The notes beneath the pieces were generated by a model. The model made no database searches, was not told the origin of the DNA, and worked only from the letters and a program-made list of their open reading frames with translations. DNA of 64,000 bases from Haliotis cracherodii. Taxonomy: Eukaryota. How positions within the stretch are numbered: position 1 is the first letter of the stretch; the number at the start of each line of letters is the position of its first letter. The stretch is from contig NW_027266308.1 in the NCBI RefSeq assembly GCF_022045235.1, forward strand, positions 57,722,001 to 57,786,000, written 5' to 3'. A program made the translations under genes and the position numbers. Shown one piece after another: positions 1 to 64,000 of the stretch.

Positions 1-161
1 TACAAACAATAATCTTTACAATACATTTCTTCATGCACAAATATGTAGACGTACCAAGTTATATTTTTAACGACAGAAGGTACAACATTCCACTTTTATC
101 TGGGGGATCTGAGGCATAAATTATCATAAATGCCTTATTTGAAGAGTCACGTGAAACTTAC

Positions 162-339
162 CAAACTCAACAAAATCTGATATATTTTTCTCTTTACGCA
201 GAGTAGAATTTGTGCACTCATCGTAGAGGGTGACAAGCACGTCGAGAAGGGTCTCGACGCTGACAGTGTAGCCATCACTAGCTGAAGCGCCTTGCAGATA
301 CAGCTGTTCCAATGCTTTCAACCTCTCTTCCGCAGACAT
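162..339 (-). CDS. CDC42BPA: First coding exon of MRCK (myotonic dystrophy kinase-related CDC42-binding kinase, DMPK family); gene continues off the left edge
   Basis: ATG at 339; MSAEERLKALEQL...SVETLLDVLVTLYDECTNSTLRKEKNISDFVEF matches the MRCK N-terminus. The 178-nt exon ends in phase 1 at G|GTAAGT (161). Confidence 0.9.
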
Positions 340-794
340 CGCTGGTCTTCGCACGAGATCGTGTAGACCTGCGTAATCCCCGGGCACGATTTCTACACCT
401 GTCTAGGGAGGCACTTCATCTCCCAAAGTCGTCACTGACAGTTCCAAATAATGCAATACTTTACTGCAATAATCCAACTTTCCTTACTTTAGATCAACGA
501 AGGCATCATTCCTATCGAGAGACTTGACACCTTGAAAAGATAGACCACTTCCTCTACAAAATACCATTGCTTTCTTCGTTTATAAGCGTCTCAGCGGTGA
601 TCAAACCTGTTCATTTGAATTATCCGTTATTCTCCTTAATGCTTCCGCACATCGTGTGTCCCTCCTGGTTACAATTTTCGGCCAAGAAGCCTTTAATATT
701 GTCTCTTGTCAGTGACTAAAATCTAAGAAACCATGCAAACATGGCTGACAAGGTGCCCCACTGAATCATGGGTACTGCTACGCAGAAGTTGGTA

Positions 795-802
795 TGACGT
801 CA
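795..802. promoter_or_regulatory. CRE palindrome TGACGTCA upstream of MRCK
   Basis: Perfect TGACGTCA ~450 bp upstream of the MRCK ATG, near an AACATGGC YY1-like motif (~738-745). Function not shown. Confidence 0.35.
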
Positions 803-1383
803 TTTCTACATTATGTTAATATAAAGAGAGTGGTCTTCAGAGCGTACACTATTTTTCAATGGGATAACAAAATTTAGGTCAACACACAATGTTTTGATGT
901 GGATGTTTAAGATAATTACAGTAGAGAATGCTTTTCAGAACAGATTATGGGATGTGCAGTGAAAGAAAACCCCAGTGATAACTCAACCTAGTTTCAAGCC
1001 ACTGCCTGACTAATCCCGTCGCTGAGTTGAGTCACGCTAGTCGAGACGCATGTAGTAGATTCGGAAACTACCGAGCCCTTGTCGGTGTCGCTGTGCTTCG
1101 AATGTACTTAGATTTATACTCAAACATTTTTATTTTAGAGAGGAAGAATAAACTTAAATTCAGGAAGTGGAGTTTAGTGTCCAGTTTCCCTGGGGCTAGA
1201 GAATTCGCGGACTATTGATTTTGTTGTTGTGTGTGTGTGCGCTGTCAAAGTGACAACCTGGAAACTGCCCAAGTCATTCATCTCTTGAAAGTGAATGAAA
1301 TTCGGAATACTCTAGAGGTTTTTAAACGCCGGGTCAGTTAAATTACCCCCTGTCGCTTATTGAAGTTTACTATATATCCCTGT

Positions 1384-1385
<2 letters not shown>

Positions 1386-1449
<64 letters not shown>
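1386..1449. repeat. (TA)n microsatellite
   Basis: About 32 TA units. Confidence 0.95.
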
Positions 1450-1453
<4 letters not shown>

Positions 1454-4400
1454 GTAGTGAGCATTCTTCACAATGTTAATAACAAGTAGGCTTTAAGAAA
1501 ATAATCTAACAAAACATATTCCATCTCATTAAATTAAAAAATTAAATGCGCATTGACCAGCATTGACACTTTTATATTTACACGCGCACGTGTCGATTCC
1601 GGAGCTGAAAAGGCCATATAACGTAACATTATATCTATGCATCCCTGCAGCTGTGTGTCATCGTGACACGGCTCGATGTAGTGGATCATTGCTCATGTTA
1701 TCAACCACTTGTTTGCCTATAGTAGAGTCACACTGATACAGCCTCATATTGTTTATCGCCATACACATATCAAGGCCGTAGTTATTTTTTTTGACAGGGG
1801 GTCAAATATTTGTACGAGTATCACTTGTCCCCAACATGTATTTTCATGATTCAAATAAAACATTTTTCTATATACAAATCCAGGGGGGGGGGGGGGGGGG
1901 GCAACTATTTATCGAGGATAAAAGCGATGCTGGAAAAGCGAGCTAATCCTCATAGAGATAGGCTTCGCTTTGACCACATGCCTGACTCTTGAGTGGAATC
2001 TTGCGCGATATACTCAAGGGGAACATTTTATAAATTTGCCTATTTTAATAATTTGCCTATTTGTAAATTAATTATGTGTAAGACATACATGTATTATTTT
2101 TTGTGTTATTGGGTTGAAGGGGTAGGGGGCGGCTGGGTTCACTTTTTTCATTTGTAACTTCGGGCGGGGGAAGGTGGGGGATATTTCTTTTTTTAAATTG
2201 TTACACCTTCTGTGTGAGTGGGTTGTTCACTTGCTAATATGCTCGTGTATTTCCATCATATATAGTGGGGTGGGGTTGGAGTAGTGTGTGTCATTTGAAT
2301 CTATATTTCTGTTATTTCGAATAGGAGGGATGTGTGTTGCGGGTAGGGTTGGGAACAGAAATACAAAGGTATGCATGAAATAATCAGTGTCATGAAAAGT
2401 ATAAGGGTTTTGTGGTTATAAAAGGAGGGTCCTTTGCTGGGGTCTATTTAGACCCGGACCCCAGAACTGCTTGATGAAACACATACAGCAATTCTTTATG
2501 TCATTTGTAAAATGACTAACACGGGTGTTATAGCGTCACGGATGGTGAAGCCTGGCTCGTGAAATTAAAAAAATATGCAATTTATGATAAATACATGCAT
2601 GTACTGTTTCTGTTATATAATAGCAAGCGCGTTAACCTACACATGTTTGTCGCTCTGCAACGATGTAGGTATCCCTATATCCAATAGATGACGGCTCTGC
2701 GTGTCATGAAAGTTACTCATGGGGATTCCCGGTTAGAAGTGGTACCTATCAACCAATAAGAATGGCCGTCCGAGGCAGTTGAATGGATCGGGTGGTAAAG
2801 ATCGGTGACTTGGTTGATTGTGTGGCGTCACACCCCGACGTCGCTGGACGTTGCTCACAACGGATTGTGTGGTCAAGACTCCAATATACAGGAATATAGA
2901 GAAACAAGCAAACAAAGAACAAATACTCCACTCTTCATTTATTCGCGCTTATGTATGTGCCAGACTTAATTAATCATTTTGTTAATTATATTGTTTTTGC
3001 AAAAAAGAGGGTGTGTGCATTTTCATATCGAGCGTATACTGTATATCTAGCACCCTTTAGGTTTATATTAAGACGTTACATTTTTGTCATTGTATTAAGT
3101 CGTAGTTCGTTTTTGCCAGTGAAAGCTGTTGTTACACCCACAGCATACAATCTGGACCAACCCATACATTATAAGAAGGATATACACACTAAAAACCAGA
3201 GCACTACGAACAAGTCGTTTCAAGCTCTTTATACTACAAACAACGATACAAAACGAACAGCGTCTTCTACGACATGAATGTCTCGACCCCAGTCCCACCC
3301 TCACTCCCTCGCCCTGGCCGAACCTCACTCTGCCCGAACCTTACTCTGCCCGAACCTCACACTGCCTGAACCTCACACTGCCCAAACCTCACTACCTTAC
3401 CACGCCCGAGCCAAAAAGAGCAGGTGGTGTATGTATAAGCAAATAGTTCTCTGGCCATAACCTTGTAATTTATAATTGTAAATAATAGTCACTTGTTATA
3501 TCTCATATTTTAACGACGATATTGTTGCAACAACGCGTTCCTAGTCTACATTTGTATCACTGGGTTGCTCCCTAGATGAAAAGAAACATCTCTCCTGCCT
3601 CGGGAGGATGGAAAAGAAGATGCTTTTTATTGCTCGAAAGAAACAAAACAAGCACATGACTATATTTCTGAAGAAAATGAAACGTTGGGTTGTACACGTG
3701 TTTCTATATAATATCGCATTTGGTGACGAAACCATAGACACTGTCACAGTATAGTGGAAATGGGAGTGTGAACACGGAATGGAAAATGTAAGAATCGTTT
3801 GTATACGTGTGTTAAGTTAATATTCTTTTGCAATTTACTCTGAATCCCCACTTTATATATACAGTATAAAATGTTTCACTCTCTGACAATACGTATGATT
3901 CGAAGTATAATCTGTAGACAACAATTTTGTTGGATCAGAACATCGTGACCATGCAGCGAGTCGAGATATGACTTATGCTCCATAACAACGGTGAAGGCGA
4001 AAATAGCACCGTTGTGTCAGAGTTATCTCCCTGTAATGCAGTGTCGATAGACGGCGCGCGAAAGAATTTAACACAAGCTCCACCTCAACGCGCTCCAACT
4101 GTATCTGCGATATCAAATAGGGAGCGCGAGAGCGTGATATCGCTGTGACGAGTTTAAGCATTTGTTCCATTGGCCGTTATAAATAGTATCATGTATTTTC
4201 CACATAAACACGGTCACAGCTGTAGCGTCGGTGTCATATGTCAATTTCATCATCAAAATATTATACGTAACACAATTTTCTCTGCTGTTATGGTATGTAT
4301 TGATGTATTTTTAATAGCCTTAATGTACAAATCGTGATCTTGAAAGGTTTGAGGTGAATGTCTCAATATGCACTAGGTTAGATCGATCGAGTCTTTAGTC

Positions 4401-4590
4401 ATAAAGACCGATGAAGGTAACATTTGTCAAGTTGCATCCATTTAACAATTGCTCGATTCAAGACAACACACGCCGTTCATTCAATTACCCTCCGCACGAA
4501 TAATGATAATACAAACAGGGTTGCTAATTTTGCATAATACGCGAACTCTGTGAAAGTCCACAAGCGCACACAAAATGGGCGTGTCTCAAC

Positions 4591-7024
4591 ATGCCCGATC
4601 AAGAAGGCTTTCAAGCAGATGTACAGCATTCAACTTCAGTCCAGATTAATCTTATTATTTGTTTATGTTTCCCAACTTGTCTTTTAAATAATCAGTCATG
4701 CTGTTTCACACTTATATGTACTAATGTGTACAACAGTCTGTTAATATTGTGAGACCCGTGAAGATCTGGGGTAGAATAGGTCTTCAGCAACCAATGTTTG
4801 CCGTAAAGGCGACTATGCTTGTCGTAAGAGGCGACTAACGGGATCGGGTGGTCAGGCTCACTGACTTGGTTGATGCATGTCATCGTATCCCAGATGCGTG
4901 GATCGATGCTCATTATGTTAAACACTGGATTGTCTGGTCCAGACTCGATTATTTACAGACTGCGTCATATAGCTGGAATATTGCTGAGTGCATCTTTAAA
5001 CCTAAAAAACAACAACTAATATTGTGAATTGTATTCACATTGTCTTTAATTTAACCCTTTTTGTAGAATCCAGTGTGGAATACCTTGGTCAGTCTTCTCA
5101 TAATGAAATTCACATTAGGGCCTAGTGGAGACAAATCTCCAGTCTGTAACACATTTGCAGAAAAGGTTGTTATTACTGTAACGTCATAACTACACCATTG
5201 TCATGAATTCATATATTGCTCTATGTTATTCTAGTATTACAGACAATTTGTGGCAAAGTGCTGCTCCATCTGTTCAACATACTTGTCAATATTTTGTTCC
5301 ACAGGACGTTGATGCAGAAACAATAGATGAAGGACTCATCAACAGGCTGCCTGGAGATCTCATATTGGAGATATTCTCGTATCTGGATGCAGCATCCCTG
5401 AGTGCTGCGGGTTTGGCATGCAAAACATGGGCGTCCCTCATTGGTCAGTCAGAAACGCTATGGAAAACGAAGACTCAGCAGATCCTTGACAGAGATGCTC
5501 AACGATATATCATCCAATCAAAATCAGAAGGGAACTCGTGGAAGGTTGGTTTGAAACAGATGCATGTACATTTATTATATTTAGTACTTTAACTTAAACT
5601 TGAGCTGAGGATGTCTGCTGGTTTGGGTTTGTTTGTGACACTCTTAACTGTCCTACATCAGGGGTCTTGTCATGACATCTTTTGTCAGTCTATCTGAAGT
5701 GATGAACCTGAGAGTCAAAAACTGTTTTTCAAATCATCAAAGATACAGATACAAACAATCTTTTTGTTTATTTTTCGATAAACTGAGAAAGAAATTCGGT
5801 CATGCCTACTTCTGGACAACTGAAAATAGAGTGAGCAAGGCTTGCGTTGCATTATTGCACTGAACAATGTAACTGATTTCATATTGCTGTTTTTCATCTT
5901 TTGTGTTCATGCTGAAATAAGCAGTCTGTGAAGGTATTATTGTTTACTGATTGGAATTGACAAATAATTTTTGTGTTTATAGAGGCATAAACAAAAAATT
6001 CAGCAGAAAAAGGGGATTGTTTTTGTTCTTATTTACGGACACAAAAATGACACTTAATACTCATGATTTACAGAATAATCTTTGTCAGTAATTGAAGTGA
6101 ATTCTTATCCAGAAAATCACAAGTTCAACAGCATTGTAAATGTTGTATTGACTTACAATACTGTTAAAGCAGATTGGGTAATTTCAACCTTGGGTTAATC
6201 AATCTAGTACAAGGTTCAAGAGGTGAGTTGTTATGTTTAATGTTACATTCAAGACCTGACTGAAGTTCTTATTTCAGTTTAGGACTTAAATATAGCAACT
6301 TGCATGCATGTTTGTGCTGCTGCTTGTACTCGTCCAGACATATGCCCATTTTATTGTGCTAGCCCCTTGAGATGCAATGCCACAGTTTAAAATGGATACA
6401 CTACTCATATACATTTCCAAGGGCCAGGCAGGGTATGAGTGAGTGAGCGAGTATGGTTTTACGCTGCTTTTAGCAATATTCCAGCAATATCACGGCGGAG
6501 GACTTCGGAAATGGGCTTCACACATTGTACCCAGGTCTTCGGCGTGACGAGCGAATGCTTTTACCACTAGGCTACCCGACGACCCCCCCCCCCCCCAACT
6601 CCCCCCACCCAGGCAGGGTATGAACAAGTACCATCTTTTATCATCTTTGGTATGACGCCACTGTGAATTGAACCATGAACCTTCCGCTCTCCTGGCAGAG
6701 TCTCACTCACTAGATCACGGACATGGTCCACAAGGTTTATGGAAAGGTAGACTGAGGTACCCGTAGGCATGCGCAGCTTTCATTTTGACATGTACAGATA
6801 GCATTCAACTCTAAAACATTTGAACAACTCAATTACATACTACTTCCCACTGACTGTTCCAGGAATCCTTCCAGATGAATTATGGGAGCAACCTTATCAG
6901 AAGTAAATGGAAGCGGGGTATGTTCAGTCAACCCAAAGCCATGGTGGATCTTCCCCCAAAGGTCCTGTGTCCCATGACCGCTGACACCTGGGGGGAAATT
7001 TTTCAAATGGAGCTGCAAAGATAA
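4591..7024 (+). CDS. FBXO48: F-box only protein 48-like, ~143 aa; join(4591..4620,5305..5544,6863..7024)
   Basis: F-box (LPGDLILEIFSYLD...ACKTW) in exon 2; C-terminus LPPKVLCPMTADTWGEIFQMELQR* matches the FBXO48 tail. All junctions GT-AG, phase 0. Exon 1 is the least certain. Confidence 0.85.
4751..5015 (+). mobile_element. SINE-like family B (~270-290 bp, no tRNA head)
   Basis: GACCCGTGAAGATC...GTCGTAAGAGGCGACTAACGGGATC...GCTGGAATATTGCTGAGTGC...AAAC tail; about a dozen copies in the window. Confidence 0.8.
6437..6592 (-). mobile_element. tRNA-derived SINE family A nested in a decayed family D SINE
   Basis: Matches family A; (ACTC)n tail; flanked by duplicated CAGGCAGGGTATGA (~6425 and ~6610). 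Confidence 0.75.
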
Positions 7025-8100
7025 GGAAACCACAACAAACATGTCGCACGTCTGGAAGGACAATGCTGACACCAACCAGGAAGAATGTCAGCTTGGTCGC
7101 GGCACTTTCTCTTCATGACGACATATCAACAAAGAGAAACAGTCAAGGAGTTTGTATCCAGACATTATGTGTCAAATACACTTTTCACTCTGATGGATGC
7201 TCATCAAGGACGAGGATGGATGGAACAAAGATGATGTATCTTGGTAGCTGGCTATTGACATGGCCGACTTGAACATGTGAGCTTTACTCTGTATTTATTT
7301 ATGTTTACAAACACAAACAGCTGAGATAGCAGTCAGGGATTTACATCTGCATGTTGAATGTCTTACCATTTTAACTGAGAGAATATTACGAGTTGAGTAG
7401 GTATGTTAAGAGGTTAACCTTGTTCTGTATTTGTAAGAGTAATTGTTGACCAACACACATTGCTCTAGGTCCTTATTTTGTGCTCGTCTGATCATTTTAA
7501 CTATAAAATGACTTTCCAGTTTTATCATAATCAGCCCCACATTGTGCATTTTTCGTTTAGCCCTGGGGGTGTTGTGACCTGGGATGATGAGAGGTGGAGA
7601 ACATGTATTGTTACAGTATGATCTTTTAGTATATGCAAGTTTTTATCTACCCAAGTGGTACCAATGGATGATGTGAATATGCTATAATATACATAAAGGT
7701 AATACACATAAGATTGTTACTATCTATTTTATCAAGTTCTTTGTACATACTGATGTATTTATTTATTTTCATTTAACTTATTTATTGATTGAAAAATTTG
7801 TTGTAGATCAACACATTTTTGTTGTTTGGTGCTTTTAGTCATAAAAAATAGAATTGTTATCATTGAAGGCTATGGTCATCAAGGAACATGGTTCCATGTG
7901 TCCAAGAGATATTACCATTATCCAATATGAGATACATGATTTGTGCTTCCTTATAATATTACATGTTTATCACATCATGTGACCTGACCATAAGTGATGC
8001 ATTCATGAGTGGTGCAGAGAGACAGATCTTAGTCTGAACACCGTACTGTCATTGATGCACCCTTAAAGTCCGGTCAGGTGATATTTCACTGGAGTATCAG

Positions 8101-8646
8101 TACTGGTTACCGACCAGTTATCGCCATTTATTCATGTTCTTTCTGACATATTTCATGTACAAAGTTGAATGCACCAATGACTTTAATTTTTGTGAAACTA
8201 TGAGCAAATGGGCTTATTTCTGTCCATGGGAAAAGAATCAGTTTTCAGTATCTAGCGTATCACACTCAATGTTGGTATTCATCAATTTGAATAAGAAATG
8301 CTGTCGTCTGCAAACTGACAAAAAACAATATTCCCTTAATTCGATCTTCACATGCTTGTCCCTAACACTATGTACTATGGATTTCACGATATATACAGGT
8401 TACGGTATGCATTTTTGGAAATATAGCTCAAATAGGTTTCAGAATTGTATTTTGGGGAAGAAATGACAGACAGATAGAAAGCAATGACAGAACTGAAACT
8501 GCATCATTGTGTTGTTTGATTTTTGTGTGAATTAATCACATGACACCGCCCGCATGTCTTATGTTGGATGAGATGCGATCATGTGCGGGCTGTAATGGGG
8601 AGTTGGCGATAATTGGTTCTCAGCGATAACTGGTCGCTAGCCAGTA
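8101..8646. mobile_element. MITE with terminal inverted repeats
   Basis: TACTGGTTACCGACCAGTTATCGC at left; GCGATAACTGGTCGCTAGCCAGTA at right; no ORF. Confidence 0.65.
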
Positions 8647-10071
8647 TAGTATTTTTAGTTTATTTTTTCAGACATTGACTACACATGACACCTATTAATG
8701 AACTCTATTGTCTGGGATGGTCTGAAAGAAAATTTGTTGATCATTAGGTTTTACACATTCTGTTATATGAATAAATATGACATGTGAAGAATTTGTGACT
8801 GTTTATTGACTTGTCTTCATGTTATTCACATGTGTATCATATCACATACAATACAATTGCTGGTCTTTGTGATAGTATGATGCCATTTCCATCTCCACTG
8901 TGAATGACGAGAGACAGCAGCTTGTCTGCAATATCCTGGGTCAGACAACCAGTGCAAGGCCGTAGTTAACCTTTTTTGACAGGTGGGGCATATAAGATTA
9001 TTCATTTGTTATTCAAGTTAACTTTCACAAGGAAAAATGTTTTCTCTAAAAAAACCAGGGGGGCGACTATCCCCGGCTGGCTATGGCACTGCAGTGGTGG
9101 AAAGTGTGATCATGTTCCTCAGTCAGGGAACAACACTTCTTCCCAAGGCAAGAGCGTCCACTAGCCTTTTTATCAAAGTCTTTAAGAAATCAGGCTTTGA
9201 TACAGGCTAGTGGATACGCTTGCCTCGAGAAGATGGGAACAACCCTTCTCACACCCACTCAAACTTCAGAACAATCAATGGCAGATAGTTTAACATGTAC
9301 TACTTTGTTCTGATACTTCACAATACGCATGATATGATGTGTATATCACAGATTGTTGTTTAACATCACACTCAGCAATGACCAAGCAGGCTGTGATGAA
9401 TTGAGTTTGGACTAGAAAAAACAGTGGTTGATATTATGAGCTATGTCCACGCCGCTGGGGTACAATGGCACGCAATCAACCAAATCACTGAGCCTGACAA
9501 CCTGAGCCATCAAGTCACCTCTTATGGCCAGCATTGGTTGCTTGGGACCAATTCTAATCTGGAATCACTACAGAATATATTGCAAACACAACTCATATGT
9601 TTTCACCCTTTGGGGAACCATTCCGACACTGATTTAAGATGATCCTTTACTATCATCTTTACAATGAATCCTTGTTTCTCCGGATGATTAAAATCGTTTG
9701 GATTAACGAATCATGGATGGGAGAAATGTTCCTTTGACATAGTACAAAATTCTCATCAATATTGCCAGGAAGGTGGAGTTACTGGGCTAATGAGGTCTGG
9801 GACAATGATGTTTGACTGTGTTTCAGTATTTCTGTCTCAATAAAACACTAGAGTTAGATGTCAACAGCTGTCAGCCCTGTATTCAATACATACAGGTATC
9901 TCTTGAATAAATATCTATTTACACGAACTCCTCAGAATAAATACAGATGTCCACAGCGGATAGATGGTGCTAGGAGTTATCACTTAGCACACAGTCCTCT
10001 TCAATCTAAGGGCAGTTTGTGCCAGGTACCGGTAGCCACACATGGACGTGAGAAGAAAGTCCTGGCGATAT

Positions 10072-10415
10072 CAGTCTCAGGTACATCTGACACATCAGGT
10101 TCTAGGCCTGAACCTAGACAACACATTGTGAAGCTCCATCCTGCTGTTCCCACTGTCTCAGGTACATCTGACACATCAGGTTCTAGGCCTGAACCTAGAC
10201 AACACATTGTGAAGCTCCATCCTGCTGTTCCCACTGTCTCAGGTACATCTGCCATTGTCTCTCTAGGTCTGGATTCAGACCCAACACATCATGGAGGATT
10301 GGTCTTGCTGTTCCCACTGTCTCAGGTACATCTGACATAGTCACTCTAGGCCTGGATTCAGACCCAACACATAATGGAGGATCGGTCTTGCTTTTTTCGT
10401 TATCTTGGGTACATC
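10072..10415. repeat. ~81-bp tandem repeat (about 4 units) in the FIBP 3' UTR
   Basis: GTCTCAGGTACATCTG recurs at ~10074, 10156, 10236 and 10319; the last unit overlaps the final FIBP codons. Confidence 0.85.
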
Positions 10416-13400
10416 TGCACCACACATTGCCTGAGGGTGCTCATATACCTCTCCCACACTGGCTGAAGATGAGGGGACCCCCTGTAACACCAACATCATA
10501 CATTCATCATATTATACAACATTCAAACTTACATACCAAGTACAAGCCTGACATAGTGATGATATTGTTTGTTTGTTGTTTAACGCTGCACTCAGCAATA
10601 TTCCAGCTATATGATGGCGGTCCGTAAATAATTGAGTCTGGACCAGACAATCCAGTGATTTATATCATGAGCATCAATCCAAGCATTTGGGATACGATGG
10701 CATGCATCAACCAAGTCATCGAGCCTGACCACCCGATCCCGTTTGTCGTCTCTTACGACAAGCATAGTCACCTTTTAAGGCAAGCATGGGTTGCTGAAGA
10801 CCAATTCTGAGGATCTTCTGAGCTTCAACCAAGATACTACCCATTGCCCTGCACCGGGAGACATTTAGTCACCTGTTACATATAGTTTGACACAGATCTT
10901 ACCGTATAAATTCCATGGATGCAGCTGCCATCTTGTAGGCTGTGAGGGATGCCTCCACATCAGACCGCGACCAGTTGTTCTGAAGACATGGCTCTATCAA
11001 CTAGAACAGAGAAATATGGTCCGAAAAAGTGGGTGAGTGAGGTACAACACTGCTTAGAACATTATTTTGGCCATATAAGGGCGTGTCAGGTGAATGTGGG
11101 AGGAAAACCCGAAGTGAAAAAGGTATGACACTTTTGTCATAATAAGAAAACATACATTTTTTTGTATATGTCAAAAAGCAGACTATTCATAAACGCTACA
11201 CATCACATCATACATACAGGCAGATGTCTATGACATCAGAATAAATAGTAAAATTTCACTTAAATTAAATTTCAAACAAGGTTTGCTATCAAAGTAATTA
11301 CCAAACATCAAAGTGCATTGCAGAAGAGATAAATGCTTGCTTACCTTTTCATAGAAGTCAAGGAAAATATCTTTGGATTCTCTGCTGTGGTTGAGACCGT
11401 ATGCAATATTCAGGATATTTTTGGAATAATTCTGAAATATAACTATCAGTTAGGAATACTTGTTTGATTATCATTTATCCACAATTATTCAATTACTTGT
11501 TTTTCCGGTGTGGTCTCCATGTATGCTGGGTGCAAGTGGCTACACCTTACACCTTGTCTTATGTAGTTTTAGCTGAGAGAAAATACCATCACAAAAATGG
11601 CATCTGGCCTTCTTCTATAACTTCTGCCATCTGTATTCTGACTAGCTCTTTCTTTTCTTTTCATTCCCATTGGAATTTAATGATTAATTGGAGTGACAAA
11701 CAAACACAAAAAAACAAACTAAATTAGGGTATCAGTATCTTCCGACATTTATAATTGGCCAGCCGTAACATGCTCAAAAGTAAGAGGTGAGCTGAAATGG
11801 AGTTTTACGTCGTGTCAAAGATTATTGCACTTATATAGCAATGTGCATGCACATGTGTGAGTGTGGCTGCTTGTACTAGTCCAGACAAATGCCATGATAT
11901 AGTGCTTGCCCACTGAGATACCATGCCTCAGTTTAACATGGATACCCTACTCAGACACAGAATATTGACTCTGGGCTGACAAGATTTGTTTTAGCCCCTT
12001 AATGCCAAGTGCCAGGCAGTGTAACAACAAGTACCCTCCTTAAACATCTTTTGTCCTGACATGGCCACGGTCTGAGACCCCGATCTTCCAATTTCCGGAT
12101 GGATGCTCTAATACTAGACCACCGAGGCGGTATAAAATGAAAGAAATCCTAATGACACTTACTTTGAAATTGGCCTCCATGTCGCTGTATGCTCTGTCAG
12201 AGACTTTACCTTTCATCGATCGGAGCAGCAACCTGAGGACAGATTGTAAATGTATTGACAGCATAAAATACTGTTGTGTTTCAGGCCCTTCAGTAATACA
12301 TGTCCCCATCTTGCAGTGTTTGAAATTAGATATAAAGACCAAGGATTCTACATCAGATGTTATAAGATGGTACAGACTAACAGGGTCCCTAGATTACATA
12401 GTAGTGCAGTAGACCTGCAGAATCACCAGCCCTAACACCCCCACCCCTTGTGTTCCTCACAGCACCCCTTCAACCCCTACACCATCACCCCTCAGCCCCT
12501 ACACCCCCACTCCTTTTTTTCCTCACAGCACCCCTCACACCACAGCGCCCCTTCAACCCCTACACCATCACCCCTCAGCCCCTACACCATAACCCCTTGT
12601 GTTCCTCACAGCAACCCCTCAGCTCCTACACCCCCACCCCTTGTGTTCCTCACAGCACCCCTTCAATCCCTACACCATCACCCCTCAGCCCCTACACCCC
12701 CACCCCTTGTGTTCCTCACAGCACCCCTTCAATCCCTACACCATCACCCCTAAGCTCCTACACCCCCACCCCTTGTGTTCCTCACAGCACCCCTTCAATC
12801 CCTACACCATCACCCCTAAGCTCCTACACCCCCACCCCTTGTGTTCCTCACAGCACCCCTTCAATCCCTACACCATCACCCCTAAGCTCCTACACCCCCA
12901 CCCCTTGTGTTCCTCACAGAACCCCTCAGCCTCTACACCCCCACCCCTTGTGTTCCTCACAGCACCCCTCAGCCCCTACAACCCCACCCCTTGTGTTCCT
13001 CACAGAACCCCTCAGCCTCTACACCCCCACCCCTTGTGTTCCTCACAGCATCCCTCAGCCCCTACACCCCCACCCCTTGTGTTCCTCACAGCACCCCTCA
13101 GCCCCTACACCCCCACCCCTTGTGTTCCTCACAGCACCCCTCAGCCCCTACAACCCCACCCCTTGTGTTCCTCACAGCACCCCTCAGCCCCTACAACCCC
13201 ACCCCTTGTGTTCCTCACAGAACCCCTCAGCCCCTACAACCCCACCCCTTGTGTTCCTCACAGCACCCCTCAGCCCCTACAACCCCGCCCCTTGTGTTCC
13301 TCACAGCATCCCTCAGCCCCTACAACCCCACCCCTTGTGTTCCTCACAGAACCCCTCAGCCCCTACACCCCACCCCTTGTGTTCCTCACAGCATCCCTCA

Positions 13401-16400
13401 GCCCCTACAACCCCACCCCTTGTGTTCCTCAAACCACCCCTCAGCCCCTACACCCCCACCCCTTGTGTTCCTCACAGCATCCCTCAGCCTCTACAACCCC
13501 ACCCCTTGTGTTCCTCACAGAACCCCTCAGCCCCTACACCCCCGCCCCTTGTGTTCCTCACAGCATCCCTCAGCCTCTACACCCCCACCCCTTGTGTTCC
13601 TCACAGAACCCCTCAGCCCCTACACCACCACCCCTTGTGTTCCTCACAGCACCCCCTCACAGCACAGCACCCCTTCAACCCCTAAACCATCACCCCTCAG
13701 CCCCTACACACTCACCCCTTGCGTTCTTCACAGCAACCCCTCAGCCCTGACACCCTCACCCCTTGTGTTCCTCACAGTACTCCCTCTCCATAAGCCCCTA
13801 CACCCTCACCCCTTGTGTTCCTCACAGTACTCCCTCTCCATCAGCCCCTTCAGTTCCCTCAGCTGTAGGAGGAAGTCCCTGTCCAGGTCCACGTCCATGT
13901 CCTCGTGTTCCGTACATTCTGCAACAGACAGCATGATGTACAGTGGTTAGTGCGAGCTTTATGACCACTTAGCAGTAAGTCCTTATTTATCACCCACCTG
14001 TAGAACTATAGAAGCAGTTAGCACACAGACTGAAGTCCATATATATCACCCACCTATAGAGTTATAGAACCAGTTAGCACACAGGCTGAAGTCCATATAT
14101 ATCACCCACCTATAGAGCTATAGAACCAGTTATCACACAGACTGAAGTCCAAATATATCACCCACCTATAGAGCTGTAGGACCAGTTGGCTATCATGTAG
14201 TTAGCACACAGGGTGAAGTCTTTAAACTCCAGATACATCAGCTTTTTCTTCCCCGTTTCGAATCTGTTGTTAGTGATGAACACTATTGCTGCATAGCTCC
14301 TGGAGAGAGATTCAGAACATTTCACTAACTTTCAACCATGATACTGCATATCTGTCAGACAGGTGTTAGTAGGTTGTCATGTTGACCAAAGTAATATGAA
14401 GATTCTGCAAATCAACCCCTCCCAAAAACAAGCACTTCCCAATCTCATAACCGCTATGCAAAGATCGGAGGACATCCCACTAAAGGTCACGTTGAAGGAC
14501 CTCTTGCAAACATTGGAATCAGTCACACAGCCTGTCACTGCTGTTCAGAATGACCCGTGTTTACCATTTCAAGGTTACATGATTAGAAAACACATTTGAA
14601 CTTTCACTTTCGCGATCTTGTAGGCAACATGAATGGTCTTTCTGTGAAGGGATGTCCTCGGATTTTTGAGTTGTGGTAGTGAGCACTCAGATCTGATGTT
14701 GATGAGATTAAAGCAATTCCAGAAAAAATAATCCCTTGTTTAAAATTCATCAATTATCTATACAGTTTTTACCATCCGTCTTTCATCCTATTTTCCCATC
14801 CAATAAGCCAGTTGGTGCTGAAAGCAGTGAAGACAATATTACCTTGCCAGTTCCCCAGACAGAAGGTAGTGGGTCTGGATGTTCTCCACAAGGGAGCCTT
14901 TCATCTCCTCCACTGTCTTGAACACACGCTTCACATTGTCAAACTGAANNNNNNNNNNNNNNNNNNNNNNNNNNNNNNNNNNNNNNNNNNNNNNNNNNNN
15001 NNNNNNNNNNNNNNNNNNNNNNNNNNNNNNNNNNNNNNNNNNNNNNNNNNNNNNNNNNNNNNNNNNNNNNNNNNNNNNNNNNNNNNNNNNNNNNNNNNNN
15101 NNNNNNNNNNNNNNNNNNNNNNNNNNNNNNNNNNNNNNNNNNNNNNNNNNNNNNNNNNNNNNNNNNNNNNNNNNNNNNNNNNNNNNNNNNNNNNNNNNNN
15201 NNNNNNNNNNNNNNNNNNNNNNNNNNNNNNNNNNNNNGGCTTTATTCAGCAGCCACTTTACAGCTGTACCATGAAGTGAGTTTGATAACCCAATCTGGAC
15301 CAGATAAACTGGCTGACAGCATGCGCACCACGTCATGACATCGTAGTCTGATGACGCATGATCCCCAAGGGGCATCAACACTAGTCTGTTCTCACAACAA
15401 ACATGGGGTGCTGGGGGCTAAGCTGCCCCCAGGATATCCACAGGGTTGCTGCACAGTGACTGCATGTAATGTGACCAGTTTCCAACAACTCCCAACACAG
15501 CTACGATACTATATTTGCTGTAATAAGCACCTTGGATACTTTAAACATCAAAGTGAGTGAGCATCAAAATAATACACAACAAATTAAAATACGCTGTCAG
15601 AGATCGAACGGTAGGGAACTCTATTTAGCTCTAATGTTGATCAAACTAAAACAAATTTGATGATAGTTACTAGACAGTTATGTACCCCGTTTACACTGCT
15701 GTTTTCTGTTAACGATCTGTAATGTGCACAATAAAATATGGACTGTATTGCAAATTTTCAGGCGTGTTTAAAAGTTACTTACAGAAAAGTCTAGATATTG
15801 GTCAGGGGATGCTTATTGGAGCGGAGAACTTAATGCGGCAAATACAGTAACTCCCAAATGGGTAACAAAACAGTGAACACTATACGTTGTCAACCTATCT
15901 TGAGGGGTATATGGTGTGATGTACCCTGTGTGTGAGTCTATGTACACAGAGCCATCAGTTGACAGTGAATTTATCTTACTGACATTCATTCATTCTTACA
16001 GGTCCGCAATTTGTGTCCACAGTTTCACTGAGTTAGCAAAATTCATAGCAGACGATGCAAACAAACCGAGTTACTTCCCTTTACCCAATTAATTCGGGTT
16101 AACATCAGTTCATTTCAGCTCAACGATACTTAATCGATATATGCAAATTACCTACGATGTGTTCCGACTGATTTCTCAGCAGGCGACATGAGCGGGATAC
16201 CTGAAAAGTAATTTCCCACTCCTTAACCAATCAGAAGCTGGTATTTAAATGTGAGGTGAGATAATGTGTTACTATACATTAAGCACTGTGTGATGTAACC
16301 TACCTGTCTCCGACAACTCCGCAGCATCACTCCCGTCTTCTCACTCACATCATCAAGATCCTTGCGGTGTCTGGAGTTCAGTTTCTTTCCCAGTATCTCT

Positions 16401-19358
16401 CGAATCACAGGTGCGTCAATCTGGTAGTATCTGCCAATGGGTTTAGCATGTACAATGTTATTGTGGAAACAAACACATAGAAAACACAATTTACACATAC
16501 AAGTGCTTATCTTCCAGAAACTACTGCATTTCTCTCAAATTTCATGATTAGAAGAAATAAACGATCAATGATGTCATTTTTTATTGTTGTTTGGTGTTTT
16601 GTATTGCCGTCAGCAGTAGTTGCATATTATTAATTCATTCCCCCACCATCAAGTTATAAGAGTTAGGTTGTACAAACTTTCACTGTAGTTTACTCAGAAG
16701 TGAAAAAAAAACCTTAATTTTAAAGGGTGCAATTTTAATTCGCTCTGCAGAGTTGCATCCCTTGGGCATGTATCACTTGGAGCTTTCCTTACACATTAAA
16801 AAGCTGACATGCTGTGATATAACTGCAATACTGTTCAAAGCGGTGTTAAACCAAACTCACTCACTTAATTTTGAACATTAAGGTTACACAAGGACCCCTT
16901 GCATTGCCTTAATTTTCAAAACTGGATTTTACCAGTACCTCTTGCATTTAATTAATTTTGAACACTGCCTAGTGAGTACTGAAACGGAAAACAGCACAAA
17001 CTTAACAAGTGAGTGAGTACGCCACTTTCAGCAATATTCCAGCAATGTCTTGGCTGGGGCCACCAGAAATGGGCTTCACACGTTGTACCCTTGTGGGGAA
17101 TCAAACCAAGGCCTTCAGGGTGACGAGTGAACACTTTAACCACCAGGCTACACCATAACCACACCCTTAACAAATGTGACAGTGATGAATATGTTGTACT
17201 GTACTTTTCAATGAGCATTGTCTGTGTATCAGCATTGATCTGGTATATGTGTTGATCCCGCAGTTTATCAGGGCTCTTCACCAGTTTCTCCAGACTAGTA
17301 AAGAGGCGATAATTATCTTGTGTATCACTCAACAAATCCTCAGAGGTGGCGCTGTACTTCTTCAAGACTCCCTGTTTTTGCAGAACATTGGCAGCTTCAG
17401 AAACTGAAACATGTGTAATCACAAGCTCATATGAAAATGGCAATGCATTCAAATGAAATAAACTTGTTGAAAAATGGGACCCCGCCCCAGGGCAAACAAT
17501 ACTGTGCTTTCAGGACTATGTAGTTTGGCATTAATAAAATTAAACATTAGTCAACATATGTTCATATTCAAGTGATCTTTCGAAGAAAAAAAAAACAATG
17601 CACAGTAACTGACTTATTAATACCTATAATAATAGTGAGTGAGTGAGTATGGTTTTACGCTGCTTTTAGCAATATTCCAGCAATATCACGGCGGGTGACA
17701 CCAGAAATGGGCTTCACACATTGTACCCATGTCGGGAATCAAACTCGGGTCTTCGGCGTGATGAGCGAACACTTTAATCACCAAGCTACCCGACCGCCCC
17801 ACCTATAATAATAACATATCTGTTAAGGACATAAGTGGGTAGACAGGTTAACATGCAGCTATCATTTGCCATGCAGTCTCACTGTATACTGGTGGGAACA
17901 CAGAACAAACAGAATCTGCTATTTGTCATCAATGATTATAGGAAACATTTTAACAATTGGTCTAGGGATTTGATGAGTGTTAAAATAAAGGAAAAATTAG
18001 TTCCAAAGCACTGTAGCTCACCTTGAGTCACATGTAGTTAACGGTTAAAAACGTCAACAAAGACAGCTACAAATAAAAGTTGCTGTCAGTAATGATCTTC
18101 AAATACTTCCTACATAAATACTGGGGACTGACAAAATATTACAATGTAATGATTTGGACAAAATATGATATCATCACAAGGAGACACACACATGTAAAAG
18201 TTCAGTCTGGCAAGTTGCGAGAAAATGCATTTGGAGAATTTAAGAGTTAAGTCAAAGCAAAATCAAAATTTAATATATTGAATTAGATGGAACATAAGTG
18301 ATGAATCCAACAACTTACCAAACAAATACCAGGTTTTTTTACAGTTTGAACAAAAAAGGATTAATGGCCATAAACATTTTCAACAATATGGTTGCAGCAT
18401 GTGTATTCACGGCCATATTAAGAATCGCATTTGAACCTCTTCAACAACTTCAGGTATCATCATTCACAACAACAAGACTTGGTCATTTGTGTGTCATGAT
18501 ACTCCACTGGTGTTGCTCTTGATATCAATCACTGGCTGATGTCATATTATAGCTGGAATATTTGCCGAGTGTGGTGTAAACAACAAACAAACTAATAACT
18601 ACATTTTGGAAACAATGGCAGAGTAATCGCCACAAGAAGTTCAGCTTTTACTATGATCAAGTGCATCAGGTCCAAAGGTTTCTGAGGGGGAGATATGTTT
18701 ATGCCAGACAACGCGATCGACGAAAGAGGCTACAACAACTGCTCACTTGACTTTGTGTCAGGTGAGCTAAAACATGTTCCTCTCCTGGAAATTTTGTTTT
18801 TGCAATAAAACTAATGTTTTGTACTGCAAATATTCCCATAATTAAAGTACTTTGTTTACATAAGTAGTTGATCTAAACTGCAAGTAAATTGTTTACTTTA
18901 CAAAAAGTACACAGCTAAACTGAAAGTAGTTTCTTTATTTAATGATAAACAGGCTGGACGATTACCAAACCTGATTGAGTTCTGTATTGAATGAATTAAT
19001 CATTATGATGAATATAGAAAGCACATAGAGCTACATAGATCATGTAGATCTCATAATGAATTTAGTAATGTGCTAAAGTGAGAATAAAATGAAATAAAAG
19101 AAGAAGATCGTGGTTACATGTGAGACTGAGAATGAGGAAATACATAAATTATAACTCTTAGAAAGTTATGTTAGAAAAGAAAACCATGGTGAATGAGGAA
19201 ATCATTGTTGGTTTTCCTTAGATTTCCATCTACTTCTAGTTGACCAGATCTCACGATTGTTGGTATTTACCTGAGCAGCCCCTCAGCCACATATCATAGA
19301 CGTCTGGGTCTATGTATGTATTGTTGCCCACAAAAATATCAAATTCCGCCATGACCAT
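10400..19358 (-). CDS. FIBP: FGF1 intracellular-binding protein, ~364 aa; exons 19271..19358, 17205..17403, 16304..16430, 14843..14943, 14166..14299, 13810..13918, 12163..12232, 11345..11431, 10903..11000, 10400..10481
   Basis: Peptides [29 protein letters not shown]...[40 protein letters not shown] and [11 protein letters not shown] match FIBP. All 9 introns are GT-AG with consistent phases; 1095 nt total. Confidence 0.95.
10566..10815 (-). mobile_element. SINE-like family B
   Basis: Reverse complement of the family B consensus, in the last FIBP intron. Confidence 0.75.
11785..12127 (-). mobile_element. SINE family D (diverged)
   Basis: Reverse-complement similarity to 29362-29712. Confidence 0.6.
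12430..13850. repeat. C-rich ~41-bp minisatellite (with ~62-bp variants) derived from the FIBP exon 6/intron 6 junction
   Basis: Core CACCCCTTGTGTTCCTCACAG repeated ~30 times; it is the reverse complement of the exon end TGTGAGGAACACAAGGG|GTG. Confidence 0.9.
13985..14220. repeat. ~56-bp tandem repeat derived from the FIBP exon 5 3' end and donor
   Basis: CACCCACCTATAGAGCT...AGTTAGCACACAG...TGAAGTC at ~13990, 14047, 14103 and the real junction at ~14159. Confidence 0.85.
14949..15237. other. Assembly gap (N run) in FIBP intron 3
   Basis: 289 Ns right next to the exon 4 acceptor. Confidence 1.
17635..17800 (-). mobile_element. tRNA-derived SINE family A
   Basis: Full copy flanked by a 13-bp duplication ACCTATAATAATA. 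Confidence 0.85.
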
Positions 19359-19689
19359 GAACGAACAATTTTCTGTTTTTCAGACAAATGTGTATAGATT
19401 TCCTCTCAGATTGTGACCGTCGCTGACATAAGTCAAAGGGAGGTAATAAAAATTACAAACCTTCTTATCTGCCCTGTAAAGTGCTAGTGCATATAACACT
19501 CGCTAGGGTGCGTCTGTTATATTTACGTGCCTATTTTATTTCTAACAGTGTAAAAGGTTTAAATTCCACCATAAAACTAACTTGATTACCAAAATATTCA
19601 TTAGTTGATGATCATAAACAAATAACGATGTCCCCACAAAGTATCAAATAAAACTGAACACGATCCCAGAATTCCACAGTCTTGAGAAA
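19359..19689. promoter_or_regulatory. Probable bidirectional promoter shared by FIBP and eIF4A3
   Basis: Divergent start codons only 331 bp apart; AAAATGGCG YY1-like motif at the eIF4A3 ATG. Confidence 0.7.
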
Positions 19690-22600
19690 ATGGCGTCGCG
19701 GCGTGTGCTCCCAGACGATTTAAGAAATGTTGAATTTGAAACAAGTGAAGATGTCGACGTTACACCTACATTTGATAATATGGGTCTTAGAGAAGAGTTG
19801 TTGAGGGGTGTATATGCTTATGGTTAGTTGCCTGTATGATTTTATTCTGACGGGTTTATCAGCAATCCCGATGCACATGATAAAACGTTTTCCTGACGAT
19901 CAAAAAGAAAGTTAACACGAGAGCATCATTTGTTATCCTGAGACATACATGACAGTGTCTAATATTCCACTTCGTGTCAGGGAATAATAAACCGTAATTC
20001 GTTCAAGACCATATTATTGTGTTGTGGGGAATGCATTATGTCATATAAAAAGCGAATTGTAGAAAACATCAGAGACAAATATAAGATTTGATTATTTCTT
20101 GCAGGTTTTGAAAAACCGTCAGCTATTCAACAGAGAGCTGTGAAGCCAATAGTGAAAGGTCGAGATGTTATTGCACAGTAAGTGGATTGTTGTGTCCAGA
20201 CTCATTATTTACATGCCACGCTCGTATAGCTGGAATAAGGCTGATATAGTGTTAAACAACTAATGAACTGAGGAAACATCCTGGCAAAAGAATATAAGAA
20301 AGTTTGGATCAATAAATTGGTGATCTTTTCATTGATATTACAGTTCATAAACATGATAAATGTAATGTGTAAACACGGCCTACAAATAGACTGATCATAT
20401 TAACACGGCCTACAAATACATATTAATTTAAGTCAAAATCATTAGCCAACTCAAATTTTCAATATCAAGGAATCAAAGATCACCTAATTTGTTGAAAACA
20501 TTTTACCTTTGATGTTTATAATTAAGGATGATGAAGATAATTTGTCAGCTCAAATTTTGAATGCATATTTTATTGTTCAGGGCACAGTCTGGAACTGGTA
20601 AAACGGCCACATTTTCCATCAGTATCCTTCAGTGCCTTGACACACAGGTGCGGGAGACACAAGCCCTTATTCTCTCACCCACGAGGGAGCTTGCAACTCA
20701 AATCCAGAAGGTACATATTGTTCTCTATCACCAGAGAAAAGATACAGGATTTTGTGTACTTAAATCAATGTTAGGTTGAACATATTTAAGCTAATTCTAA
20801 ATCATGAATTGATTTTTAATAAAATGTCATGTTTATTTATTTCTAAGTATTAAGTTCTTTCCAAGTTATCATTTCCAATTGTACACTGTTTGTGATGAAC
20901 ATGTAATGTGGAGAACTTAAATTGATATGAATACTAATACAGTTGACATATTACCTGTAAAAAAAACCTGGGCACTGTTTCAGGAATATTTATAGTATAT
21001 ATCAATAAGTTATGTTTGATCAATTGAATAAGAGGAGTTGCTTCCCCTACAAGAAACGACATATCCTGATACATGTACATATCCGTTACAGGTTATCCTT
21101 GCCCTTGGAGATTACATGAATGTGCAGTGTCATTCATGTATTGGAGGTACAAATATCGGTGAAGACATTCGTAAACTGGACTACGGACAGCATGTGGTTT
21201 CTGGAACACCAGGCAGAGTCTTTGGTTAGTCATGAATCTTATTGGGAGCCACAGATTTGGAAAAAGGGAAACATCTTGAGTGGTGTACTTTGTACTACTG
21301 GTCTATAACATGTAAAGAATAACTTTGGAATAATCTGTATCAGCATGGTTGCAGATTCTGAACCATTTGTGATTTTAAGACACTTGTAGTAACTCCATTT
21401 GTGGAGATCTATAGGACTTATGCAATGTGTATGTGTTGCTTTGACCAAATTTGATTTATGGATATTTTCAAGCTGTCTGGGTAAGATGACACAATCAACA
21501 AAGTCACAGAGCCTGATGAAATTAACCAAATGGTGTGGACACAAGAGGATTGATAACAACTGCATGTTGGATAGCCATACATTTGAATGATAAGTGACCA
21601 AATATGGAAATCAAAGTCGGGGCATACAAAAACAGTCAGGTTGTTCAATGTATTGCCCCTAGTACCATCCCTTGAGTGAATTCCTTTAACATCCTATATA
21701 TGTTTCAGATATGATCAGGAGGAGGAATCTTCGCACAAGATCTATTAAAATGTTGATTCTTGATGAAGCTGATGAAATGTTAAACAAGGGTGAGTGATTT
21801 TTGTTTCACTGACAACAAAGGTAAATAGTGTGGATTTGTAAGGTGTTTACAGTGGCTGAAAATGTGTATGCTATTCAAGTTCTAAATATACATTCCTTTC
21901 CTGTGGGTGTTGATTATACTCCTGAGAGTGATTTATTGTACATGTGGTGGATATGGGCAATGAGGATACTATTTCCAGGAATTAACTGTCTGTAAATATA
22001 TACGCTATTCTGAGCCCTTTGCCACCATGCAACAATAGTCCTCTGATTTCAAAGATGACTTCAGAAACAGCCTGTATGATTGGCATGAGCTTTCAGAAAT
22101 CTATTATGGGGGTATTTTTGTATGTTGTTTAATGCTGCACTCAGCAGTATCCCAGCGGTCTGTAAATAATAGAGCCTGAACCACAATCTAGTAATTGACA
22201 TCACGAGCATCAATCTTCGCAATTGGGGATAAAATGATATGTATTAACCAAATCAGCAAGCCTGAATACCCGATCATGTTAGTCGCCTCTTATGTTAAAC
22301 ATGGGTTGCTGAAGACCAATTCTAAGGGGATATGATACCCAGGGCGTTACTCGACCCACAGATATAGATAATGGACGCGGAAAAAGAATGCAGTGTTATA
22401 ATGACTGTTATATTCATTTTACCTATAGCTCATCAAGAGCAGTTATGGGCGTCTGTCATTTCATCCATCAATCATGGCCACTGTCTACATGGTCATTGAT
22501 TAATTCCAGGCTCTAAAGTACCGTATTCGACGTAATAAGCGCCCGGGGCGCTCTCAAAATTAGAAATAGAGGGCTCTTATTAGAATATTAGTTTGGTGGA

Positions 22601-25600
22601 GAAAAAACATAGTTGAAAGATAAATTTTGTTGGTTATGCTGACAGCCTGAAATGTTTATGTACGACAGATATATTTCTCCAGATTTTAATTGCCCATAAA
22701 TAAGGGTGTACCGAATAAATAAGTCTTGTGTACATTGATCAATCGGAAGGGATGCAAAGTGGGCTTGTTCACTAGCCAATATATCAGCAAATATCGCCGG
22801 GGGCGCTTATTAGAGCGGGGCGCTTATTACGTCGAATGTGGTAATTATCAAACCATACAGTACACTACACCATTTCTTATCTTTACAAGACCTTCATATT
22901 GCCTGCAAGGACCCTTAGAATATTATAATTATTTGAGGGTCCCCAAGACCCTTTATTGTTTAAGTCAAATAAAACCCTGAATACCATTATGCCCATTGAC
23001 TGTGTTATTCAGTTCAATCAGCCTGCGTATGTATTTGATATTGAAGTTTGCATAAAGGGATGGGCAATGAGGATACTATTATCAGGAATTAACAATGTCT
23101 GTAAATATATACGCTATTCTGAGCCCTTTGCCACTATGCAACAATAATTATTCTCTTATTTCATTGATCACTGCAAAAACAACCTGTATGAGAATGTATA
23201 TGAATAACGAAGAAGTGATTATTTTGTTTCTGGAAAAGCAATAACTCAGTGCTACACCATCATAACCCAAACCTTTGTATGTGCCTCTTATTAAACTAAA
23301 ACGAGTGCAATTTGCTCTAAATACAGTATTGATCATGGATACTGTATTAACCACTGTATTTTAATCAATGTCAATCATGTAGGAATAACAAGGATTGTCA
23401 CATGATGTCCATGTTGATCTTTGTGCTTCTATGACATTAGTTGTGTAACTGAAGCTAGCTGGTAGGCTCACTGTCAATTTGAAGAATCTACAGAATTAGA
23501 TGTTGTGCAACTGTAGTGAAGAACATAAAGCTGGCTGTCATGATGTTTGGATTTTTTATGTGGTGTGCAAGGGCAATGAGGATACTATTTTCAGGAATTC
23601 ACTGTCTGTAAATATATACGCTATTCTGAGCCCCGTCTGTCACTATTCGGCAGTAATAGGTTATCTAATTTACATGGTCAAATAGAACCCCCCTTTTAAG
23701 CATATGATAATGTTATATTTTACTGGTATATGTCAAGGTCACTGGATAGCAACAGCTGATGAAACTTTCTGAAAAAGAGTATGCTTTTATCACAGAACTA
23801 TGTTCTCAACAGGAATCAATATGTCAAACTTATCTCATCGATGTAATATTATTAATCCCTTTTAATCAATGATAATCACTTTTGAATTATGAGGATTTTG
23901 TCCGGATTTTATACATCCTGATGAAGGCTAGTTGTCATTTTGTTTGTAATTTACATGTGGCAAGGGCAATGAGGATACTATTTTCAGGAATGAACAATGT
24001 CTGTAAATATATACGCTATTCTGAGCCCTTTGCCAACATGTTTCAATAACAAATCCCATTTTTCATCTGGAAATTGCAGAAACAGCTCCTATCATTTGTA
24101 TTTGTCAACTATTTTCACATCAACTATGTCCACATAATCAATGAAATATATCTCACCTACTGTTTTCTTAAGTTCAATGATGCAGAGGATATTTTTAATT
24201 TTTAAGTTTGACAATGTGAAGTGATGGATTAATTCTTCAGTGTTGCATCTCAAGAAAATGATTTGAATTTGATCATGTAATGTACTGTATACAAGATTTG
24301 ACATTTCAATTGTGAAATTATGCTGTTGTCAATTTAGAGTGTGACGCCTGTACATTTGACAGTGTTAAATGTTAACCTGACATGCTCCTGGATATTGTCG
24401 CATTCCCATAAGTAATGATGGAATCAGTGTTTTATTATCATGACCATGTGGCATGAAACTTGAGATGTGTTTCATATTATGTAAGTTGATCTATGTGTTT
24501 TTCAATGTGAGGAGTCTTCATAATAACCCGTTACAAAACTGTTGCATGAGGATAAACATGATTTAAAGTAAGATATGTTTTTGTATTCTGCATGTATGGG
24601 CAATGAGGATATTATTTTTCAGGAATTAACAATGTCTGCAAATATATACGCTATTCTGAGCCCCTTGCCACTATTTGCCAATAATTCTCTAATTTCATAG
24701 ATCACTGCAGAAACAACCAGTATGACTAACATTAACTTTCAGAGATCTATGAAGGGGATTTGGTGCTATCATGCTTATTGCATGTATTGACTGAAGCAAA
24801 CTGGTAGATTCGCCATCATTTTGAAAAATCTACTTAATTACCATGATTACATTTTTTGAAACCATTAATCTTCATGATGATGATGATGATGATGATGAAG
24901 AACAAGAACAAGAACAAGATTGCTGTCATAATGTTTGGAAAACAATGTTTGGTGGTGGACAAGGGCAATGAGGATACTATTTTCAGGAATTCACTGTCTG
25001 TAAATATATACGCTATTCTGAGCCCTGTCTGTCACTATTCGGCAATAATAGGTCATCTAATTTACATGGTCATTAGAACCTCCTTTTTTAGCATATGATA
25101 ATGTTATATTTTACTGGTTACATGTCAAGGTCACTGGATAGCAAAAGCTGATGAAACTTTCTGAAAAAGAGTATGCTTTATCACCAAACTATGTTCTCAA
25201 CAGGAATCAATGTGTCAAATTTATCTCATCGATGTAATATTATTAATCCCTTTTACTCAATGGTAATCACTCTTGAAATATGATGATTTTGTCCGGATTA
25301 TGTACATCCTGATGAAGGCTAGTTGTCATTTTGTTTGTAATTTACATGTGGCAAGGGCAATGAGGATACTATTTTCAGGAATTAACAATGTCTGTAAATA
25401 TATACGCTATTCTGAGCCCTTTGCCACTATGCAGCTATAATAGTTTTGTATGTTTAATTTGGATCACAGTGCAACACAAGAACCGACTGTCAATATTTAA
25501 GGAATTTTGAATGATATTTTAAAATATTTCCCATACAATAAATAGAGTAAGAGCATCTACTACTCTCAAAGCAGTAATACCACAACCTAAAGACAGATCT

Positions 25601-28600
25601 AAACTTAAAATATCTTTGTAAAAGTCTTCTGAAGAGGCTACTGGCAGTCAAGTTTGGATAGCTTAGTTGACTGAAAATGTTTGATATAGGTTGTCAGGTC
25701 TATCTTCAGAAATAAGCTGCCCAGTTGCTGAAGACAATGAGGATACCATCCTACAGGAATTTCAACTGTCTGGAAATATATACGCTATTCTGAGTCCTTG
25801 TTTAATGCAATTCTGTTACACAATTTTTGTAATGGGGGCACGGTTGGCAGAGTTGCGTCCCTTGGGCACGCTAGAAACATGATTGTGGGTTTGAATCCCG
25901 GTTCGCCCTGATTATGTTTCTAGGTTTGTCAGCACCAAACCCGTGCTCAAGGGTTTTACTGAAGTGGTAAACATCTAAGACCTGCATCACGTTGGGCGTT
26001 CCTCCCACATTAAGTTGACACACCGCGATATAACTGGAATACTGTTGAAAGCAGTGTTAAACCCAACTCACTCACTCAATTTTGTACAACTTTAGCAGTG
26101 AAAACATGATTATTACACATTATATCTGTTTCCTACAATTACCATGAATCATTGGTCTTTTATGTGCTTAGAAAACAATAGGAACATGAAGTGTTCTTCT
26201 GAAGGGATGTACTGTATTTAACTTGTTTGTGTTTATAGGATTCAAAGAACAAATCTATGATGTGTATCGGTACCTGCCACCAGCAACCCAAGTACTTCTC
26301 ATCTCTGCTACACTTCCTCACGAGATCCTGGAGATGACCAGCAAGTTCATGACAGACCCAATCAGAATCCTGGTCAAACGGTAACATCTCAATCATTCTG
26401 ATCATTTTAGCTTCACATGTGCAATAGTATGGGGATTTGGGGATTGTAGACCAGATTACATCCCCAATATCTCAGACTCATGTATGGTCTGGAAAGGTAT
26501 TGGATGGCCGCGGTGACTGATTGGTCTGGATGGTGACCACCAGGGAAGACCAAATTGTTTTATATAATTATCCAGTCTGCATGGTTGCTGCTGTTGTCAT
26601 GTAGCTTTTAGTGGCATCATTCACCAGCTCACTTGCCATACTGATCAGTGAAGGTGAATGCTGACATATTGAATCCATTATGGACTAGCCGATGGCAGGT
26701 TCGCAGTGAGGAGACATTGCAGCAGGGAACTTTAAGTGTTTGCATATTAACTGCATTCTGAACCTAACAAACTTAAGGTGGCTTCAGACCCGGGAAGATC
26801 CGGGTAAAGAATCGGTCTTCAGCAACCCATGCTCGCCGTCAGAGGCAACTAACAGTATCGAGTGGTCAGACTGACTGACTTGGTTGAAGCATGTCATTGT
26901 ATCCCAATTGCATAGATTGATGCTCATGATGTCAATCACTGGATTGTCTTGTCCAAACTCGATTATTTGCAGACTGCTGTCATATAGCTGGAATATTTTG
27001 CTGAGTGCGGCATTAAACAAGAAACAAAATGAGGTGTCTTCACTTTACAAGATTAAATTTGCTGTTTTATGTTCACAGACACACATTTCTGTGTGATATC
27101 CCTTCCACATATTGTCATTTTTCCTTGCATGACAACAATCAAAAAATGAAGCTATAATGTCATTATGTTTTGATTATACTCTTTCTTCTCTTAGTTATGT
27201 CAGTGTGTATGAATTGTGTCCATGTTTCATACATGATGTTTGTATCTGAATCCAGTGATGAGTTGACCTTGGAAGGCATCAAGCAGTTCTTCGTGGCAGT
27301 AGAGAGAGAGGAGTGGAAGTTTGACACACTCTGTGATCTGTACGACACCCTCACCATCACACAGGCAGTCATCTTCTGTAACACCAAGAGAAAGGTACAA
27401 GACTCATTCCACGCAATAATCTTTCAGAATAGCGCCAATAACAGACCAATTAAGCATATTGATTCAAAGTTAAGGTCAATCACTTCATTCGACACAAACT
27501 TTTTATGTACTTTTCAGGTTATGCAATGTTGCAATTGTTTTTACACTTTAATGATGTCAATGACAGCCTACATGAACGCTTGATGGAATATACTGTTTTG
27601 ATGTTGCAGGTGGACTGGCTGACTGAGAAGATGAGGGAGGCCAACTTCACTGTGTCATCCATGCATGGTGACATGCCACAGAAAGAGAGAGATTCCATCA
27701 TGAAGGAGTTCAGATCAGGATCCAGGTAGGACTGTTGTTTCTGCATAGTCACATTATAGAAGTAATCATTGGTAGCATCAGTGTTGCCATGATACAAAGT
27801 AGCATACAGAAGGTTGAGGTTTGTTTTCAATATTGATGCCAGTTTTCGTTTTCGCATCATACGTTACAATGCTTCCGTATTTCATGCTTAGTCACTCCAT
27901 GAATCAGATTCATGAGTACCCATGAAGATCCGGGTTAGAATTAAGTCTCCGGCAACCCATCTGGTGGTGAAGCTGCTTGATGCATGTCATCTTATCCCAA
28001 TTGCATAGATCAATGCTCATGATGTCAGTCACTGGATTGTATGGTCAAGACTTGATTATTTAGAGACTGCTGCCATGTAGCTGGAATATTGCTGAGTATG
28101 ATATAATAATGGAAATTGTTTGCAAGAATGAGCCAAAGTTCGTAAGTGTTATTTTTTGTAATGGTAATGTTTGGGTTGCACTTTTGTTTTCAGAAGAACT
28201 CTTTTCTTAAATTCAGCAGAATGAGTTCATGTTGTTTTGTACATTTCAGTCGCGTCCTCATCACAACTGATGTTTGGGCCCGAGGTATTGATGTTCAACA
28301 GGTGTCTCTCGTCATCAACTATGATCTGCCAAACAACAGAGAATTGTACATTCACAGGTATGTAACTGTAGACTTTCAGTACCAGACACTCATAAGCAGT
28401 TTTATCTTTGTCAACTGCAACAAATCCAGCTGAGTATGCAATCTGGGCCAAGAACATGTCGACACATTCTTTCTAAGAACTTGACATGTTTTTCTCAGAA
28501 ACTTCACCACCTGTGAAGATTTGGGTTAGAATTGGTCTTCTGGAGTCCATGCTTGTGGTATTAGGCGTCGAACAGGATCATGTGGTCAGGCTCGCTGACT

Positions 28601-29979
28601 TGGTTGATATGGCTGGAATATTTGCTGAGTACTGTGTGAAATTAACAAACAAACAAACAAACTCAGAAAGTTTAGCCAACACTGTTCAGTGTTGATTCCA
28701 TCCATGTCTGTGTTGGAGTGCCATATTGGGTTAAATTGTATGTTGAAATTGACATCAGTATCGTAAAACAGTTGATGTCGAAGGTCTACAGTGCTTTGAA
28801 AATGTGTTTTCATATCTACCATTTTACCTGCGAGTCTTTGTATTTGACACTGAGATCATTTTTTGTAGAATCGGCCGATCAGGTAGATTTGGAAGGAAAG
28901 GTGTGGCCATCAACTTTGTAAAGAATGATGACATCAGAATTCTGAGAGATATTGAACAGTACTACTCAACACAAATTGATGAAATGCCCATGAATGGTAA
29001 GTTTGTGAATGGTTAACATGAGACTATTTTTTTCATGCCCTTGGATGGGTAGCATGTCAGAATAGGTCCCCAGTGTAAATCCTCATGAGGCAGCATTCAT
29101 GTAAGGTTTTGTATGATGTTCTCACTCTTGACCACAATCACAATTTACATTCCACCATGGTAAAGATGCAATATTGCTTACCACCATGAAAAGTTTCTTT
29201 TTCTCGCTCATGCTGATTGGTGGTCAGATAGCATGGTGGTTTAAGCTTTCCCTTGTCACGCTGAAGTCCCTGGCTCGTTCCCCAAATGGGTACAATGTGT
29301 GAAGCTCATTTCCTATGTGCCCTGGCTGTGATATTGCTGGAATATTCCTAAAAGTGGCGTAAGACCACCTCCGTGGTCTAGTGGTAGAGTGTCCGCCCGG
29401 AGAGCGGAAGGTCCGGGTTTCGATCCCCGACCGTGTCATACCAAAAGATGTTAAAAGATGGCACTTGTTGTTACCCTGTCTGGCGCTCGGCAGTGAGGGT
29501 CTAAAACAAGGACTGGTCGGCTCGGAGTCAGTATACTGTGTCTGAGTGGGGTATTCATGGTAAACTGCGGCATGGTATCTCAGTGAGCTAGCACTATAAA
29601 TCGGCATCAGTCCGGACAAGTACAGGCAGCCACACAAACAGACGTACATGCATGTCGCTATATAAGTGCAATAATCTTGGACACGACGTTAAAACCCCAT
29701 TTCATCTCACCTAAAAGTGGCGTACAAAACTCGCTCGCTCATGCTGACAGCGGGCTGTATAGAATATAGAATTCTTTCAACTTTCTTTTGTCAAACTTGA
29801 AATAACTATTTAATGTCTGTGAAATTAAAACACATATTTTTCCCATATATTATTGTATTTATTAGGCTGTTGAAACTAACAGAATAAATTAGCTCAGCCA
29901 ATATTAATCCTTTCTTTCCGGATTATTTCCTGCTCACAAATGTGAATTTCTGTCTTTTACAGTTGCTGATCTGATCTAA
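19690..29979 (+). CDS. EIF4A3: Eukaryotic initiation factor 4A-III (EJC DEAD-box helicase), 399 aa; exons 19690..19822, 20105..20177, 20581..20710, 21092..21224, 21709..21789, 26239..26380, 27256..27394, 27610..27725, 28250..28357, 28869..28996, 29963..29979
   Basis: [38 protein letters not shown] and [13 protein letters not shown] motifs; eIF4A3-specific [16 protein letters not shown]-terminus and MPMNVADLI end. Phases consistent, 1200 nt; AATAAA at 30453. Confidence 0.97.
21955..22017 (+). ncRNA. SNORD54: Box C/D snoRNA U54-type, copy 1
   Basis: GGGC-aATGAGGA (box C variant)...ATATACGCTATT-CTGA-GCCC. The guide pairs with 18S AAUAGCGUAUAU; the D+5 rule gives the G equivalent to human Gm644. 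Confidence 0.85.
22521..22841. mobile_element. Tc1/mariner (pogo/Tigger-like) MITE
   Basis: TA|CCGTATTCGACGTAATAAGCGCCC ... GGGCGCTTATTACGTCGAATGTGG|TA. Confidence 0.75.
23062..23126 (+). ncRNA. SNORD54: U54-type snoRNA copy 2
   Basis: Same boxes, guide and GGGC/GCCC stem. Confidence 0.85.
23571..23633 (+). ncRNA. SNORD54: U54-type snoRNA copy 3
   Basis: Same boxes, guide and stem. Confidence 0.85.
23964..24028 (+). ncRNA. SNORD54: U54-type snoRNA copy 4
   Basis: Same boxes and guide; extended TGGCAAGGGC/GCCCTTTGCCA stem. Confidence 0.85.
24598..24663 (+). ncRNA. SNORD54: U54-type snoRNA copy 5
   Basis: Same boxes, guide and stem. Confidence 0.85.
24963..25025 (+). ncRNA. SNORD54: U54-type snoRNA copy 6
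   Basis: Same boxes, guide and stem; flanks duplicate those of copy 3. Confidence 0.85.
25355..25419 (+). ncRNA. SNORD54: U54-type snoRNA copy 7
   Basis: Same boxes, guide and stem; upstream flank duplicates that of copy 4. Confidence 0.85.
25733..25796 (+). ncRNA. SNORD54: U54-type snoRNA copy 8 (divergent)
   Basis: GAC-aATGAGGA...ATATACGCTATT-CTGA-GTC; compensatory GAC/GTC terminal stem. Confidence 0.85.
25833..26078 (+). mobile_element. tRNA-derived SINE family C
   Basis: GGGGCACGG...GCGTCCCTTGGGCACG...CCCACATTAAG...(ACTC)n; other copies at ~33343, 50918, 54655 and 60705. Confidence 0.8.
26786..27029 (+). mobile_element. SINE-like family B
   Basis: Matches the family B consensus. Confidence 0.75.
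27916..28100 (+). mobile_element. SINE-like family B (internally deleted)
   Basis: Matches the 5' and 3' parts of family B. Confidence 0.65.
29362..29712 (+). mobile_element. tRNA-derived SINE family D nested in a family A SINE
   Basis: A/B-box-like head (TGGTCTAGTGG ... GGTTTCGATCCC); 15-bp TSD CCTAAAAGTGGCGTA at 29347 and 29710 splits the family A tail. Confidence 0.85.
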
Positions 29980-30942
29980 GAAAGAGGGTGTGGAGAGAAA
30001 AAAAGCTATTGTGAAGTGACAATAATAGACACTGTGTTCAGACAAACCAAACATCTGTGAAAGACAGATAGCTGTACTTAACTGCAAACCACCAGTCATC
30101 TGTGTCAGTGAATCAACAGTGCTCAGCTGAAGAATGCAGTGGAAGTGGTACACAACAGACAGACACTTCAGCTGTGCAGCTATCACCGCAGGAAAGCCAT
30201 GCTTTGTTTTAGTGGGATAACTGCAGTTTGAGAAATAATTTGTTTATCATTGAAAGGGTTTTGTGACATTTACTGATGCAGCTGTAACCTGTGGATCATC
30301 TGTATATCTTATTTAGGTGTAAGTTACTAGTTATTTTAACACCCTTCATTCTGTAAGATCATGCTCATTGTAAATACATGCTTCCTTATTATTAAATAAT
30401 TATTTTTTTTCATTGATCATGTCTTTAAAAAGTCCATTTTGTCTTAAATGTGAATAAAATTCAGACTTGTACAGATTGTCACTTAATTTTGTTTCCTTTG
30501 TGGATGATACACTGTAACTGCTGTGTAAATAAGAATGATATATAATGCACATTTATAATACATATTAAGGATACAATACGTATCGCGATACTTTGTTCCT
30601 GATATGATACACGTCACAATACTTAATTTGCATGGATTTCATAAGGCATAAACACTATTAAAAAGCAACTTGAATAATGGGTCTAATATATGAAAAAAGG
30701 ATGTCTCATACAATCAGTACTGTATTTCAGATAAAACTGGAAAGTCATTTATATATGTTATATTATTTATCAAATTCCCTGTTTGCAAAATTGAAATTGA
30801 AAAAATTGTATATGAAAGATTGTATCCTTGTGTGAAACGATACAGGATTGAAATAAGAATCAATACAGGTAAGTGTGTATCGAGGATCCTATTGTCTGAG
30901 AATTATTATCCATGTATTGATGAACAGTGACAGATACATGTA

Positions 30943-32161
30943 CCACTCAAAAGAATCCACCAAACAAATATTACTTCTATTTTCTTTGTACTATATACAA
31001 AAACATTTGACTGTCGATGTCCAAATTGGTTCATGACTGTTCATTGTCTTGTGGTTTGAATCCAAAAGGGACTGGGAACTGTGGCATGAATTCAGGAAGG
31101 CATCAGTTTGCCTGAAGTGGGACCTTGTCTAAATGTGTCCCCGTCTGACATTCACAGACTATGGGTACACTGAAAGCAAACAGGAAAAGTGCAGGAACTA
31201 CGTCTCCCTTGTCGTCCACAAATAAAGAGCACATGATTGACTCGTCCTGTCAGGACTACTCCAACTCACCATTACTGGTAATGCTCTATGAATACAGCCA
31301 AGGAAAGCTACTAATGCCAACGTTTGTGAAGAGAAGATTCGCAATAGGCTTCTGGAGGCAAACTTGAGATTAATATGTCAAAGCTGTCCTTTTGCCATTC
31401 AAAACTCACCATAGAGCTGCACGTTTGATGTGGTGTCAGCAGCATCTTCGATGGAATAGGCACCAGTGGAATCTTGTTCATAGATGAATCCAGGTTTAGT
31501 TTGCAGTTCTGTGATGGCCGTATCCGAGTGTACCGACGTTCTTGTGAGCGTTTTGTTGACACTAACGTCAGAGAAAGGCAGCGTTTGGAGGTGGATCAGG
31601 AATGATATTGCACAGATTCAGTTTCAACCACAGAGACGAGATTTTACAGCCTCTGGTGCTTCCAGCGCTTTGAGCTATTGGTCCACAGGCAAGACTCCAG
31701 GGCGACAATGCACGTCCACGTTGTGCTTTTGTTGTCAGGAACTTTCTGCAGCAGAGTCAGATCGACAAAATGGACTGGCCATCATATTCTCCCGATTTTG
31801 GCACCTTTTGAACATTTGTGGGACGTGTATGGACGAAACGGTCGGTATTCAAACGATGATTGGTGCAACAAGAATGGCTAGCCTTTCCACAGATTACCCT
31901 CAGAAATTTGGTTGGGTCGATACATCAACGTTGTCATCAATTACAGAGGTGGTCACACTCACCAGTACACCAGTGACTTTGACAAATGACACAAGTTGCC
32001 TTCAGTGCAGCATTTTTACTTAACCGCTATCCTCCTTTCATTGTTCTGACATGTCTTTTTGTTATGTAATGGCATGTCTAACAATTACTTAAAGATTATA
32101 ACACATATGCCAGCTGTTAAAACTTTACAATTTCCAGTGTTCCTTGGATTCTTTTGAGTAG
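30943..32161 (+). mobile_element. Decayed Tc1-like DNA transposon with a frameshifted DDE transposase pseudogene
   Basis: TIRs C(C/T)ACTCAAAAGAATCCA flanked by TA; broken motifs LFIDESRFSLQFCDGRIRVYRR, LQGDNARPH, DWPSYSPD..PFEHLWD and GGHT. Confidence 0.88.
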
Positions 32162-32876
32162 TATACGTCACAACAAAATGACGGGGATTGATTTGACTGT
32201 GGATCATTTCACTTGCCTTTGTGAATCGCATGGAAGATTTGAATACACGAGGCATCCATGAAACTACCTTTCAGCTGAAGAATCTCAGTGTCCGCTAATA
32301 TCTTCTAATATCGTCTGTCACCCAACACACAAACTTCAGGTATACAAGTTACCCTGATATGAAACTCCAACCTCAGAAGTCTCATGACGTCTAACACCAC
32401 TGTAGATGTGTACCTACAATTCGCAAGTAACTCATGCATAACCCATAACGGCTGATTATTGTCAGAATCGGATATTCCAGATTTCGCGAAATTTGCAAAC
32501 CCCATTTAAATGGCAGCCTTACGACATACTTGCGACGTCCCGCAACAGCCAGCGACGTGGTTTATTCAACGCACCTGCAGACCAAGTCGATGGGATGTGT
32601 CGCAAGTTCGCAATATATGCAACAGACACCTGTGGAAAATCACTTACACAACGGGTGATGTCTAATAGTCGAAGACAGAAAAAAATCAAAGCAGAATGAC
32701 GGCATAAAAAAGCAATAACTGAATAGTTGTAAGTGTAGACTAAAATCTAGTCATATCTAATGAATATATCTTCCAGATAAAAACCAGTTGTTAAATTATC
32801 TTAAAATATAATAAAAAAGAGGCCAGAGACTTCATTTTCAGATACTGCAGTAATCTAGAAGTTTTAACTGCCCACT

Positions 32877-33093
32877 AAGCAATATTCCAGCTGTATGATG
32901 GCGGTCTCTAAATAATCGAGTCTGGACCAGACAATCCAGTGATTGACATCATGATAATCGGTCCACCACGCAATCGGGTTCGATGACATGCATCAACCAA
33001 GTCAGCGAGCCTGACCACCCGATCCCGTTTAGTCGCCTCTTACGACAAGCATGGTTTGCTGAAGTCCTATTCTTCCCGGGATCTTCACGGGTC
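32877..33093 (-). mobile_element. SINE-like family B
   Basis: Reverse complement of the family B consensus. Confidence 0.75.
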
Positions 33094-33342
33094 GCCAAAC
33101 GTTACAGACTTGCATGGGCTTTATTGGATATATTTGTATTCATGCAGGGTCTGTATGACAGACAATAGTAAGTGGTGTTTTATGTAGGACAAACCTACTG
33201 TTTTAAAATTTGACGTTGTCCCACTGTAGAGTAGATATTGATTTTTTAGTTTTGAAACGAGTGCCGCGATGTCATGGTAGAATTTTTATATGGGCACCTA
33301 TTCCATGAGAGACCGACGTCGACTAGGTTTTCCTTAGAACGC

Positions 33343-33616
33343 GTGAGTGAGTGAGTTGGGTTTAACGCCGCTTTTAACATTATTCCAGTTATATCACGGC
33401 GTGTCAGCTTAATGTGGGAGGAAAGCCCGAAGTGATGCTGGTCTCAGACGTTTACCACTTCGGTGAAACCCACGAGCACGGGTATGGTGCTGACAAACCT
33501 AGAAACATAATCAGGGCGAACCGGGATTCGAACCCACAATCATAGGTTTCTGGCGTGCCCAAGGGACGCAACTCTGCACAGCGAATCGCCTTAGACGACT
33601 TGGCCACCCGTGCCTC
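33343..33616 (-). mobile_element. SINE family C
   Basis: Full copy with TSD CCTTAGAACG. Confidence 0.85.
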
Positions 33617-33886
33617 CTCCTTAGAACGATTATAGTTTGAATTTTGTTAAAACCAAAATGACGTCTTGAACATTAAAACATTTGAAAATGATTGGATTTT
33701 GTCATTATTTTGTTCTTGATTTTATCTCAAATGTATTTTGTGACTTATTTACGCGATTTTGCGAATCATTTAAATATTTGATATTCTATTTATATATTCT
33801 ATTAATAATGGAATAAGAAAACTATTTGTTGGAAAACATTGCTTCCACCACAGTTCATTGTTTTGCCATGTTTCAGTTGGACCAAA

Positions 33887-36800
33887 TATTATAGGCATAA
33901 AATAATAGATAAAAGAATAGTAATTAACAAGTCATTAAGACACTCATAGTAATTATATAAATAAACAAGCTGAGGGGCTAACAGAGTAAGAAATAGGTAT
34001 AACACATGGGAAGATATAGGAAGGGCAGGCGATATAGGAATTGAGGAGCACAGGAAACATACTGGGCCACTAGTAACCAGGGGTGACAGTAGTGGGTCGA
34101 GGGTCGGAGTACCAGAGCAAAACAATAAAAGTATCATAGCAAGGGAATGTGCAGGTTGCCAGAGACAAAATAGATTGGGAGAGGAAACGTAGAGGAAATT
34201 GCCCTCGGGTTCATAAATGGTTTTGGGGGGAATAGTCCAGATTCCGGGGGTTGAGGTGGTTACATTACCACAAGTCCTAAAAAGGACCTTGAGGTGAGAC
34301 AAGAGTGGGTTAGAATCATCTAGTGTAGTGGGGAAAGGTGGTTAACAATGATACATGGAAAAATGAGTAGAACTGTGACGTAGGTACCGATTTAAAAAGG
34401 GACAAAAGCCCCAGAGCGGGGAGAGAGGCGAGAGAGCGGCTGGGGAGACGACAACAGGACTGGTGCTCCTAGAGCGGCAGCCCAGAGCACTTTGGTCAAA
34501 CGAACAAGGTACCAATATCCGAACACAGGAACATTTTCTGTGTAACCCAACATATTCATATATGGATGTCTGCCGGGGAGCCCCTGCTGCGTGTGGCCCC
34601 TGGCCCCCCAAATGAAGGGGCCATTCAAGGGCTGGATCAAACATTGGAGGTACCACATGAAAGTAAGTGTAAATGAACTGTTACATATCACAGAGTACAG
34701 AATGGGCCACGCCAGACAAATCTTCCTCTGCAAAAGGCCTGCCAGACACCCCCAAAGAGGGTCCCAAAATATGGGCTGGGTTAAACATTGGAGGTACCAC
34801 ATGAAATCAACATAAAATGAACTATTTCACTCTACTAAGAATAAAAACCCCATTGCCAGACAAATCGTCTGCTGCATAAGGCCCGCCAGACACCCCCAAA
34901 TGTTGACCCTTAATGCACTCAGTGGACACTCTGGTAAAATTTGACCAGAGTATACATTCAAAGTACCAGATGAAAGTAAGTTTAGATCAACAGGTACATG
35001 TTACTGAGTACAAGACGGCCCATACCTGACAAATTGTCCTCTGCATAAGGTCCGCCAGACCCACCAGAGAGGGTCCCAAAATTTGGGCTGGGTTAAACAT
35101 TGGAGGTACCACACTGGGGGGTCGCGCCTTCAGATTATAACAATTGCAATACAAACCAGGGGGGTCCAAGAAACAGGTTCTCATGACCTGCAAGTATGAT
35201 CATGTTAATTCTAGTTCAAGTGGGAAATCACGCCATTAAGATAATTACAATGCCAAGACAAACCAGGGTGTGTCAAAGGAAGGTTTCTCACGACCTTCAT
35301 GTATGATCATGTTTATTCAGTTCAAAGTGTTTTATGATTTCATAAATGCTTCAAGTTATATTGTGATTATAACGTCAGTAGCACTATTATTAAGATTTCA
35401 TATTTGCAATCAGAGGTTGGCAGAAAAGAAAAGGCTAGGTGTGGTTTGGAAACGGCTTTTCTTTTAACAAAAGAATTCACATTTGTTTGATAACACAGCT
35501 CTATGGTAACAATGATAGGGAAATTTATACAAAATTCAGTCAATCGTGACAGATCAACAATTGCTTGTTTAGAATTTAGTGTTGTGGAAAACACCCTGAA
35601 TGGATCAGGTTAATGCAACCTTTCTTGGCATTTTACCGGGAGGTAAGAAAAGTTTTCCCGGGAAGCTTGATGTCGATTTCTCGAGAGAAGTGACGTGCTC
35701 GTCACACACCTCAGAAAAAAAAGAAGTTAAATTTATTGTGTATGGCTTTCCCTTCTTTATTGAGGGTATTCAAAAACAGATATATATATATATGTACACT
35801 AGGTCATCCTGGGATAGAAGTCTAAACACATTTAACCGTGGCACAGCTCACGCGCCAATATCATGACTCTCTGTATAGTGTAAGACGTTTATTCAAACAC
35901 ATAGATGGCAAATCTGAGACGTAAGGCCTTGTGAACATTTAGATATATAGTGGAGGTTTCATAACAGATATTTGAGTATTGAAATCAAAACCATGTCACA
36001 TTATGAACATACATTTACATTTAACAACAAGAACAAAATCATAAAACATGATGGGTAATTACATTTCACATTTGGTGGTGCGATAGTTTTGACGAGGTGA
36101 ATATCAGTAACGGCCCTTCTCCAACCGTGACACTCCGAGAAAAGTTTTGAAGATCAGGACGAAAATACATCAAGAATAGAACATTCATCTTTTCGTGTCA
36201 CCAAACCCTGTTCATCTCTTTCCGTGACCTGACAAACTTGATATTTTCACACAGGTCTGTGCCACGATTTTGTTAGGTTTCTCGATACGATAAACTTTTC
36301 GGGACCGACCATAAATATTGAAATATTTGGCCGGAATTCAGCTTTTTAGATGATAAAACTTGCTAAATAAACGGAGATCATAGGTTTTTAAACACAATTA
36401 TCACCAAAAGATTTCCAAATGGTATTAGGGACTGTCATTTACCATTCTTATAGCAGGCTTTGAGGACTACCTAAGCATGTTTGGGTTTGTAGGAATCCAT
36501 AGCCAAGCTATCAGGCTATAGCAGGCTTTGAGGACTTCATAGCTGATCAGATATATATTCACAAGAATCAGATTCATGCCTTTTTTTATTACATTTCAAC
36601 GATAGGCCTAATCTATGATATCAATACTAGTATTCAGAGACCTGATTTTATAAATACGTGATTTTAATCTCAATAAAATCCTTCCATCTTTAAGAACAAA
36701 ACATAAATTTGACCATCTGTTGACTCTCAGAGCTGATGTCCAATGTTTCATTATGCACACTGGGATTACAGAGGGTCAACTGTGTGGGGTGGGGTGAGGG

Positions 36801-38202
36801 TCTGTCTAGCGGGCCTTATGCAGAAGAGGATTTGTTTGGCAATGGGTATTTTGTAATAAGTAGAGTGTAATAGTTCATTTTATGTTGGTTCCATGTGATA
36901 CCTCCAATGTTTAAGCCTTATGCAGAGGAAGATTTATCTGGTGTGGCCCATTCTGTACGCTGTGATATGAACCTGTTCATTCAAACGTACCTTAATGTGG
37001 TACAATCGATATATATTCCAGACCAATTTTACCCGTGTATACCTGAAGGGTCAACTTTTTGTGGGTGTCTGGCGGGCCTTATGCAGAAGATGATTTGTCT
37101 GGCAATTGGTATTGTGCAATAAGTAGAGTGCATTTTATGTTGGTTTCATGTGGTACCTCCAATGTTTAACCCAGCCCAAATTTTGGGACCCTCTCTGGGG
37201 GGTCTGGCGGACCTTATGCAGAGGACAATTTGTCAGGTATGGGCCGTCTTGTACTCAGTAACATGTACCTGTTGATCTAAACTTACTTTCATCTGGTACT
37301 TTGAATGTATACTCTGGTCAAATTTTACCAGAGTGTCCACTGAGTGCATTAAGGGTCAACATTTGGGGTTGTCTGGCGGGCCTTATGCAGCAGACGATTT
37401 GTCTGGCAATGGGGTTTTTATTCTTAGTAGAGTGAAATAGTTCATTTTATGTTGATTTCATGTGGTACCTCCAATGTTTAACCCAGCCCAAATTTTGGGA
37501 CCCTCTTTGGGGGTGTCTGGCAGGCCTTTTGCAGAGGAAGATTTGTCTGGCGTGGCCCATTCTGTACTCTGTGATATGTAACTGTTCATTTACACTTACT
37601 TTCATGTGGTACCTCCAATGTTTGATCCAGCCCTTGAATGGCCCCTTCATTTGGGGGGCCAGGGGCCACACGCAGCAGGGGCTCCCCGGCAGACATCCAT
37701 ATATGAATATGTTGGGTTGCACAGTAAATGTTCCTGTGTTCGGATATTGGTACCTTGTTCGTTTGACCAAAGTGCTCTGGGCTGCCGGTCTATCCGCTCT
37801 CGGCCAAAAAGCCTCGAGATCGGGAGAGCGGCTGGGGAGACGACATATGGACTGGTACTCCGTTCTCGGCTTGTTGTCACGATCTTTCGAACCAGCATTT
37901 CGACCGAGACAGAAGCTTTGCGGCCGAAGTCTCGTATTTAAGTGACAAGTAGAGTTGGTTGACCGGCAACACAAAATGGGAATAAAAGCTGTTAAACAAA
38001 GATCACTCTTTGTGCTTGTTGGAGGAACTATGGTAATAGGTCCAAGGCCCTCGGGTACTGACATTGTACCTCTCGCTCATCCCTGACTGTCAGCACCAAG
38101 AACGAGGGGATTACCGTAGTTAGGTCGTAGATGTACACGAATTGCCACCCTGGTAATTAACAACAATTACCGTCCCTTATCATCTTAAAAATACCTTGGA
38201 TA
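33887..38202 (+). repeat. 5' LTR, split into 33887..34469 and 37793..38202 by a DNA-transposon insertion
   Basis: The two halves concatenate to match 47848..48848, with roughly 6 substitutions and one 11-bp indel by eye. Confidence 0.92.
34470..37792. mobile_element. Non-autonomous long-TIR DNA transposon (Academ-like)
   Basis: 644-bp TIRs (34470..35113 and 37149..37792) built of ~155-bp subrepeats; TAG...CTA termini; 3-bp TSD TCC confirmed by the uninterrupted 3' LTR; no transposase ORF. Superfamily inferred from termini and TSD only. Confidence 0.8.
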
Positions 38203-38204
38203 CG

Positions 38205-38224
38205 TGGTGGACTGATGCGGGGTA
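38205..38224 (+). promoter_or_regulatory. Primer-binding site, tRNA-Ala-like
   Basis: TGGTGGACTGATGCGGGGTA starts 2 nt after the LTR; resembles the complement of the tRNA-Ala 3' end (TGGTGGAGATGCGGGG) with a 2-nt insertion. Confidence 0.7.
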
Positions 38225-38268
38225 CGATCTTCCCTGACGACTGCCAAAAAGCATTGTCAGGTGACGGC

Positions 38269-38485
38269 GTGCAGTGGTTGCACAAGCGAGGTAACGTTGC
38301 GCAGCGGTTGCGCAAGTAAAGTGGAACTGTGCGGCGGTCGCACAAGTGAAGTGACGTGGTGCAGCGGTTGCACGAGAACTTCCACTGTGGGGAACTCAAC
38401 AGTCGTTGGGAGGAACAGTGCAGACGTTTGCACATCCGGAAAGGTGCAGACGTTTGCACATCCGGAACGGTGCAGATGGTTGCAC
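38269..38485 (+). repeat. Seven short hairpin repeats in the retroelement leader (4 x 30 bp, 3 x 26 bp)
   Basis: GTGCA-N5/6-TGCAC palindromes at 38269, 38299, 38329, 38359, 38418, 38444 and 38470. Confidence 0.8.
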
Positions 38486-40411
38486 ATCCACGGACCACTC
38501 CGGGCTTACAATGGAGGGGCTTTCGGAGAGACGAGCGGATGGTTACACCTGGACCCAGTGGTGGAGTGACGTACCAGGAAGTGATGGACAGAACTAACAA
38601 TTATGACATTTTAACATTTTGTGTGGTGCCAAGTTTCATTGGATCGGGCCTGGTTAGGTAAGCAATATTTTGATGCATTGTGTTACATATTGTAAAAGAA
38701 CGAGATCCTTGAACATAATCATGCCACTAACACAAGACTCAAACAATAACGGTACAACTGTCGATCAACAGTGTCGGCGTGGGTCGGCTTTATTTTCTAT
38801 GCCACTCACAAGTTGTAGGGTCGTATGGCAAGCCGTTTTAGGGTCGTTCCATCTGACCTAGTGAGCCGAGCACTAGCGCTCCGGTAGCATACCAGTCTCA
38901 TGGTGCCAGTACGCTCGGCTTGTCGAGTTAATTGAGAAATAATTGCTCCTAACAACCATGAAGAAAACATTTCCCAATGAAATTCCCCGCACTCAATCAT
39001 TGCGCTAAAAAGCGCCAATGACCTTATGGACATAAAACAACCAATGTTGAGCCATTTACTTACTTCTTACAAGTGGTATAGTGGCTATAATTGGTCGAAA
39101 CAAGGATGATTTTATCAGGGATCTTGTTCTTGGAAATGCATCTCAGAATGTAAAAATATTTGTGATTACTAGACGATATTCTACACTTGCTAAAGTTATT
39201 TAGAACACAGCTTATGCTGCCGGGTCCCCTCAGTTTGAGTCAAAAGTAATCATGCAATACACTTACCGAGTGAACAGGTGGACTAGCCCACTAATTCGCG
39301 ACAATCTTCACTCCAACCAGTAAATGTTGTTAATATGAGCACGGACTTGTATAACTTGTTATATAGGTCCGTGATATGAGCCAGTACCTTTGTGCCCAAA
39401 CACCACAAGACACACACACCTACCTAGAGCCCTAGAGACACATACACAGTCAACATTTTACTGTCCTCAGAATAACAGTCATAATCCAGGGAAAACCACA
39501 ATGGCAGTGGTGGCCGTTTCACCCAACAGGGAAATTTTACAAATAGAGCAGAAAGTGTCCACCATCCCCCGGTCGACAATACACGTGTGGAGGAGGTGGT
39601 ATACAACACTCAAATGCAGGGTTTCGCAAGTTACTCACAGCACACTTTGTGACACAAGCCTAAAGGTTCAGGTTCGATGAGGCAGACTAGTAATTTAGTA
39701 GCATTATGGTATTTACATGTCAGAAAAACCAAGATAAAAATATTCTTATATAGTTCGTTTTAATTGAACTTCTCCCCGTTGCATAAATATCACCAGAAGA
39801 CCAGAGCATCAATAGTAGGTAGCACTGGGCGGAAACATGATGTCCAAAGGACCTGCAGGGGTATGAACACCGTTGTAGGTCTATTAAGATAATTCTTATT
39901 ATGTCAAATATTGAATTCAGTTTATTAGTTCTACTTCATGAAAAAAACAAAAACAACAAAAAAAGACCCCCCAAAAGACCTGAAAACAAACAAACAAAAC
40001 CTACTTGATTCGTTAATTAAAAACATTTGTTTATTTTTTTCATCAATGTCTACTGTGGTACCTCTGATATTTTCGTACAAAATTGACTTGATAAACGTTT
40101 GTAATAAAAGAGTTATATATTGTAATATGTGATTCCGCGTTGAAAAGCATTAAAAAGGCCAATGAACGAAAATCCAAATGGTTCAGCTACAAGTGGACCA
40201 ATATCTTTTTAATCTGCAGAACATAGATAAGATAATATTTATTGCAGAAACATTGCATTATGGGACTGATGCAATTTTGTAAAGATGAAACATTATGATT
40301 CATATATACATATATACAGACATACAGAATTTACATCCCGGTAGTCACAAAAAAAAATCAATATTACATATTTGATGATATTATTATACATAAAATGGCA
40401 ACGGTTGGATA

Positions 40412-40540
40412 GTTCGTCACGCTGAAGACCGTGTTCGATTCCCGACATGGGTATAATGTGTGAAGCCGATTTCTGGTGTCCCCGCCGTGATATTGCTGGA
40501 ATATTGATAAAAGCGGCGTAAAACTAAACTCACTCACTCA
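40412..40540 (+). mobile_element. SINE family A (5'-truncated) inside the LTR element
   Basis: GTTCGATTCCCGACATGGG...GCTGGAATATT...(ACTC)n. Confidence 0.8.
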
Positions 40541-41053
40541 CGCACACAACGGTTGATTAGAATGAAGGGGTATTTATTGTTTAAAATAATAGACATGGAA
40601 ACAAATGCAATTGATATTGATGGCTTCATTATTTGACAGGATGTATTGGAATAATCTGTTTTCATGGCTGTGAACATGTACATTTACATTTTGTGTGAAT
40701 AATTGCCCAAAGAGTATATTTCTTTCGTGAGCATTTTGGGTACAGTGAAATAGGTAGATCTTTCAATCATCAATGGTTAAACATGTAAAGCATAGCCTCT
40801 GATGTAGTGGGGTTGGTGGCTTTGTATGTCTTACAAGTTCAATATTTAATTTATGGTTCCTAATCTTATTTTAGAAATATAAATGTTTCGAAAGTTGTAA
40901 AAATAACATCAATATCAATACGTCAGACCTTTTACCTCTCCACTGCTTTTCAATAGATCACAAAAACCTGGCCCTTCCCCAATAGTAGACCGCCCAAAGG
41001 AGAAACCATGGCATGTGCTCAGGAATTCTTCTCTACCCCCTCCCCCCCCCCCA

Positions 41054-41108
<55 letters not shown>

Positions 41109-41526
41109 GATCTCTCTCTGGATCTTTCTCTCGATAAGCAACCCAACATAGATGTATCCGGTTATCAGGTTATAAATGACCACAGTGGTGCTGTTACCCC
41201 CTATTCATTAACAGTGCGCACCTTGCAAGCTTGGCACATTTGGCACCTCCGGTGGCCTGGCACTGGCCTCAGTGTCAGCTATCGACATGGATGCTAGGTC
41301 AAATAACCCCAAACACCCTGTCCCCACTGGTGATATGTCACCAACCTATGTGTCAATTATGGTAGCATTTGAAGGATCTCATGGTGGGTAGGATTTCAGG
41401 AGAGAATAGTACACCAACAAAAACTACCGAAATTCAAGCATAGCGATAGCGTCTGACCACGCCTCAAAACCAAAGGGGTGTTCACATAAAGATGTACATA
41501 TATTGATCCATTTGAATGAAGTGAAT

Positions 41527-42223
41527 ATGCCGACGAGATGGTTCTTGTCGAGGAGATAATGCCGACGAGATGGTTCTTGTCGAGGAGATAATGCTGACGA
41601 GATGGTTTCTTGTCGAGGATATAATGCCGACGAGATGGTTTCTTGTCGAGGATATAATGCCGACGAGATGGTTACTTGTCGAGGATATAATGCCGACGAG
41701 ATGGTTTCTTGTCGAGGATATAATGCCGACGAGATGGTTTCTTGTCGAGGATGTAATGCCGGCGAGATGGTTTCTTGTCGAGGATATAATACCGACGAGA
41801 TGGTTTCTTGTCGAGGATATAATGCCGACGAGATGGTTTCTTGTCGAGGATATAATGCCCACGGGATGGGTTCTTGTCGAGGATATAATGCCGACGGGAT
41901 GGGTTCTTGTCGAGGATATAATGCCGACGAGATGGTTTCTTGTCGAGGATATAATGCCGACGAGATGGTTTCTTGTCGAGGATATAATGCCGACGAGATG
42001 GTTTCTTGTCGAGGATATAATGCCGACGAGATGGTTTCTTGTCGAGGATATAATGCCGACGAGATGGTTTCTTGTCAAGGATATAATGACGACGAGATGG
42101 TTTCTTGTCAAGGATATAATGCCGACGGGATGGGTTCTTGTCAAGGATATAATGCCGACGAGATGGTTTCTTGTCAAGGATATACTGCCGACGGGATGGG
42201 TTCTTGTCAAGGAAGTGATGCCA
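41527..42223 (+). repeat. 33-bp tandem array (~21 units), each unit a stem-loop
   Basis: Unit AATGCCGACGAGATGGTTTCTTGTCGAGGATAT; stem CGACGAGA/TCTTGTCG. Confidence 0.95.
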
Positions 42224-42610
42224 ATAGGGTGATAATTAGTCATGTGAAGGGACAAACATGATTCAGTTATGTAGCGTATCATGGGATAGATAACAGGGGT
42301 GCCAGGATCAAGAACATGTTGCCTACCACCAGTGCGCAATGGGGGTGGGTGACATGTGAGAAACTGACATCAAGTAATAGGGGGTGCCTGCTACCATGGG
42401 ATTTAGCAAAGCATTTCAGCCACTGCACCGACACAATCACGCACAGGATACACGGACAGGATACACGGACAATGCACTGATAGGAACTTCACCTCACACA
42501 TAATAACTTGACATCTAGTACTGGAAAAAAAAATGTATATAATGAAGTTATTGCATCAATAGGACCCCAGATACTATCACTAAGGACATCTTTATCTGTT
42601 CCCAGGCGAG

Positions 42611-45142
42611 ATGTTGCTCTGGCTGTTGACGACCACCGCCCTAAGCCTGATTTGGAGTATACAAGGGACAATTAGTCTGGAGAATGATCTCCAGAGATTA
42701 CATTTTGGGGTTCTGTTTAAAAATTTGGGGAGACTTAAAACATACGACCAAACTTGGGTACACACATTTGCACTGACACTGCCGAAAACACTTCCTACAG
42801 ATCTCACATTCAAATTCCCGCGATGTGTCGCTGCATTTAAGGGTACCCCTGCCAGATGCTTACAGACAAAGGACGTAACGGAACCACTTTTGAATTACAC
42901 TCGGGACATACACCACGCCGCAACCCAACACATACAGGATACCCTTGACACCATCAAACACTTCATACCAGAAAGTACAGAACCTCAAAGCCAATCGCGC
43001 CAACAACGCAGCTTATTACCATTTTTGGGTACCATAGCTAAGGGCCTCGCGGGGGTCGCCACAGAAAGGGATTTAAAGATCATTGCGGATCATGTTAGAC
43101 TGCTAGCAAATGAAGTTCACCTACGCGACATAGCCTTTAACCTCACGGGGCACACCATGGCATCATATATGACTAAAACTAACTCCCGCCTGGATAACCT
43201 AGTAAGAATTGTAACGCTTAATCACAACCAAATAGTCCTAGCATCACAACGTAGCCTCCGGGAGAACGACTGGTACAAACAATTATTTGCCACCTTACTC
43301 ACATTAACCACACAACAGTTGCACCTTACCAATGAACTGAACGCACACGCACGGGACCTCCTGACCAGTACATCAAAACTCCTACAAGGCCAACTACCAC
43401 AAGAATTGATTCCATTATCTACGCTCAGAGTGGTAACAAATAGAATTCGACTCCAGTTAGCCTTACATTATTCCGACTTTGACCTCGTGCATAAGGACCC
43501 GCGTCAATATTACACCCAGGCACATGTGAAAGTCATCCGGAAAGGGGATATTCTTTTCCTGTCCCTATTAGTACCCATCACCCCATTCAAGGAAGCCACT
43601 ACCCTTTATCAGACCACAGCTATCCCAGTTCCATTACATGAAGACTCGAACGATACTACCATAGTCAAAAACCTTGCAAGATTCATCGCGGTGTCACAGA
43701 GGGATAAACGGTTTGTAGAGTTTACGAGGGAGGAGTACGACTCATGTATAGACACAACGACCACACAATGTAGTAGTCTACCAGCGGAAAGGAGCTTCGT
43801 AAATCCCACATGTACGCTTGCACTCATCCAGAATGATATCGATTTGGTACATGAATTGTGCAACTTCCACTTGGTACCCGATGGAGCGGAGTCACAACTA
43901 TACGAATTAGGTACAGGACAATTACTTCTCATTAAAATACCCAAATTAATCTACACATGCGCGAACGTAACAAAAATCCAGCAGGGATGTAATTATTGCC
44001 TGGCGCCTATCTACTGTTACTGCTCTATCCAAGCAGTAGGGAAGATGCTTCCCCCACGCCTTACTGGTTGCAGACAACCAGAAGACACATCCTTTGTAAA
44101 TTACACGTTAAACGTAGCCCTGCTCCGGCATTACTTTTCGACACAAGACATCCTGAAGAGATTACCGTCCTTAGTCGCAAAAGAACCAGTTGCTTACAAA
44201 ACGGCACCATTTCGATTGTCAAACGCTTCATTTACTAATCTGATGAAAACAGACACAAAAATCAGTATTAACTTAAAACATGCCGTCGCCAAAGCCAAGG
44301 CCAACGAAATTATATACACTAACCCGGCCGATCCTTTGTACCTGGATGCACTGACGAGTACTGAAGGGAACACCGATTGGTTCGGGGTAGTAGTCTATTC
44401 CACTTACGTAATGTGGGCTTGTATTGCTGTGCTATTCGTCTCGGTAGTTCTTACGAAACGTCGCATAGCGGCAATACAGGCACAACTAACTTTAAGAGCG
44501 GCGTTGGCCACGGCGGCGGGAATATCCATACCTCAGAATCCTTTGGTATGGACGCAACCTGCTACCGCCACCACAACAACCGACACGCCTGGTTTGTCGG
44601 CAGCGGCCATATTCAAACCCCTTTGGAATCTGGAAATGATGGTATTACTGTTGGTTATAATATTGTTCATAACACTGGCAATTTATTTCTACCGGGTCCA
44701 AACCAACCCCACCACGACGCTCTACCTAAGTTTCTCGACTCCACATGACAACCTTAGACTCAACCTCCTCAAGGTTGACGCCCCGCCGATGGTACTGTCC
44801 CTTTCTCAGTCACAATATATCCCGGAAAACATTCAGATTACACATCACTGGCTCACTTCCAAGATATACATCAAATGGCCCATGAGTAATGTGTCCCTGT
44901 GTAACACGCTTACAGATACCCAAATTGCCCTCCCTGTAGCACTAACTGTCCCTCGACATGTGGCTGGACGGCTGTATAAGGTCCTCCAGGGCAGATATTT
45001 ATTGTTTATGTACCTAGTACAATTTAGAACGACTTATCCTGTTTCGGCCGGACCCTCAAATTCCCATGCCAGTCAAACCCCAACAGCAAGTCAATACAAG
45101 GACAGATCGGGGGGCGGACTATATCCAGCGCTAAATGGTTAA
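42611..45142 (+). CDS. env: Envelope glycoprotein, class I fusion type (baculovirus F/errantivirus Env-like), 843 aa, intact
   Basis: N-terminal signal peptide; furin site RQQR (aa 130-133) followed by fusion peptide SLLPFLGTIAKGLAGVAT; heptad region; Cys-rich domain; several N-X-S/T sites; TM at aa ~590-614 and a second TM at ~676-694; lies between the LTRs. Confidence 0.88.
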   Translation: MLLWLLTTTALSLIWSIQGTISLENDLQRLHFGVLFKNLGRLKTYDQTWVHTFALTLPKTLPTDLTFKFPRCVAAFKGTPARCLQTKDVTEPLLNYTRDIHHAATQHIQDTLDTIKHFIPESTEPQSQSRQQRSLLPFLGTIAKGLAGVATERDLKIIADHVRLLANEVHLRDIAFNLTGHTMASYMTKTNSRLDNLVRIVTLNHNQIVLASQRSLRENDWYKQLFATLLTLTTQQLHLTNELNAHARDLLTSTSKLLQGQLPQELIPLSTLRVVTNRIRLQLALHYSDFDLVHKDPRQYYTQAHVKVIRKGDILFLSLLVPITPFKEATTLYQTTAIPVPLHEDSNDTTIVKNLARFIAVSQRDKRFVEFTREEYDSCIDTTTTQCSSLPAERSFVNPTCTLALIQNDIDLVHELCNFHLVPDGAESQLYELGTGQLLLIKIPKLIYTCANVTKIQQGCNYCLAPIYCYCSIQAVGKMLPPRLTGCRQPEDTSFVNYTLNVALLRHYFSTQDILKRLPSLVAKEPVAYKTAPFRLSNASFTNLMKTDTKISINLKHAVAKAKANEIIYTNPADPLYLDALTSTEGNTDWFGVVVYSTYVMWACIAVLFVSVVLTKRRIAAIQAQLTLRAALATAAGISIPQNPLVWTQPATATTTTDTPGLSAAAIFKPLWNLEMMVLLLVIILFITLAIYFYRVQTNPTTTLYLSFSTPHDNLRLNLLKVDAPPMVLSLSQSQYIPENIQITHHWLTSKIYIKWPMSNVSLCNTLTDTQIALPVALTVPRHVAGRLYKVLQGRYLLFMYLVQFRTTYPVSAGPSNSHASQTPTASQYKDRSGGGLYPALNG

Positions 45143-45948
45143 CATTTATACAATGAACACCTCCAAAGCAACCTTACAGGATAAGATTTGCTAGACAAAT
45201 AATACAAGTACTCAACAACAAATAAAATACAAAATAAAATTAAAACACGCAAGACTCCGAACAAAACAAAACTGTCCTTGTTATCAAAACAAACAAAACA
45301 ACAATAACAAAACAAACCCTACATTGGGCTCCTGCATATTCTACATCCACTTTAACACCCTAAAAGTTGTCCTTCGCACACACGTGGGCTATCAAGGTGA
45401 ATCAACACCGGACACAGTGGGTTACTTGGGTACATATACGTAAATACAAAAACAAAACAAAAAACAAAAACAAAAACAAAACAATGTTGGTTGGTACACT
45501 CATCTACGTCTGTACGTATCAGTTTGACAGGGGTGTTATCCCTGGAACTTCACATTCATACGATCCGTACGATAATTGGCAATATCTATATGTGCAGATA
45601 AAGCGTTGGTTGGTACTACCATCTACGTCGGTACGTATCAAGTTCGACGGGAGTCTCATCTACGCCGGTACGTATCAAGTTCGACAGGGGTATTACCCCT
45701 GGAACTTCGAGTCCTTACCCCTGGAACTTCGAGTCCTTGCAATCCGCACAATCATTCGAATCACCATACCCATATATAAAGGATTGACCGTTACTCGTAT
45801 CGCAGTCGTATGTGTTCAGTTCAACAGAGGTGTTACGCCTGGAACTACATTCGGCGACTACCGATCGTTACTTTAAGTGCAATTATATACATGATATTGT
45901 TAGTGTGCAATTATTAACATACATATTGGTTTGAAACCCTGTAACGTG

Positions 45949-47322
45949 ATGGATACGCAGACGGTTGAACATGTTGTGACTTCTTTTGATAACGAATTCG
46001 GCAAAACGACCGCCCCTGTTGTCATTCCGGAAAAATTATGGCGAAAATTGTGTCGGCTCTCCCTATTCTTTAAATGTCTTTCTGGCTACATATTTAATAT
46101 GGGAGAACATTGGGGCAAAACCCATTTAGCAGACGGAAGGTTCAAAACTTACAAACGTCGTCAGTTCACATTGAACCCTCCAATACTTTTTACGCCCAGC
46201 CCCCCTGATTTGGCCGACCGTATAGGAAGGGCCCTCTATCTAGCAGCAAACCCAGGACCACTGACCGATGTCCCCGAATCGTTAGGTATAGGAGCGGCCG
46301 TACTTTTAATGTACGGTTTATAATATGACTTACGAATGTTGATAGTATTAGGTGTTCAGACGGCAATCGGAGAATTGGACATGGCTATCCTTTTCCAATT
46401 ACAACAATTACAGACGGACATGGGTGCCGACCTACAGAGTTATACAGAAATATTCTGGCAGTTAGCGGATATTCCTAGATCAGTCATCGGACGTACTCTG
46501 TCCAAACCAATAACGCCAGAAGTACTAGGAAGCTTATCAATGGGAAGGGACCATCTCACTTGTAGGCGATCGCAATTGGCGTTACGGCATGTCTTGACGC
46601 GATGCGCCCTTTGTTATAAAGACACATTTCCGATGAATGATCAGGGAACAAATTTTCCAACGGTAACTTTTTGCAAATGGTGTCGCCGGATACAACACGT
46701 GGAATGTGCAGCCGCCCTGCTAAAACAGTCTGGCTTATCCTACCGCATAGTGACACTTAACGCAGGGACACCAAATGCCCGCCAGTATATAGAACTCGAC
46801 TTCCCTACAAGCCACTATTCGGAAGCATTCGACGTGCAGCCAGGGTTCCTGGAAGGTCGTGTTTCTCCACCTTTAGACCTCAGATTCAATTTAGATCAGT
46901 GTTCAGTCTGTAGGGTACCTTTTGGCTGTGATTTCATGGAGGTGCCGAGTGACATTCCACCTATATTGTACAAAAATCCGGCCTTCACACCGCCCAAACA
47001 TCCCCTTGATAGATTCGACGTAAGGACCTTCATGAATTATTTCAGATCGTCAACAGAACGAATACCACCGGGGAAACCGGTACGAATATATTTAAGCCTG
47101 TCGTCCCCTCCAATAGAATTTCCAAAAACATTGATGGACGAGACCAGACGCCTTATAGGTCCGCTCAATCGTAGGCTCGTAGAAACGAGGGCGCTACAAA
47201 TTAGACTGTTCTACCCTCCTCAAAGTTCAGACTTTTGGGACGAATATTGTTGGAACAAGGGGGTGTCAGTTACGCAGTTAGCAGACGGGTTGAATCTACA
47301 CAATGACCCCAACGAAACATAA
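45949..47322 (+). pseudogene. Retroelement accessory gene (~457 codons) with one in-frame TAA at 46321; C4HC3 PHD/RING-variant finger, possible N-terminal BTB-like domain
   Basis: Track ORFs 45931..46323 and 46336..47322 share a frame and are separated only by TAA TAT GAC TTA CGA; motif CALC-x19-CKWC-x4-HVEC-...-CSVCRVPF. Confidence 0.65.
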
Positions 47323-47786
47323 CATAGTTGTGCGGCAATAAGAATCGTCTCACAGAGAGGTCACACTTAATCAATGCGTCACCACCATCAATAGTTTATG
47401 TCTCTTAACTCTATAGTGTATAAATGTCGTTCTTAAGTAACATATTCCTTGTGTCCATCTGTGTACCCTGTGTGATTTATTGGTATTAAGGTTGTACCCA
47501 TGCATATAGTCAAGGATTATTACTCCTATTGCACCTAAATCAGTGCAAACTAGTACAAATATATGCAAATAGGTGTCTCATTGTTATTAGAACTATGCCA
47601 ATCTTTGTATATTAGACGTATATATCTATCGAAATTGTATTCACGTGTGTGTGTTGTTTGTTTTTTTTGCAATTATGTGTGTATTTTCTGTAATTGTTCA
47701 AGGTCAACCAGCACTATGGTCACACCCATTTATTTAAAACAGTACGTAACAAAAAAACAAAAAACATCCCAAACTGAACCAACCCA

Positions 47787-47847
47787 GATCCCCACGGCAC
47801 TCTACCTTAAGAGTGTGAGGACACACTCTTCGTCAGACCGGGGATCG
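47787..47847 (+). promoter_or_regulatory. Pre-LTR hairpin and short purine tract (plus-strand priming region)
   Basis: AAGAGTGTG-AGGA-CACACTCTT 9-bp hairpin (47809-47830), then GGGGAT-CG abutting the LTR; GATCCCC (~47788) can pair with GGGGATC. Confidence 0.55.
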
Positions 47848-48848
47848 TATTATAGGCATAAAATAATAGATAAAAGAATAGTAATTAACAAGTCATTAAG
47901 ACACTCATAGTAATTATATAAATAAACAAGATGAGGGGCTAACAGAGTAAGAAATAGGTATAACACATGGGAAGATATAGGAAGGGCAGGCGATATAGGA
48001 ATTGAGGAGCACAGGAAACATACTGGGCCACTAGTAACCAGGGGTGACAGTAGTGGGTCGAGGGTCGGAGTACCAGAGCAAAACAATAAAAGTATCATAG
48101 CAAGGGAATGTGCAGGTTGCCAGAGACAAAATAGATTGGGAGAGGAAACGTAGAGGAAATTGCCCTCGGGTTCATAAATGGTTTTGGGGGGAATAGTCCA
48201 GATTCCGGGGGTTGAGGTGGTTACATTACCACAAGTCCTAAAAAGGACCTTGAGGTGAGACAATAGTGGGTTAGAATCATCTAGTGTAGGGGGGAAAGGT
48301 GGTTAACAATGATACATGGAAAAATGAGTAGAACTGTGACGTAGGTACCGATTTAAAAAGGGACAAAAGCCCCAGAGCGGGGAGAGAGGCTAGAGAGCGG
48401 CTAGAGAGCGGCTGGGGAGACGACAACAGGACTGGTGCTCCGCTCTCGGCCAAAAAGCTTCGAGATCGGGAGAGCGGCTGGGGAGACGACATATGGACTG
48501 GTACTCCGTTCTCGGCTTGTTGTCACGATCTTTCGAACCAGCATTTCGACCGAGACTGAAGCTTTGCGGCCGAAGTCTCGTATTTAAGTGACAAGTAGAG
48601 TTGGTTGACCGGCAACACAAAATGGGAATAAAAGCTGTTAAACAAAGATCACTCTTTGTGCTTGTTGGAGGAACTATGGTAATAGGTCCAAGGCCCTCGG
48701 GTACTGACATTGTACCTCTCGCTCATCCCTGACTGTCAGCACCAAGAACGAGGGGATTACCGTAGTTAGGTCGTAGATGTACACGAATTGCCACCCTGGT
48801 AATTAACAACAATTACCGTCCCTTATCATCTTAAAAATACCTTGGATA
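47848..48848 (+). repeat. 3' LTR (1001 bp)
   Basis: TATTATAGG...CCTTGGATA; TATA-like ATTTAAAAAG at ~48351 and AATAAA at ~48627. Confidence 0.93.
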
Positions 48849-50216
48849 CAAATGGCCTACAAGAAGATTGAATTCATTCAGGATGCGTGCAAATAAGATA
48901 CATTCTATATGTAGCTAAGAGAAGAAACAAAAAGAACCCTCCTCTGATGTCCTCATATGTCTTCTGTATGAATGTGGTTCCTATGCTGTGAGTGAGTGAT
49001 TGATTGTGGTTTTACGCCGCTTTCAGCTATAACAGTGGGCTTCACACATTGTACGCTATGTGAGGAATCGAAGCCGGGTCTTCTGCGTGACGAGCGAACG
49101 TTTTTACGAATCTGCTACACTACCGCCCCAATCGTATACTGTGACGAGAGGAAATGAGAACTCAGCACGCCCAAAGCTATAATCGGTTGTTCGTATTTAC
49201 ATTTCATGCTTGTTGAAGGGATAACATTTACTTGAAAATCTACAGTCACTGTACTTGTGAAAGGGCAGCCATTTTGAACGAAAGACGGAACGTTCGTAAC
49301 ACGTTGGTGATAACGAGGTCTGTTGTGATTCGAGTGAATGTCAGTCAAGGGCGAGGAACAGAGTCAGTTTTGTAGGGGTATGACATTCTGGGGGAGGGGT
49401 AAGGGCTATACCGAAAAAAACCCGGTTCACTGGACATACTTGGTGCGTTCTAAAAAAATATAAAAAAAGTATTGTTTCAGAGAAAGACTATCGTTCAACA
49501 TGTCTGTGTTTGCCAGTGTAAAAAGTCCCCGATACTTATTGTTTACCCTACTGAGAGTAACCTTGTACTGAAGTTTCATTCAACAGCTACGTCCGTGTAT
49601 AGTTGATGTCACGCTCCCTGTGGAATTGTTGATTTAAGAATTGACCTTCACTTTGTGTGAGTTCATTGGGGTATGAACCTTCATAGAATGAGGGCCAAAC
49701 TGTATGAACGTCGGAGCTTGCAAAAATTGTGTCGTTCAAACACTTATAATTAAATTTTCTTTGGGTTCATTGAGATTCCTGCATTCTAATTAGATGAATT
49801 GGTCACGTGTTTTCGCATTTTATTCTTTATTTCACAATGAATGTAAAAAATTAAGCCACGCCCACCGAAGCGGACTACTTTTAGTACTACTGAATGTCGG
49901 GGAATCCAATATTACAGTCGAGGGATTTCACTCTCTGTTCACGTGTATCGTCATGCACAGGCCATTTAGCGAAATTCATGCACATTCATTGTCCATACAA
50001 CCCTTTGGGACCGAAGATTGAGAAGGAATGAAACAGCAAACGTGCAGGCTCGCTCGACTGTTTTTTTCCACAAGATTCATGTCTTTGGGTTTCATTACAT
50101 TTTCTAACAAGCATTTTTCCAACTGTGTCTTCCCGTTCTGAGGAAACTGTTCGAATCTGACGGCATCTGGCCATGTTTTTATAATGCAACGGCTAGCCAT
50201 GAGTCCTGACCTTTCC

Positions 50217-50568
50217 CGCCGCCTCCGTGGTCTTGTGGCAGAGCGTCCGCCCGGAGAGCGGAAGGTCCGGGGTTAGATCATACCGCGTCATACCAAAAGA
50301 CGTTAAAAGATGGTACTTGTTGTTACCCTGTCTGGCGCTCGACATTAAGGGGCTAAAACAAAGACTGGTCGGCTCGGAGTGAGTATACTGTGTCTGAGTG
50401 GGGTATTCATGTTAAACTGCGGCATGGTATCCCAGTGAGCTAGCACTATAAATCAGCATCAGTTCGGACTAGTACAAGCAGCCACACAAACATACGAACA
50501 TGCATGTCGCTATATAAGTGCAATAATCTTGGACGCGACGTTAAACCCAATTTCACCTCATCTCACCT
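50217..50568 (+). mobile_element. SINE family D
   Basis: Close copy of 29362-29712. Confidence 0.85.
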
Positions 50569-50917
50569 GACCTTTCCCTCAAATAGACATACAATCTCCC
50601 CAGTTTGTCGTTTTGAGACTGATTCGGACCCTGACACGCTGTATGAACGAATGTTTGACCAATCATGGACGTATGGCCCATTACTAAACAAACATTTCGT
50701 CTGTCATGGTTGTCTGCATACGTTCAGTACACCGACAACATGTTCTGTTGAATGTCAGGTTACACTATTCCTTGTTCTTATCCATTCGATATATCTTTGT
50801 ATTTTTGTACTCATCTGTTATTATTGTATATCCCCAATTCTTTTTGAGAGTACATAACATTCATCCTCTGTCCCTTACTCAGATGTATTATCATTTGTCC
50901 ACATCGTTTATCATAGA

Positions 50918-51171
50918 GGTGGCGATTCGCTGTGCAGAGTTGCGTCCCTTGGGCGTGCCAGAAACCTATGATTGTGGGTTCAAATCCCGGTTCGCCCCGA
51001 TTAGGTTTCTAGGTTTGTCAGCACCATACCCGTGCTCGTGGGTTTCACCGAAGTGGTAAACGTAAAGACCTGCATCACTTCGGGCTTTCCTCCCACATTA
51101 AGCTGACACGCTGCGATATAACTGGAATAATGTTAAAAGCGGCGTTAAACCCAACTCACTCACTCACTCAC
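50918..51171 (+). mobile_element. SINE family C
   Basis: Flanked by duplicated TATCATAGAGGTGG. Confidence 0.85.
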
Positions 51172-51762
51172 TATCATAGAGGTGGAAATCAGTTGCTTCT
51201 CCGGCAACAGTGTCTTAGACATGAGCTTTGAAACCGAAGTGAGCAGAAGCAATGATTCAGTGCCTGATTATCCTGTTTATCTTGGACACGGGTCTATTCT
51301 CTTACAGTCTTTTGCAACTATGATAGTTATTTGGGGGTTCTTTTCGCTTCATTGTCTTGGTATGATCAACAGTGATGTTGTTAATTACCATCTAAACTAA
51401 TGTATTTTAAGACAACGGGGGATATGGTCCTGTACTGTTATGAGTGTTTGAACCATTTATTGATTATTTCAAACTTACTGATATATCGTTGAACCTCAGA
51501 CTACAGAAGATTATTAAGCCTTATGTTTTTGTTTAAGTGTGATGCAACAGTTTTGGTATACTTTGACCTTGACATCTGAATTGACCCTCACTGGTTAATT
51601 CACCAATGCTGCCTCCTTGTAAATTCCGCGAAACCATTTTTTCTTCATCTGTACAAATAATGTGTCTAGAGCTGTATATTGCACATGGAATGTAGTTGTA
51701 ATTCCGAACTCGGTATAGATGCTATCCAGTATCCAGAGAGAGTCCTTTTTCCGTTGTAACAT

Positions 51763-51931
51763 GGGGCGGTCAGGTAGCCTAGTGGTTAAAGCGTTCGCGC
51801 GTCACGCCGAATACACGGGTTCGATTCCCGACAAAGGTACAATGTGTGAAGCCCATTTCTGGTGTCCCCCACCGTGATATTGCTGGAATATTACTAAAAG
51901 CGGTGTTAGACCTCACTCACTCACTCAATCA
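51763..51931 (+). mobile_element. SINE family A
   Basis: tRNA-like head GGTAGCCTAGTGGTTAAAGCG...GGTTCGATTCCC; TSD GTTGTAACATG. Confidence 0.85.
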
Positions 51932-52313
51932 CTGTTGTAACATGATAATGTCAAATTTCAGTGTATATTCTGCTAAATGTTACTGGTACCATGACCTTTA
52001 AAGGAAACAGATTTGACAGATATCGTTACAGTGTACAGTAAGGTATTTATTTTAAGTCATGTGTAAGAAATAGTAAACATTACATACCCGTGGACCTAAT
52101 TGTGTTTATTTAACCTACATGTGTGTCATGCAAATTGCCGCCATTGTGTTGTAATCCGTTCAAAATGGAGGGTGCAATTCAAATCTACCATTCAGCGTTT
52201 CCATACCGTGGAAAGGCCTTGAGGGACACTCGCTACCTGTCATTATGAGACGTGGTAAGTCCTTATTAAGATCAATGGAATTGTCTTTTGGATTTAATGA
52301 CAAAAGAGACATA

Positions 52314-52462
52314 CAGTAAACTACGGTTATAACGAACACGCTTATAACGAACTGACCCGGCCATGTGTTGCATATATGCTGTATATATGCTTATAACGAA
52401 CTACGGTTATTACGAACTAAAATGGGTGGTCACTTTGAGTTCGTTATAACCGTACTTTACTG
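52314..52462. mobile_element. Tc1/mariner-type MITE
   Basis: TA|CAGTAAACTACGGTTATAACGAAC ... GTTCGTTATAACCGTACTTTACTG|TA with internal TTATAACGAAC repeats. Confidence 0.8.
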
Positions 52463-53344
52463 TATACTAATCAAAGGCTGACACTTGAAATCCTTGATAT
52501 ACGTTTGACATTAATAATCCCCGCAAAGGTACATTGCCACTGTGTATCAATACACATTATCAAATTAAGTTATAGTTCCTGAATTATGGACTCCCAATAT
52601 TCCTTACAAAATAATTTATTGTTTCCACGTACATAGATAGTCAGAAATGTCTTGACATTGTCTAAAGACTTACTGAGCCGAATGGTCTGTTTACTTGACA
52701 AGGCTCGCTAAATACATCTTTATTCCTAATACATTTTACCATCTGAAAACAAAACGCGTAAGAACCTCAACATTAATGAAATTTCATTCCTTAAAAAGTC
52801 AAGTCGAAATCAGGTGATTTGAGTATATTCAATTCCTTTACAAATAGTTTTCATTCCTTAAAAAGCGTCCAGTAGGACGGGCATACACAAACGCTTAATA
52901 AATATTCAACACATTTGAAGCCTGCCAAAGCAGTAAAACCACGATCGAAATCAGGAGATTTGAGTATATTCACCCCCCCCCCCCCCCCCCCCCCCCCCCG
53001 CCACACACACTCCTATGTGTAATCTAATAAAGCATAGTTTGGCTCTGATCGAACTATTATAGTCAAAGCACGAGGTCGTTTGCTCATATACGCAGGAATA
53101 ACTGCAGTCGTCGCCTTTGATCTTCTTTTGGCGAAGTAGATTAGAAACCGTTTTAATAAGTTTCTGCCATGTATTTGATCGGAAGTTATAAATAGGCTTC
53201 ACATATGAAGATGTGGACCCCAGACCTTCTGCGTGATGAGAGACGATCTATGTGCTGTTGCAAAGGGAATGACTGGTGTGTTATCTACAGACTGTAATTG
53301 CTAAGTGGTACCAGCATACACAACTCGAAAGTCCCAGCGATCAT

Positions 53345-56300
53345 CTAGTATTTCTCGGGAATTTCTACGGAACGCGAAGGGGTTGACTGTTGAGTGGGTG
53401 GTCGACAAGGCAGACAGGGCATTCGGCCAGTCCTCCACAGCACGAGCAATCCCCCAATCAGCTGGACCAACCACACGGTGACTGCAGTCCATGTTCCTGC
53501 CTGGGTCATTAGAAAGACATGCAACAGTATTGAGTTCATCATCACTAGATTGACTAAATCAATTGACCAATACACAAACGTTTAACCTAAACGTTTCAGC
53601 TACATTTTAAATGGCCAACCACATTAATTTGTAGTCGTATACATAATATGTTTATTTCAAAGAATCGACCCCCCGATAATGATGATCAAACGGACAAGTA
53701 AAAGCCGTTGGACACTGTGCCAGTTGATTACATATTCGTATCGGTACTGATTGTATTTCACATATAGTAAATGTATTTGTGCATGTCTTCCGAGCATCTT
53801 ACTTAAAACAACTCTTCCAGAAGGCTAGCGAGTTGAAAGTATTGTTTACACAAACAAGAATAAACTTGAATGGTTTTCTCATATGATCCGTAATGGAATA
53901 TTCATTCATTGACTAAACGATTTTCAAACAGCATGCCATCTAGCTATACATTACTGACAAGGTGCCCATTCCATTAGACGCCATATACAGGTATATATAT
54001 GCCCATTCCATCAGACGCCATATTCAGCTATATATATGCCCATTCCATTGGACGCCATATACAGCTATATATATGCCCATTCCATTAGACGCCATATACA
54101 GCTATATATAAGCCCATTCCATTAGACGCCATAAACAGCTATATATATGCCCATTCCATCATACGCCATATACAGCTATATATATGCCCATTCCATTAGA
54201 CGCCATATACAGCTATATATATGCCCATTCCATTAGACGCCATATACAGCTATATATATGCCCATTCCATTAGACGCCATATACAGCTATATATATGCCC
54301 ATTCCTTTAGACGCTATACACAGCTATATATATCCATTAGACGCTGGGTATATAGGTATATATGTACCTGCTGCAAGCTCCTAAGACAGGCCCGACCGAG
54401 TCTTAATGTTTTTCGTAAACCTGAGATAATTTAGCGTGGAGAATAGACAGCCAAGATGGATGACGTGGCCCAAGAGCCTCTACGGGAAAGTATGTCCTGA
54501 GTGAACGACAGTTTTGTATAAGAAAAAGGTCTAAAAAGTATACACGAGCAAAGCCATAATTATCATAATTATTAAGTTAACGTAACTTCAAAACGTCACG
54601 TGATTTTATATGGTATTCTCATCAACACAGAAGTATGACATCATGTTGTATTCCGGGGCACGGGTGGCCCAGTCATCTGAGGCGCCGCGATTCGCTGTGC
54701 AGAGTTGCGTCCCTTGGGCACGCCAGAAACCTATGATTTCTAGGTTTGTGAGCACCATACCCGTGCTAGTAGGTTTCACCGAAGTGGTAAACGTCTAAGA
54801 CCTGCATCACTTCGGGCTTTCCTCCCACATTAAGTGAGTGAGTAAGTATGGTTTTACGCCGCTTTTAGCAATATTCCAGCAATATCACGGCGGGGGACAC
54901 CAGAAATGGGCTTCACACATTGTACTCATGTCGGGATTCGAACCCGGGTCTTCGGCCTGATGAGCGAACGGTTTAACCGCTTGGCTACCCGACCGCCCCC
55001 ACATAAGCTGACACGCCGTGATATAGCTGAAATAATGTTAAAAGCGGCGTTAAACCCAACGCACTCACACTCACTCATGTTGTATTCGAAAAAATACAGC
55101 AATAAGACGTCATTTTGCATTCTCATTGATACAGCAGTTTGACACCGTATTGTATTGTTCTCATTGATACAGCAGAAAGATGTCCTATTGTATTGTTCTC
55201 ATTAATACAGCAGAAAGATGTCCTATTGTATTGTTCTCATTAATACAGCAGAAAGATGGCATATTGTTTCAGGTGATAAATCATCTTTCAGCAGAAATTC
55301 AAAAGCACATGCGCAAATAGAGGAGTTCTTACACTCGACCTTCTTTTACCGTTATTGGTTGCATATAGAGGAACATATACTTCATTTGAATGTGTGTCAT
55401 GTTCTGTCCTAAAACATGTTTATCAGATTAACGTCGCATCGCCAATGTTATAAACCTAAGAAATGCTCATGATGTCAATCACTGGATTGTATGGTTCAGA
55501 CTAGATTATTTACAGACCGCCGTCATATATAGCTGGAATATTGCCGAATGCGGCGTTAAACAAACAATCTTGTACTGGAGTGTGCTGAAGTGCTCCCCGA
55601 ACGATGAGGTAACATGGATAATCAACCCCCTTGAAGACTTACCTCTGCTGCCGATAGATTCTGATAGAAGAAGTCTTTACCCGAATGTTCATTGATTACC
55701 GCCGCAGATGAGCACCTATGGAAGCGTGGGTGAGTGAGTGAGTGATGTTGTACTCCGCATTGAAAGGTATTTCACTATGAAACATGAGGGCTTAATATGA
55801 CACATGTGGTGGAGTGTTTTACCACTTACCAGAGCGAAATCCACATGTATGGATGTGGTGCCGACCAAACTTCCTAATCAGTGGGAATCTGGGATTCGAA
55901 CCCAAGTTAAGCGGATCCTATGACTATGTGTAAAAGGAAACCAACGTGGATGTTAATTAATGCATGACAAAGGAACGCTGTATCTCAATTTCAATAGTTT
56001 ATTCAAAACGTATTTGCGTTATTGTAACTACTATTCGATTTTTTTACTTTTGACAATTTAATCCTTGACTAATTTCCACGTTGATTGCGTCACTAAATAA
56101 AGATCAGCCTTATAAAACCGTCTTCAGGTTATATCCGTGGGTATAAAAGACATAGTATTTCGAATATCTATGTAGTTTCTGCATGTAAAATAATCAATAA
56201 ATAACTGTGAAAATAATCATAGTTGCAGTCTGTTTGATACGTGGTTTTCCTGTGGTGAAATATTTGATACGGGTATCATAGTTTTCATGTTTTCAGCCAA

Positions 56301-58546
56301 GTAGCGTGACAGGAACATCATGGGGAGATATTGTTAGAGCAGTGTTTATACGCGATGTTAAAATAGATAAGATAGTATGTACTCACGGAATACCTGTGTC
56401 TCCGACCATCCCGTCGCACAACAATTTGAAGCCAACACTGATGGTGCAGGCAGCGACGAGGACGAAGAAAAATGCAACACCGTCGGCGACGACATGGATT
56501 AGGAACGATAACTCTTGGTACGGTATTCTGGGAAAAGACATTTCCGGTGCGTCATTCTAGCAATACCATGCACAGGGGGCATCCTATATAGCCATTTGGC
56601 TCCCCAACCGTCCCTTTATACGCTTCGTCATACCGCTGTGATAGATACATGGCAATGGAATTTCTTCATAAACTGGAAGCATACCAACTCATGTACTATT
56701 ATTCTCTAGAATCAGGGGCGGTCAGGTAGCCTAGTGGTTAAAGCGTTCGCTCGTCACGCCGAAGACCCGGGTTCGATTCCCGACATGGGTACAATGTGTG
56801 AAGCCCATTTCCGGTGTCCCCCGCCGTGATATTGCTGGAATATTGCTAAAAGCGGCGTAAAACTATACTCACTCACTCACTCAAGTATCAAGACAATTAG
56901 TTTCAATCTCCAATCTTTCACCATGAAAATCCTGGACACATTTTCTGTCATTCTTTTTGGTTCTGATTCGAATGATGTGGCGCTAAATCGAATTAATTCA
57001 TGTGCAATACAAACTCTGTCTGTCATTACAGACGTGTTATTCCAGCGAATGGAATTTATCATATGAAAATGGCATTGACTAATTGAAGCGGAATTAAAAT
57101 ACTGCCGGCCAAAAGAAAGTATACACCCATGTTTGATGGCATCTTCCCGAGGCAAGGAATTTAACTGACTGTGAAAGTCCAGTTTCCACCCTTGCCGAAC
57201 TAGTCTGGAATTTTGATCCTCGGTCGTAGCGCCACCAGTGGCTATTACGTCCCTACACTGTACCTGCTACTGACCAATCAGATTCCATCTCTCATACAAC
57301 TGGCATTTGCTTCAAACAAAATGGCCGCGCCCAGTTAACCGCATCTGATCGATTATCAAGATCTTTATTGTAATAAAACGGGTCTTACCTCGCGAAGAGC
57401 ATCAAATCACTTGACCACATTGAATAAAGTTAAGTAAAGTCGAAATTTCACTCCATCATTCAACGTGGACTTTTATAGTCAGTTAACTCCCTTGCCTCGG
57501 GAAGATTGTTTGATGGTGGCTAATAATGAAGTCAAATCTCATTTTCAAGTGTATACTTTCTTTTGCCCTGCGGTTTATATAAATCTGTTGCGGCTGAATC
57601 TTGTATCCACACTAGACACAAAAACTGTTGTTTTGCCAAAAATCGCCATCTTACGTTATATTCTTTACTATGCAGATGACGTTGATGACGATGACGGCGA
57701 TTGGATACAGCAGGCAGAATACGGTGGCGATGGCGATGTTGTAGTTACACGTCGACACCGACCCGTACGTCTGCTTTGTTAAGTCCGCGTACAGCAAACA
57801 GTTGTTGTCGTGTTTAGACTAGCAAAGATTGAACTTGGTTAATTGTGACGTAACAAGCAAGTGTCGTCAGATCAAACAAAAAATCAAGTCAGTATCGGAA
57901 AGGCAGTGTATGTGTGTAAGTTAACAAGATGGTGTCTGATCACTGAGATGGTTATAGATGTATTACGAGTAATGACAAATAGAGATTAAGAGTAAGTTTC
58001 TGTATCATAAATTACGTTCAATATTAGTAAGACACGTGAAGATCCGGGGTGGAATAGGTCTTCACCAACCCATGCTTGCTTTAAAAGGCGACTATGATTG
58101 TCGTAAGAGGCGACTAACGGGATCGGGTGGCCAGACTCGCTGACTTGATTGATGCATGTCATCGTATCCCAACTGCGTAGATCGATGCTGACGATGTCAA
58201 TCAATCACTGGATTGTCTGGTCCAGACTCGATTATTTACAGACCGCCGTCATATAGCTTGAATATTACTGAGTGCGGCGTAAAACAACAAACAAACAATT
58301 ATATAAGTAATATAAATTGTATTTGTGCGAGCCTTAACGACTCACAAAGGCAAGGAGGATCTCCGCACATGTTGATCATCAGGGTTCGTCACTTGAATAC
58401 ATGTCAGGGGAATGAATAGGCGTATTGACTACACTTACCATGCTTACTCCTATTGCCGACGACATTGTAAGGCCACATATTACGAGCAAAGCATAGAGTA
58501 CCGTCCTGACCATGGAGATCAGGAGGGGCGACATCGTGACAGCCAT
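53345..58546 (-). CDS. TMEM179: TMEM179-family four-TM protein, ~213 aa; exons 58439..58546, 57655..57818, 56387..56527, 55643..55715, 53345..53500
   Basis: Four hydrophobic helices with family-like motifs CLLY...YGSVSTCNY, AACTISVGFKLLCD and FYQNLSAAEAGTW...W. All introns GT-AG with matching phases. Family-level call; orthology not established. Confidence 0.75.
53963..54345. repeat. 37-bp minisatellite (~10 units)
   Basis: TGCCCATTCCATTAGACGCCATATACAGCTATATATA repeated in the last TMEM179-like intron. Confidence 0.92.
54655..55077 (+). mobile_element. SINE family C interrupted by an antisense family A SINE (54835..55000)
   Basis: Family C resumes after the insertion; CCCACAT(T)AAG duplicated at both junctions. 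Confidence 0.8.
56715..56883 (+). mobile_element. SINE family A (full length)
   Basis: tRNA-like head with A/B boxes and (ACTC)n tail. Confidence 0.85.
58031..58297 (+). mobile_element. SINE-like family B
   Basis: Matches the family B consensus. Confidence 0.8.
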
Positions 58547-58899
58547 TGCAGAAAATATATGTTGCTGCAGGGACTGGCAGTCCTACAGAGTTACCGCCCT
58601 TGAGGAGACATGGCTTCTTTCATCTTTCATACAACATACCAAAATGAATGGAAATAACTGGCGAAACAATTTGCGTTTGGCAGTCCTGATATGTTTGTTT
58701 AAAACAAAACACCAGTTTGTTAAAAACCTGTATGTATGTATGTTTCTTATATGTTTAGGGGGCGTTTTTGTAAGGCAGCTGATGCTGATAGCCGGGGTAT
58801 CAAGATCAAACTCCCAGCGTTATCGTGACCTTTTTATACACATTTCGTCATACTCTTGTTCAGTACATCCTAGCTGCGTCATAGGAGCCGTAACAGGGA

Positions 58900-59862
58900 T
58901 TGCAAGGAGAAGCTGTCATAGCTGTAATCTCGCAGTCAGGTCCATCTGGTAACATATTGTGATGTTGCAAGGAGCAGTCCATAGCTGTAATTTCGCAGTC
59001 AGGTCCATCTAGTAACATATTGTGATGTTGCAAGGAGCAGTCCATAGCTGTAATTTCGCAGTCAGGTCCATCTAGTAACACACTGTGATGTTGCAAGGAG
59101 CAGTTCATAGCTGTAATTTCGCAGTCACGCCCATCTGGTAACATATTGTCATATTGCAAGGAGATGTTCATAGCTGTAATTTCGCAGTCAGGTCCATCTA
59201 GTAACATATTGTGATGTTGCAAGGAGCAGTTCATAGCTGTAATTTCGCAGTCAGGTCCATCTGGTAACATATTGTCATATTGCAAGGAGAAGTTCATAGC
59301 TGTAATCTCGCAGTCAGGTCCATCTAGTAACATATTGTGATGTTGCAAGGAGCAGTTCATAGCTGTAATTTCGCAATCACGCCCATCTAGTAACATAACG
59401 TGATATTGCAAGAAGTTCATAGCTGTAATTTCGCAATCACGCCCATGTAGTAACATATTGTGATATTGCAAGGAGAAGTTCATAGCTGTAATTTCGCAGT
59501 CAGGTCCATCTAGTAACATATTGTGATGTTGCAAGGAGCAGTTCATAGCTGTAATTTCGCAGTCACGCCCATCTAGTAACATATTGTGATGTTGCAAGGA
59601 GTAGTTCATAGCTGTAATTTCGCAATCACGCCCATGTAGTAACATATCGTGATATTGCAAGAAGTTCATAGCTGTAACTTCGCAGTCAGGTCCATCTAGT
59701 AACATATTGTCATATTGCAAGGAGAAGTTCATAGCTGTAATTTCGCAGTCAGGTCCATCTAGTAACATATCGTGATGTTGCAAGGAGCAGTTCATAGCTG
59801 TAATTTCGCAGTCACGCCCATCTAGTAACATATCGTGATATTGCAAGAAGTTCATAGCTGTA
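58900..59862. repeat. 63/60-bp tandem array (~15 units) upstream of the TMEM179-like ATG
   Basis: TTCATAGCTGTAATTTCGCAGTCAGGTCCATCTAGTAACATATTGTGATGTTGCAAGGAGCAG units. Confidence 0.92.
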
Positions 59863-60000
59863 AATGTATCTTTTGGATTTAAATCTACTTTGCGTTTTAT
59901 CTGTACGATTTTGCAGCAAACGGACTGTAGGCCGGGGGTAAACAAAACGGACTAATGATCATGGGAAATTGTTTGTCAAAATTAACTTGGCTTTATTCTG

Positions 60001-60247
60001 ACGCCGCATTCCAGCTATGTTCCTGCTTTACGACAGCGGTCTGTAAATAATCGAGTCTGTACCAGACAATCCAGTGATTGACATCATGAGCATCGATCCA
60101 CGCAATTGGGATAGGATGACATGCATCAACCATGTCAGCGAGCCTGAACACCCGATCCCGTTAGTCGCCTCGTTCGAAAAGCATAGCAGCCATTTACGGC
60201 AAGCATGGGTTGCTGAAGACCTATTCTACCCCGGATCTTCAAGGGCC
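60001..60247 (-). mobile_element. SINE-like family B
   Basis: Reverse complement of the family B consensus. Confidence 0.8.
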
Positions 60248-60288
60248 CCATATTGATGGGGTTGTTCCGTTTTCAAAGCAATATTTTA

Positions 60289-60645
60289 TTATTCTGTCAA
60301 GTAAATCAACAGAGCTGGATTTATTAATACATCTGCTGGTATATCATCTATTCCAGTAAATTTACCATTCTTTAACCGGAACACTGCTCTCTCAATTTCA
60401 ATTCCTGAAATAGGTTTATTTAAAAGATAAGTATCCAAACTATTTGCTGCTAAAAACTCGTTAAAATCACTAGGACAGTCAGTGAATGTGCTTCTATCTA
60501 AAAGTCCTTCATATGTATGTTTCCATTTTGATAACACGTAATCATGGTCATAACACACGTTACCGTCGTCATCAACAGCCACTTGAGGAATGTGACGCTG
60601 CTTCTCATTTGCTAGTACAATTTTCAAATTTTCTTCCAACATCAA
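60289..60645 (-). pseudogene. Non-LTR retrotransposon ORF2 fragment (linker before the RT domain)
   Basis: LNKPISGIEIERAVFRLKNGKFTGIDDIPADVL resembles the LINE EV..A...LK.GKA.G.D.I..E.L motif; truncated between SINEs. Confidence 0.7.
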
Positions 60646-60704
60646 AATGTAGGTTAGTCAGTTTATCTTGCTGTTTCAATGCATAGCTGAAATATTGCTG
60701 AACG

Positions 60705-60972
60705 CTGGCCCAGTCGTCTAAGGCGCCGCGATTCGCTGTGCAGAGTTGCGTCCCTTGGGCACGCCAGAAACCTATAATTGGGGGTTCGAATCCCGGTTCG
60801 CCCCGATTATGTTTCTAGGTTTGTCAGCACCATACCCGTGCTCGTGGGTTTCACCGAAGTGGTAAACGTCTGAGACCTGCATCACTTCGGGCTTTCTTCC
60901 CACATTAAGCTGACACGCCGCGATATAACTAGAATACTGTTAAAAGCGGCTTAAAACCATACTCACTCACTC
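60705..60972 (+). mobile_element. SINE family C
   Basis: Matches the family C consensus. Confidence 0.85.
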
Positions 60973-61900
60973 CTTATTAACCGTACCAAGTTTTTGTTTG
61001 GCATGCGTCCTTTCTTCTTCATCCTGCTTTCTGAACAGTGGCATATATATCTTCTGGGTCAGCATCTTATAAACCCATGCTTGTAAGAGACGACTAACGG
61101 GACCGGGTGGTCAGGCTCACGGACTTGGTTGATGCACGTCATCGTGTCGCAAGTGCGTAAATCAATGCTCATGATGTCAATCACTGGATTATCCGAAACT
61201 GACTCGATTAGTTTACACACCTCCGTCATAAAACTGGATATATGAGAGCGGCGTTAAACAACTAACAAACATAATTTGGTTCGGCATCTTATAATTAGAT
61301 GGATATTGGAATTATCCGGAGGGAGACGTTAAACCGTTAAACTAACAAGAGCAAGCGGCTGTAAAATCCTCCTTACAGAGACATGTCAATAGTGTTTCAT
61401 TAATATCATGGCGTGCCAGCTTAATGTGGGGGAAAGGCCCTATGTAGGTCAACTGATTTTGAACGCTCTTATTAATTACTCACACATATACATATATTTG
61501 AGAATTGAAGGTGACAGGGTATTTATGACTTCACTTTGATATTGATCATGTCTCTCTTATAACCCTAATACAAAGTTTTAACAAAAAGTAGAAAAAACCT
61601 TGTGCTGAGAATAACATCCTGTCACGTGACCGGATACAACTAATCTATTTTTAACTTTCGTTGCGCCAGGCATGGTAGAAAAAAAATAAATCGGTGTAAA
61701 TGTACACGTGTGGTGTATGCAAACTCAACATAAAACAATTCAGAAAAAACAACTTTAATGAGCGTTATCATGAACAAACAAGATCCAACATACAAACAAC
61801 AGTTCATGTGTAACAATCAGTTGGTCACATACCACTGTGAAATTGTTCCCGCGTAATATCTTAAACCTCTTATCTTACATTCTTTTATATTAATATATAT

Positions 61901-62162
61901 TTGTTTGTTCTTTAAAGCCGCACTCAGCAATATTCCTGCCATAAGACGGCGGTCTGTAAATAATCGAGTCTGGACCAGACAATCCAGTGATTGAAATCAT
62001 GAGCATCGATCCACGTAATTGAGATACGATGACATGCATCATTCAAGTCAGCTTGCCTGACCACCCGATACCGTTACCCGCCTCTTACGACAAGCATAGT
62101 CACCTTTTATGGCAAGCATGGGTTGCTGAAGACCTATATATTTTACCTCGGATCTTCACGAG
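61901..62162 (-). mobile_element. SINE-like family B
   Basis: Reverse complement of the family B consensus. Confidence 0.8.
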
Positions 62163-62991
62163 TGTCTTTCAGAAAGTGTCCGAAGGACAATGAGGACTCC
62201 CCCAAATCATTTAATTTTATAACCAATTGGCACTGAGCAAGGTCATCAAAACACCGTCAAAAGTGAGTGAGTGAGTGACTGCCGCCACTTCGAGCAGTAA
62301 TTCATAAGGCACTATCTATTACATGAAATACTGATGGAAAGAATTAAGGGAACATGCAATGACAAATGCTACACTTCAATGTGACCTTCCGGTTGTTCAC
62401 GTGGGTGGCTGGATGTTGCAAGGCAAGGTGACCCCCTACGTTTCTCTCGAGGTCTTGTGTTGTTGACAGGAAGCAGGTTTCTGTTGTATGTTGTTTCCTT
62501 GTGTATTTCACCTCAACAGTATATGCTTCACGGGAGTATACAGTTACCATCTCAAACTGGCGGCCTAATCACGTAGCTGTCTTTGCACTAAGATTAGCAA
62601 TGAAACATTTTTTCTGTCGTGACGTTTTTTTCTGGAGATTCGAATACTTGCTGACGCCATATATTTTTAGAGGGAAGTGTCCAGTGACTTGTTCCCCATA
62701 GATGTAGCTGGGCTACATCACAGTGGCCGAAAGATCGCATCCAAATGTGGGAGAGATATAACAATCGGTATCAGGGGAAAAGGTGCAGAAAGGAGAATAT
62801 GCGGGAAATACAAAACGTCACCCACCTGTCAGTAAAATGGACTTGTCCGACATTTCCGAGGTCGGACTCTATTCAGGGAATCATCATTATAATTTGGGGA
62901 AATATTTCAAAAGCTTGAATGTTGATATCTCATATAAGAAATAAACGACTCGCGGTCATTGTTTATCGCACAATAAAATACTCCAGGGGGA

Positions 62992-63041
<50 letters not shown>
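62992..63041. repeat. (GATA)n microsatellite
   Basis: About 12 units. Confidence 0.95.
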
Positions 63042-63889
63042 GACATCAATAGATACTCGATTTAGATTCTCTACTTACTACAATTTGGAATTGGTTTCGG
63101 CTCATTGTTACTGTACATTACGGGACGCCGTTTCGTTGCCAGGCGTTTGAATTGATAACAGAGCTCAGCAAAATATATTGACAATTTGGCAGGGTATATT
63201 TTTTCCAGTTGCACAAACGCTGTAGCTGGGTGTAAGGAAATTTATCAAAACATGATTGACCAATCAAATGTAAGGTGGGATAAATAAATATATATCCACA
63301 TACAAATCTCTTTTTATAATACGATTGAAGTTGATTTATACCCGTGATATACACCAAGGCACAATGGCCATTCAGACTGAAAGATAAGGATATGGACTCC
63401 ATACCCCCAAATGACAACAAAGCAGTAATGGTAAAAACCAATCCGCCATCAAGAATCAGCAGAAAAGAAACTTGGATCACACGAATGCATTTCCACACTT
63501 TGAATATGATTCGTAATAGTGTAAAACTAAATTATCCAAATCACAATAATATACTAAAATAAAATTAGAAAAACATAATAATGTAATTTCACTCCTTTGA
63601 GGTCTACCAAATAAGTAGATTTAAGTGACTTTCCATTTACAAATCTGTGGAGATTTCTCTTAGGTAGCAGGGATCGTGTACTCTCTCTTATCCGACGTTG
63701 CCATATTGGCGTGGAAGTCATGATGAGGCTTCACAAATTGTAAATGATGTGGAGATCCGAACCCAGACCTTCTGTGTGATGAGTAATGAATTACCCGCTA
63801 GGCTACATCAACGCCATAACGGGTGTTCGATTATAGAGACCGCGGTTGCTTCGTGCTGCAAGAATACACAACTTGAATGTCCCATTCAT

Positions 63890-64000
63890 CTAGAATTTCG
63901 GAGGGACTTCCTGGGAAGGCGATGAGGGTGAATGTTTAGGGGATGGTAAACAGGGCAGACAGGTCAGTCGGCCATTCCTCCACAGCACGAACAGTCCCCC
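63890..64000 (-). CDS. Last exon (partial) of a second, tandem TMEM179-like paralogue
   Basis: GGLFVLWRNGRLTCLPCLPSPKHSPSSPSQEVPPKF* aligns with GGLLVLWRTGRMPCLPCRPPTQQSTPSRSVEIPEKY* of the 53345 exon. Confidence 0.8.
   Translation of the reverse strand, partial: GGLFVLWRNGRLTCLPCLPSPKHSPSSPSQEVPPKF

Follow-up and report, generated by a model that had tools for sequence, protein, structure and literature searches.

The metazoan Ty3/gypsy elements with an F-type env, or 'errantiviruses', were surveyed by Chary and Hayashi, with mollusc hosts included (PMC13524379). In that survey two Haliotis assemblies are labelled 'No intact copies', the replication of env-carrying retrotransposons outside insects is stated as open, and the words 'non-autonomous' and 'accessory' do not occur in the main text. 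In koala recKoRV/PhER (PMC6112702) and the cattle ERVK[2-1-LTR] C/D pair (PMC10924933, which names MusD/ETn), a coding endogenous retrovirus recombined with a non-coding retroelement, probably after co-packaging; the products have a foreign non-coding centre and target duplications, and need trans-complementation. In Drosophila rover (PMC12992720), variants with and without env from a single errantivirus lineage underwent double recombination by RT switching. LARD-type elements (terminology and template switching after PMC13570524), described mainly in plants, have a large non-coding interior, coding remnants, an LTR, a PBS, and tandem and chimeric forms; 'env' is absent from the main text of that source. 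Among open-access papers searched by title or abstract opening, no env-retaining non-autonomous invertebrate element was found.

The element described here occupies positions 33887..48848 of a 64,000-nucleotide stretch of the Haliotis cracherodii genome (the window). Its helper resembles the surveyed errantiviruses in having gag, PR-RT-RNase H-IN and an F-type env, whereas the survey demanded intact gag-pol-env and pol is missing from the window copy, which carries an extra ORF after env (PMC13524379). The whole env is open here, whereas recKoRV1 retains only the 3' end of env (PMC6112702) and the bovine D-type elements are described without intact ORFs (PMC10924933). Both of those systems are multi-copy vertebrate retroviruses, while here the host is a mollusc and the backbone comes from the non-autonomous partner. 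In rover both parents are coding (PMC12992720), but one parent here is a long-decayed non-autonomous family. From the sequence comparisons, we consider the element to be a single-copy chimera that joins a non-autonomous LTR family, env-less and with decayed gag, to its gag-pol-env errantivirus-type relative, likely produced by two template switches while co-packaged RNAs were reverse-transcribed (probability about 0.8).

Structure and coding content of the element

Table 1. Features of the element, in window positions.
Feature	Position	Strand	Remarks
Target duplication, left CAAA copy	33883..33886	+	right copy 48849-48852
5' LTR, first part	33887..34469	+	termini TAT...ATA; helper-type to base 159, non-autonomous-type from 170
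TIR DNA transposon, non-coding, 3,323 bp	34470-37792	.	inside 5' LTR; 644-bp arms 99% alike; ends TAG...CTA; 3-bp duplication TCC
5' LTR, second part	37793..38202	+	2 substitutions vs 3' LTR
Primer binding site, tRNA-Ala(AGC)	38205..38229	+	2-base bulge and 1-base gap
Leader, 30-bp and 26-bp palindromic repeats	38261..38489	+	common to both parent families
Decayed gag remnant	38941..39612	+	stops and frameshifts; tblastn E 1.2e-27; blastn 65% over 419 bp
Filler of non-autonomous family, non-coding	39661..41526	+	SINE-like repeat 40414-40547, further dispersed-repeat pieces, CT microsatellite
33-bp tandem array	41527..42213	+	common to both parents; crossover 1 after about unit 2
env, 843 aa, predicted F-type class I fusogen	42611..45142	+	predicted signal helix; RQQR site then hydrophobic peptide; hydrophobic helices ~590-622, ~664-698
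Accessory ORF, 457 codons	45949..47322	+	in-frame stop 46321-46323; Cys/His zinc-finger-like motif; C20 copy open
Pre-LTR hairpin	47809..47830	+	9-bp stem, 4-base loop; also in non-autonomous family
3' LTR, chimeric	47848..48848	+	crossover 2 between LTR bases 159 and 170 (window 48006-48017)

The first-pass annotation had described near-identical 1-kb LTRs, a CAAA target duplication, a PBS and a hairpin before the 3' LTR. The last three were each recovered: the 4-bp duplication is present on both flanks (the sister element on C20 also bears one of 4 bp), the PBS is complementary to the 3' end of the genome's own tRNA-Ala(AGC), and the stem pairs as given in Table 1. The LTRs are indeed only 6 substitutions and one 11-bp indel apart (distance 0.6%), with one differing site in their first 300 bases, but the 5' LTR is not a single 1-kb block, since the DNA transposon splits it. 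U3/R/U5 limits were placed only from a TATA-like motif and an AATAAA motif. The leader palindromes are likely a packaging or dimerisation signal.

The transposon entered the 5' LTR after the retroelement had integrated. It has dozens of copies in the genome at 94-98% identity, with 3-bp duplications at two further sites and a longest frame of 119 aa; its ends are putatively Academ-like. If it lies within R, as predicted, it would likely block further reverse transcription.

RT, RNase H, integrase and protease are undetectable in 38204-42610, in agreement with the earlier description, which had also seen no capsid ORF, only hairpin arrays and AT-rich sequence there. These latter points need correction: the interior holds the gag remnant, captured dispersed repeats and the 33-bp array. 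Against the sister element's Gag the remnant scored 67.8 bits (tblastn), compared with 30 bits for the best of 20 shuffles. Decayed pol in 38200-42600 had been named as evidence against the first-pass reading, and the decayed gag comes close to that. One weak match to a pol tail before the array, in one relative only, is not claimed as a remnant, and Pfam searches with env, the accessory pieces and short interior frames gave nothing significant. The window copy shares LTRs, a tRNA PBS and a short target duplication with errantiviruses; it has no PR-RT-RNase H-IN, which the sister element on C20 has, and it is therefore a derivative of an env-carrying Ty3/gypsy errantivirus and not a full member.

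The env frame is open over all 843 codons, as first described. The Baculo_F profile was passed by 6 of 20 homologues, the window protein itself failing; its structural model (pLDDT 79.5) has paramyxovirus F as the best PDB folds (E 7e-9), in line with the F-type or gB-type env that errantiviruses carry after pol. Its dN/dS against C18 is 0.19. Changes specific to the window lineage comprise 5 non-synonymous and 3 synonymous, too few to exclude selection, and a frame of this length would stay open after 8-12 random substitutions with a probability of 0.71-0.59. The env is probably open because it is young and not because the lineage depends on Env. The accessory gene noted in the first pass is present as an ORF, though interrupted by a stop. 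Its best ESM Atlas score (0.86, RING-like) is a lead only, and its database relatives at 90% are exclusively uncharacterised Haliotis proteins. These lie about equally far from the window and C20 copies (19 and 22 of 457), and are therefore uninformative on further chimeras.

Mosaic composition and crossovers

By sequence comparison, the element is a double recombinant between the non-autonomous family and a gag-pol-env Ty3/gypsy relative. The interior is 89-94% identical at aligned sites to the non-autonomous family in 12/12 places examined, while only 373 of its 3,323 bases align with C20, at 79% identity. Positions 42200-47999 are 96-100% identical to C20 in 29/29 bins of 200 bp, and from 48000 on the identity is at most 87%. 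The first change of type falls in the array, where the preceding sequence and units 1-2 are non-autonomous-type and the later units and downstream sequence are C20-type. In the LTR, bases 13-159 are helper-type in 32/32 informative columns (about 12 of them belonging to one indel), and the informative columns from base 170 comprise 159 of non-autonomous type, 6 of helper type and 22 of neither. The helper-type block thus spans the array to LTR base ~165, where the non-autonomous type resumes. As in recKoRV-like helper/defective recombinants, parts of a coding and a non-coding retroelement form a mosaic whose breakpoints lie in sequence common to both, with a target duplication on its flanks. 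No env or accessory remnants were found downstream of the array in 11 stretches of the env-less family. The window env shows 24 differences from that of C20 (distance 0.95%), and both parents moved recently: the C20 LTRs differ at 1/917 sites and one non-autonomous LTR pair at 2/992.

Since the switch is present in both LTRs, the chimera was reverse-transcribed and integrated. Loss of gag-pol from a full-length provirus after insertion, through deletion or ectopic conversion, is very unlikely, even though simple internal deletions do occur in young copies of other env families (for example C78 at 53.4 Mb, where both sides of the gap match a full-length copy at 99% identity). The interior here is the other family's sequence and not a shortened C20, and a single post-insertion event does not produce an identical crossover in two LTRs that lie 14 kb apart. 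Because both LTRs are chimeric, this history is ruled out, barring later LTR-to-LTR conversion. On the same grounds the first-pass view that the locus is not a simple post-insertion deletion holds, but its view that env was kept, as half of a split genome, is not supported: two crossovers brought the env block in from the gag-pol-env relative. The same picture as from template switching would arise if gene conversion at the DNA level had preceded a single retrotransposition.

Copies, partners and a sister family

Genome searches covered one assembly, with the best 40 of 165, 40 of 49 and 40 of 56 candidates scored. The LTR junction is matched at 100% only in the window's two LTRs, the other 19/21 matches reaching 84-93% (best 40 of 56). 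Copies sharing the gag/pol-less, env-bearing structure with different target duplications had been suggested as a check; among the best-scoring candidates no second copy was found, and the chimera is at one locus in the assembly; further copies might be present in other individuals. Likewise, among the best candidates scored, env at >=90% identity was confined to the window, C20, C18 and a single C6 cluster; pol accompanies it in the last three. The non-autonomous family (12 places) is env-less outside the window. Like LARD-type elements it is multi-copy and keeps cis signals with no functional gag-pol; its env-less members also have no coding capacity, whereas the window copy has an open env. 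From the sequencing runs listed, 6/21 contain at least half of the query words, which cannot separate chimera from helper, and no RNA run is among these.

These results support the first-pass view of a non-autonomous element with retained cis signals that moved in trans, and do not support its Env-supplying satellite, or split genome. A true split genome, with mutually dependent env-only and env-less gag-pol components, is extremely improbable, and in this assembly it is largely refuted. Three older C67 copies (~80% identity) without most of env do carry gag, protease and RT pieces, but they are also without integrase; no env-less gag-pol partner with intact enzymes and the same LTR/PBS, a further check proposed at first, was found with 21/21 RT-search candidates scored; and pol and env occur together in C20, C18 and C6. 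No unbroken helper of the C20 family was found in the assembly either, C20 itself carrying an RT frameshift and, between protease and RT, an in-frame stop, and we therefore infer the helper.

The same genome holds a sister family (C43, C12, C80, C7 and others) with a multi-locus gag/pol-decayed, env-carrying subfamily. Its env is present at 9/13 interior-bearing loci, broken in 8 of the 9 and open in one, and has been exchanged with full-length copies. By their env the defective copies do not form a single clade (AU p 1e-5). Of the private changes in the open copy, 11 are non-synonymous and 2 synonymous, and shared env variants number 29 N : 25 S against 3.46 : 1 under neutrality, amid that exchange. 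The general idea of the first-pass annotation has a better candidate here than in the window element.

The sister family also bears on the unlikely alternative that the window element founded a spreading, env-bearing non-autonomous subfamily, mobilised in trans and adding Env to helper particles. It shows that gag/pol-decayed env carriers can reach many loci; moreover, the chimera completed reverse transcription and integration, its env has an intact frame and is conserved across the family, and the LTR-LTR and env-C20 distances allow more than one round. Against this stand the single copy of the chimera, the helper-type copies with their own env, and, in the sister family, the mostly broken env, the lack of a single clade for env of the defective copies and the 11 to 2 private changes in the one open copy.

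Proposed origin and significance

For the single-copy chimera, the observed mosaic, two crossover sites, chimeric sequence in both LTRs and target duplication lead us to infer co-packaging and the following order of switches. The helper's Gag and Pol would have packaged both RNAs. Minus-strand synthesis would have started on the non-autonomous RNA, switched templates around LTR base 165, taking the accessory gene and env from the helper RNA, and returned to the non-autonomous RNA within the common 33-bp array. Plus-strand transfer would then have placed the mixed U3 at both ends. The accessory-gene stop and the 3.3-kb transposon are post-insertion changes.

More speculatively, and with a rather low likelihood, mollusc errantiviruses might have persistent satellites with long-decayed gag-pol, which repeatedly reload a fresh and functional env from the helper by recombination and whose Env is added to the particles that carry them; the window would show the birth of such a satellite and the sister family its mature state. 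The sister subfamily offers loci on which any satellite Env contribution could readily be tested. Neither selection nor a split genome has to be assumed where env is open and gag-pol is missing, and surveys demanding intact gag-pol-env overlook such elements. The chimera shows env regained, opposite to the usual direction of loss. Its double crossover, resolved to the base and carried over to both LTRs, provides genomic evidence for a likely sharing of particles between non-autonomous and helper RNAs in a mollusc.

Mosaic structure of the window element

The LTR retroelement of the window had been read in the first-pass annotation as a candidate Env-supplying satellite, one that may be moved in trans by a gag-pol partner, like half of a split genome. 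Much of the structure described there was borne out: CAAA flanks both ends, 6 substitutions and one 11-bp indel separate the two LTRs (TAT start, ATA end), the 3' end of tRNA-Ala(AGC), as encoded in this genome, pairs with the PBS, and the 843-aa env is uninterrupted. An in-frame stop interrupts the accessory ORF, which is open in a sister copy; the nearest database relatives of its protein are labelled abalone. The 5' LTR, however, is not one block but is split in two by a DNA transposon that is young and non-coding. The genome has dozens of its copies at 94-98% identity (among the best 40 of 242 candidates), with 3-bp duplications at two further sites and a longest frame of 119 aa. The family is young, abundant and non-autonomous, and its arms are internally repeated. 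A TATA-like motif (LTR base 504) precedes the insertion and AATAAA (780) follows it, which places it probably in R, where it would be likely to block further copying of the element.

The interior had been said to contain no RT, RNase H, integrase, protease or capsid. The pol enzymes are indeed absent, but a decayed gag is present (E 1.2e-27; 67.8 bits, compared with at most 30 in 20 shuffles). The interior matches a multi-copy non-coding family at 12 of 12 places examined (89-94% identity at aligned sites), and these relatives have the same leader and gag remnant and mostly also the array of 33-bp tandem repeats. No env or accessory sequence was found in the examined stretches of these relatives (about 10 kb each, several relatives being truncated). 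One LTR pair of this env-less family, in a copy that may belong to a tandem, differs at 2 of 992 sites, and therefore the family also moved recently. A shortened helper was ruled out as the source of the interior: only 373 of its 3,323 bases align, at 79%, to the C20 element (numbers with C denote contigs of the genome, those with L sequence stretches from it), a gag-pol-env Ty3/gypsy relative of helper type.

When compared to C20 in 200-bp bins, the window shows 96-100% identity in every bin of 42200-47999 and 87% or less beyond. At the left crossover, the pre-array sequence and array units 1-2 are of non-autonomous type, while later units and the downstream sequence are of C20 type. At the right crossover, the helper type is seen in 32 of 32 informative columns across LTR bases 13-159, of which one indel accounts for about 12; from base 170, 159 columns are non-autonomous-type, 6 helper-type and 22 neither. 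The switch is the same in the 5' LTR, whose first 300 bases differ from those of the 3' LTR at a single site. When the junction was searched for in the genome (best 40 of 56 candidates), 100% identity was seen at the two LTRs of the window, and 84-93% at the 19 remaining matches. By the standard LTR mechanism, only a round of reverse transcription places a mixed U3 at both ends. Since both LTRs have the mixed U3 and the target duplication is intact, the chimera itself integrated, and an assembly error is unlikely. The mosaic, its crossover sites, the integration and the single locus are direct observations; the element is a real, well-resolved recombination product. Helper proteins would have co-packaged both RNAs, and reverse transcription would have switched template twice, in U3 and in the shared array. 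Alternatively, conversion at the DNA level and a single retrotransposition thereafter could have produced the chimera.

The recKoRV elements (PMC6112702), the bovine ERVK C/D pair (PMC10924933) and rover (PMC12992720) represent the same process as the window chimera, which differs from them in that its env is whole and open, on a non-autonomous backbone, and in its mollusc Ty3/gypsy host. In the open papers searched, we found no account of env-retaining non-autonomous elements in invertebrates.

Coordinates of features in the window and on other contigs
Feature	Location	Remarks
LTR retroelement	33887-48848	
TIR insert in 5' LTR	34470-37792	3,323 bp; 644-bp inverted arms; TAG...CTA ends; 3-bp duplication
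env	42611-45142	843 codons, no stop
Stop in accessory ORF	46321-46323	
Exon-like frames of host genes (ORF list)	5182-31500	
Frame, plus strand	5182-5592	presumably F-box-like (by eye)
Frame, plus strand	27158-27583	presumably DEAD-box helicase-like (by eye)
Related exon-like frames, minus strand	14839-26471	
Unrelated tandem arrays	12427-13836; 53963-54333; 58900-59863	43/66 bp; 37 bp; 63 bp
Env-less non-autonomous units	C33:343001-368000 (L021-L023)	three head-to-tail, LTR pieces between
Env-carrying gag/pol-decayed loci	C43:181311-189363 (L038+L057); C12:33.03 Mb; C80:42.44 Mb; C7:6.56 Mb; C34:2.15 Mb; C25:3.08 Mb; C13:9.09 Mb; C56:65.24 Mb; C4:22.39 Mb	
Second-env-family copies	C34:24.13 Mb, C26:0.36 Mb, C2:44.89 Mb (L069-L070, L074-L075, L115)	one common 1.7-kb pol deletion
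Very young elements	C67:42.16 Mb (L035+L060); C78:53.40 Mb (L042+L059)	LTRs 100% and 99.95%; open env; most of gag-pol deleted

The env protein and the helper family

A Pfam search of the window env protein gave no match; 6 of the 20 homologues tested pass Baculo_F, and 1,571 relatives were found at E 0.001. A profile from 92 env sequences matched 'fusion protein' entries among solved structures (E 3e-19). The predicted model (pLDDT 79.5) matched paramyxovirus and pneumovirus F in PDB (E 7e-9, with low TM-scores) and, in BFVD, baculovirus F together with related glycoproteins. An RQQR site is followed by a hydrophobic peptide, and R133 is nearly invariant. The window env is a predicted F-type class I fusogen, like those that PMC13524379 describes from metazoan errantiviruses. 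That survey required intact elements, and a word search of 7 files of its supplement found two Haliotis assemblies marked as without intact copies. In the BFVD fold ranking, second place goes to an uncharacterised protein (801 aa) of abalone herpesvirus, a virus of the same host (E 2e-24, 862 columns, 13% identity), similar to the window env in length and layout.

The C20 element (16 kb) carries, in Ty3/gypsy order, gag, protease, RT, RNase H, integrase, env and the accessory ORF; its target duplication is 4 bp long, and its LTRs are identical at all but 1 of 917 sites. The in-frame stop between its gag and protease is probably read through, by analogy with several other families here of the same layout. 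Stretches L036, L039, L046-L049 and L052, from several env families, have gag and pol in one frame with a single stop between, which suggests stop readthrough. C20 pol is damaged by a stop that separates protease from RT and by a frameshift within RT. Among the RT candidates of the genome (21 of 21 scored), C20 was the sole close match, and no intact gag-pol partner without env, as the satellite idea had sought, was found; C18, three C67 copies and the C6 cluster are broken and reach 77-81%, the C67 copies being without integrase and most of env. Env of at least 90% identity was found at four places among the best candidates scored, namely the window, C20, C18 and C6, and the latter three all bear pol.

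The window env differs from that of C20 at 24 of 2,529 bases (11 synonymous, 13 not); on the window side, 3 synonymous and 5 non-synonymous changes have occurred since the split. A frame of this size was computed to stay open through 8-12 substitutions with a probability of 0.71-0.59. Given so few differences and this survival probability, the open window env requires no selection. Env dN/dS against C18 is 0.19; constraint at the family level is clear, but it belongs to the helper lineage.

Env-carrying copies with decayed gag-pol

A search for pol upstream of long open env frames at 20 other loci brought up several copies that are young and partly deleted. The env frame of the C43 copy is open over 796 codons, and of its gag-pol only scraps are left; the two LTRs of this copy are 99.4% alike, and its target duplication is CAAT. 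Its type of shrunken interior occurs at 13 loci examined, with differing flanks and with env in 9, of which only the C43 env is open. Defective copies are 72-75% identical to full-length ones in the pol scraps, and about 97% in env and LTR (dS 0.029). With three short env copies left out, a single clade of the env sequences of six defective copies, as against six of full-length type, is rejected (AU p 1e-5). Variants common to defective copies only number 29 non-synonymous to 25 synonymous, compared with an expected 3.46 to 1. For private variants the counts are 300 to 94, and for those of C43 itself 11 to 2.

C43 and the eight further env-carrying loci belong to a second env family, the sister family, whose LTRs are 796 bp long with TG...CA ends. 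Three copies of this family have a 1.7-kb pol deletion in common; two of the three have different target duplications, and therefore the deleted form moved in trans. The very young C67 element has a 476-codon ORF after env, with a Cys/His motif as in the window accessory protein (E 1e-6).

A gag/pol-dead, env-carrying lineage did spread in the sister family. Its env has been swapped with that of the helper repeatedly, and the constraint on env is not assignable to the satellite. The sister family favours the satellite idea more than the window element does, short of showing Env supply, and is the better test case for it.

Follow-up and report, generated by a model that had tools for sequence, protein, structure and literature searches.

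How the cytoplasm-assembled capsid of a Ty3/gypsy element gains a membrane after env capture is an open question; to our knowledge, the Gag of these elements is without a retroviral MA domain. An env ORF of 843 aa (42611..45142, plus strand, as are all features given below) lies in the window, the 64-kb stretch of DNA analysed here. From the ORF and the Pfam matches of its homologues, it encodes an F-type class I fusogen with a C-terminal extension. An earlier note on this DNA had proposed that env joins the fusogen to a second, matrix-like membrane protein able to drive budding itself, which would matter in a gag-less element. The pairing of fusogen and matrix-like protein gains support from TM2, the signal-like stretch and the conserved YPxL, from a charge bias that places the C-terminus on the cytosolic side, and from the matrix proteins that head the structural matches; a connection with a gag-less element is unsupported. 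The matrix-like Env extension is a real, conserved and apparently undescribed feature of a known element type.

Organization of the Env protein

A furin-type RQQR followed by a hydrophobic, fusion-peptide-like segment is located at 42998..43069 (R133 is invariant in 10/10 rows), and the ectodomain also contains conserved cysteines. Baculo_F (PF12259) was found in 3/10 aligned homologues (best E 1.7e-11); the window Env itself gave no Pfam match, Baculo_F included. By its predicted signal peptide, RxxR, fusion peptide and TM, the window Env is an F-type class I Env.

Hydrophobic peaks are located at aa 592-610 (KD 2.05) and aa 676-694 (KD 2.81). TM1, the fusogen anchor (aa ~592-614, 44384..44452), is followed by a predicted internal signal peptide (aa 616-637, 44456..44521), which starts with KRR (aa 616-618), continues with an apolar stretch and ends in small residues, with the putative cut near AAG|IS (aa 635-639). 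A Thr/Pro-rich spacer, recognised by its S/T/P content and predicted to be lumenal (aa 638-675, 44522..44635), contains PATATTTTDTP (aa 650-660) and leads to TM2 (aa 676-694, 44636..44692). Behind TM2 lies a beta-rich domain with one helix (44693..45055), predicted to be cytosolic and matrix-protein-like. The low-confidence tail ends in LYPALNG (aa 837-843, 45119-45139; stop codon 45140-45142), of which LYPAL (45119..45133) is YPxL late-domain-like. TM1, KRR, AAG|IS, the Thr-rich segment, TM2 and LYPALNG all lie where the earlier note had placed them; its domain of ~150 aa divides into a folded part of ~110 residues (aa ~702-810) and a tail of ~33 aa modelled with low confidence.

The element carrying env

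The element is bounded by a 5' LTR of ~1 kb (33887..38202) and its direct repeat, the 3' LTR (47848..48848). The 5' LTR is interrupted by a 3.3-kb insertion at 34470-37792, and its two pieces align to the 3' LTR with 988 matches, 6 mismatches and 11 gap columns (99% identical). The insertion has inverted ends of 644 nt (99% complementary) and internal repeats, and no coding frame was recognised in it. The target-site duplication CAAA is present on either side of the window element, that of a sister copy being CTAG. A primer-binding-site-like sequence (38205..38222), read from the sequence and starting with TGG 2 nt past the LTR, is identical in the sister copy. Next come a gag remnant and non-coding DNA, then a 33-nt minisatellite and env, with a fourth ORF behind env. 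The gag remnant (39051..39612) was detected with the ORFs of sister copies as tblastn queries (E 2e-24, identity 31-71%) and carries frameshifts and stops; with the same queries no pol match was found anywhere within the window. As gag is broken and pol absent, gag-pol-env is not intact here, and the window copy is a defective member of the F-type env-carrying Ty3/gypsy elements (errantivirus in the operational sense).

Sister copies contain gag and pol, with PR-RT-RNaseH-IN in this order (Pfam on their ORFs). A copy at G000:C20 shares 96.5% DNA identity with window 41655-48346, and an Env 98% identical to the window Env is present in a gag-pol-env copy. The gag-less rationale is ruled out by the gag remnant in the window and by gag-pol in the sister copies; judged from the copies compared, the Env extension is characteristic of the gag-bearing elements as a family, and its origin is not in a gag-less setting.

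Four loci with the internal non-coding DNA of the window were examined, and two of them (C14, C67) have neither pol nor env, their layout being gag remnant, minisatellite, LTR sequence. Because of these two loci, and because the window LTR is only 84-87% and the gag remnant only 31-71% alike to the sister copy, the window copy is most likely a recombinant of a non-autonomous element and the env-bearing family. About ten related genomic loci (L063-L075) resemble window 38400-42230 in carrying its gag remnant and minisatellite as well as its non-coding DNA; this group, including the two loci examined, is classed by its sequence as a non-autonomous LTR family. The minisatellite (41520-42230) lies immediately 5' of env, is common to full-length and non-autonomous copies, and is a plausible recombination site.

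Conservation of the extension

The extension has 31 matches in its own genome (1.18 Gb), at 21-100% identity. Alignment A3 comprises 22 rows with 10-36% identity to the window Env; near-identical genomic copies were excluded from it, as were P0006 (near L030), L041 (near L053), P0001 and L049 (frame ends within the extension) and P0007 (no TM2). Among 20 metagenome loci collected via an ectodomain pattern, 13 frames pass TM1 and 13/13 of these have the extension; the other seven comprise two with fragments and five that ended or broke earlier. As estimated against a diverged genomic copy, the beta-rich domain evolves under purifying selection (dN/dS 0.08), the ratios being 0.17 for the TM region and 0.27 for the tail. 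In the comparison with the closest copy, one synonymous and five non-synonymous changes fall in the domain, too few for a judgement. Across the very distant homologues aligned, conservation covers the extension as a whole and, within it, TM2, the pattern of the signal-like stretch and YPx[LIV]. TM2, whose lack of conservation would have counted against the proposal, is present in 22/22 rows. An extension that arose by chance or read-through is ruled out by this conservation and the dN/dS of 0.08.

P0007 is a 151-aa protein that has the matrix-like domain but neither TM2 nor YPxL, either a free-standing form or a fragment. At window 44300-44500, identity to a copy at G000:C18 (L023, L024) changes from 92-100% in the ectodomain to ~80% from TM1 on, which suggests that recombination swapped the extension as a module.

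Membrane topology and internal signal

According to the positive-inside rule, a basic flank marks the cytosolic side of a membrane segment. Net charge after TM1 is +2 to +3 in 20/20 rows that include TM1; in 22/22 rows it is <=0 ahead of TM2 and +1 to +5 behind it. Both segments would thus be N-out, C-in, so that the chain must cross the membrane once more between the two. In the segment downstream of TM1, basic residues are joined by an apolar stretch free of acidic ones, and small-x-small forms its end. Its (-3,-1) pattern, scored by a hand-made rule and not by SignalP, is located at offset +20 in 12/20 rows and at +16 to +18 in most others, with one row without a site. The spacer region consists of 36% S/T/P over 21 rows and has an N-glycan sequon in 5/21. 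The predicted order is signal peptide, lumenal F ectodomain, TM1, cytosolic KRR, internal signal, lumenal Thr/Pro stub, TM2 and cytosolic domain. A lumenal C-terminus, which would have spoken against the earlier note, is opposed by the charge bias, which predicts the C-terminus to be in the cytosol.

The alternative of a TM1/TM2 hairpin, with the spacer cytosolic, the domain lumenal and LYPAL due to chance, is highly improbable: the window Env has only two strong hydrophobic peaks past the ectodomain and one sequon (N760) inside the domain, as a hairpin would have it, but the basic residues after TM2 and neutral or acidic ones before it in 22/22 rows, the sequons in 5/21 spacers and a motif conservation far above shuffles argue against it. 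Env might also stay one chain with three membrane passes (TM1, an uncleaved signal anchor and TM2), the matrix domain being tethered to the fusogen trimer and the matrix-like function kept. This is rather unlikely, since a small residue after a polar one at a fixed distance, as tabulated above for the (-3,-1) pattern, is signal-peptidase-like, and since the G000:C18 copy, with its differing identities in ectodomain and extension, points to a module exchangeable as a unit; an uncut chain would, on the other hand, account for the weak apolar core in the window subfamily (KD 1.0-1.7 vs 2-3 elsewhere; best 9-mer KD 1.2 in the window copy) and for several candidate cut sites instead of one.

Fold of the C-terminal domain

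Matrix proteins of four virus families were on top among the best 50 whole-domain structural matches listed, and the fold-match scores for the predicted domain were middling. Like the Mononegavirales matrix proteins (Borna disease virus M, filovirus VP40 N-domain, RSV/NDV/Nipah M), the domain is predicted to form a beta-sandwich, whose predicted topology would match theirs over ~100 residues, and likewise it is predicted to lie under the envelope with late-domain motifs close by. On its predicted fold the domain would work like M; because it lies inside the env ORF behind TM2, and hence is not a soluble product of its own gene, it is not filed as an M gene.

No M family was found among the Pfam matches at E<=1 (22 members) or among PDB sequence matches at E<=10. 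Matches to bCoV_NS8 (E 0.0045, 1/22) and Vps25 (E 0.12) were taken for noise. Coronavirus M/ORF3a, the first fold guess, was absent among the best 50 structural matches listed; the ESM Atlas gave no match at 0.9 or above, and Foldseek with the domain alone gave nothing below E 0.14 in the viral library. A homotetramer prediction in which the alignment was unused gave no answer on oligomer or lattice, the fold being uncertain. Longer proteins containing the domain were sought with a profile; the five recovered all belong to this Env family.

Late-domain motifs

YPx[LIV] is located <=12 residues from the end in 12/20 complete tails; in 20,000 within-tail shuffles the mean was 0.48 and the highest count 4. 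Among the motif-bearing tails, median identity is 18%. Conservation of the terminal YPxL in homologous Envs thus holds far above shuffles for part of the family, 8/20 complete tails being without it; two later-found homologues lack YPx (12/22 overall). P[TS]AP occurs in 3/20 tails (shuffle mean 0.09), in all three together with a YPx motif. A quick, midpoint-rooted tree of 21 rows, 11 of which carry the motif, was built with the tail columns and without completion of the careful search; on it the motif needs two changes, a pattern that fits two losses. LYPAL agrees with the YPxnL late-domain consensus and lies in a conserved, flexible segment whose cytosolic side is predicted from charge bias. 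Late-domain classes and the LYPAL of MLV are covered in PMC8402826. Four Gag regions were scanned and contain no YPx[LIV] and no P[TS]AP; because two of the four have PPxY (PPTY in one, PPAY in the upstream frame of the C20 gag), Gag may share ESCRT recruitment with the Env tail.

YPAL also fits the YxxPhi consensus. The tail could accordingly be a sorting module, in which the beta domain is merely M-like and YPAL is an endocytosis/lysosome signal that sets the place and amount of Env display. Middling fold scores, the missing sequence link to M and a motif dispensable in two clades are in line with sorting. We regard it as unlikely, as Pro occupies +1 in 12/12 terminal tyrosine motifs, 0/8 of the other tails have YxxPhi instead, P[TS]AP co-occurs in three, and matrix proteins of four virus families top the whole-domain structural matches.

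Proposed function and relation to known systems

The reading of the extension as a budding module is considered probable: env would encode an F-type fusogen plus a module likely released by signal peptidase as a membrane-anchored protein. One mRNA would supply F and M at 1:1, furin would prime F, and the signal peptidase cut would free a type I membrane protein of ~206 aa. Its matrix-like cytosolic domain would accumulate under the budding membrane alongside F, line it and capture Gag capsids, and the YPxL tail would call ALIX/ESCRT (in some members also TSG101) for scission, so that the module would act together with Gag. A matrix-like protein and ESCRT motifs within env would be a concrete, testable answer to the question of membrane acquisition. 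If true, retroelements and negative-strand RNA viruses have a budding module in common in addition to a fusogen, the matrix fold extends beyond Mononegavirales, and Env surveys limited to the ectodomain overlook a second protein.

Envelope polyproteins of alphaviruses, flaviviruses and bunyaviruses have a TM anchor after which an internal signal initiates the next membrane protein, and the Env of foamy virus supplies the membrane link for pre-made capsids. These differ from the window Env in their class II fusogens or N-terminal leader peptide, and among signal-peptidase-processed polyproteins and foamy virus Env we know of none in which a class I fusogen is followed by a matrix-fold domain.

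The F-type env-carrying Ty3/gypsy elements described as 'ancient errantiviruses' (Chary and Hayashi, PMC13524379) are, as far as the available text goes, alike in LTR-gag-pol-env layout and PR-RT-RH-IN order (sister copies) and in the signal peptide, furin site, fusion peptide, conserved cysteines and Baculo_F similarity of Env. In that text such elements are classified and only the ectodomains between signal peptide and TM were folded and analysed; its main text makes no mention of matrix, ESCRT, late domain or polyprotein, and neither the Env extension nor the fourth ORF is described there. F-like Envs with one TM are described in PMC7947760 and PMC5408684. A full-text literature search, with few subscription papers in scope, found no paper on a matrix-like domain in a retrotransposon Env.

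The TM1-to-end model had its best viral-library (BFVD) matches in chuvirus (Jingchuvirales) glycoproteins of 700-1,235 aa (four at E<=0.001, ~200-265 columns). Chuvirus G differs in being a class III fusogen (stated in one of the sources PMC6932829, PMC6525542, bioRxiv 10.1101/2024.09.25.615016, 10.64898/2026.08.30.748148 and 10.1101/2024.12.15.628590), and the structural match is gone with the domain alone; it may rest on helices and is taken as a lead only. A figure legend in PMC6932829 names, for chuviruses, no ORFs other than R, G, N and hypothetical ones, and the gene order in carbo-, culter- and cartiloviruses has G ahead of M (PMC13293379). The wider reading, to which we give somewhat less than an even chance, is that an ancient, widespread animal branch of Ty3/gypsy became enveloped via a complete budding cassette of a fusogen and a true homologue of the Mononegavirales matrix protein, made as one signal-peptidase-cut polyprotein, and that the same TM-anchored matrix lies unrecognised at the ends of chuvirus glycoproteins as the matrix gene that those viruses seem to lack.

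Additional features of the element

The fourth ORF (45949..47322) is interrupted by a stop at 46321-46323 and has weak C1-type zinc-finger similarity (E 0.055 in the window; E 0.00017 for the ORF of another family). An ORF of ~470 aa in this place, 3' of env, is present in two distant families of elements (L021:4352-5767; L030:3862-5289). The end of the sister pol is chromodomain-like by eye only, with no Pfam match at E<=0.01. The C20 copy (L022) contains a long tandem repeat with a unit of ~14 aa, in frame between protease and RT.

Follow-up and report, generated by a model that had tools for sequence, protein, structure and literature searches.

An envelope-carrying Ty3/gypsy-type lineage of abalone LTR elements carries a conserved accessory zinc-finger gene, placed after env as a fourth gene. 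We describe it from a copy in the window, by which we mean the whole 64,000-nt stretch of Haliotis cracherodii DNA analysed here. It is a genuine accessory gene, kept across lineages whose RT sequences are down to 57% identical. What is observed is the gene, its position, the selection acting on it, its persistence to that level of RT identity and its invariant zinc ligands; from these we infer a function, and the product stands somewhat less than an even chance of being, as far as its sequence can tell, a soluble counter-defence factor of ubiquitin-ligase or adaptor type.

The gene lies within one LTR insertion, 33888-48849, whose features in window coordinates are as follows.

33884-33887 and 48850-48853, flanking both LTRs: 4-bp target-site duplication
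33888-38203, forward strand: 5′ LTR, made of 33888-34469 and 37793-38203 and split by an insertion (LTR pair comparison)
39051-39349, forward strand: gag remnant (tblastn with sister-copy gag)
41440-42333, no strand assigned: 33-bp tandem array, found also in the C20 and C18 sister copies, there between pol and env (repeat search)
42611-45142, forward strand: env-like ORF, intact, 843 aa (place after pol in a sister copy, features by eye)
45949-47322, forward strand: accessory ("fourth") gene, 457 codons, with one TAA in the window copy (translation, sister copies, H. rufescens)
47849-48849, forward strand: 3′ LTR (LTR pair comparison)

Since the two LTRs are nearly alike, differing across 594+411 columns at 6 mismatched sites and by a single 11-nt gap, the insertion is recent. 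No pol was found anywhere in the window by tblastn with the RT and RH/IN of a sister copy. In G000:C20 (G000 being the searched genome), a sister copy has the order LTR, gag, RT, RNase H, integrase, 33-bp array, env, accessory ORF, LTR; its Pfam matches run Retrotrans_gag, zf-CCHC, RVT_1, RT_RNaseH, Integrase_H2C2, rve, and its LTRs are 99.9% identical over 919 bp. The carrier in the window is a recently inserted, pol-less copy of an abalone Ty3/gypsy-type, env-bearing LTR element. The initial annotation, made from the sequence of the window alone, had proposed an accessory gene downstream of env, and the ORF indeed sits between env and the 3′ LTR both in the window and in C20. The insertion that splits the 5′ LTR (34470-37792, 3.3 kb) has 644-bp inverted repeats that are 99% identical and looks like a non-autonomous DNA transposon. 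The 33-bp array is open in several frames.

The ORF at 42611-45142 is called env from its place after pol in C20 and from features recognised by eye, namely a signal-peptide-like start, an RQQR site with a hydrophobic stretch behind it, and hydrophobic stretches at the C terminus. It has no Pfam match and no PDB sequence match that would tie it to an F-type or gB-type envelope glycoprotein, and we refer to it as env-like; its end is 806 nt from the ATG of the accessory gene. The searched genome contains 57 env-like matches, many of them open frames of ~800 aa, at 22-39% identity, which make up a large and diverse set of envelope elements. At one locus (L074:5574-7376, G000:C24), three sense ORFs lie 2.5-4.3 kb past a distant env; they have no Pfam match at E 0.01 and resemble by eye Polinton-type packaging ATPase and core proteins.

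In the window copy the accessory gene reads as 124 aa from the ATG at 45949, a stop codon, and 332 aa in the same frame (translation and ORF list).

46321-46323, forward strand: TAA, a nonsense change private to the window copy (sense in 10/10 other distinct covering copies)

Two same-frame ORFs had been joined in the initial annotation into one gene, interrupted either by a recent nonsense change or by a readthrough stop. The translation and two uninterrupted versions of the gene support its being a single one. A DNA search returned 13 places matching the gene in G000, the window among them, and the codon at 46321-46323 is covered by 12 loci. It is a stop in the window only and a sense codon at the other 11 loci, which correspond to 10 distinct copies (L008 and L013 overlap, and L012 does not reach the codon), so that the recent nonsense change is the option that stands. 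Among the 12 other places, one, L002 in G000:C20, is uninterrupted over its full length of 457 aa, at 98% nucleotide and 97% amino-acid identity to the window gene; the others have frameshifts or stops elsewhere. The H. rufescens protein LOC125382164 is likewise an uninterrupted 457-aa version, 95% identical, with a sense codon at the site of the stop. The ORF is not a chance one, because such 457-aa versions exist and because the frame is kept where synonymous sites are nearly saturated.

The stop was also sought in reads. In run X1, which may be the source sample, a 139-nt contig runs across the stop with 0 differences to the window, yet a second X1 contig has a sense codon there; in run X5 a contig near the stop ends 17 nt away, too near to count. 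Because the exact X1 contig crosses the TAA, it is probably true DNA and not an assembly error. The sole N stretch of the window, 14949-15237, is far from the gene. Were the TAA a programmed readthrough stop giving a short and a long product, the continuation of the frame past it would be accounted for, but the stop would be expected to be conserved, and 0/10 other distinct covering copies carry it; the H. rufescens version does not carry it either, and one copy of the more distant family C described below has a single internal stop of another kind, TGA, as random decay would give. Since the codon is sense in all 10 copies, we reject readthrough, which is hardly credible. The TAA is a nonsense change reflecting the decay of one non-autonomous copy; this is ordinary decay, and the splitting of the gene is incidental. 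Two runs guessed to be RNA cover 30/30 and 16/30 bins of 45900-47400, counts that, with neither strand nor a silent-region control, say nothing about expression.

The accessory protein is under purifying selection. Comparison of the window type (A) with a ~59%-identical subfamily (B) gave dN/dS values (Nei-Gojobori) of 0.15-0.18 in 7/8 segments, all eight being measured against that one subfamily and hence not independent, and the eighth was dS-saturated. Between the window and L002 the ratio was 0.40, and 0.37 for env. Window and C20 copies are ~97% identical over env and the accessory gene, with LTRs (L014/L016) only ~84-87% identical, and the C6 copies (L017-L019) join an A-type env to a B-type accessory gene; this mismatch in identity and these A/B mosaics point to recombination between subfamilies.

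Of the 57 matches to env in G000, 20 env-relative loci were chosen, and 4.5 kb downstream of each was examined. Three of them, whose env is 33-37% identical to the window env, have an ORF of 467-473 aa ~1 kb past it (family C), which is 19% identical to the window type and matches the family profile at E about 1e-8 (1.4e-8 for the 467-aa one); the homology between the N-termini of A/B and C is not significant (E 0.12). At the other 17 no such gene was found within 4.5 kb downstream, several of these being broken or interrupted copies. The ORF was thus found in C20, in subfamily B and in family C, its presence in sister elements being one of the points on which the initial annotation had made its reading depend. 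G000 contains 39 family-C matches; three are open from end to end, and one copy has identical LTRs. In this copy, in G000:C67 (L148:6802-7718 and L069:6208-7124), the 917-bp LTRs are 100% identical and the env and accessory ORFs are intact, with no RT in the 10 kb fetched; it is a recently moved pol-less derivative, like the window copy. At L072:4338-10000 (G000:C1), opposite-strand ankyrin-repeat ORFs occupy the place where a family-C-type env would have the accessory gene. Further decayed lineages (L103-L105, L064, L012), at roughly 46-55% identity to family C and, in comparison with the window type, roughly 41% and 57%, indicate that there are more subfamilies than those analysed.

The RT of family C is 57% identical to that of the window lineage. 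Midpoint-rooted trees, in which 9/13 loci had enough RT and 9/13 enough RH/IN and in which family C is a long branch in RT, place family C outside A/B and two gene-less elements (support 92/94 and 100/99). These two env relatives, nearer than family C in both RT and RH/IN, have no such gene within 4.5 kb, so some lineages can do without it. An early gain followed by later losses is the simplest reading.

The protein family is a near-orphan: beyond G000, protein searches limited to forms of at most 800 aa turned up nothing but the H. rufescens protein and a single metagenome cluster. HMMER on 1.84 billion representatives returned only that protein and a metagenome fragment, whose cluster-mate P0006, with every one of the eight zinc ligands in place, is 29% identical over 232 aa (E 4e-22); a search limited to proteins of 89-436 aa returned P0004 only. 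The metagenome contigs of P0004-P0007 are 1-1.8 kb long, and in scans of metagenome and viral contigs 0/160 and 0/70 pattern matches were confirmed. The ORF might be a passively captured fragment of a host gene with no role for the element, as the broken state of most copies (1/12 other places uninterrupted) and its absence from some related env lineages would allow. Purifying selection and a position kept over RT divergence down to 57% argue against this, as does the lack of a host paralogue among the matches examined (the part of the matches inspected all lay in or beside element copies), and we regard such a passenger as very improbable.

The protein carries a conserved zinc finger.

46603-46911, forward strand: C4HC3 zinc finger, C-x2-C-x19-C-x2-C-x4-H-x2-C-x64-C-x2-C, from C219 (invariant ligands, spacing table)

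Its eight ligands, together with the Trp and the Arg of C-x-W-C-x-R, are invariant in 7/7 aligned rows from four lineages, which confirms the C4HC3 finger with CALC spacing of the initial annotation. The fit to PHD or RING-CH fingers suggested there holds for the ligand order; the choice between RING, PHD and C1 is not settled by Pfam, which puts C1_1 first. Our best reading of the sequence is a RING variant, ranked ahead of PHD and C1. The distal CxxC is kept while the spacer between ligands 6 and 7 goes from 64 residues to the 43 of family C, which favours a cross-brace. The 64-residue gap of A exceeds the X4-48 RING consensus given in the accessible part of PMC5972323, and the 43 residues of family C fit it. 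The CxxC-x4-HxxC spacing recurs in a host exon, L138, that passes Pfam zf-RING-like, and a hydrophobic stretch comes next in that exon. RINGs carry a helix after the sixth ligand, and a single-sequence AlphaFold2 model predicts one there, within its best-scored region (248-261, pLDDT 56-64). RINGs have a linchpin Arg just after ligand 8; it is present in A/B, but P0006 and family C carry Leu or Gln at that place, which counts against a RING. No Pfam RING model matched above its cut-off (best E 0.085-0.5); the insert may break local matches. In the ESM Atlas the whole protein comes closest to a RING cluster (0.86), which is no more than a lead.

The same finger could belong to a nuclear transactivator or anti-silencing factor, in which it would be PHD-like and act on chromatin while a BTB-like dimer recruited co-regulators to the LTR or to an internal promoter. 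C4HC3 with C-x2-C-x4-H spacing fits PHD too, and Pfam gives the PHD-like zf-HC5HC2H_2 at E 0.002 and PHD at E 0.13-0.29. The place of the gene between env and the 3′ LTR recalls the foamy-virus layout, in which Tas is a transactivator of the LTR or internal promoter, and TATA-like sequences lie 49-179 nt upstream of the A, B and C copies, in AT-rich DNA and with no chance control. PHD fingers, however, have a hallmark Trp two residues before ligand 7, where the four lineages have Asp, Asp, Tyr and Leu; with Trp absent from all four and such Pfam PHD values, a PHD finger ranks below a RING variant. The predicted hydrophobic helix after ligand 6 and, as a lead only, the preference of the Atlas for RING over PHD also speak against a transactivator, which we consider doubtful.

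A C1-type finger, which would bind lipid or membrane and aid the assembly or budding of virus-like particles, would make sense of the best Pfam match: C1_1 reaches 27.4 bits against a cut-off of 26.5 on the finger of family C, where, as in C1 domains, there is also a His 13 residues ahead of ligand 1. That match, however, spans profile positions 12-47 of 53 only. C1 domains have a leading His and a terminal Cys among their ligands, a pattern for which the host C1 exon L137 was used as comparison. The leading His is present in family C alone and not in A or B, no lineage has a Cys 8 residues after ligand 6, and the distal CxVC is invariant instead. The C1 pattern is thus not kept, in spite of the passing match on one family-C stretch, and a membrane-binding role is quite improbable.

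A second candidate module lies upstream of the finger.

45949-46560, forward strand: N-terminal ~200-aa region, candidate BTB/BACK-like (by eye and language-model lead)

A BTB identity for this region is plausible, at about even odds. For residues 1-205, BTB clusters take the first three places in the Atlas, at 0.83, with BTB clusters at 0.76-0.83 overall; these too are leads only, and a third of shuffled proteins get to 0.8. Over residues 7-138, a low-confidence model (pLDDT about 30) has the order strand-strand-helix-strand-helix-helix, which is compatible with BTB, and some short local hhalign matches fall in the expected BTB register. The motifs picked out by eye in the initial annotation are present in the letters, but their BTB identity is unconfirmed: Pfam has no BTB match to the protein; an HMM of 29 host BTB sequences scored the L002 N-terminus at -0.3 bits, with 7/500 shuffles as high, and three other members at values matched by 187, 191 and 337 of 500 shuffles; and hhalign to BTB gave a probability of <1%, with 7-10/40 column shuffles as high in local mode. 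The Foldseek comparison proposed in the initial annotation returned 0 matches at E<=0.001 in PDB and BFVD, and a VIA-wide fold search gave a best Z of 4.0 and none at Z>=5; the AlphaFold2 models of the natural uninterrupted copy have a pLDDT of 37.9 alone and 31.1 with a 9-row alignment, and blanks from models of such low confidence exclude nothing. PDB sequence searches (P0001, P0008, A2, A5, A9 and env) found nothing under E 0.3. The host genome has a tandem cluster of about 15 single-exon BTB matches of ~200 aa at G000:C6:5346501-5461169.

Between env and the accessory gene lies a repeated hairpin.

45521-45549, forward strand: 29-nt bulged hairpin, copy 1
45678-45706, forward strand: 29-nt bulged hairpin, copy 2
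45818-45846, forward strand: 29-nt hairpin, degenerate copy 3

The exact pattern occurs at 11 places in G000, all beside A/B gene copies, and at 0 for the reversed control; the window has 4 strand matches for 0.02 expected. The hairpin copies are the only A-vs-B intergenic matches, and in 10 rows 97.5% of cells pair, with three pairs varying one-sidedly to G-U. An RNA role for the hairpin is suggested by its sequence. The accessory protein could then be a Rev/Tat-like regulator that binds the hairpin and controls export, splicing or translation, and both the confinement of the exact pattern to the neighbourhood of A/B gene copies and the three pairing-keeping changes agree with this. Nevertheless, the hairpin is absent from 3/3 family-C spacers tested, though family C carries the gene; 0/12 pairs have a two-sided change, covariation equals that of shuffles, and folding of the entire leader does not surpass theirs (z -1.06). 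A search of 45100-48900 against Rfam returned 0 matches, and an RNA-binding domain was not detected in the protein. We find an RNA regulator of this kind unlikely.

Under the ubiquitin-ligase or adaptor reading, the finger would be a cross-brace RING variant with an insert of 43-64 residues, and its part would be to recruit an E2. Dimerisation or Cullin-3 adaptor function would fall to a BTB/BACK-like N-terminal region, and a host protein active in restriction or silencing would be bound by the insert or by the conserved C-terminal region and so marked for degradation. Expression would be from a subgenomic RNA with the hairpins in its leader. The product may act in trans, in which case a pol-less copy would lose the gene at no cost, and this would explain the private TAA. 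Among 58 matches to host E2, no intronless one was found. More tentatively, this old mollusc envelope lineage may independently have become a "complex retrovirus", whose accessory gene would encode a self-contained BTB-plus-RING ligase that degrades a host antiviral or silencing factor. The gene would be expressed from a subgenomic RNA marked by a repeated hairpin of its own, and derivatives that lack pol but keep env and the accessory gene would still be spreading.

The accessory genes of complex retroviruses include foamy tas/bel and lentiviral vif/vpu. The abalone gene is like them in being an additional gene toward the 3′ end, and by analogy it is likely to be expressed from a subgenomic RNA and to act in trans against host defence; unlike them, it belongs to an invertebrate Ty3/gypsy-type element and not to a retrovirid, and no sequence similarity to them was found. 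The viral K3/K5 proteins and MARCH have C-x-C-x7-H spacing, and they carry transmembrane segments, unlike the predicted soluble abalone protein. The C4HC3 ligand order is shared with Nse1, described as a C4HC3 variant RING in the accessible part of PMC8750328, and with KSHV K3/K5, viral RING-CH ligases according to the same portion of PMC5972323 as above; the insert before ligand 7 and the lack of a Pfam RING match above cut-off set the abalone finger apart from both.

Capture of an ORF downstream of env is already known in LTR retrotransposons (PMC6431247, available portion), so the position alone is less unusual for a Ty3/gypsy element than the initial annotation implied. The same portion describes the planarian giant gypsy elements Burro/GYPSM1, with RING-type, BIR, MATH and ubiquitin-like domains. 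Like these, the abalone element belongs to gypsy and combines an env-like region with a ubiquitin-related domain, here a candidate RING; as compared by description, most of the Burro domains are part of a polyprotein of ~4,900 aa that lies upstream of pol, whereas the abalone gene stands alone past env. Captured extra ORF3s are also found in LTR elements of bdelloid rotifers, another invertebrate case (PMC5408684, accessible text), where the slot holds a GDSL esterase, a DEDDy exonuclease or env, whereas the abalone zinc-finger gene is additional to env. Chary and Hayashi ("ancient errantiviruses", PMC13524379, in the portion available) found env-carrying gypsy elements to be widespread, mollusc clades included, and their supplement lists Haliotis assemblies, with H. 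rubra entered as "yes - No intact copies". The abalone element shares with ancient errantiviruses the LTR-gag-pol-env-LTR layout in a mollusc and recent near-identical copies; unlike them it has a fourth conserved ORF after env. The main text of that paper, as far as accessible, does not contain "accessory", "zinc finger", "downstream of env" or "Haliotis". The Haliotis Troyka element (PMC12440569, accessible part) is unrelated, and the available portion of PMC6338049 has no mention of PHD, RING, BTB or ubiquitin. No description of the accessory gene was found in the literature searched; Repbase and subscription journals were outside its reach, and the gene may already have an entry in a repeat library.

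Complex vertebrate retroviruses and large DNA viruses are characterised by accessory genes for counter-defence, whereas to our knowledge invertebrate envelope retroelements are usually described as gag-pol-env alone. In abalone, selection has kept a fourth gene in deep lineages of elements that are still mobile, which shows that such elements are able to carry a gene for regulation or counter-defence. Should the product be a ligase, the substrate would reveal a mollusc factor of restriction or silencing, in a little-explored field.
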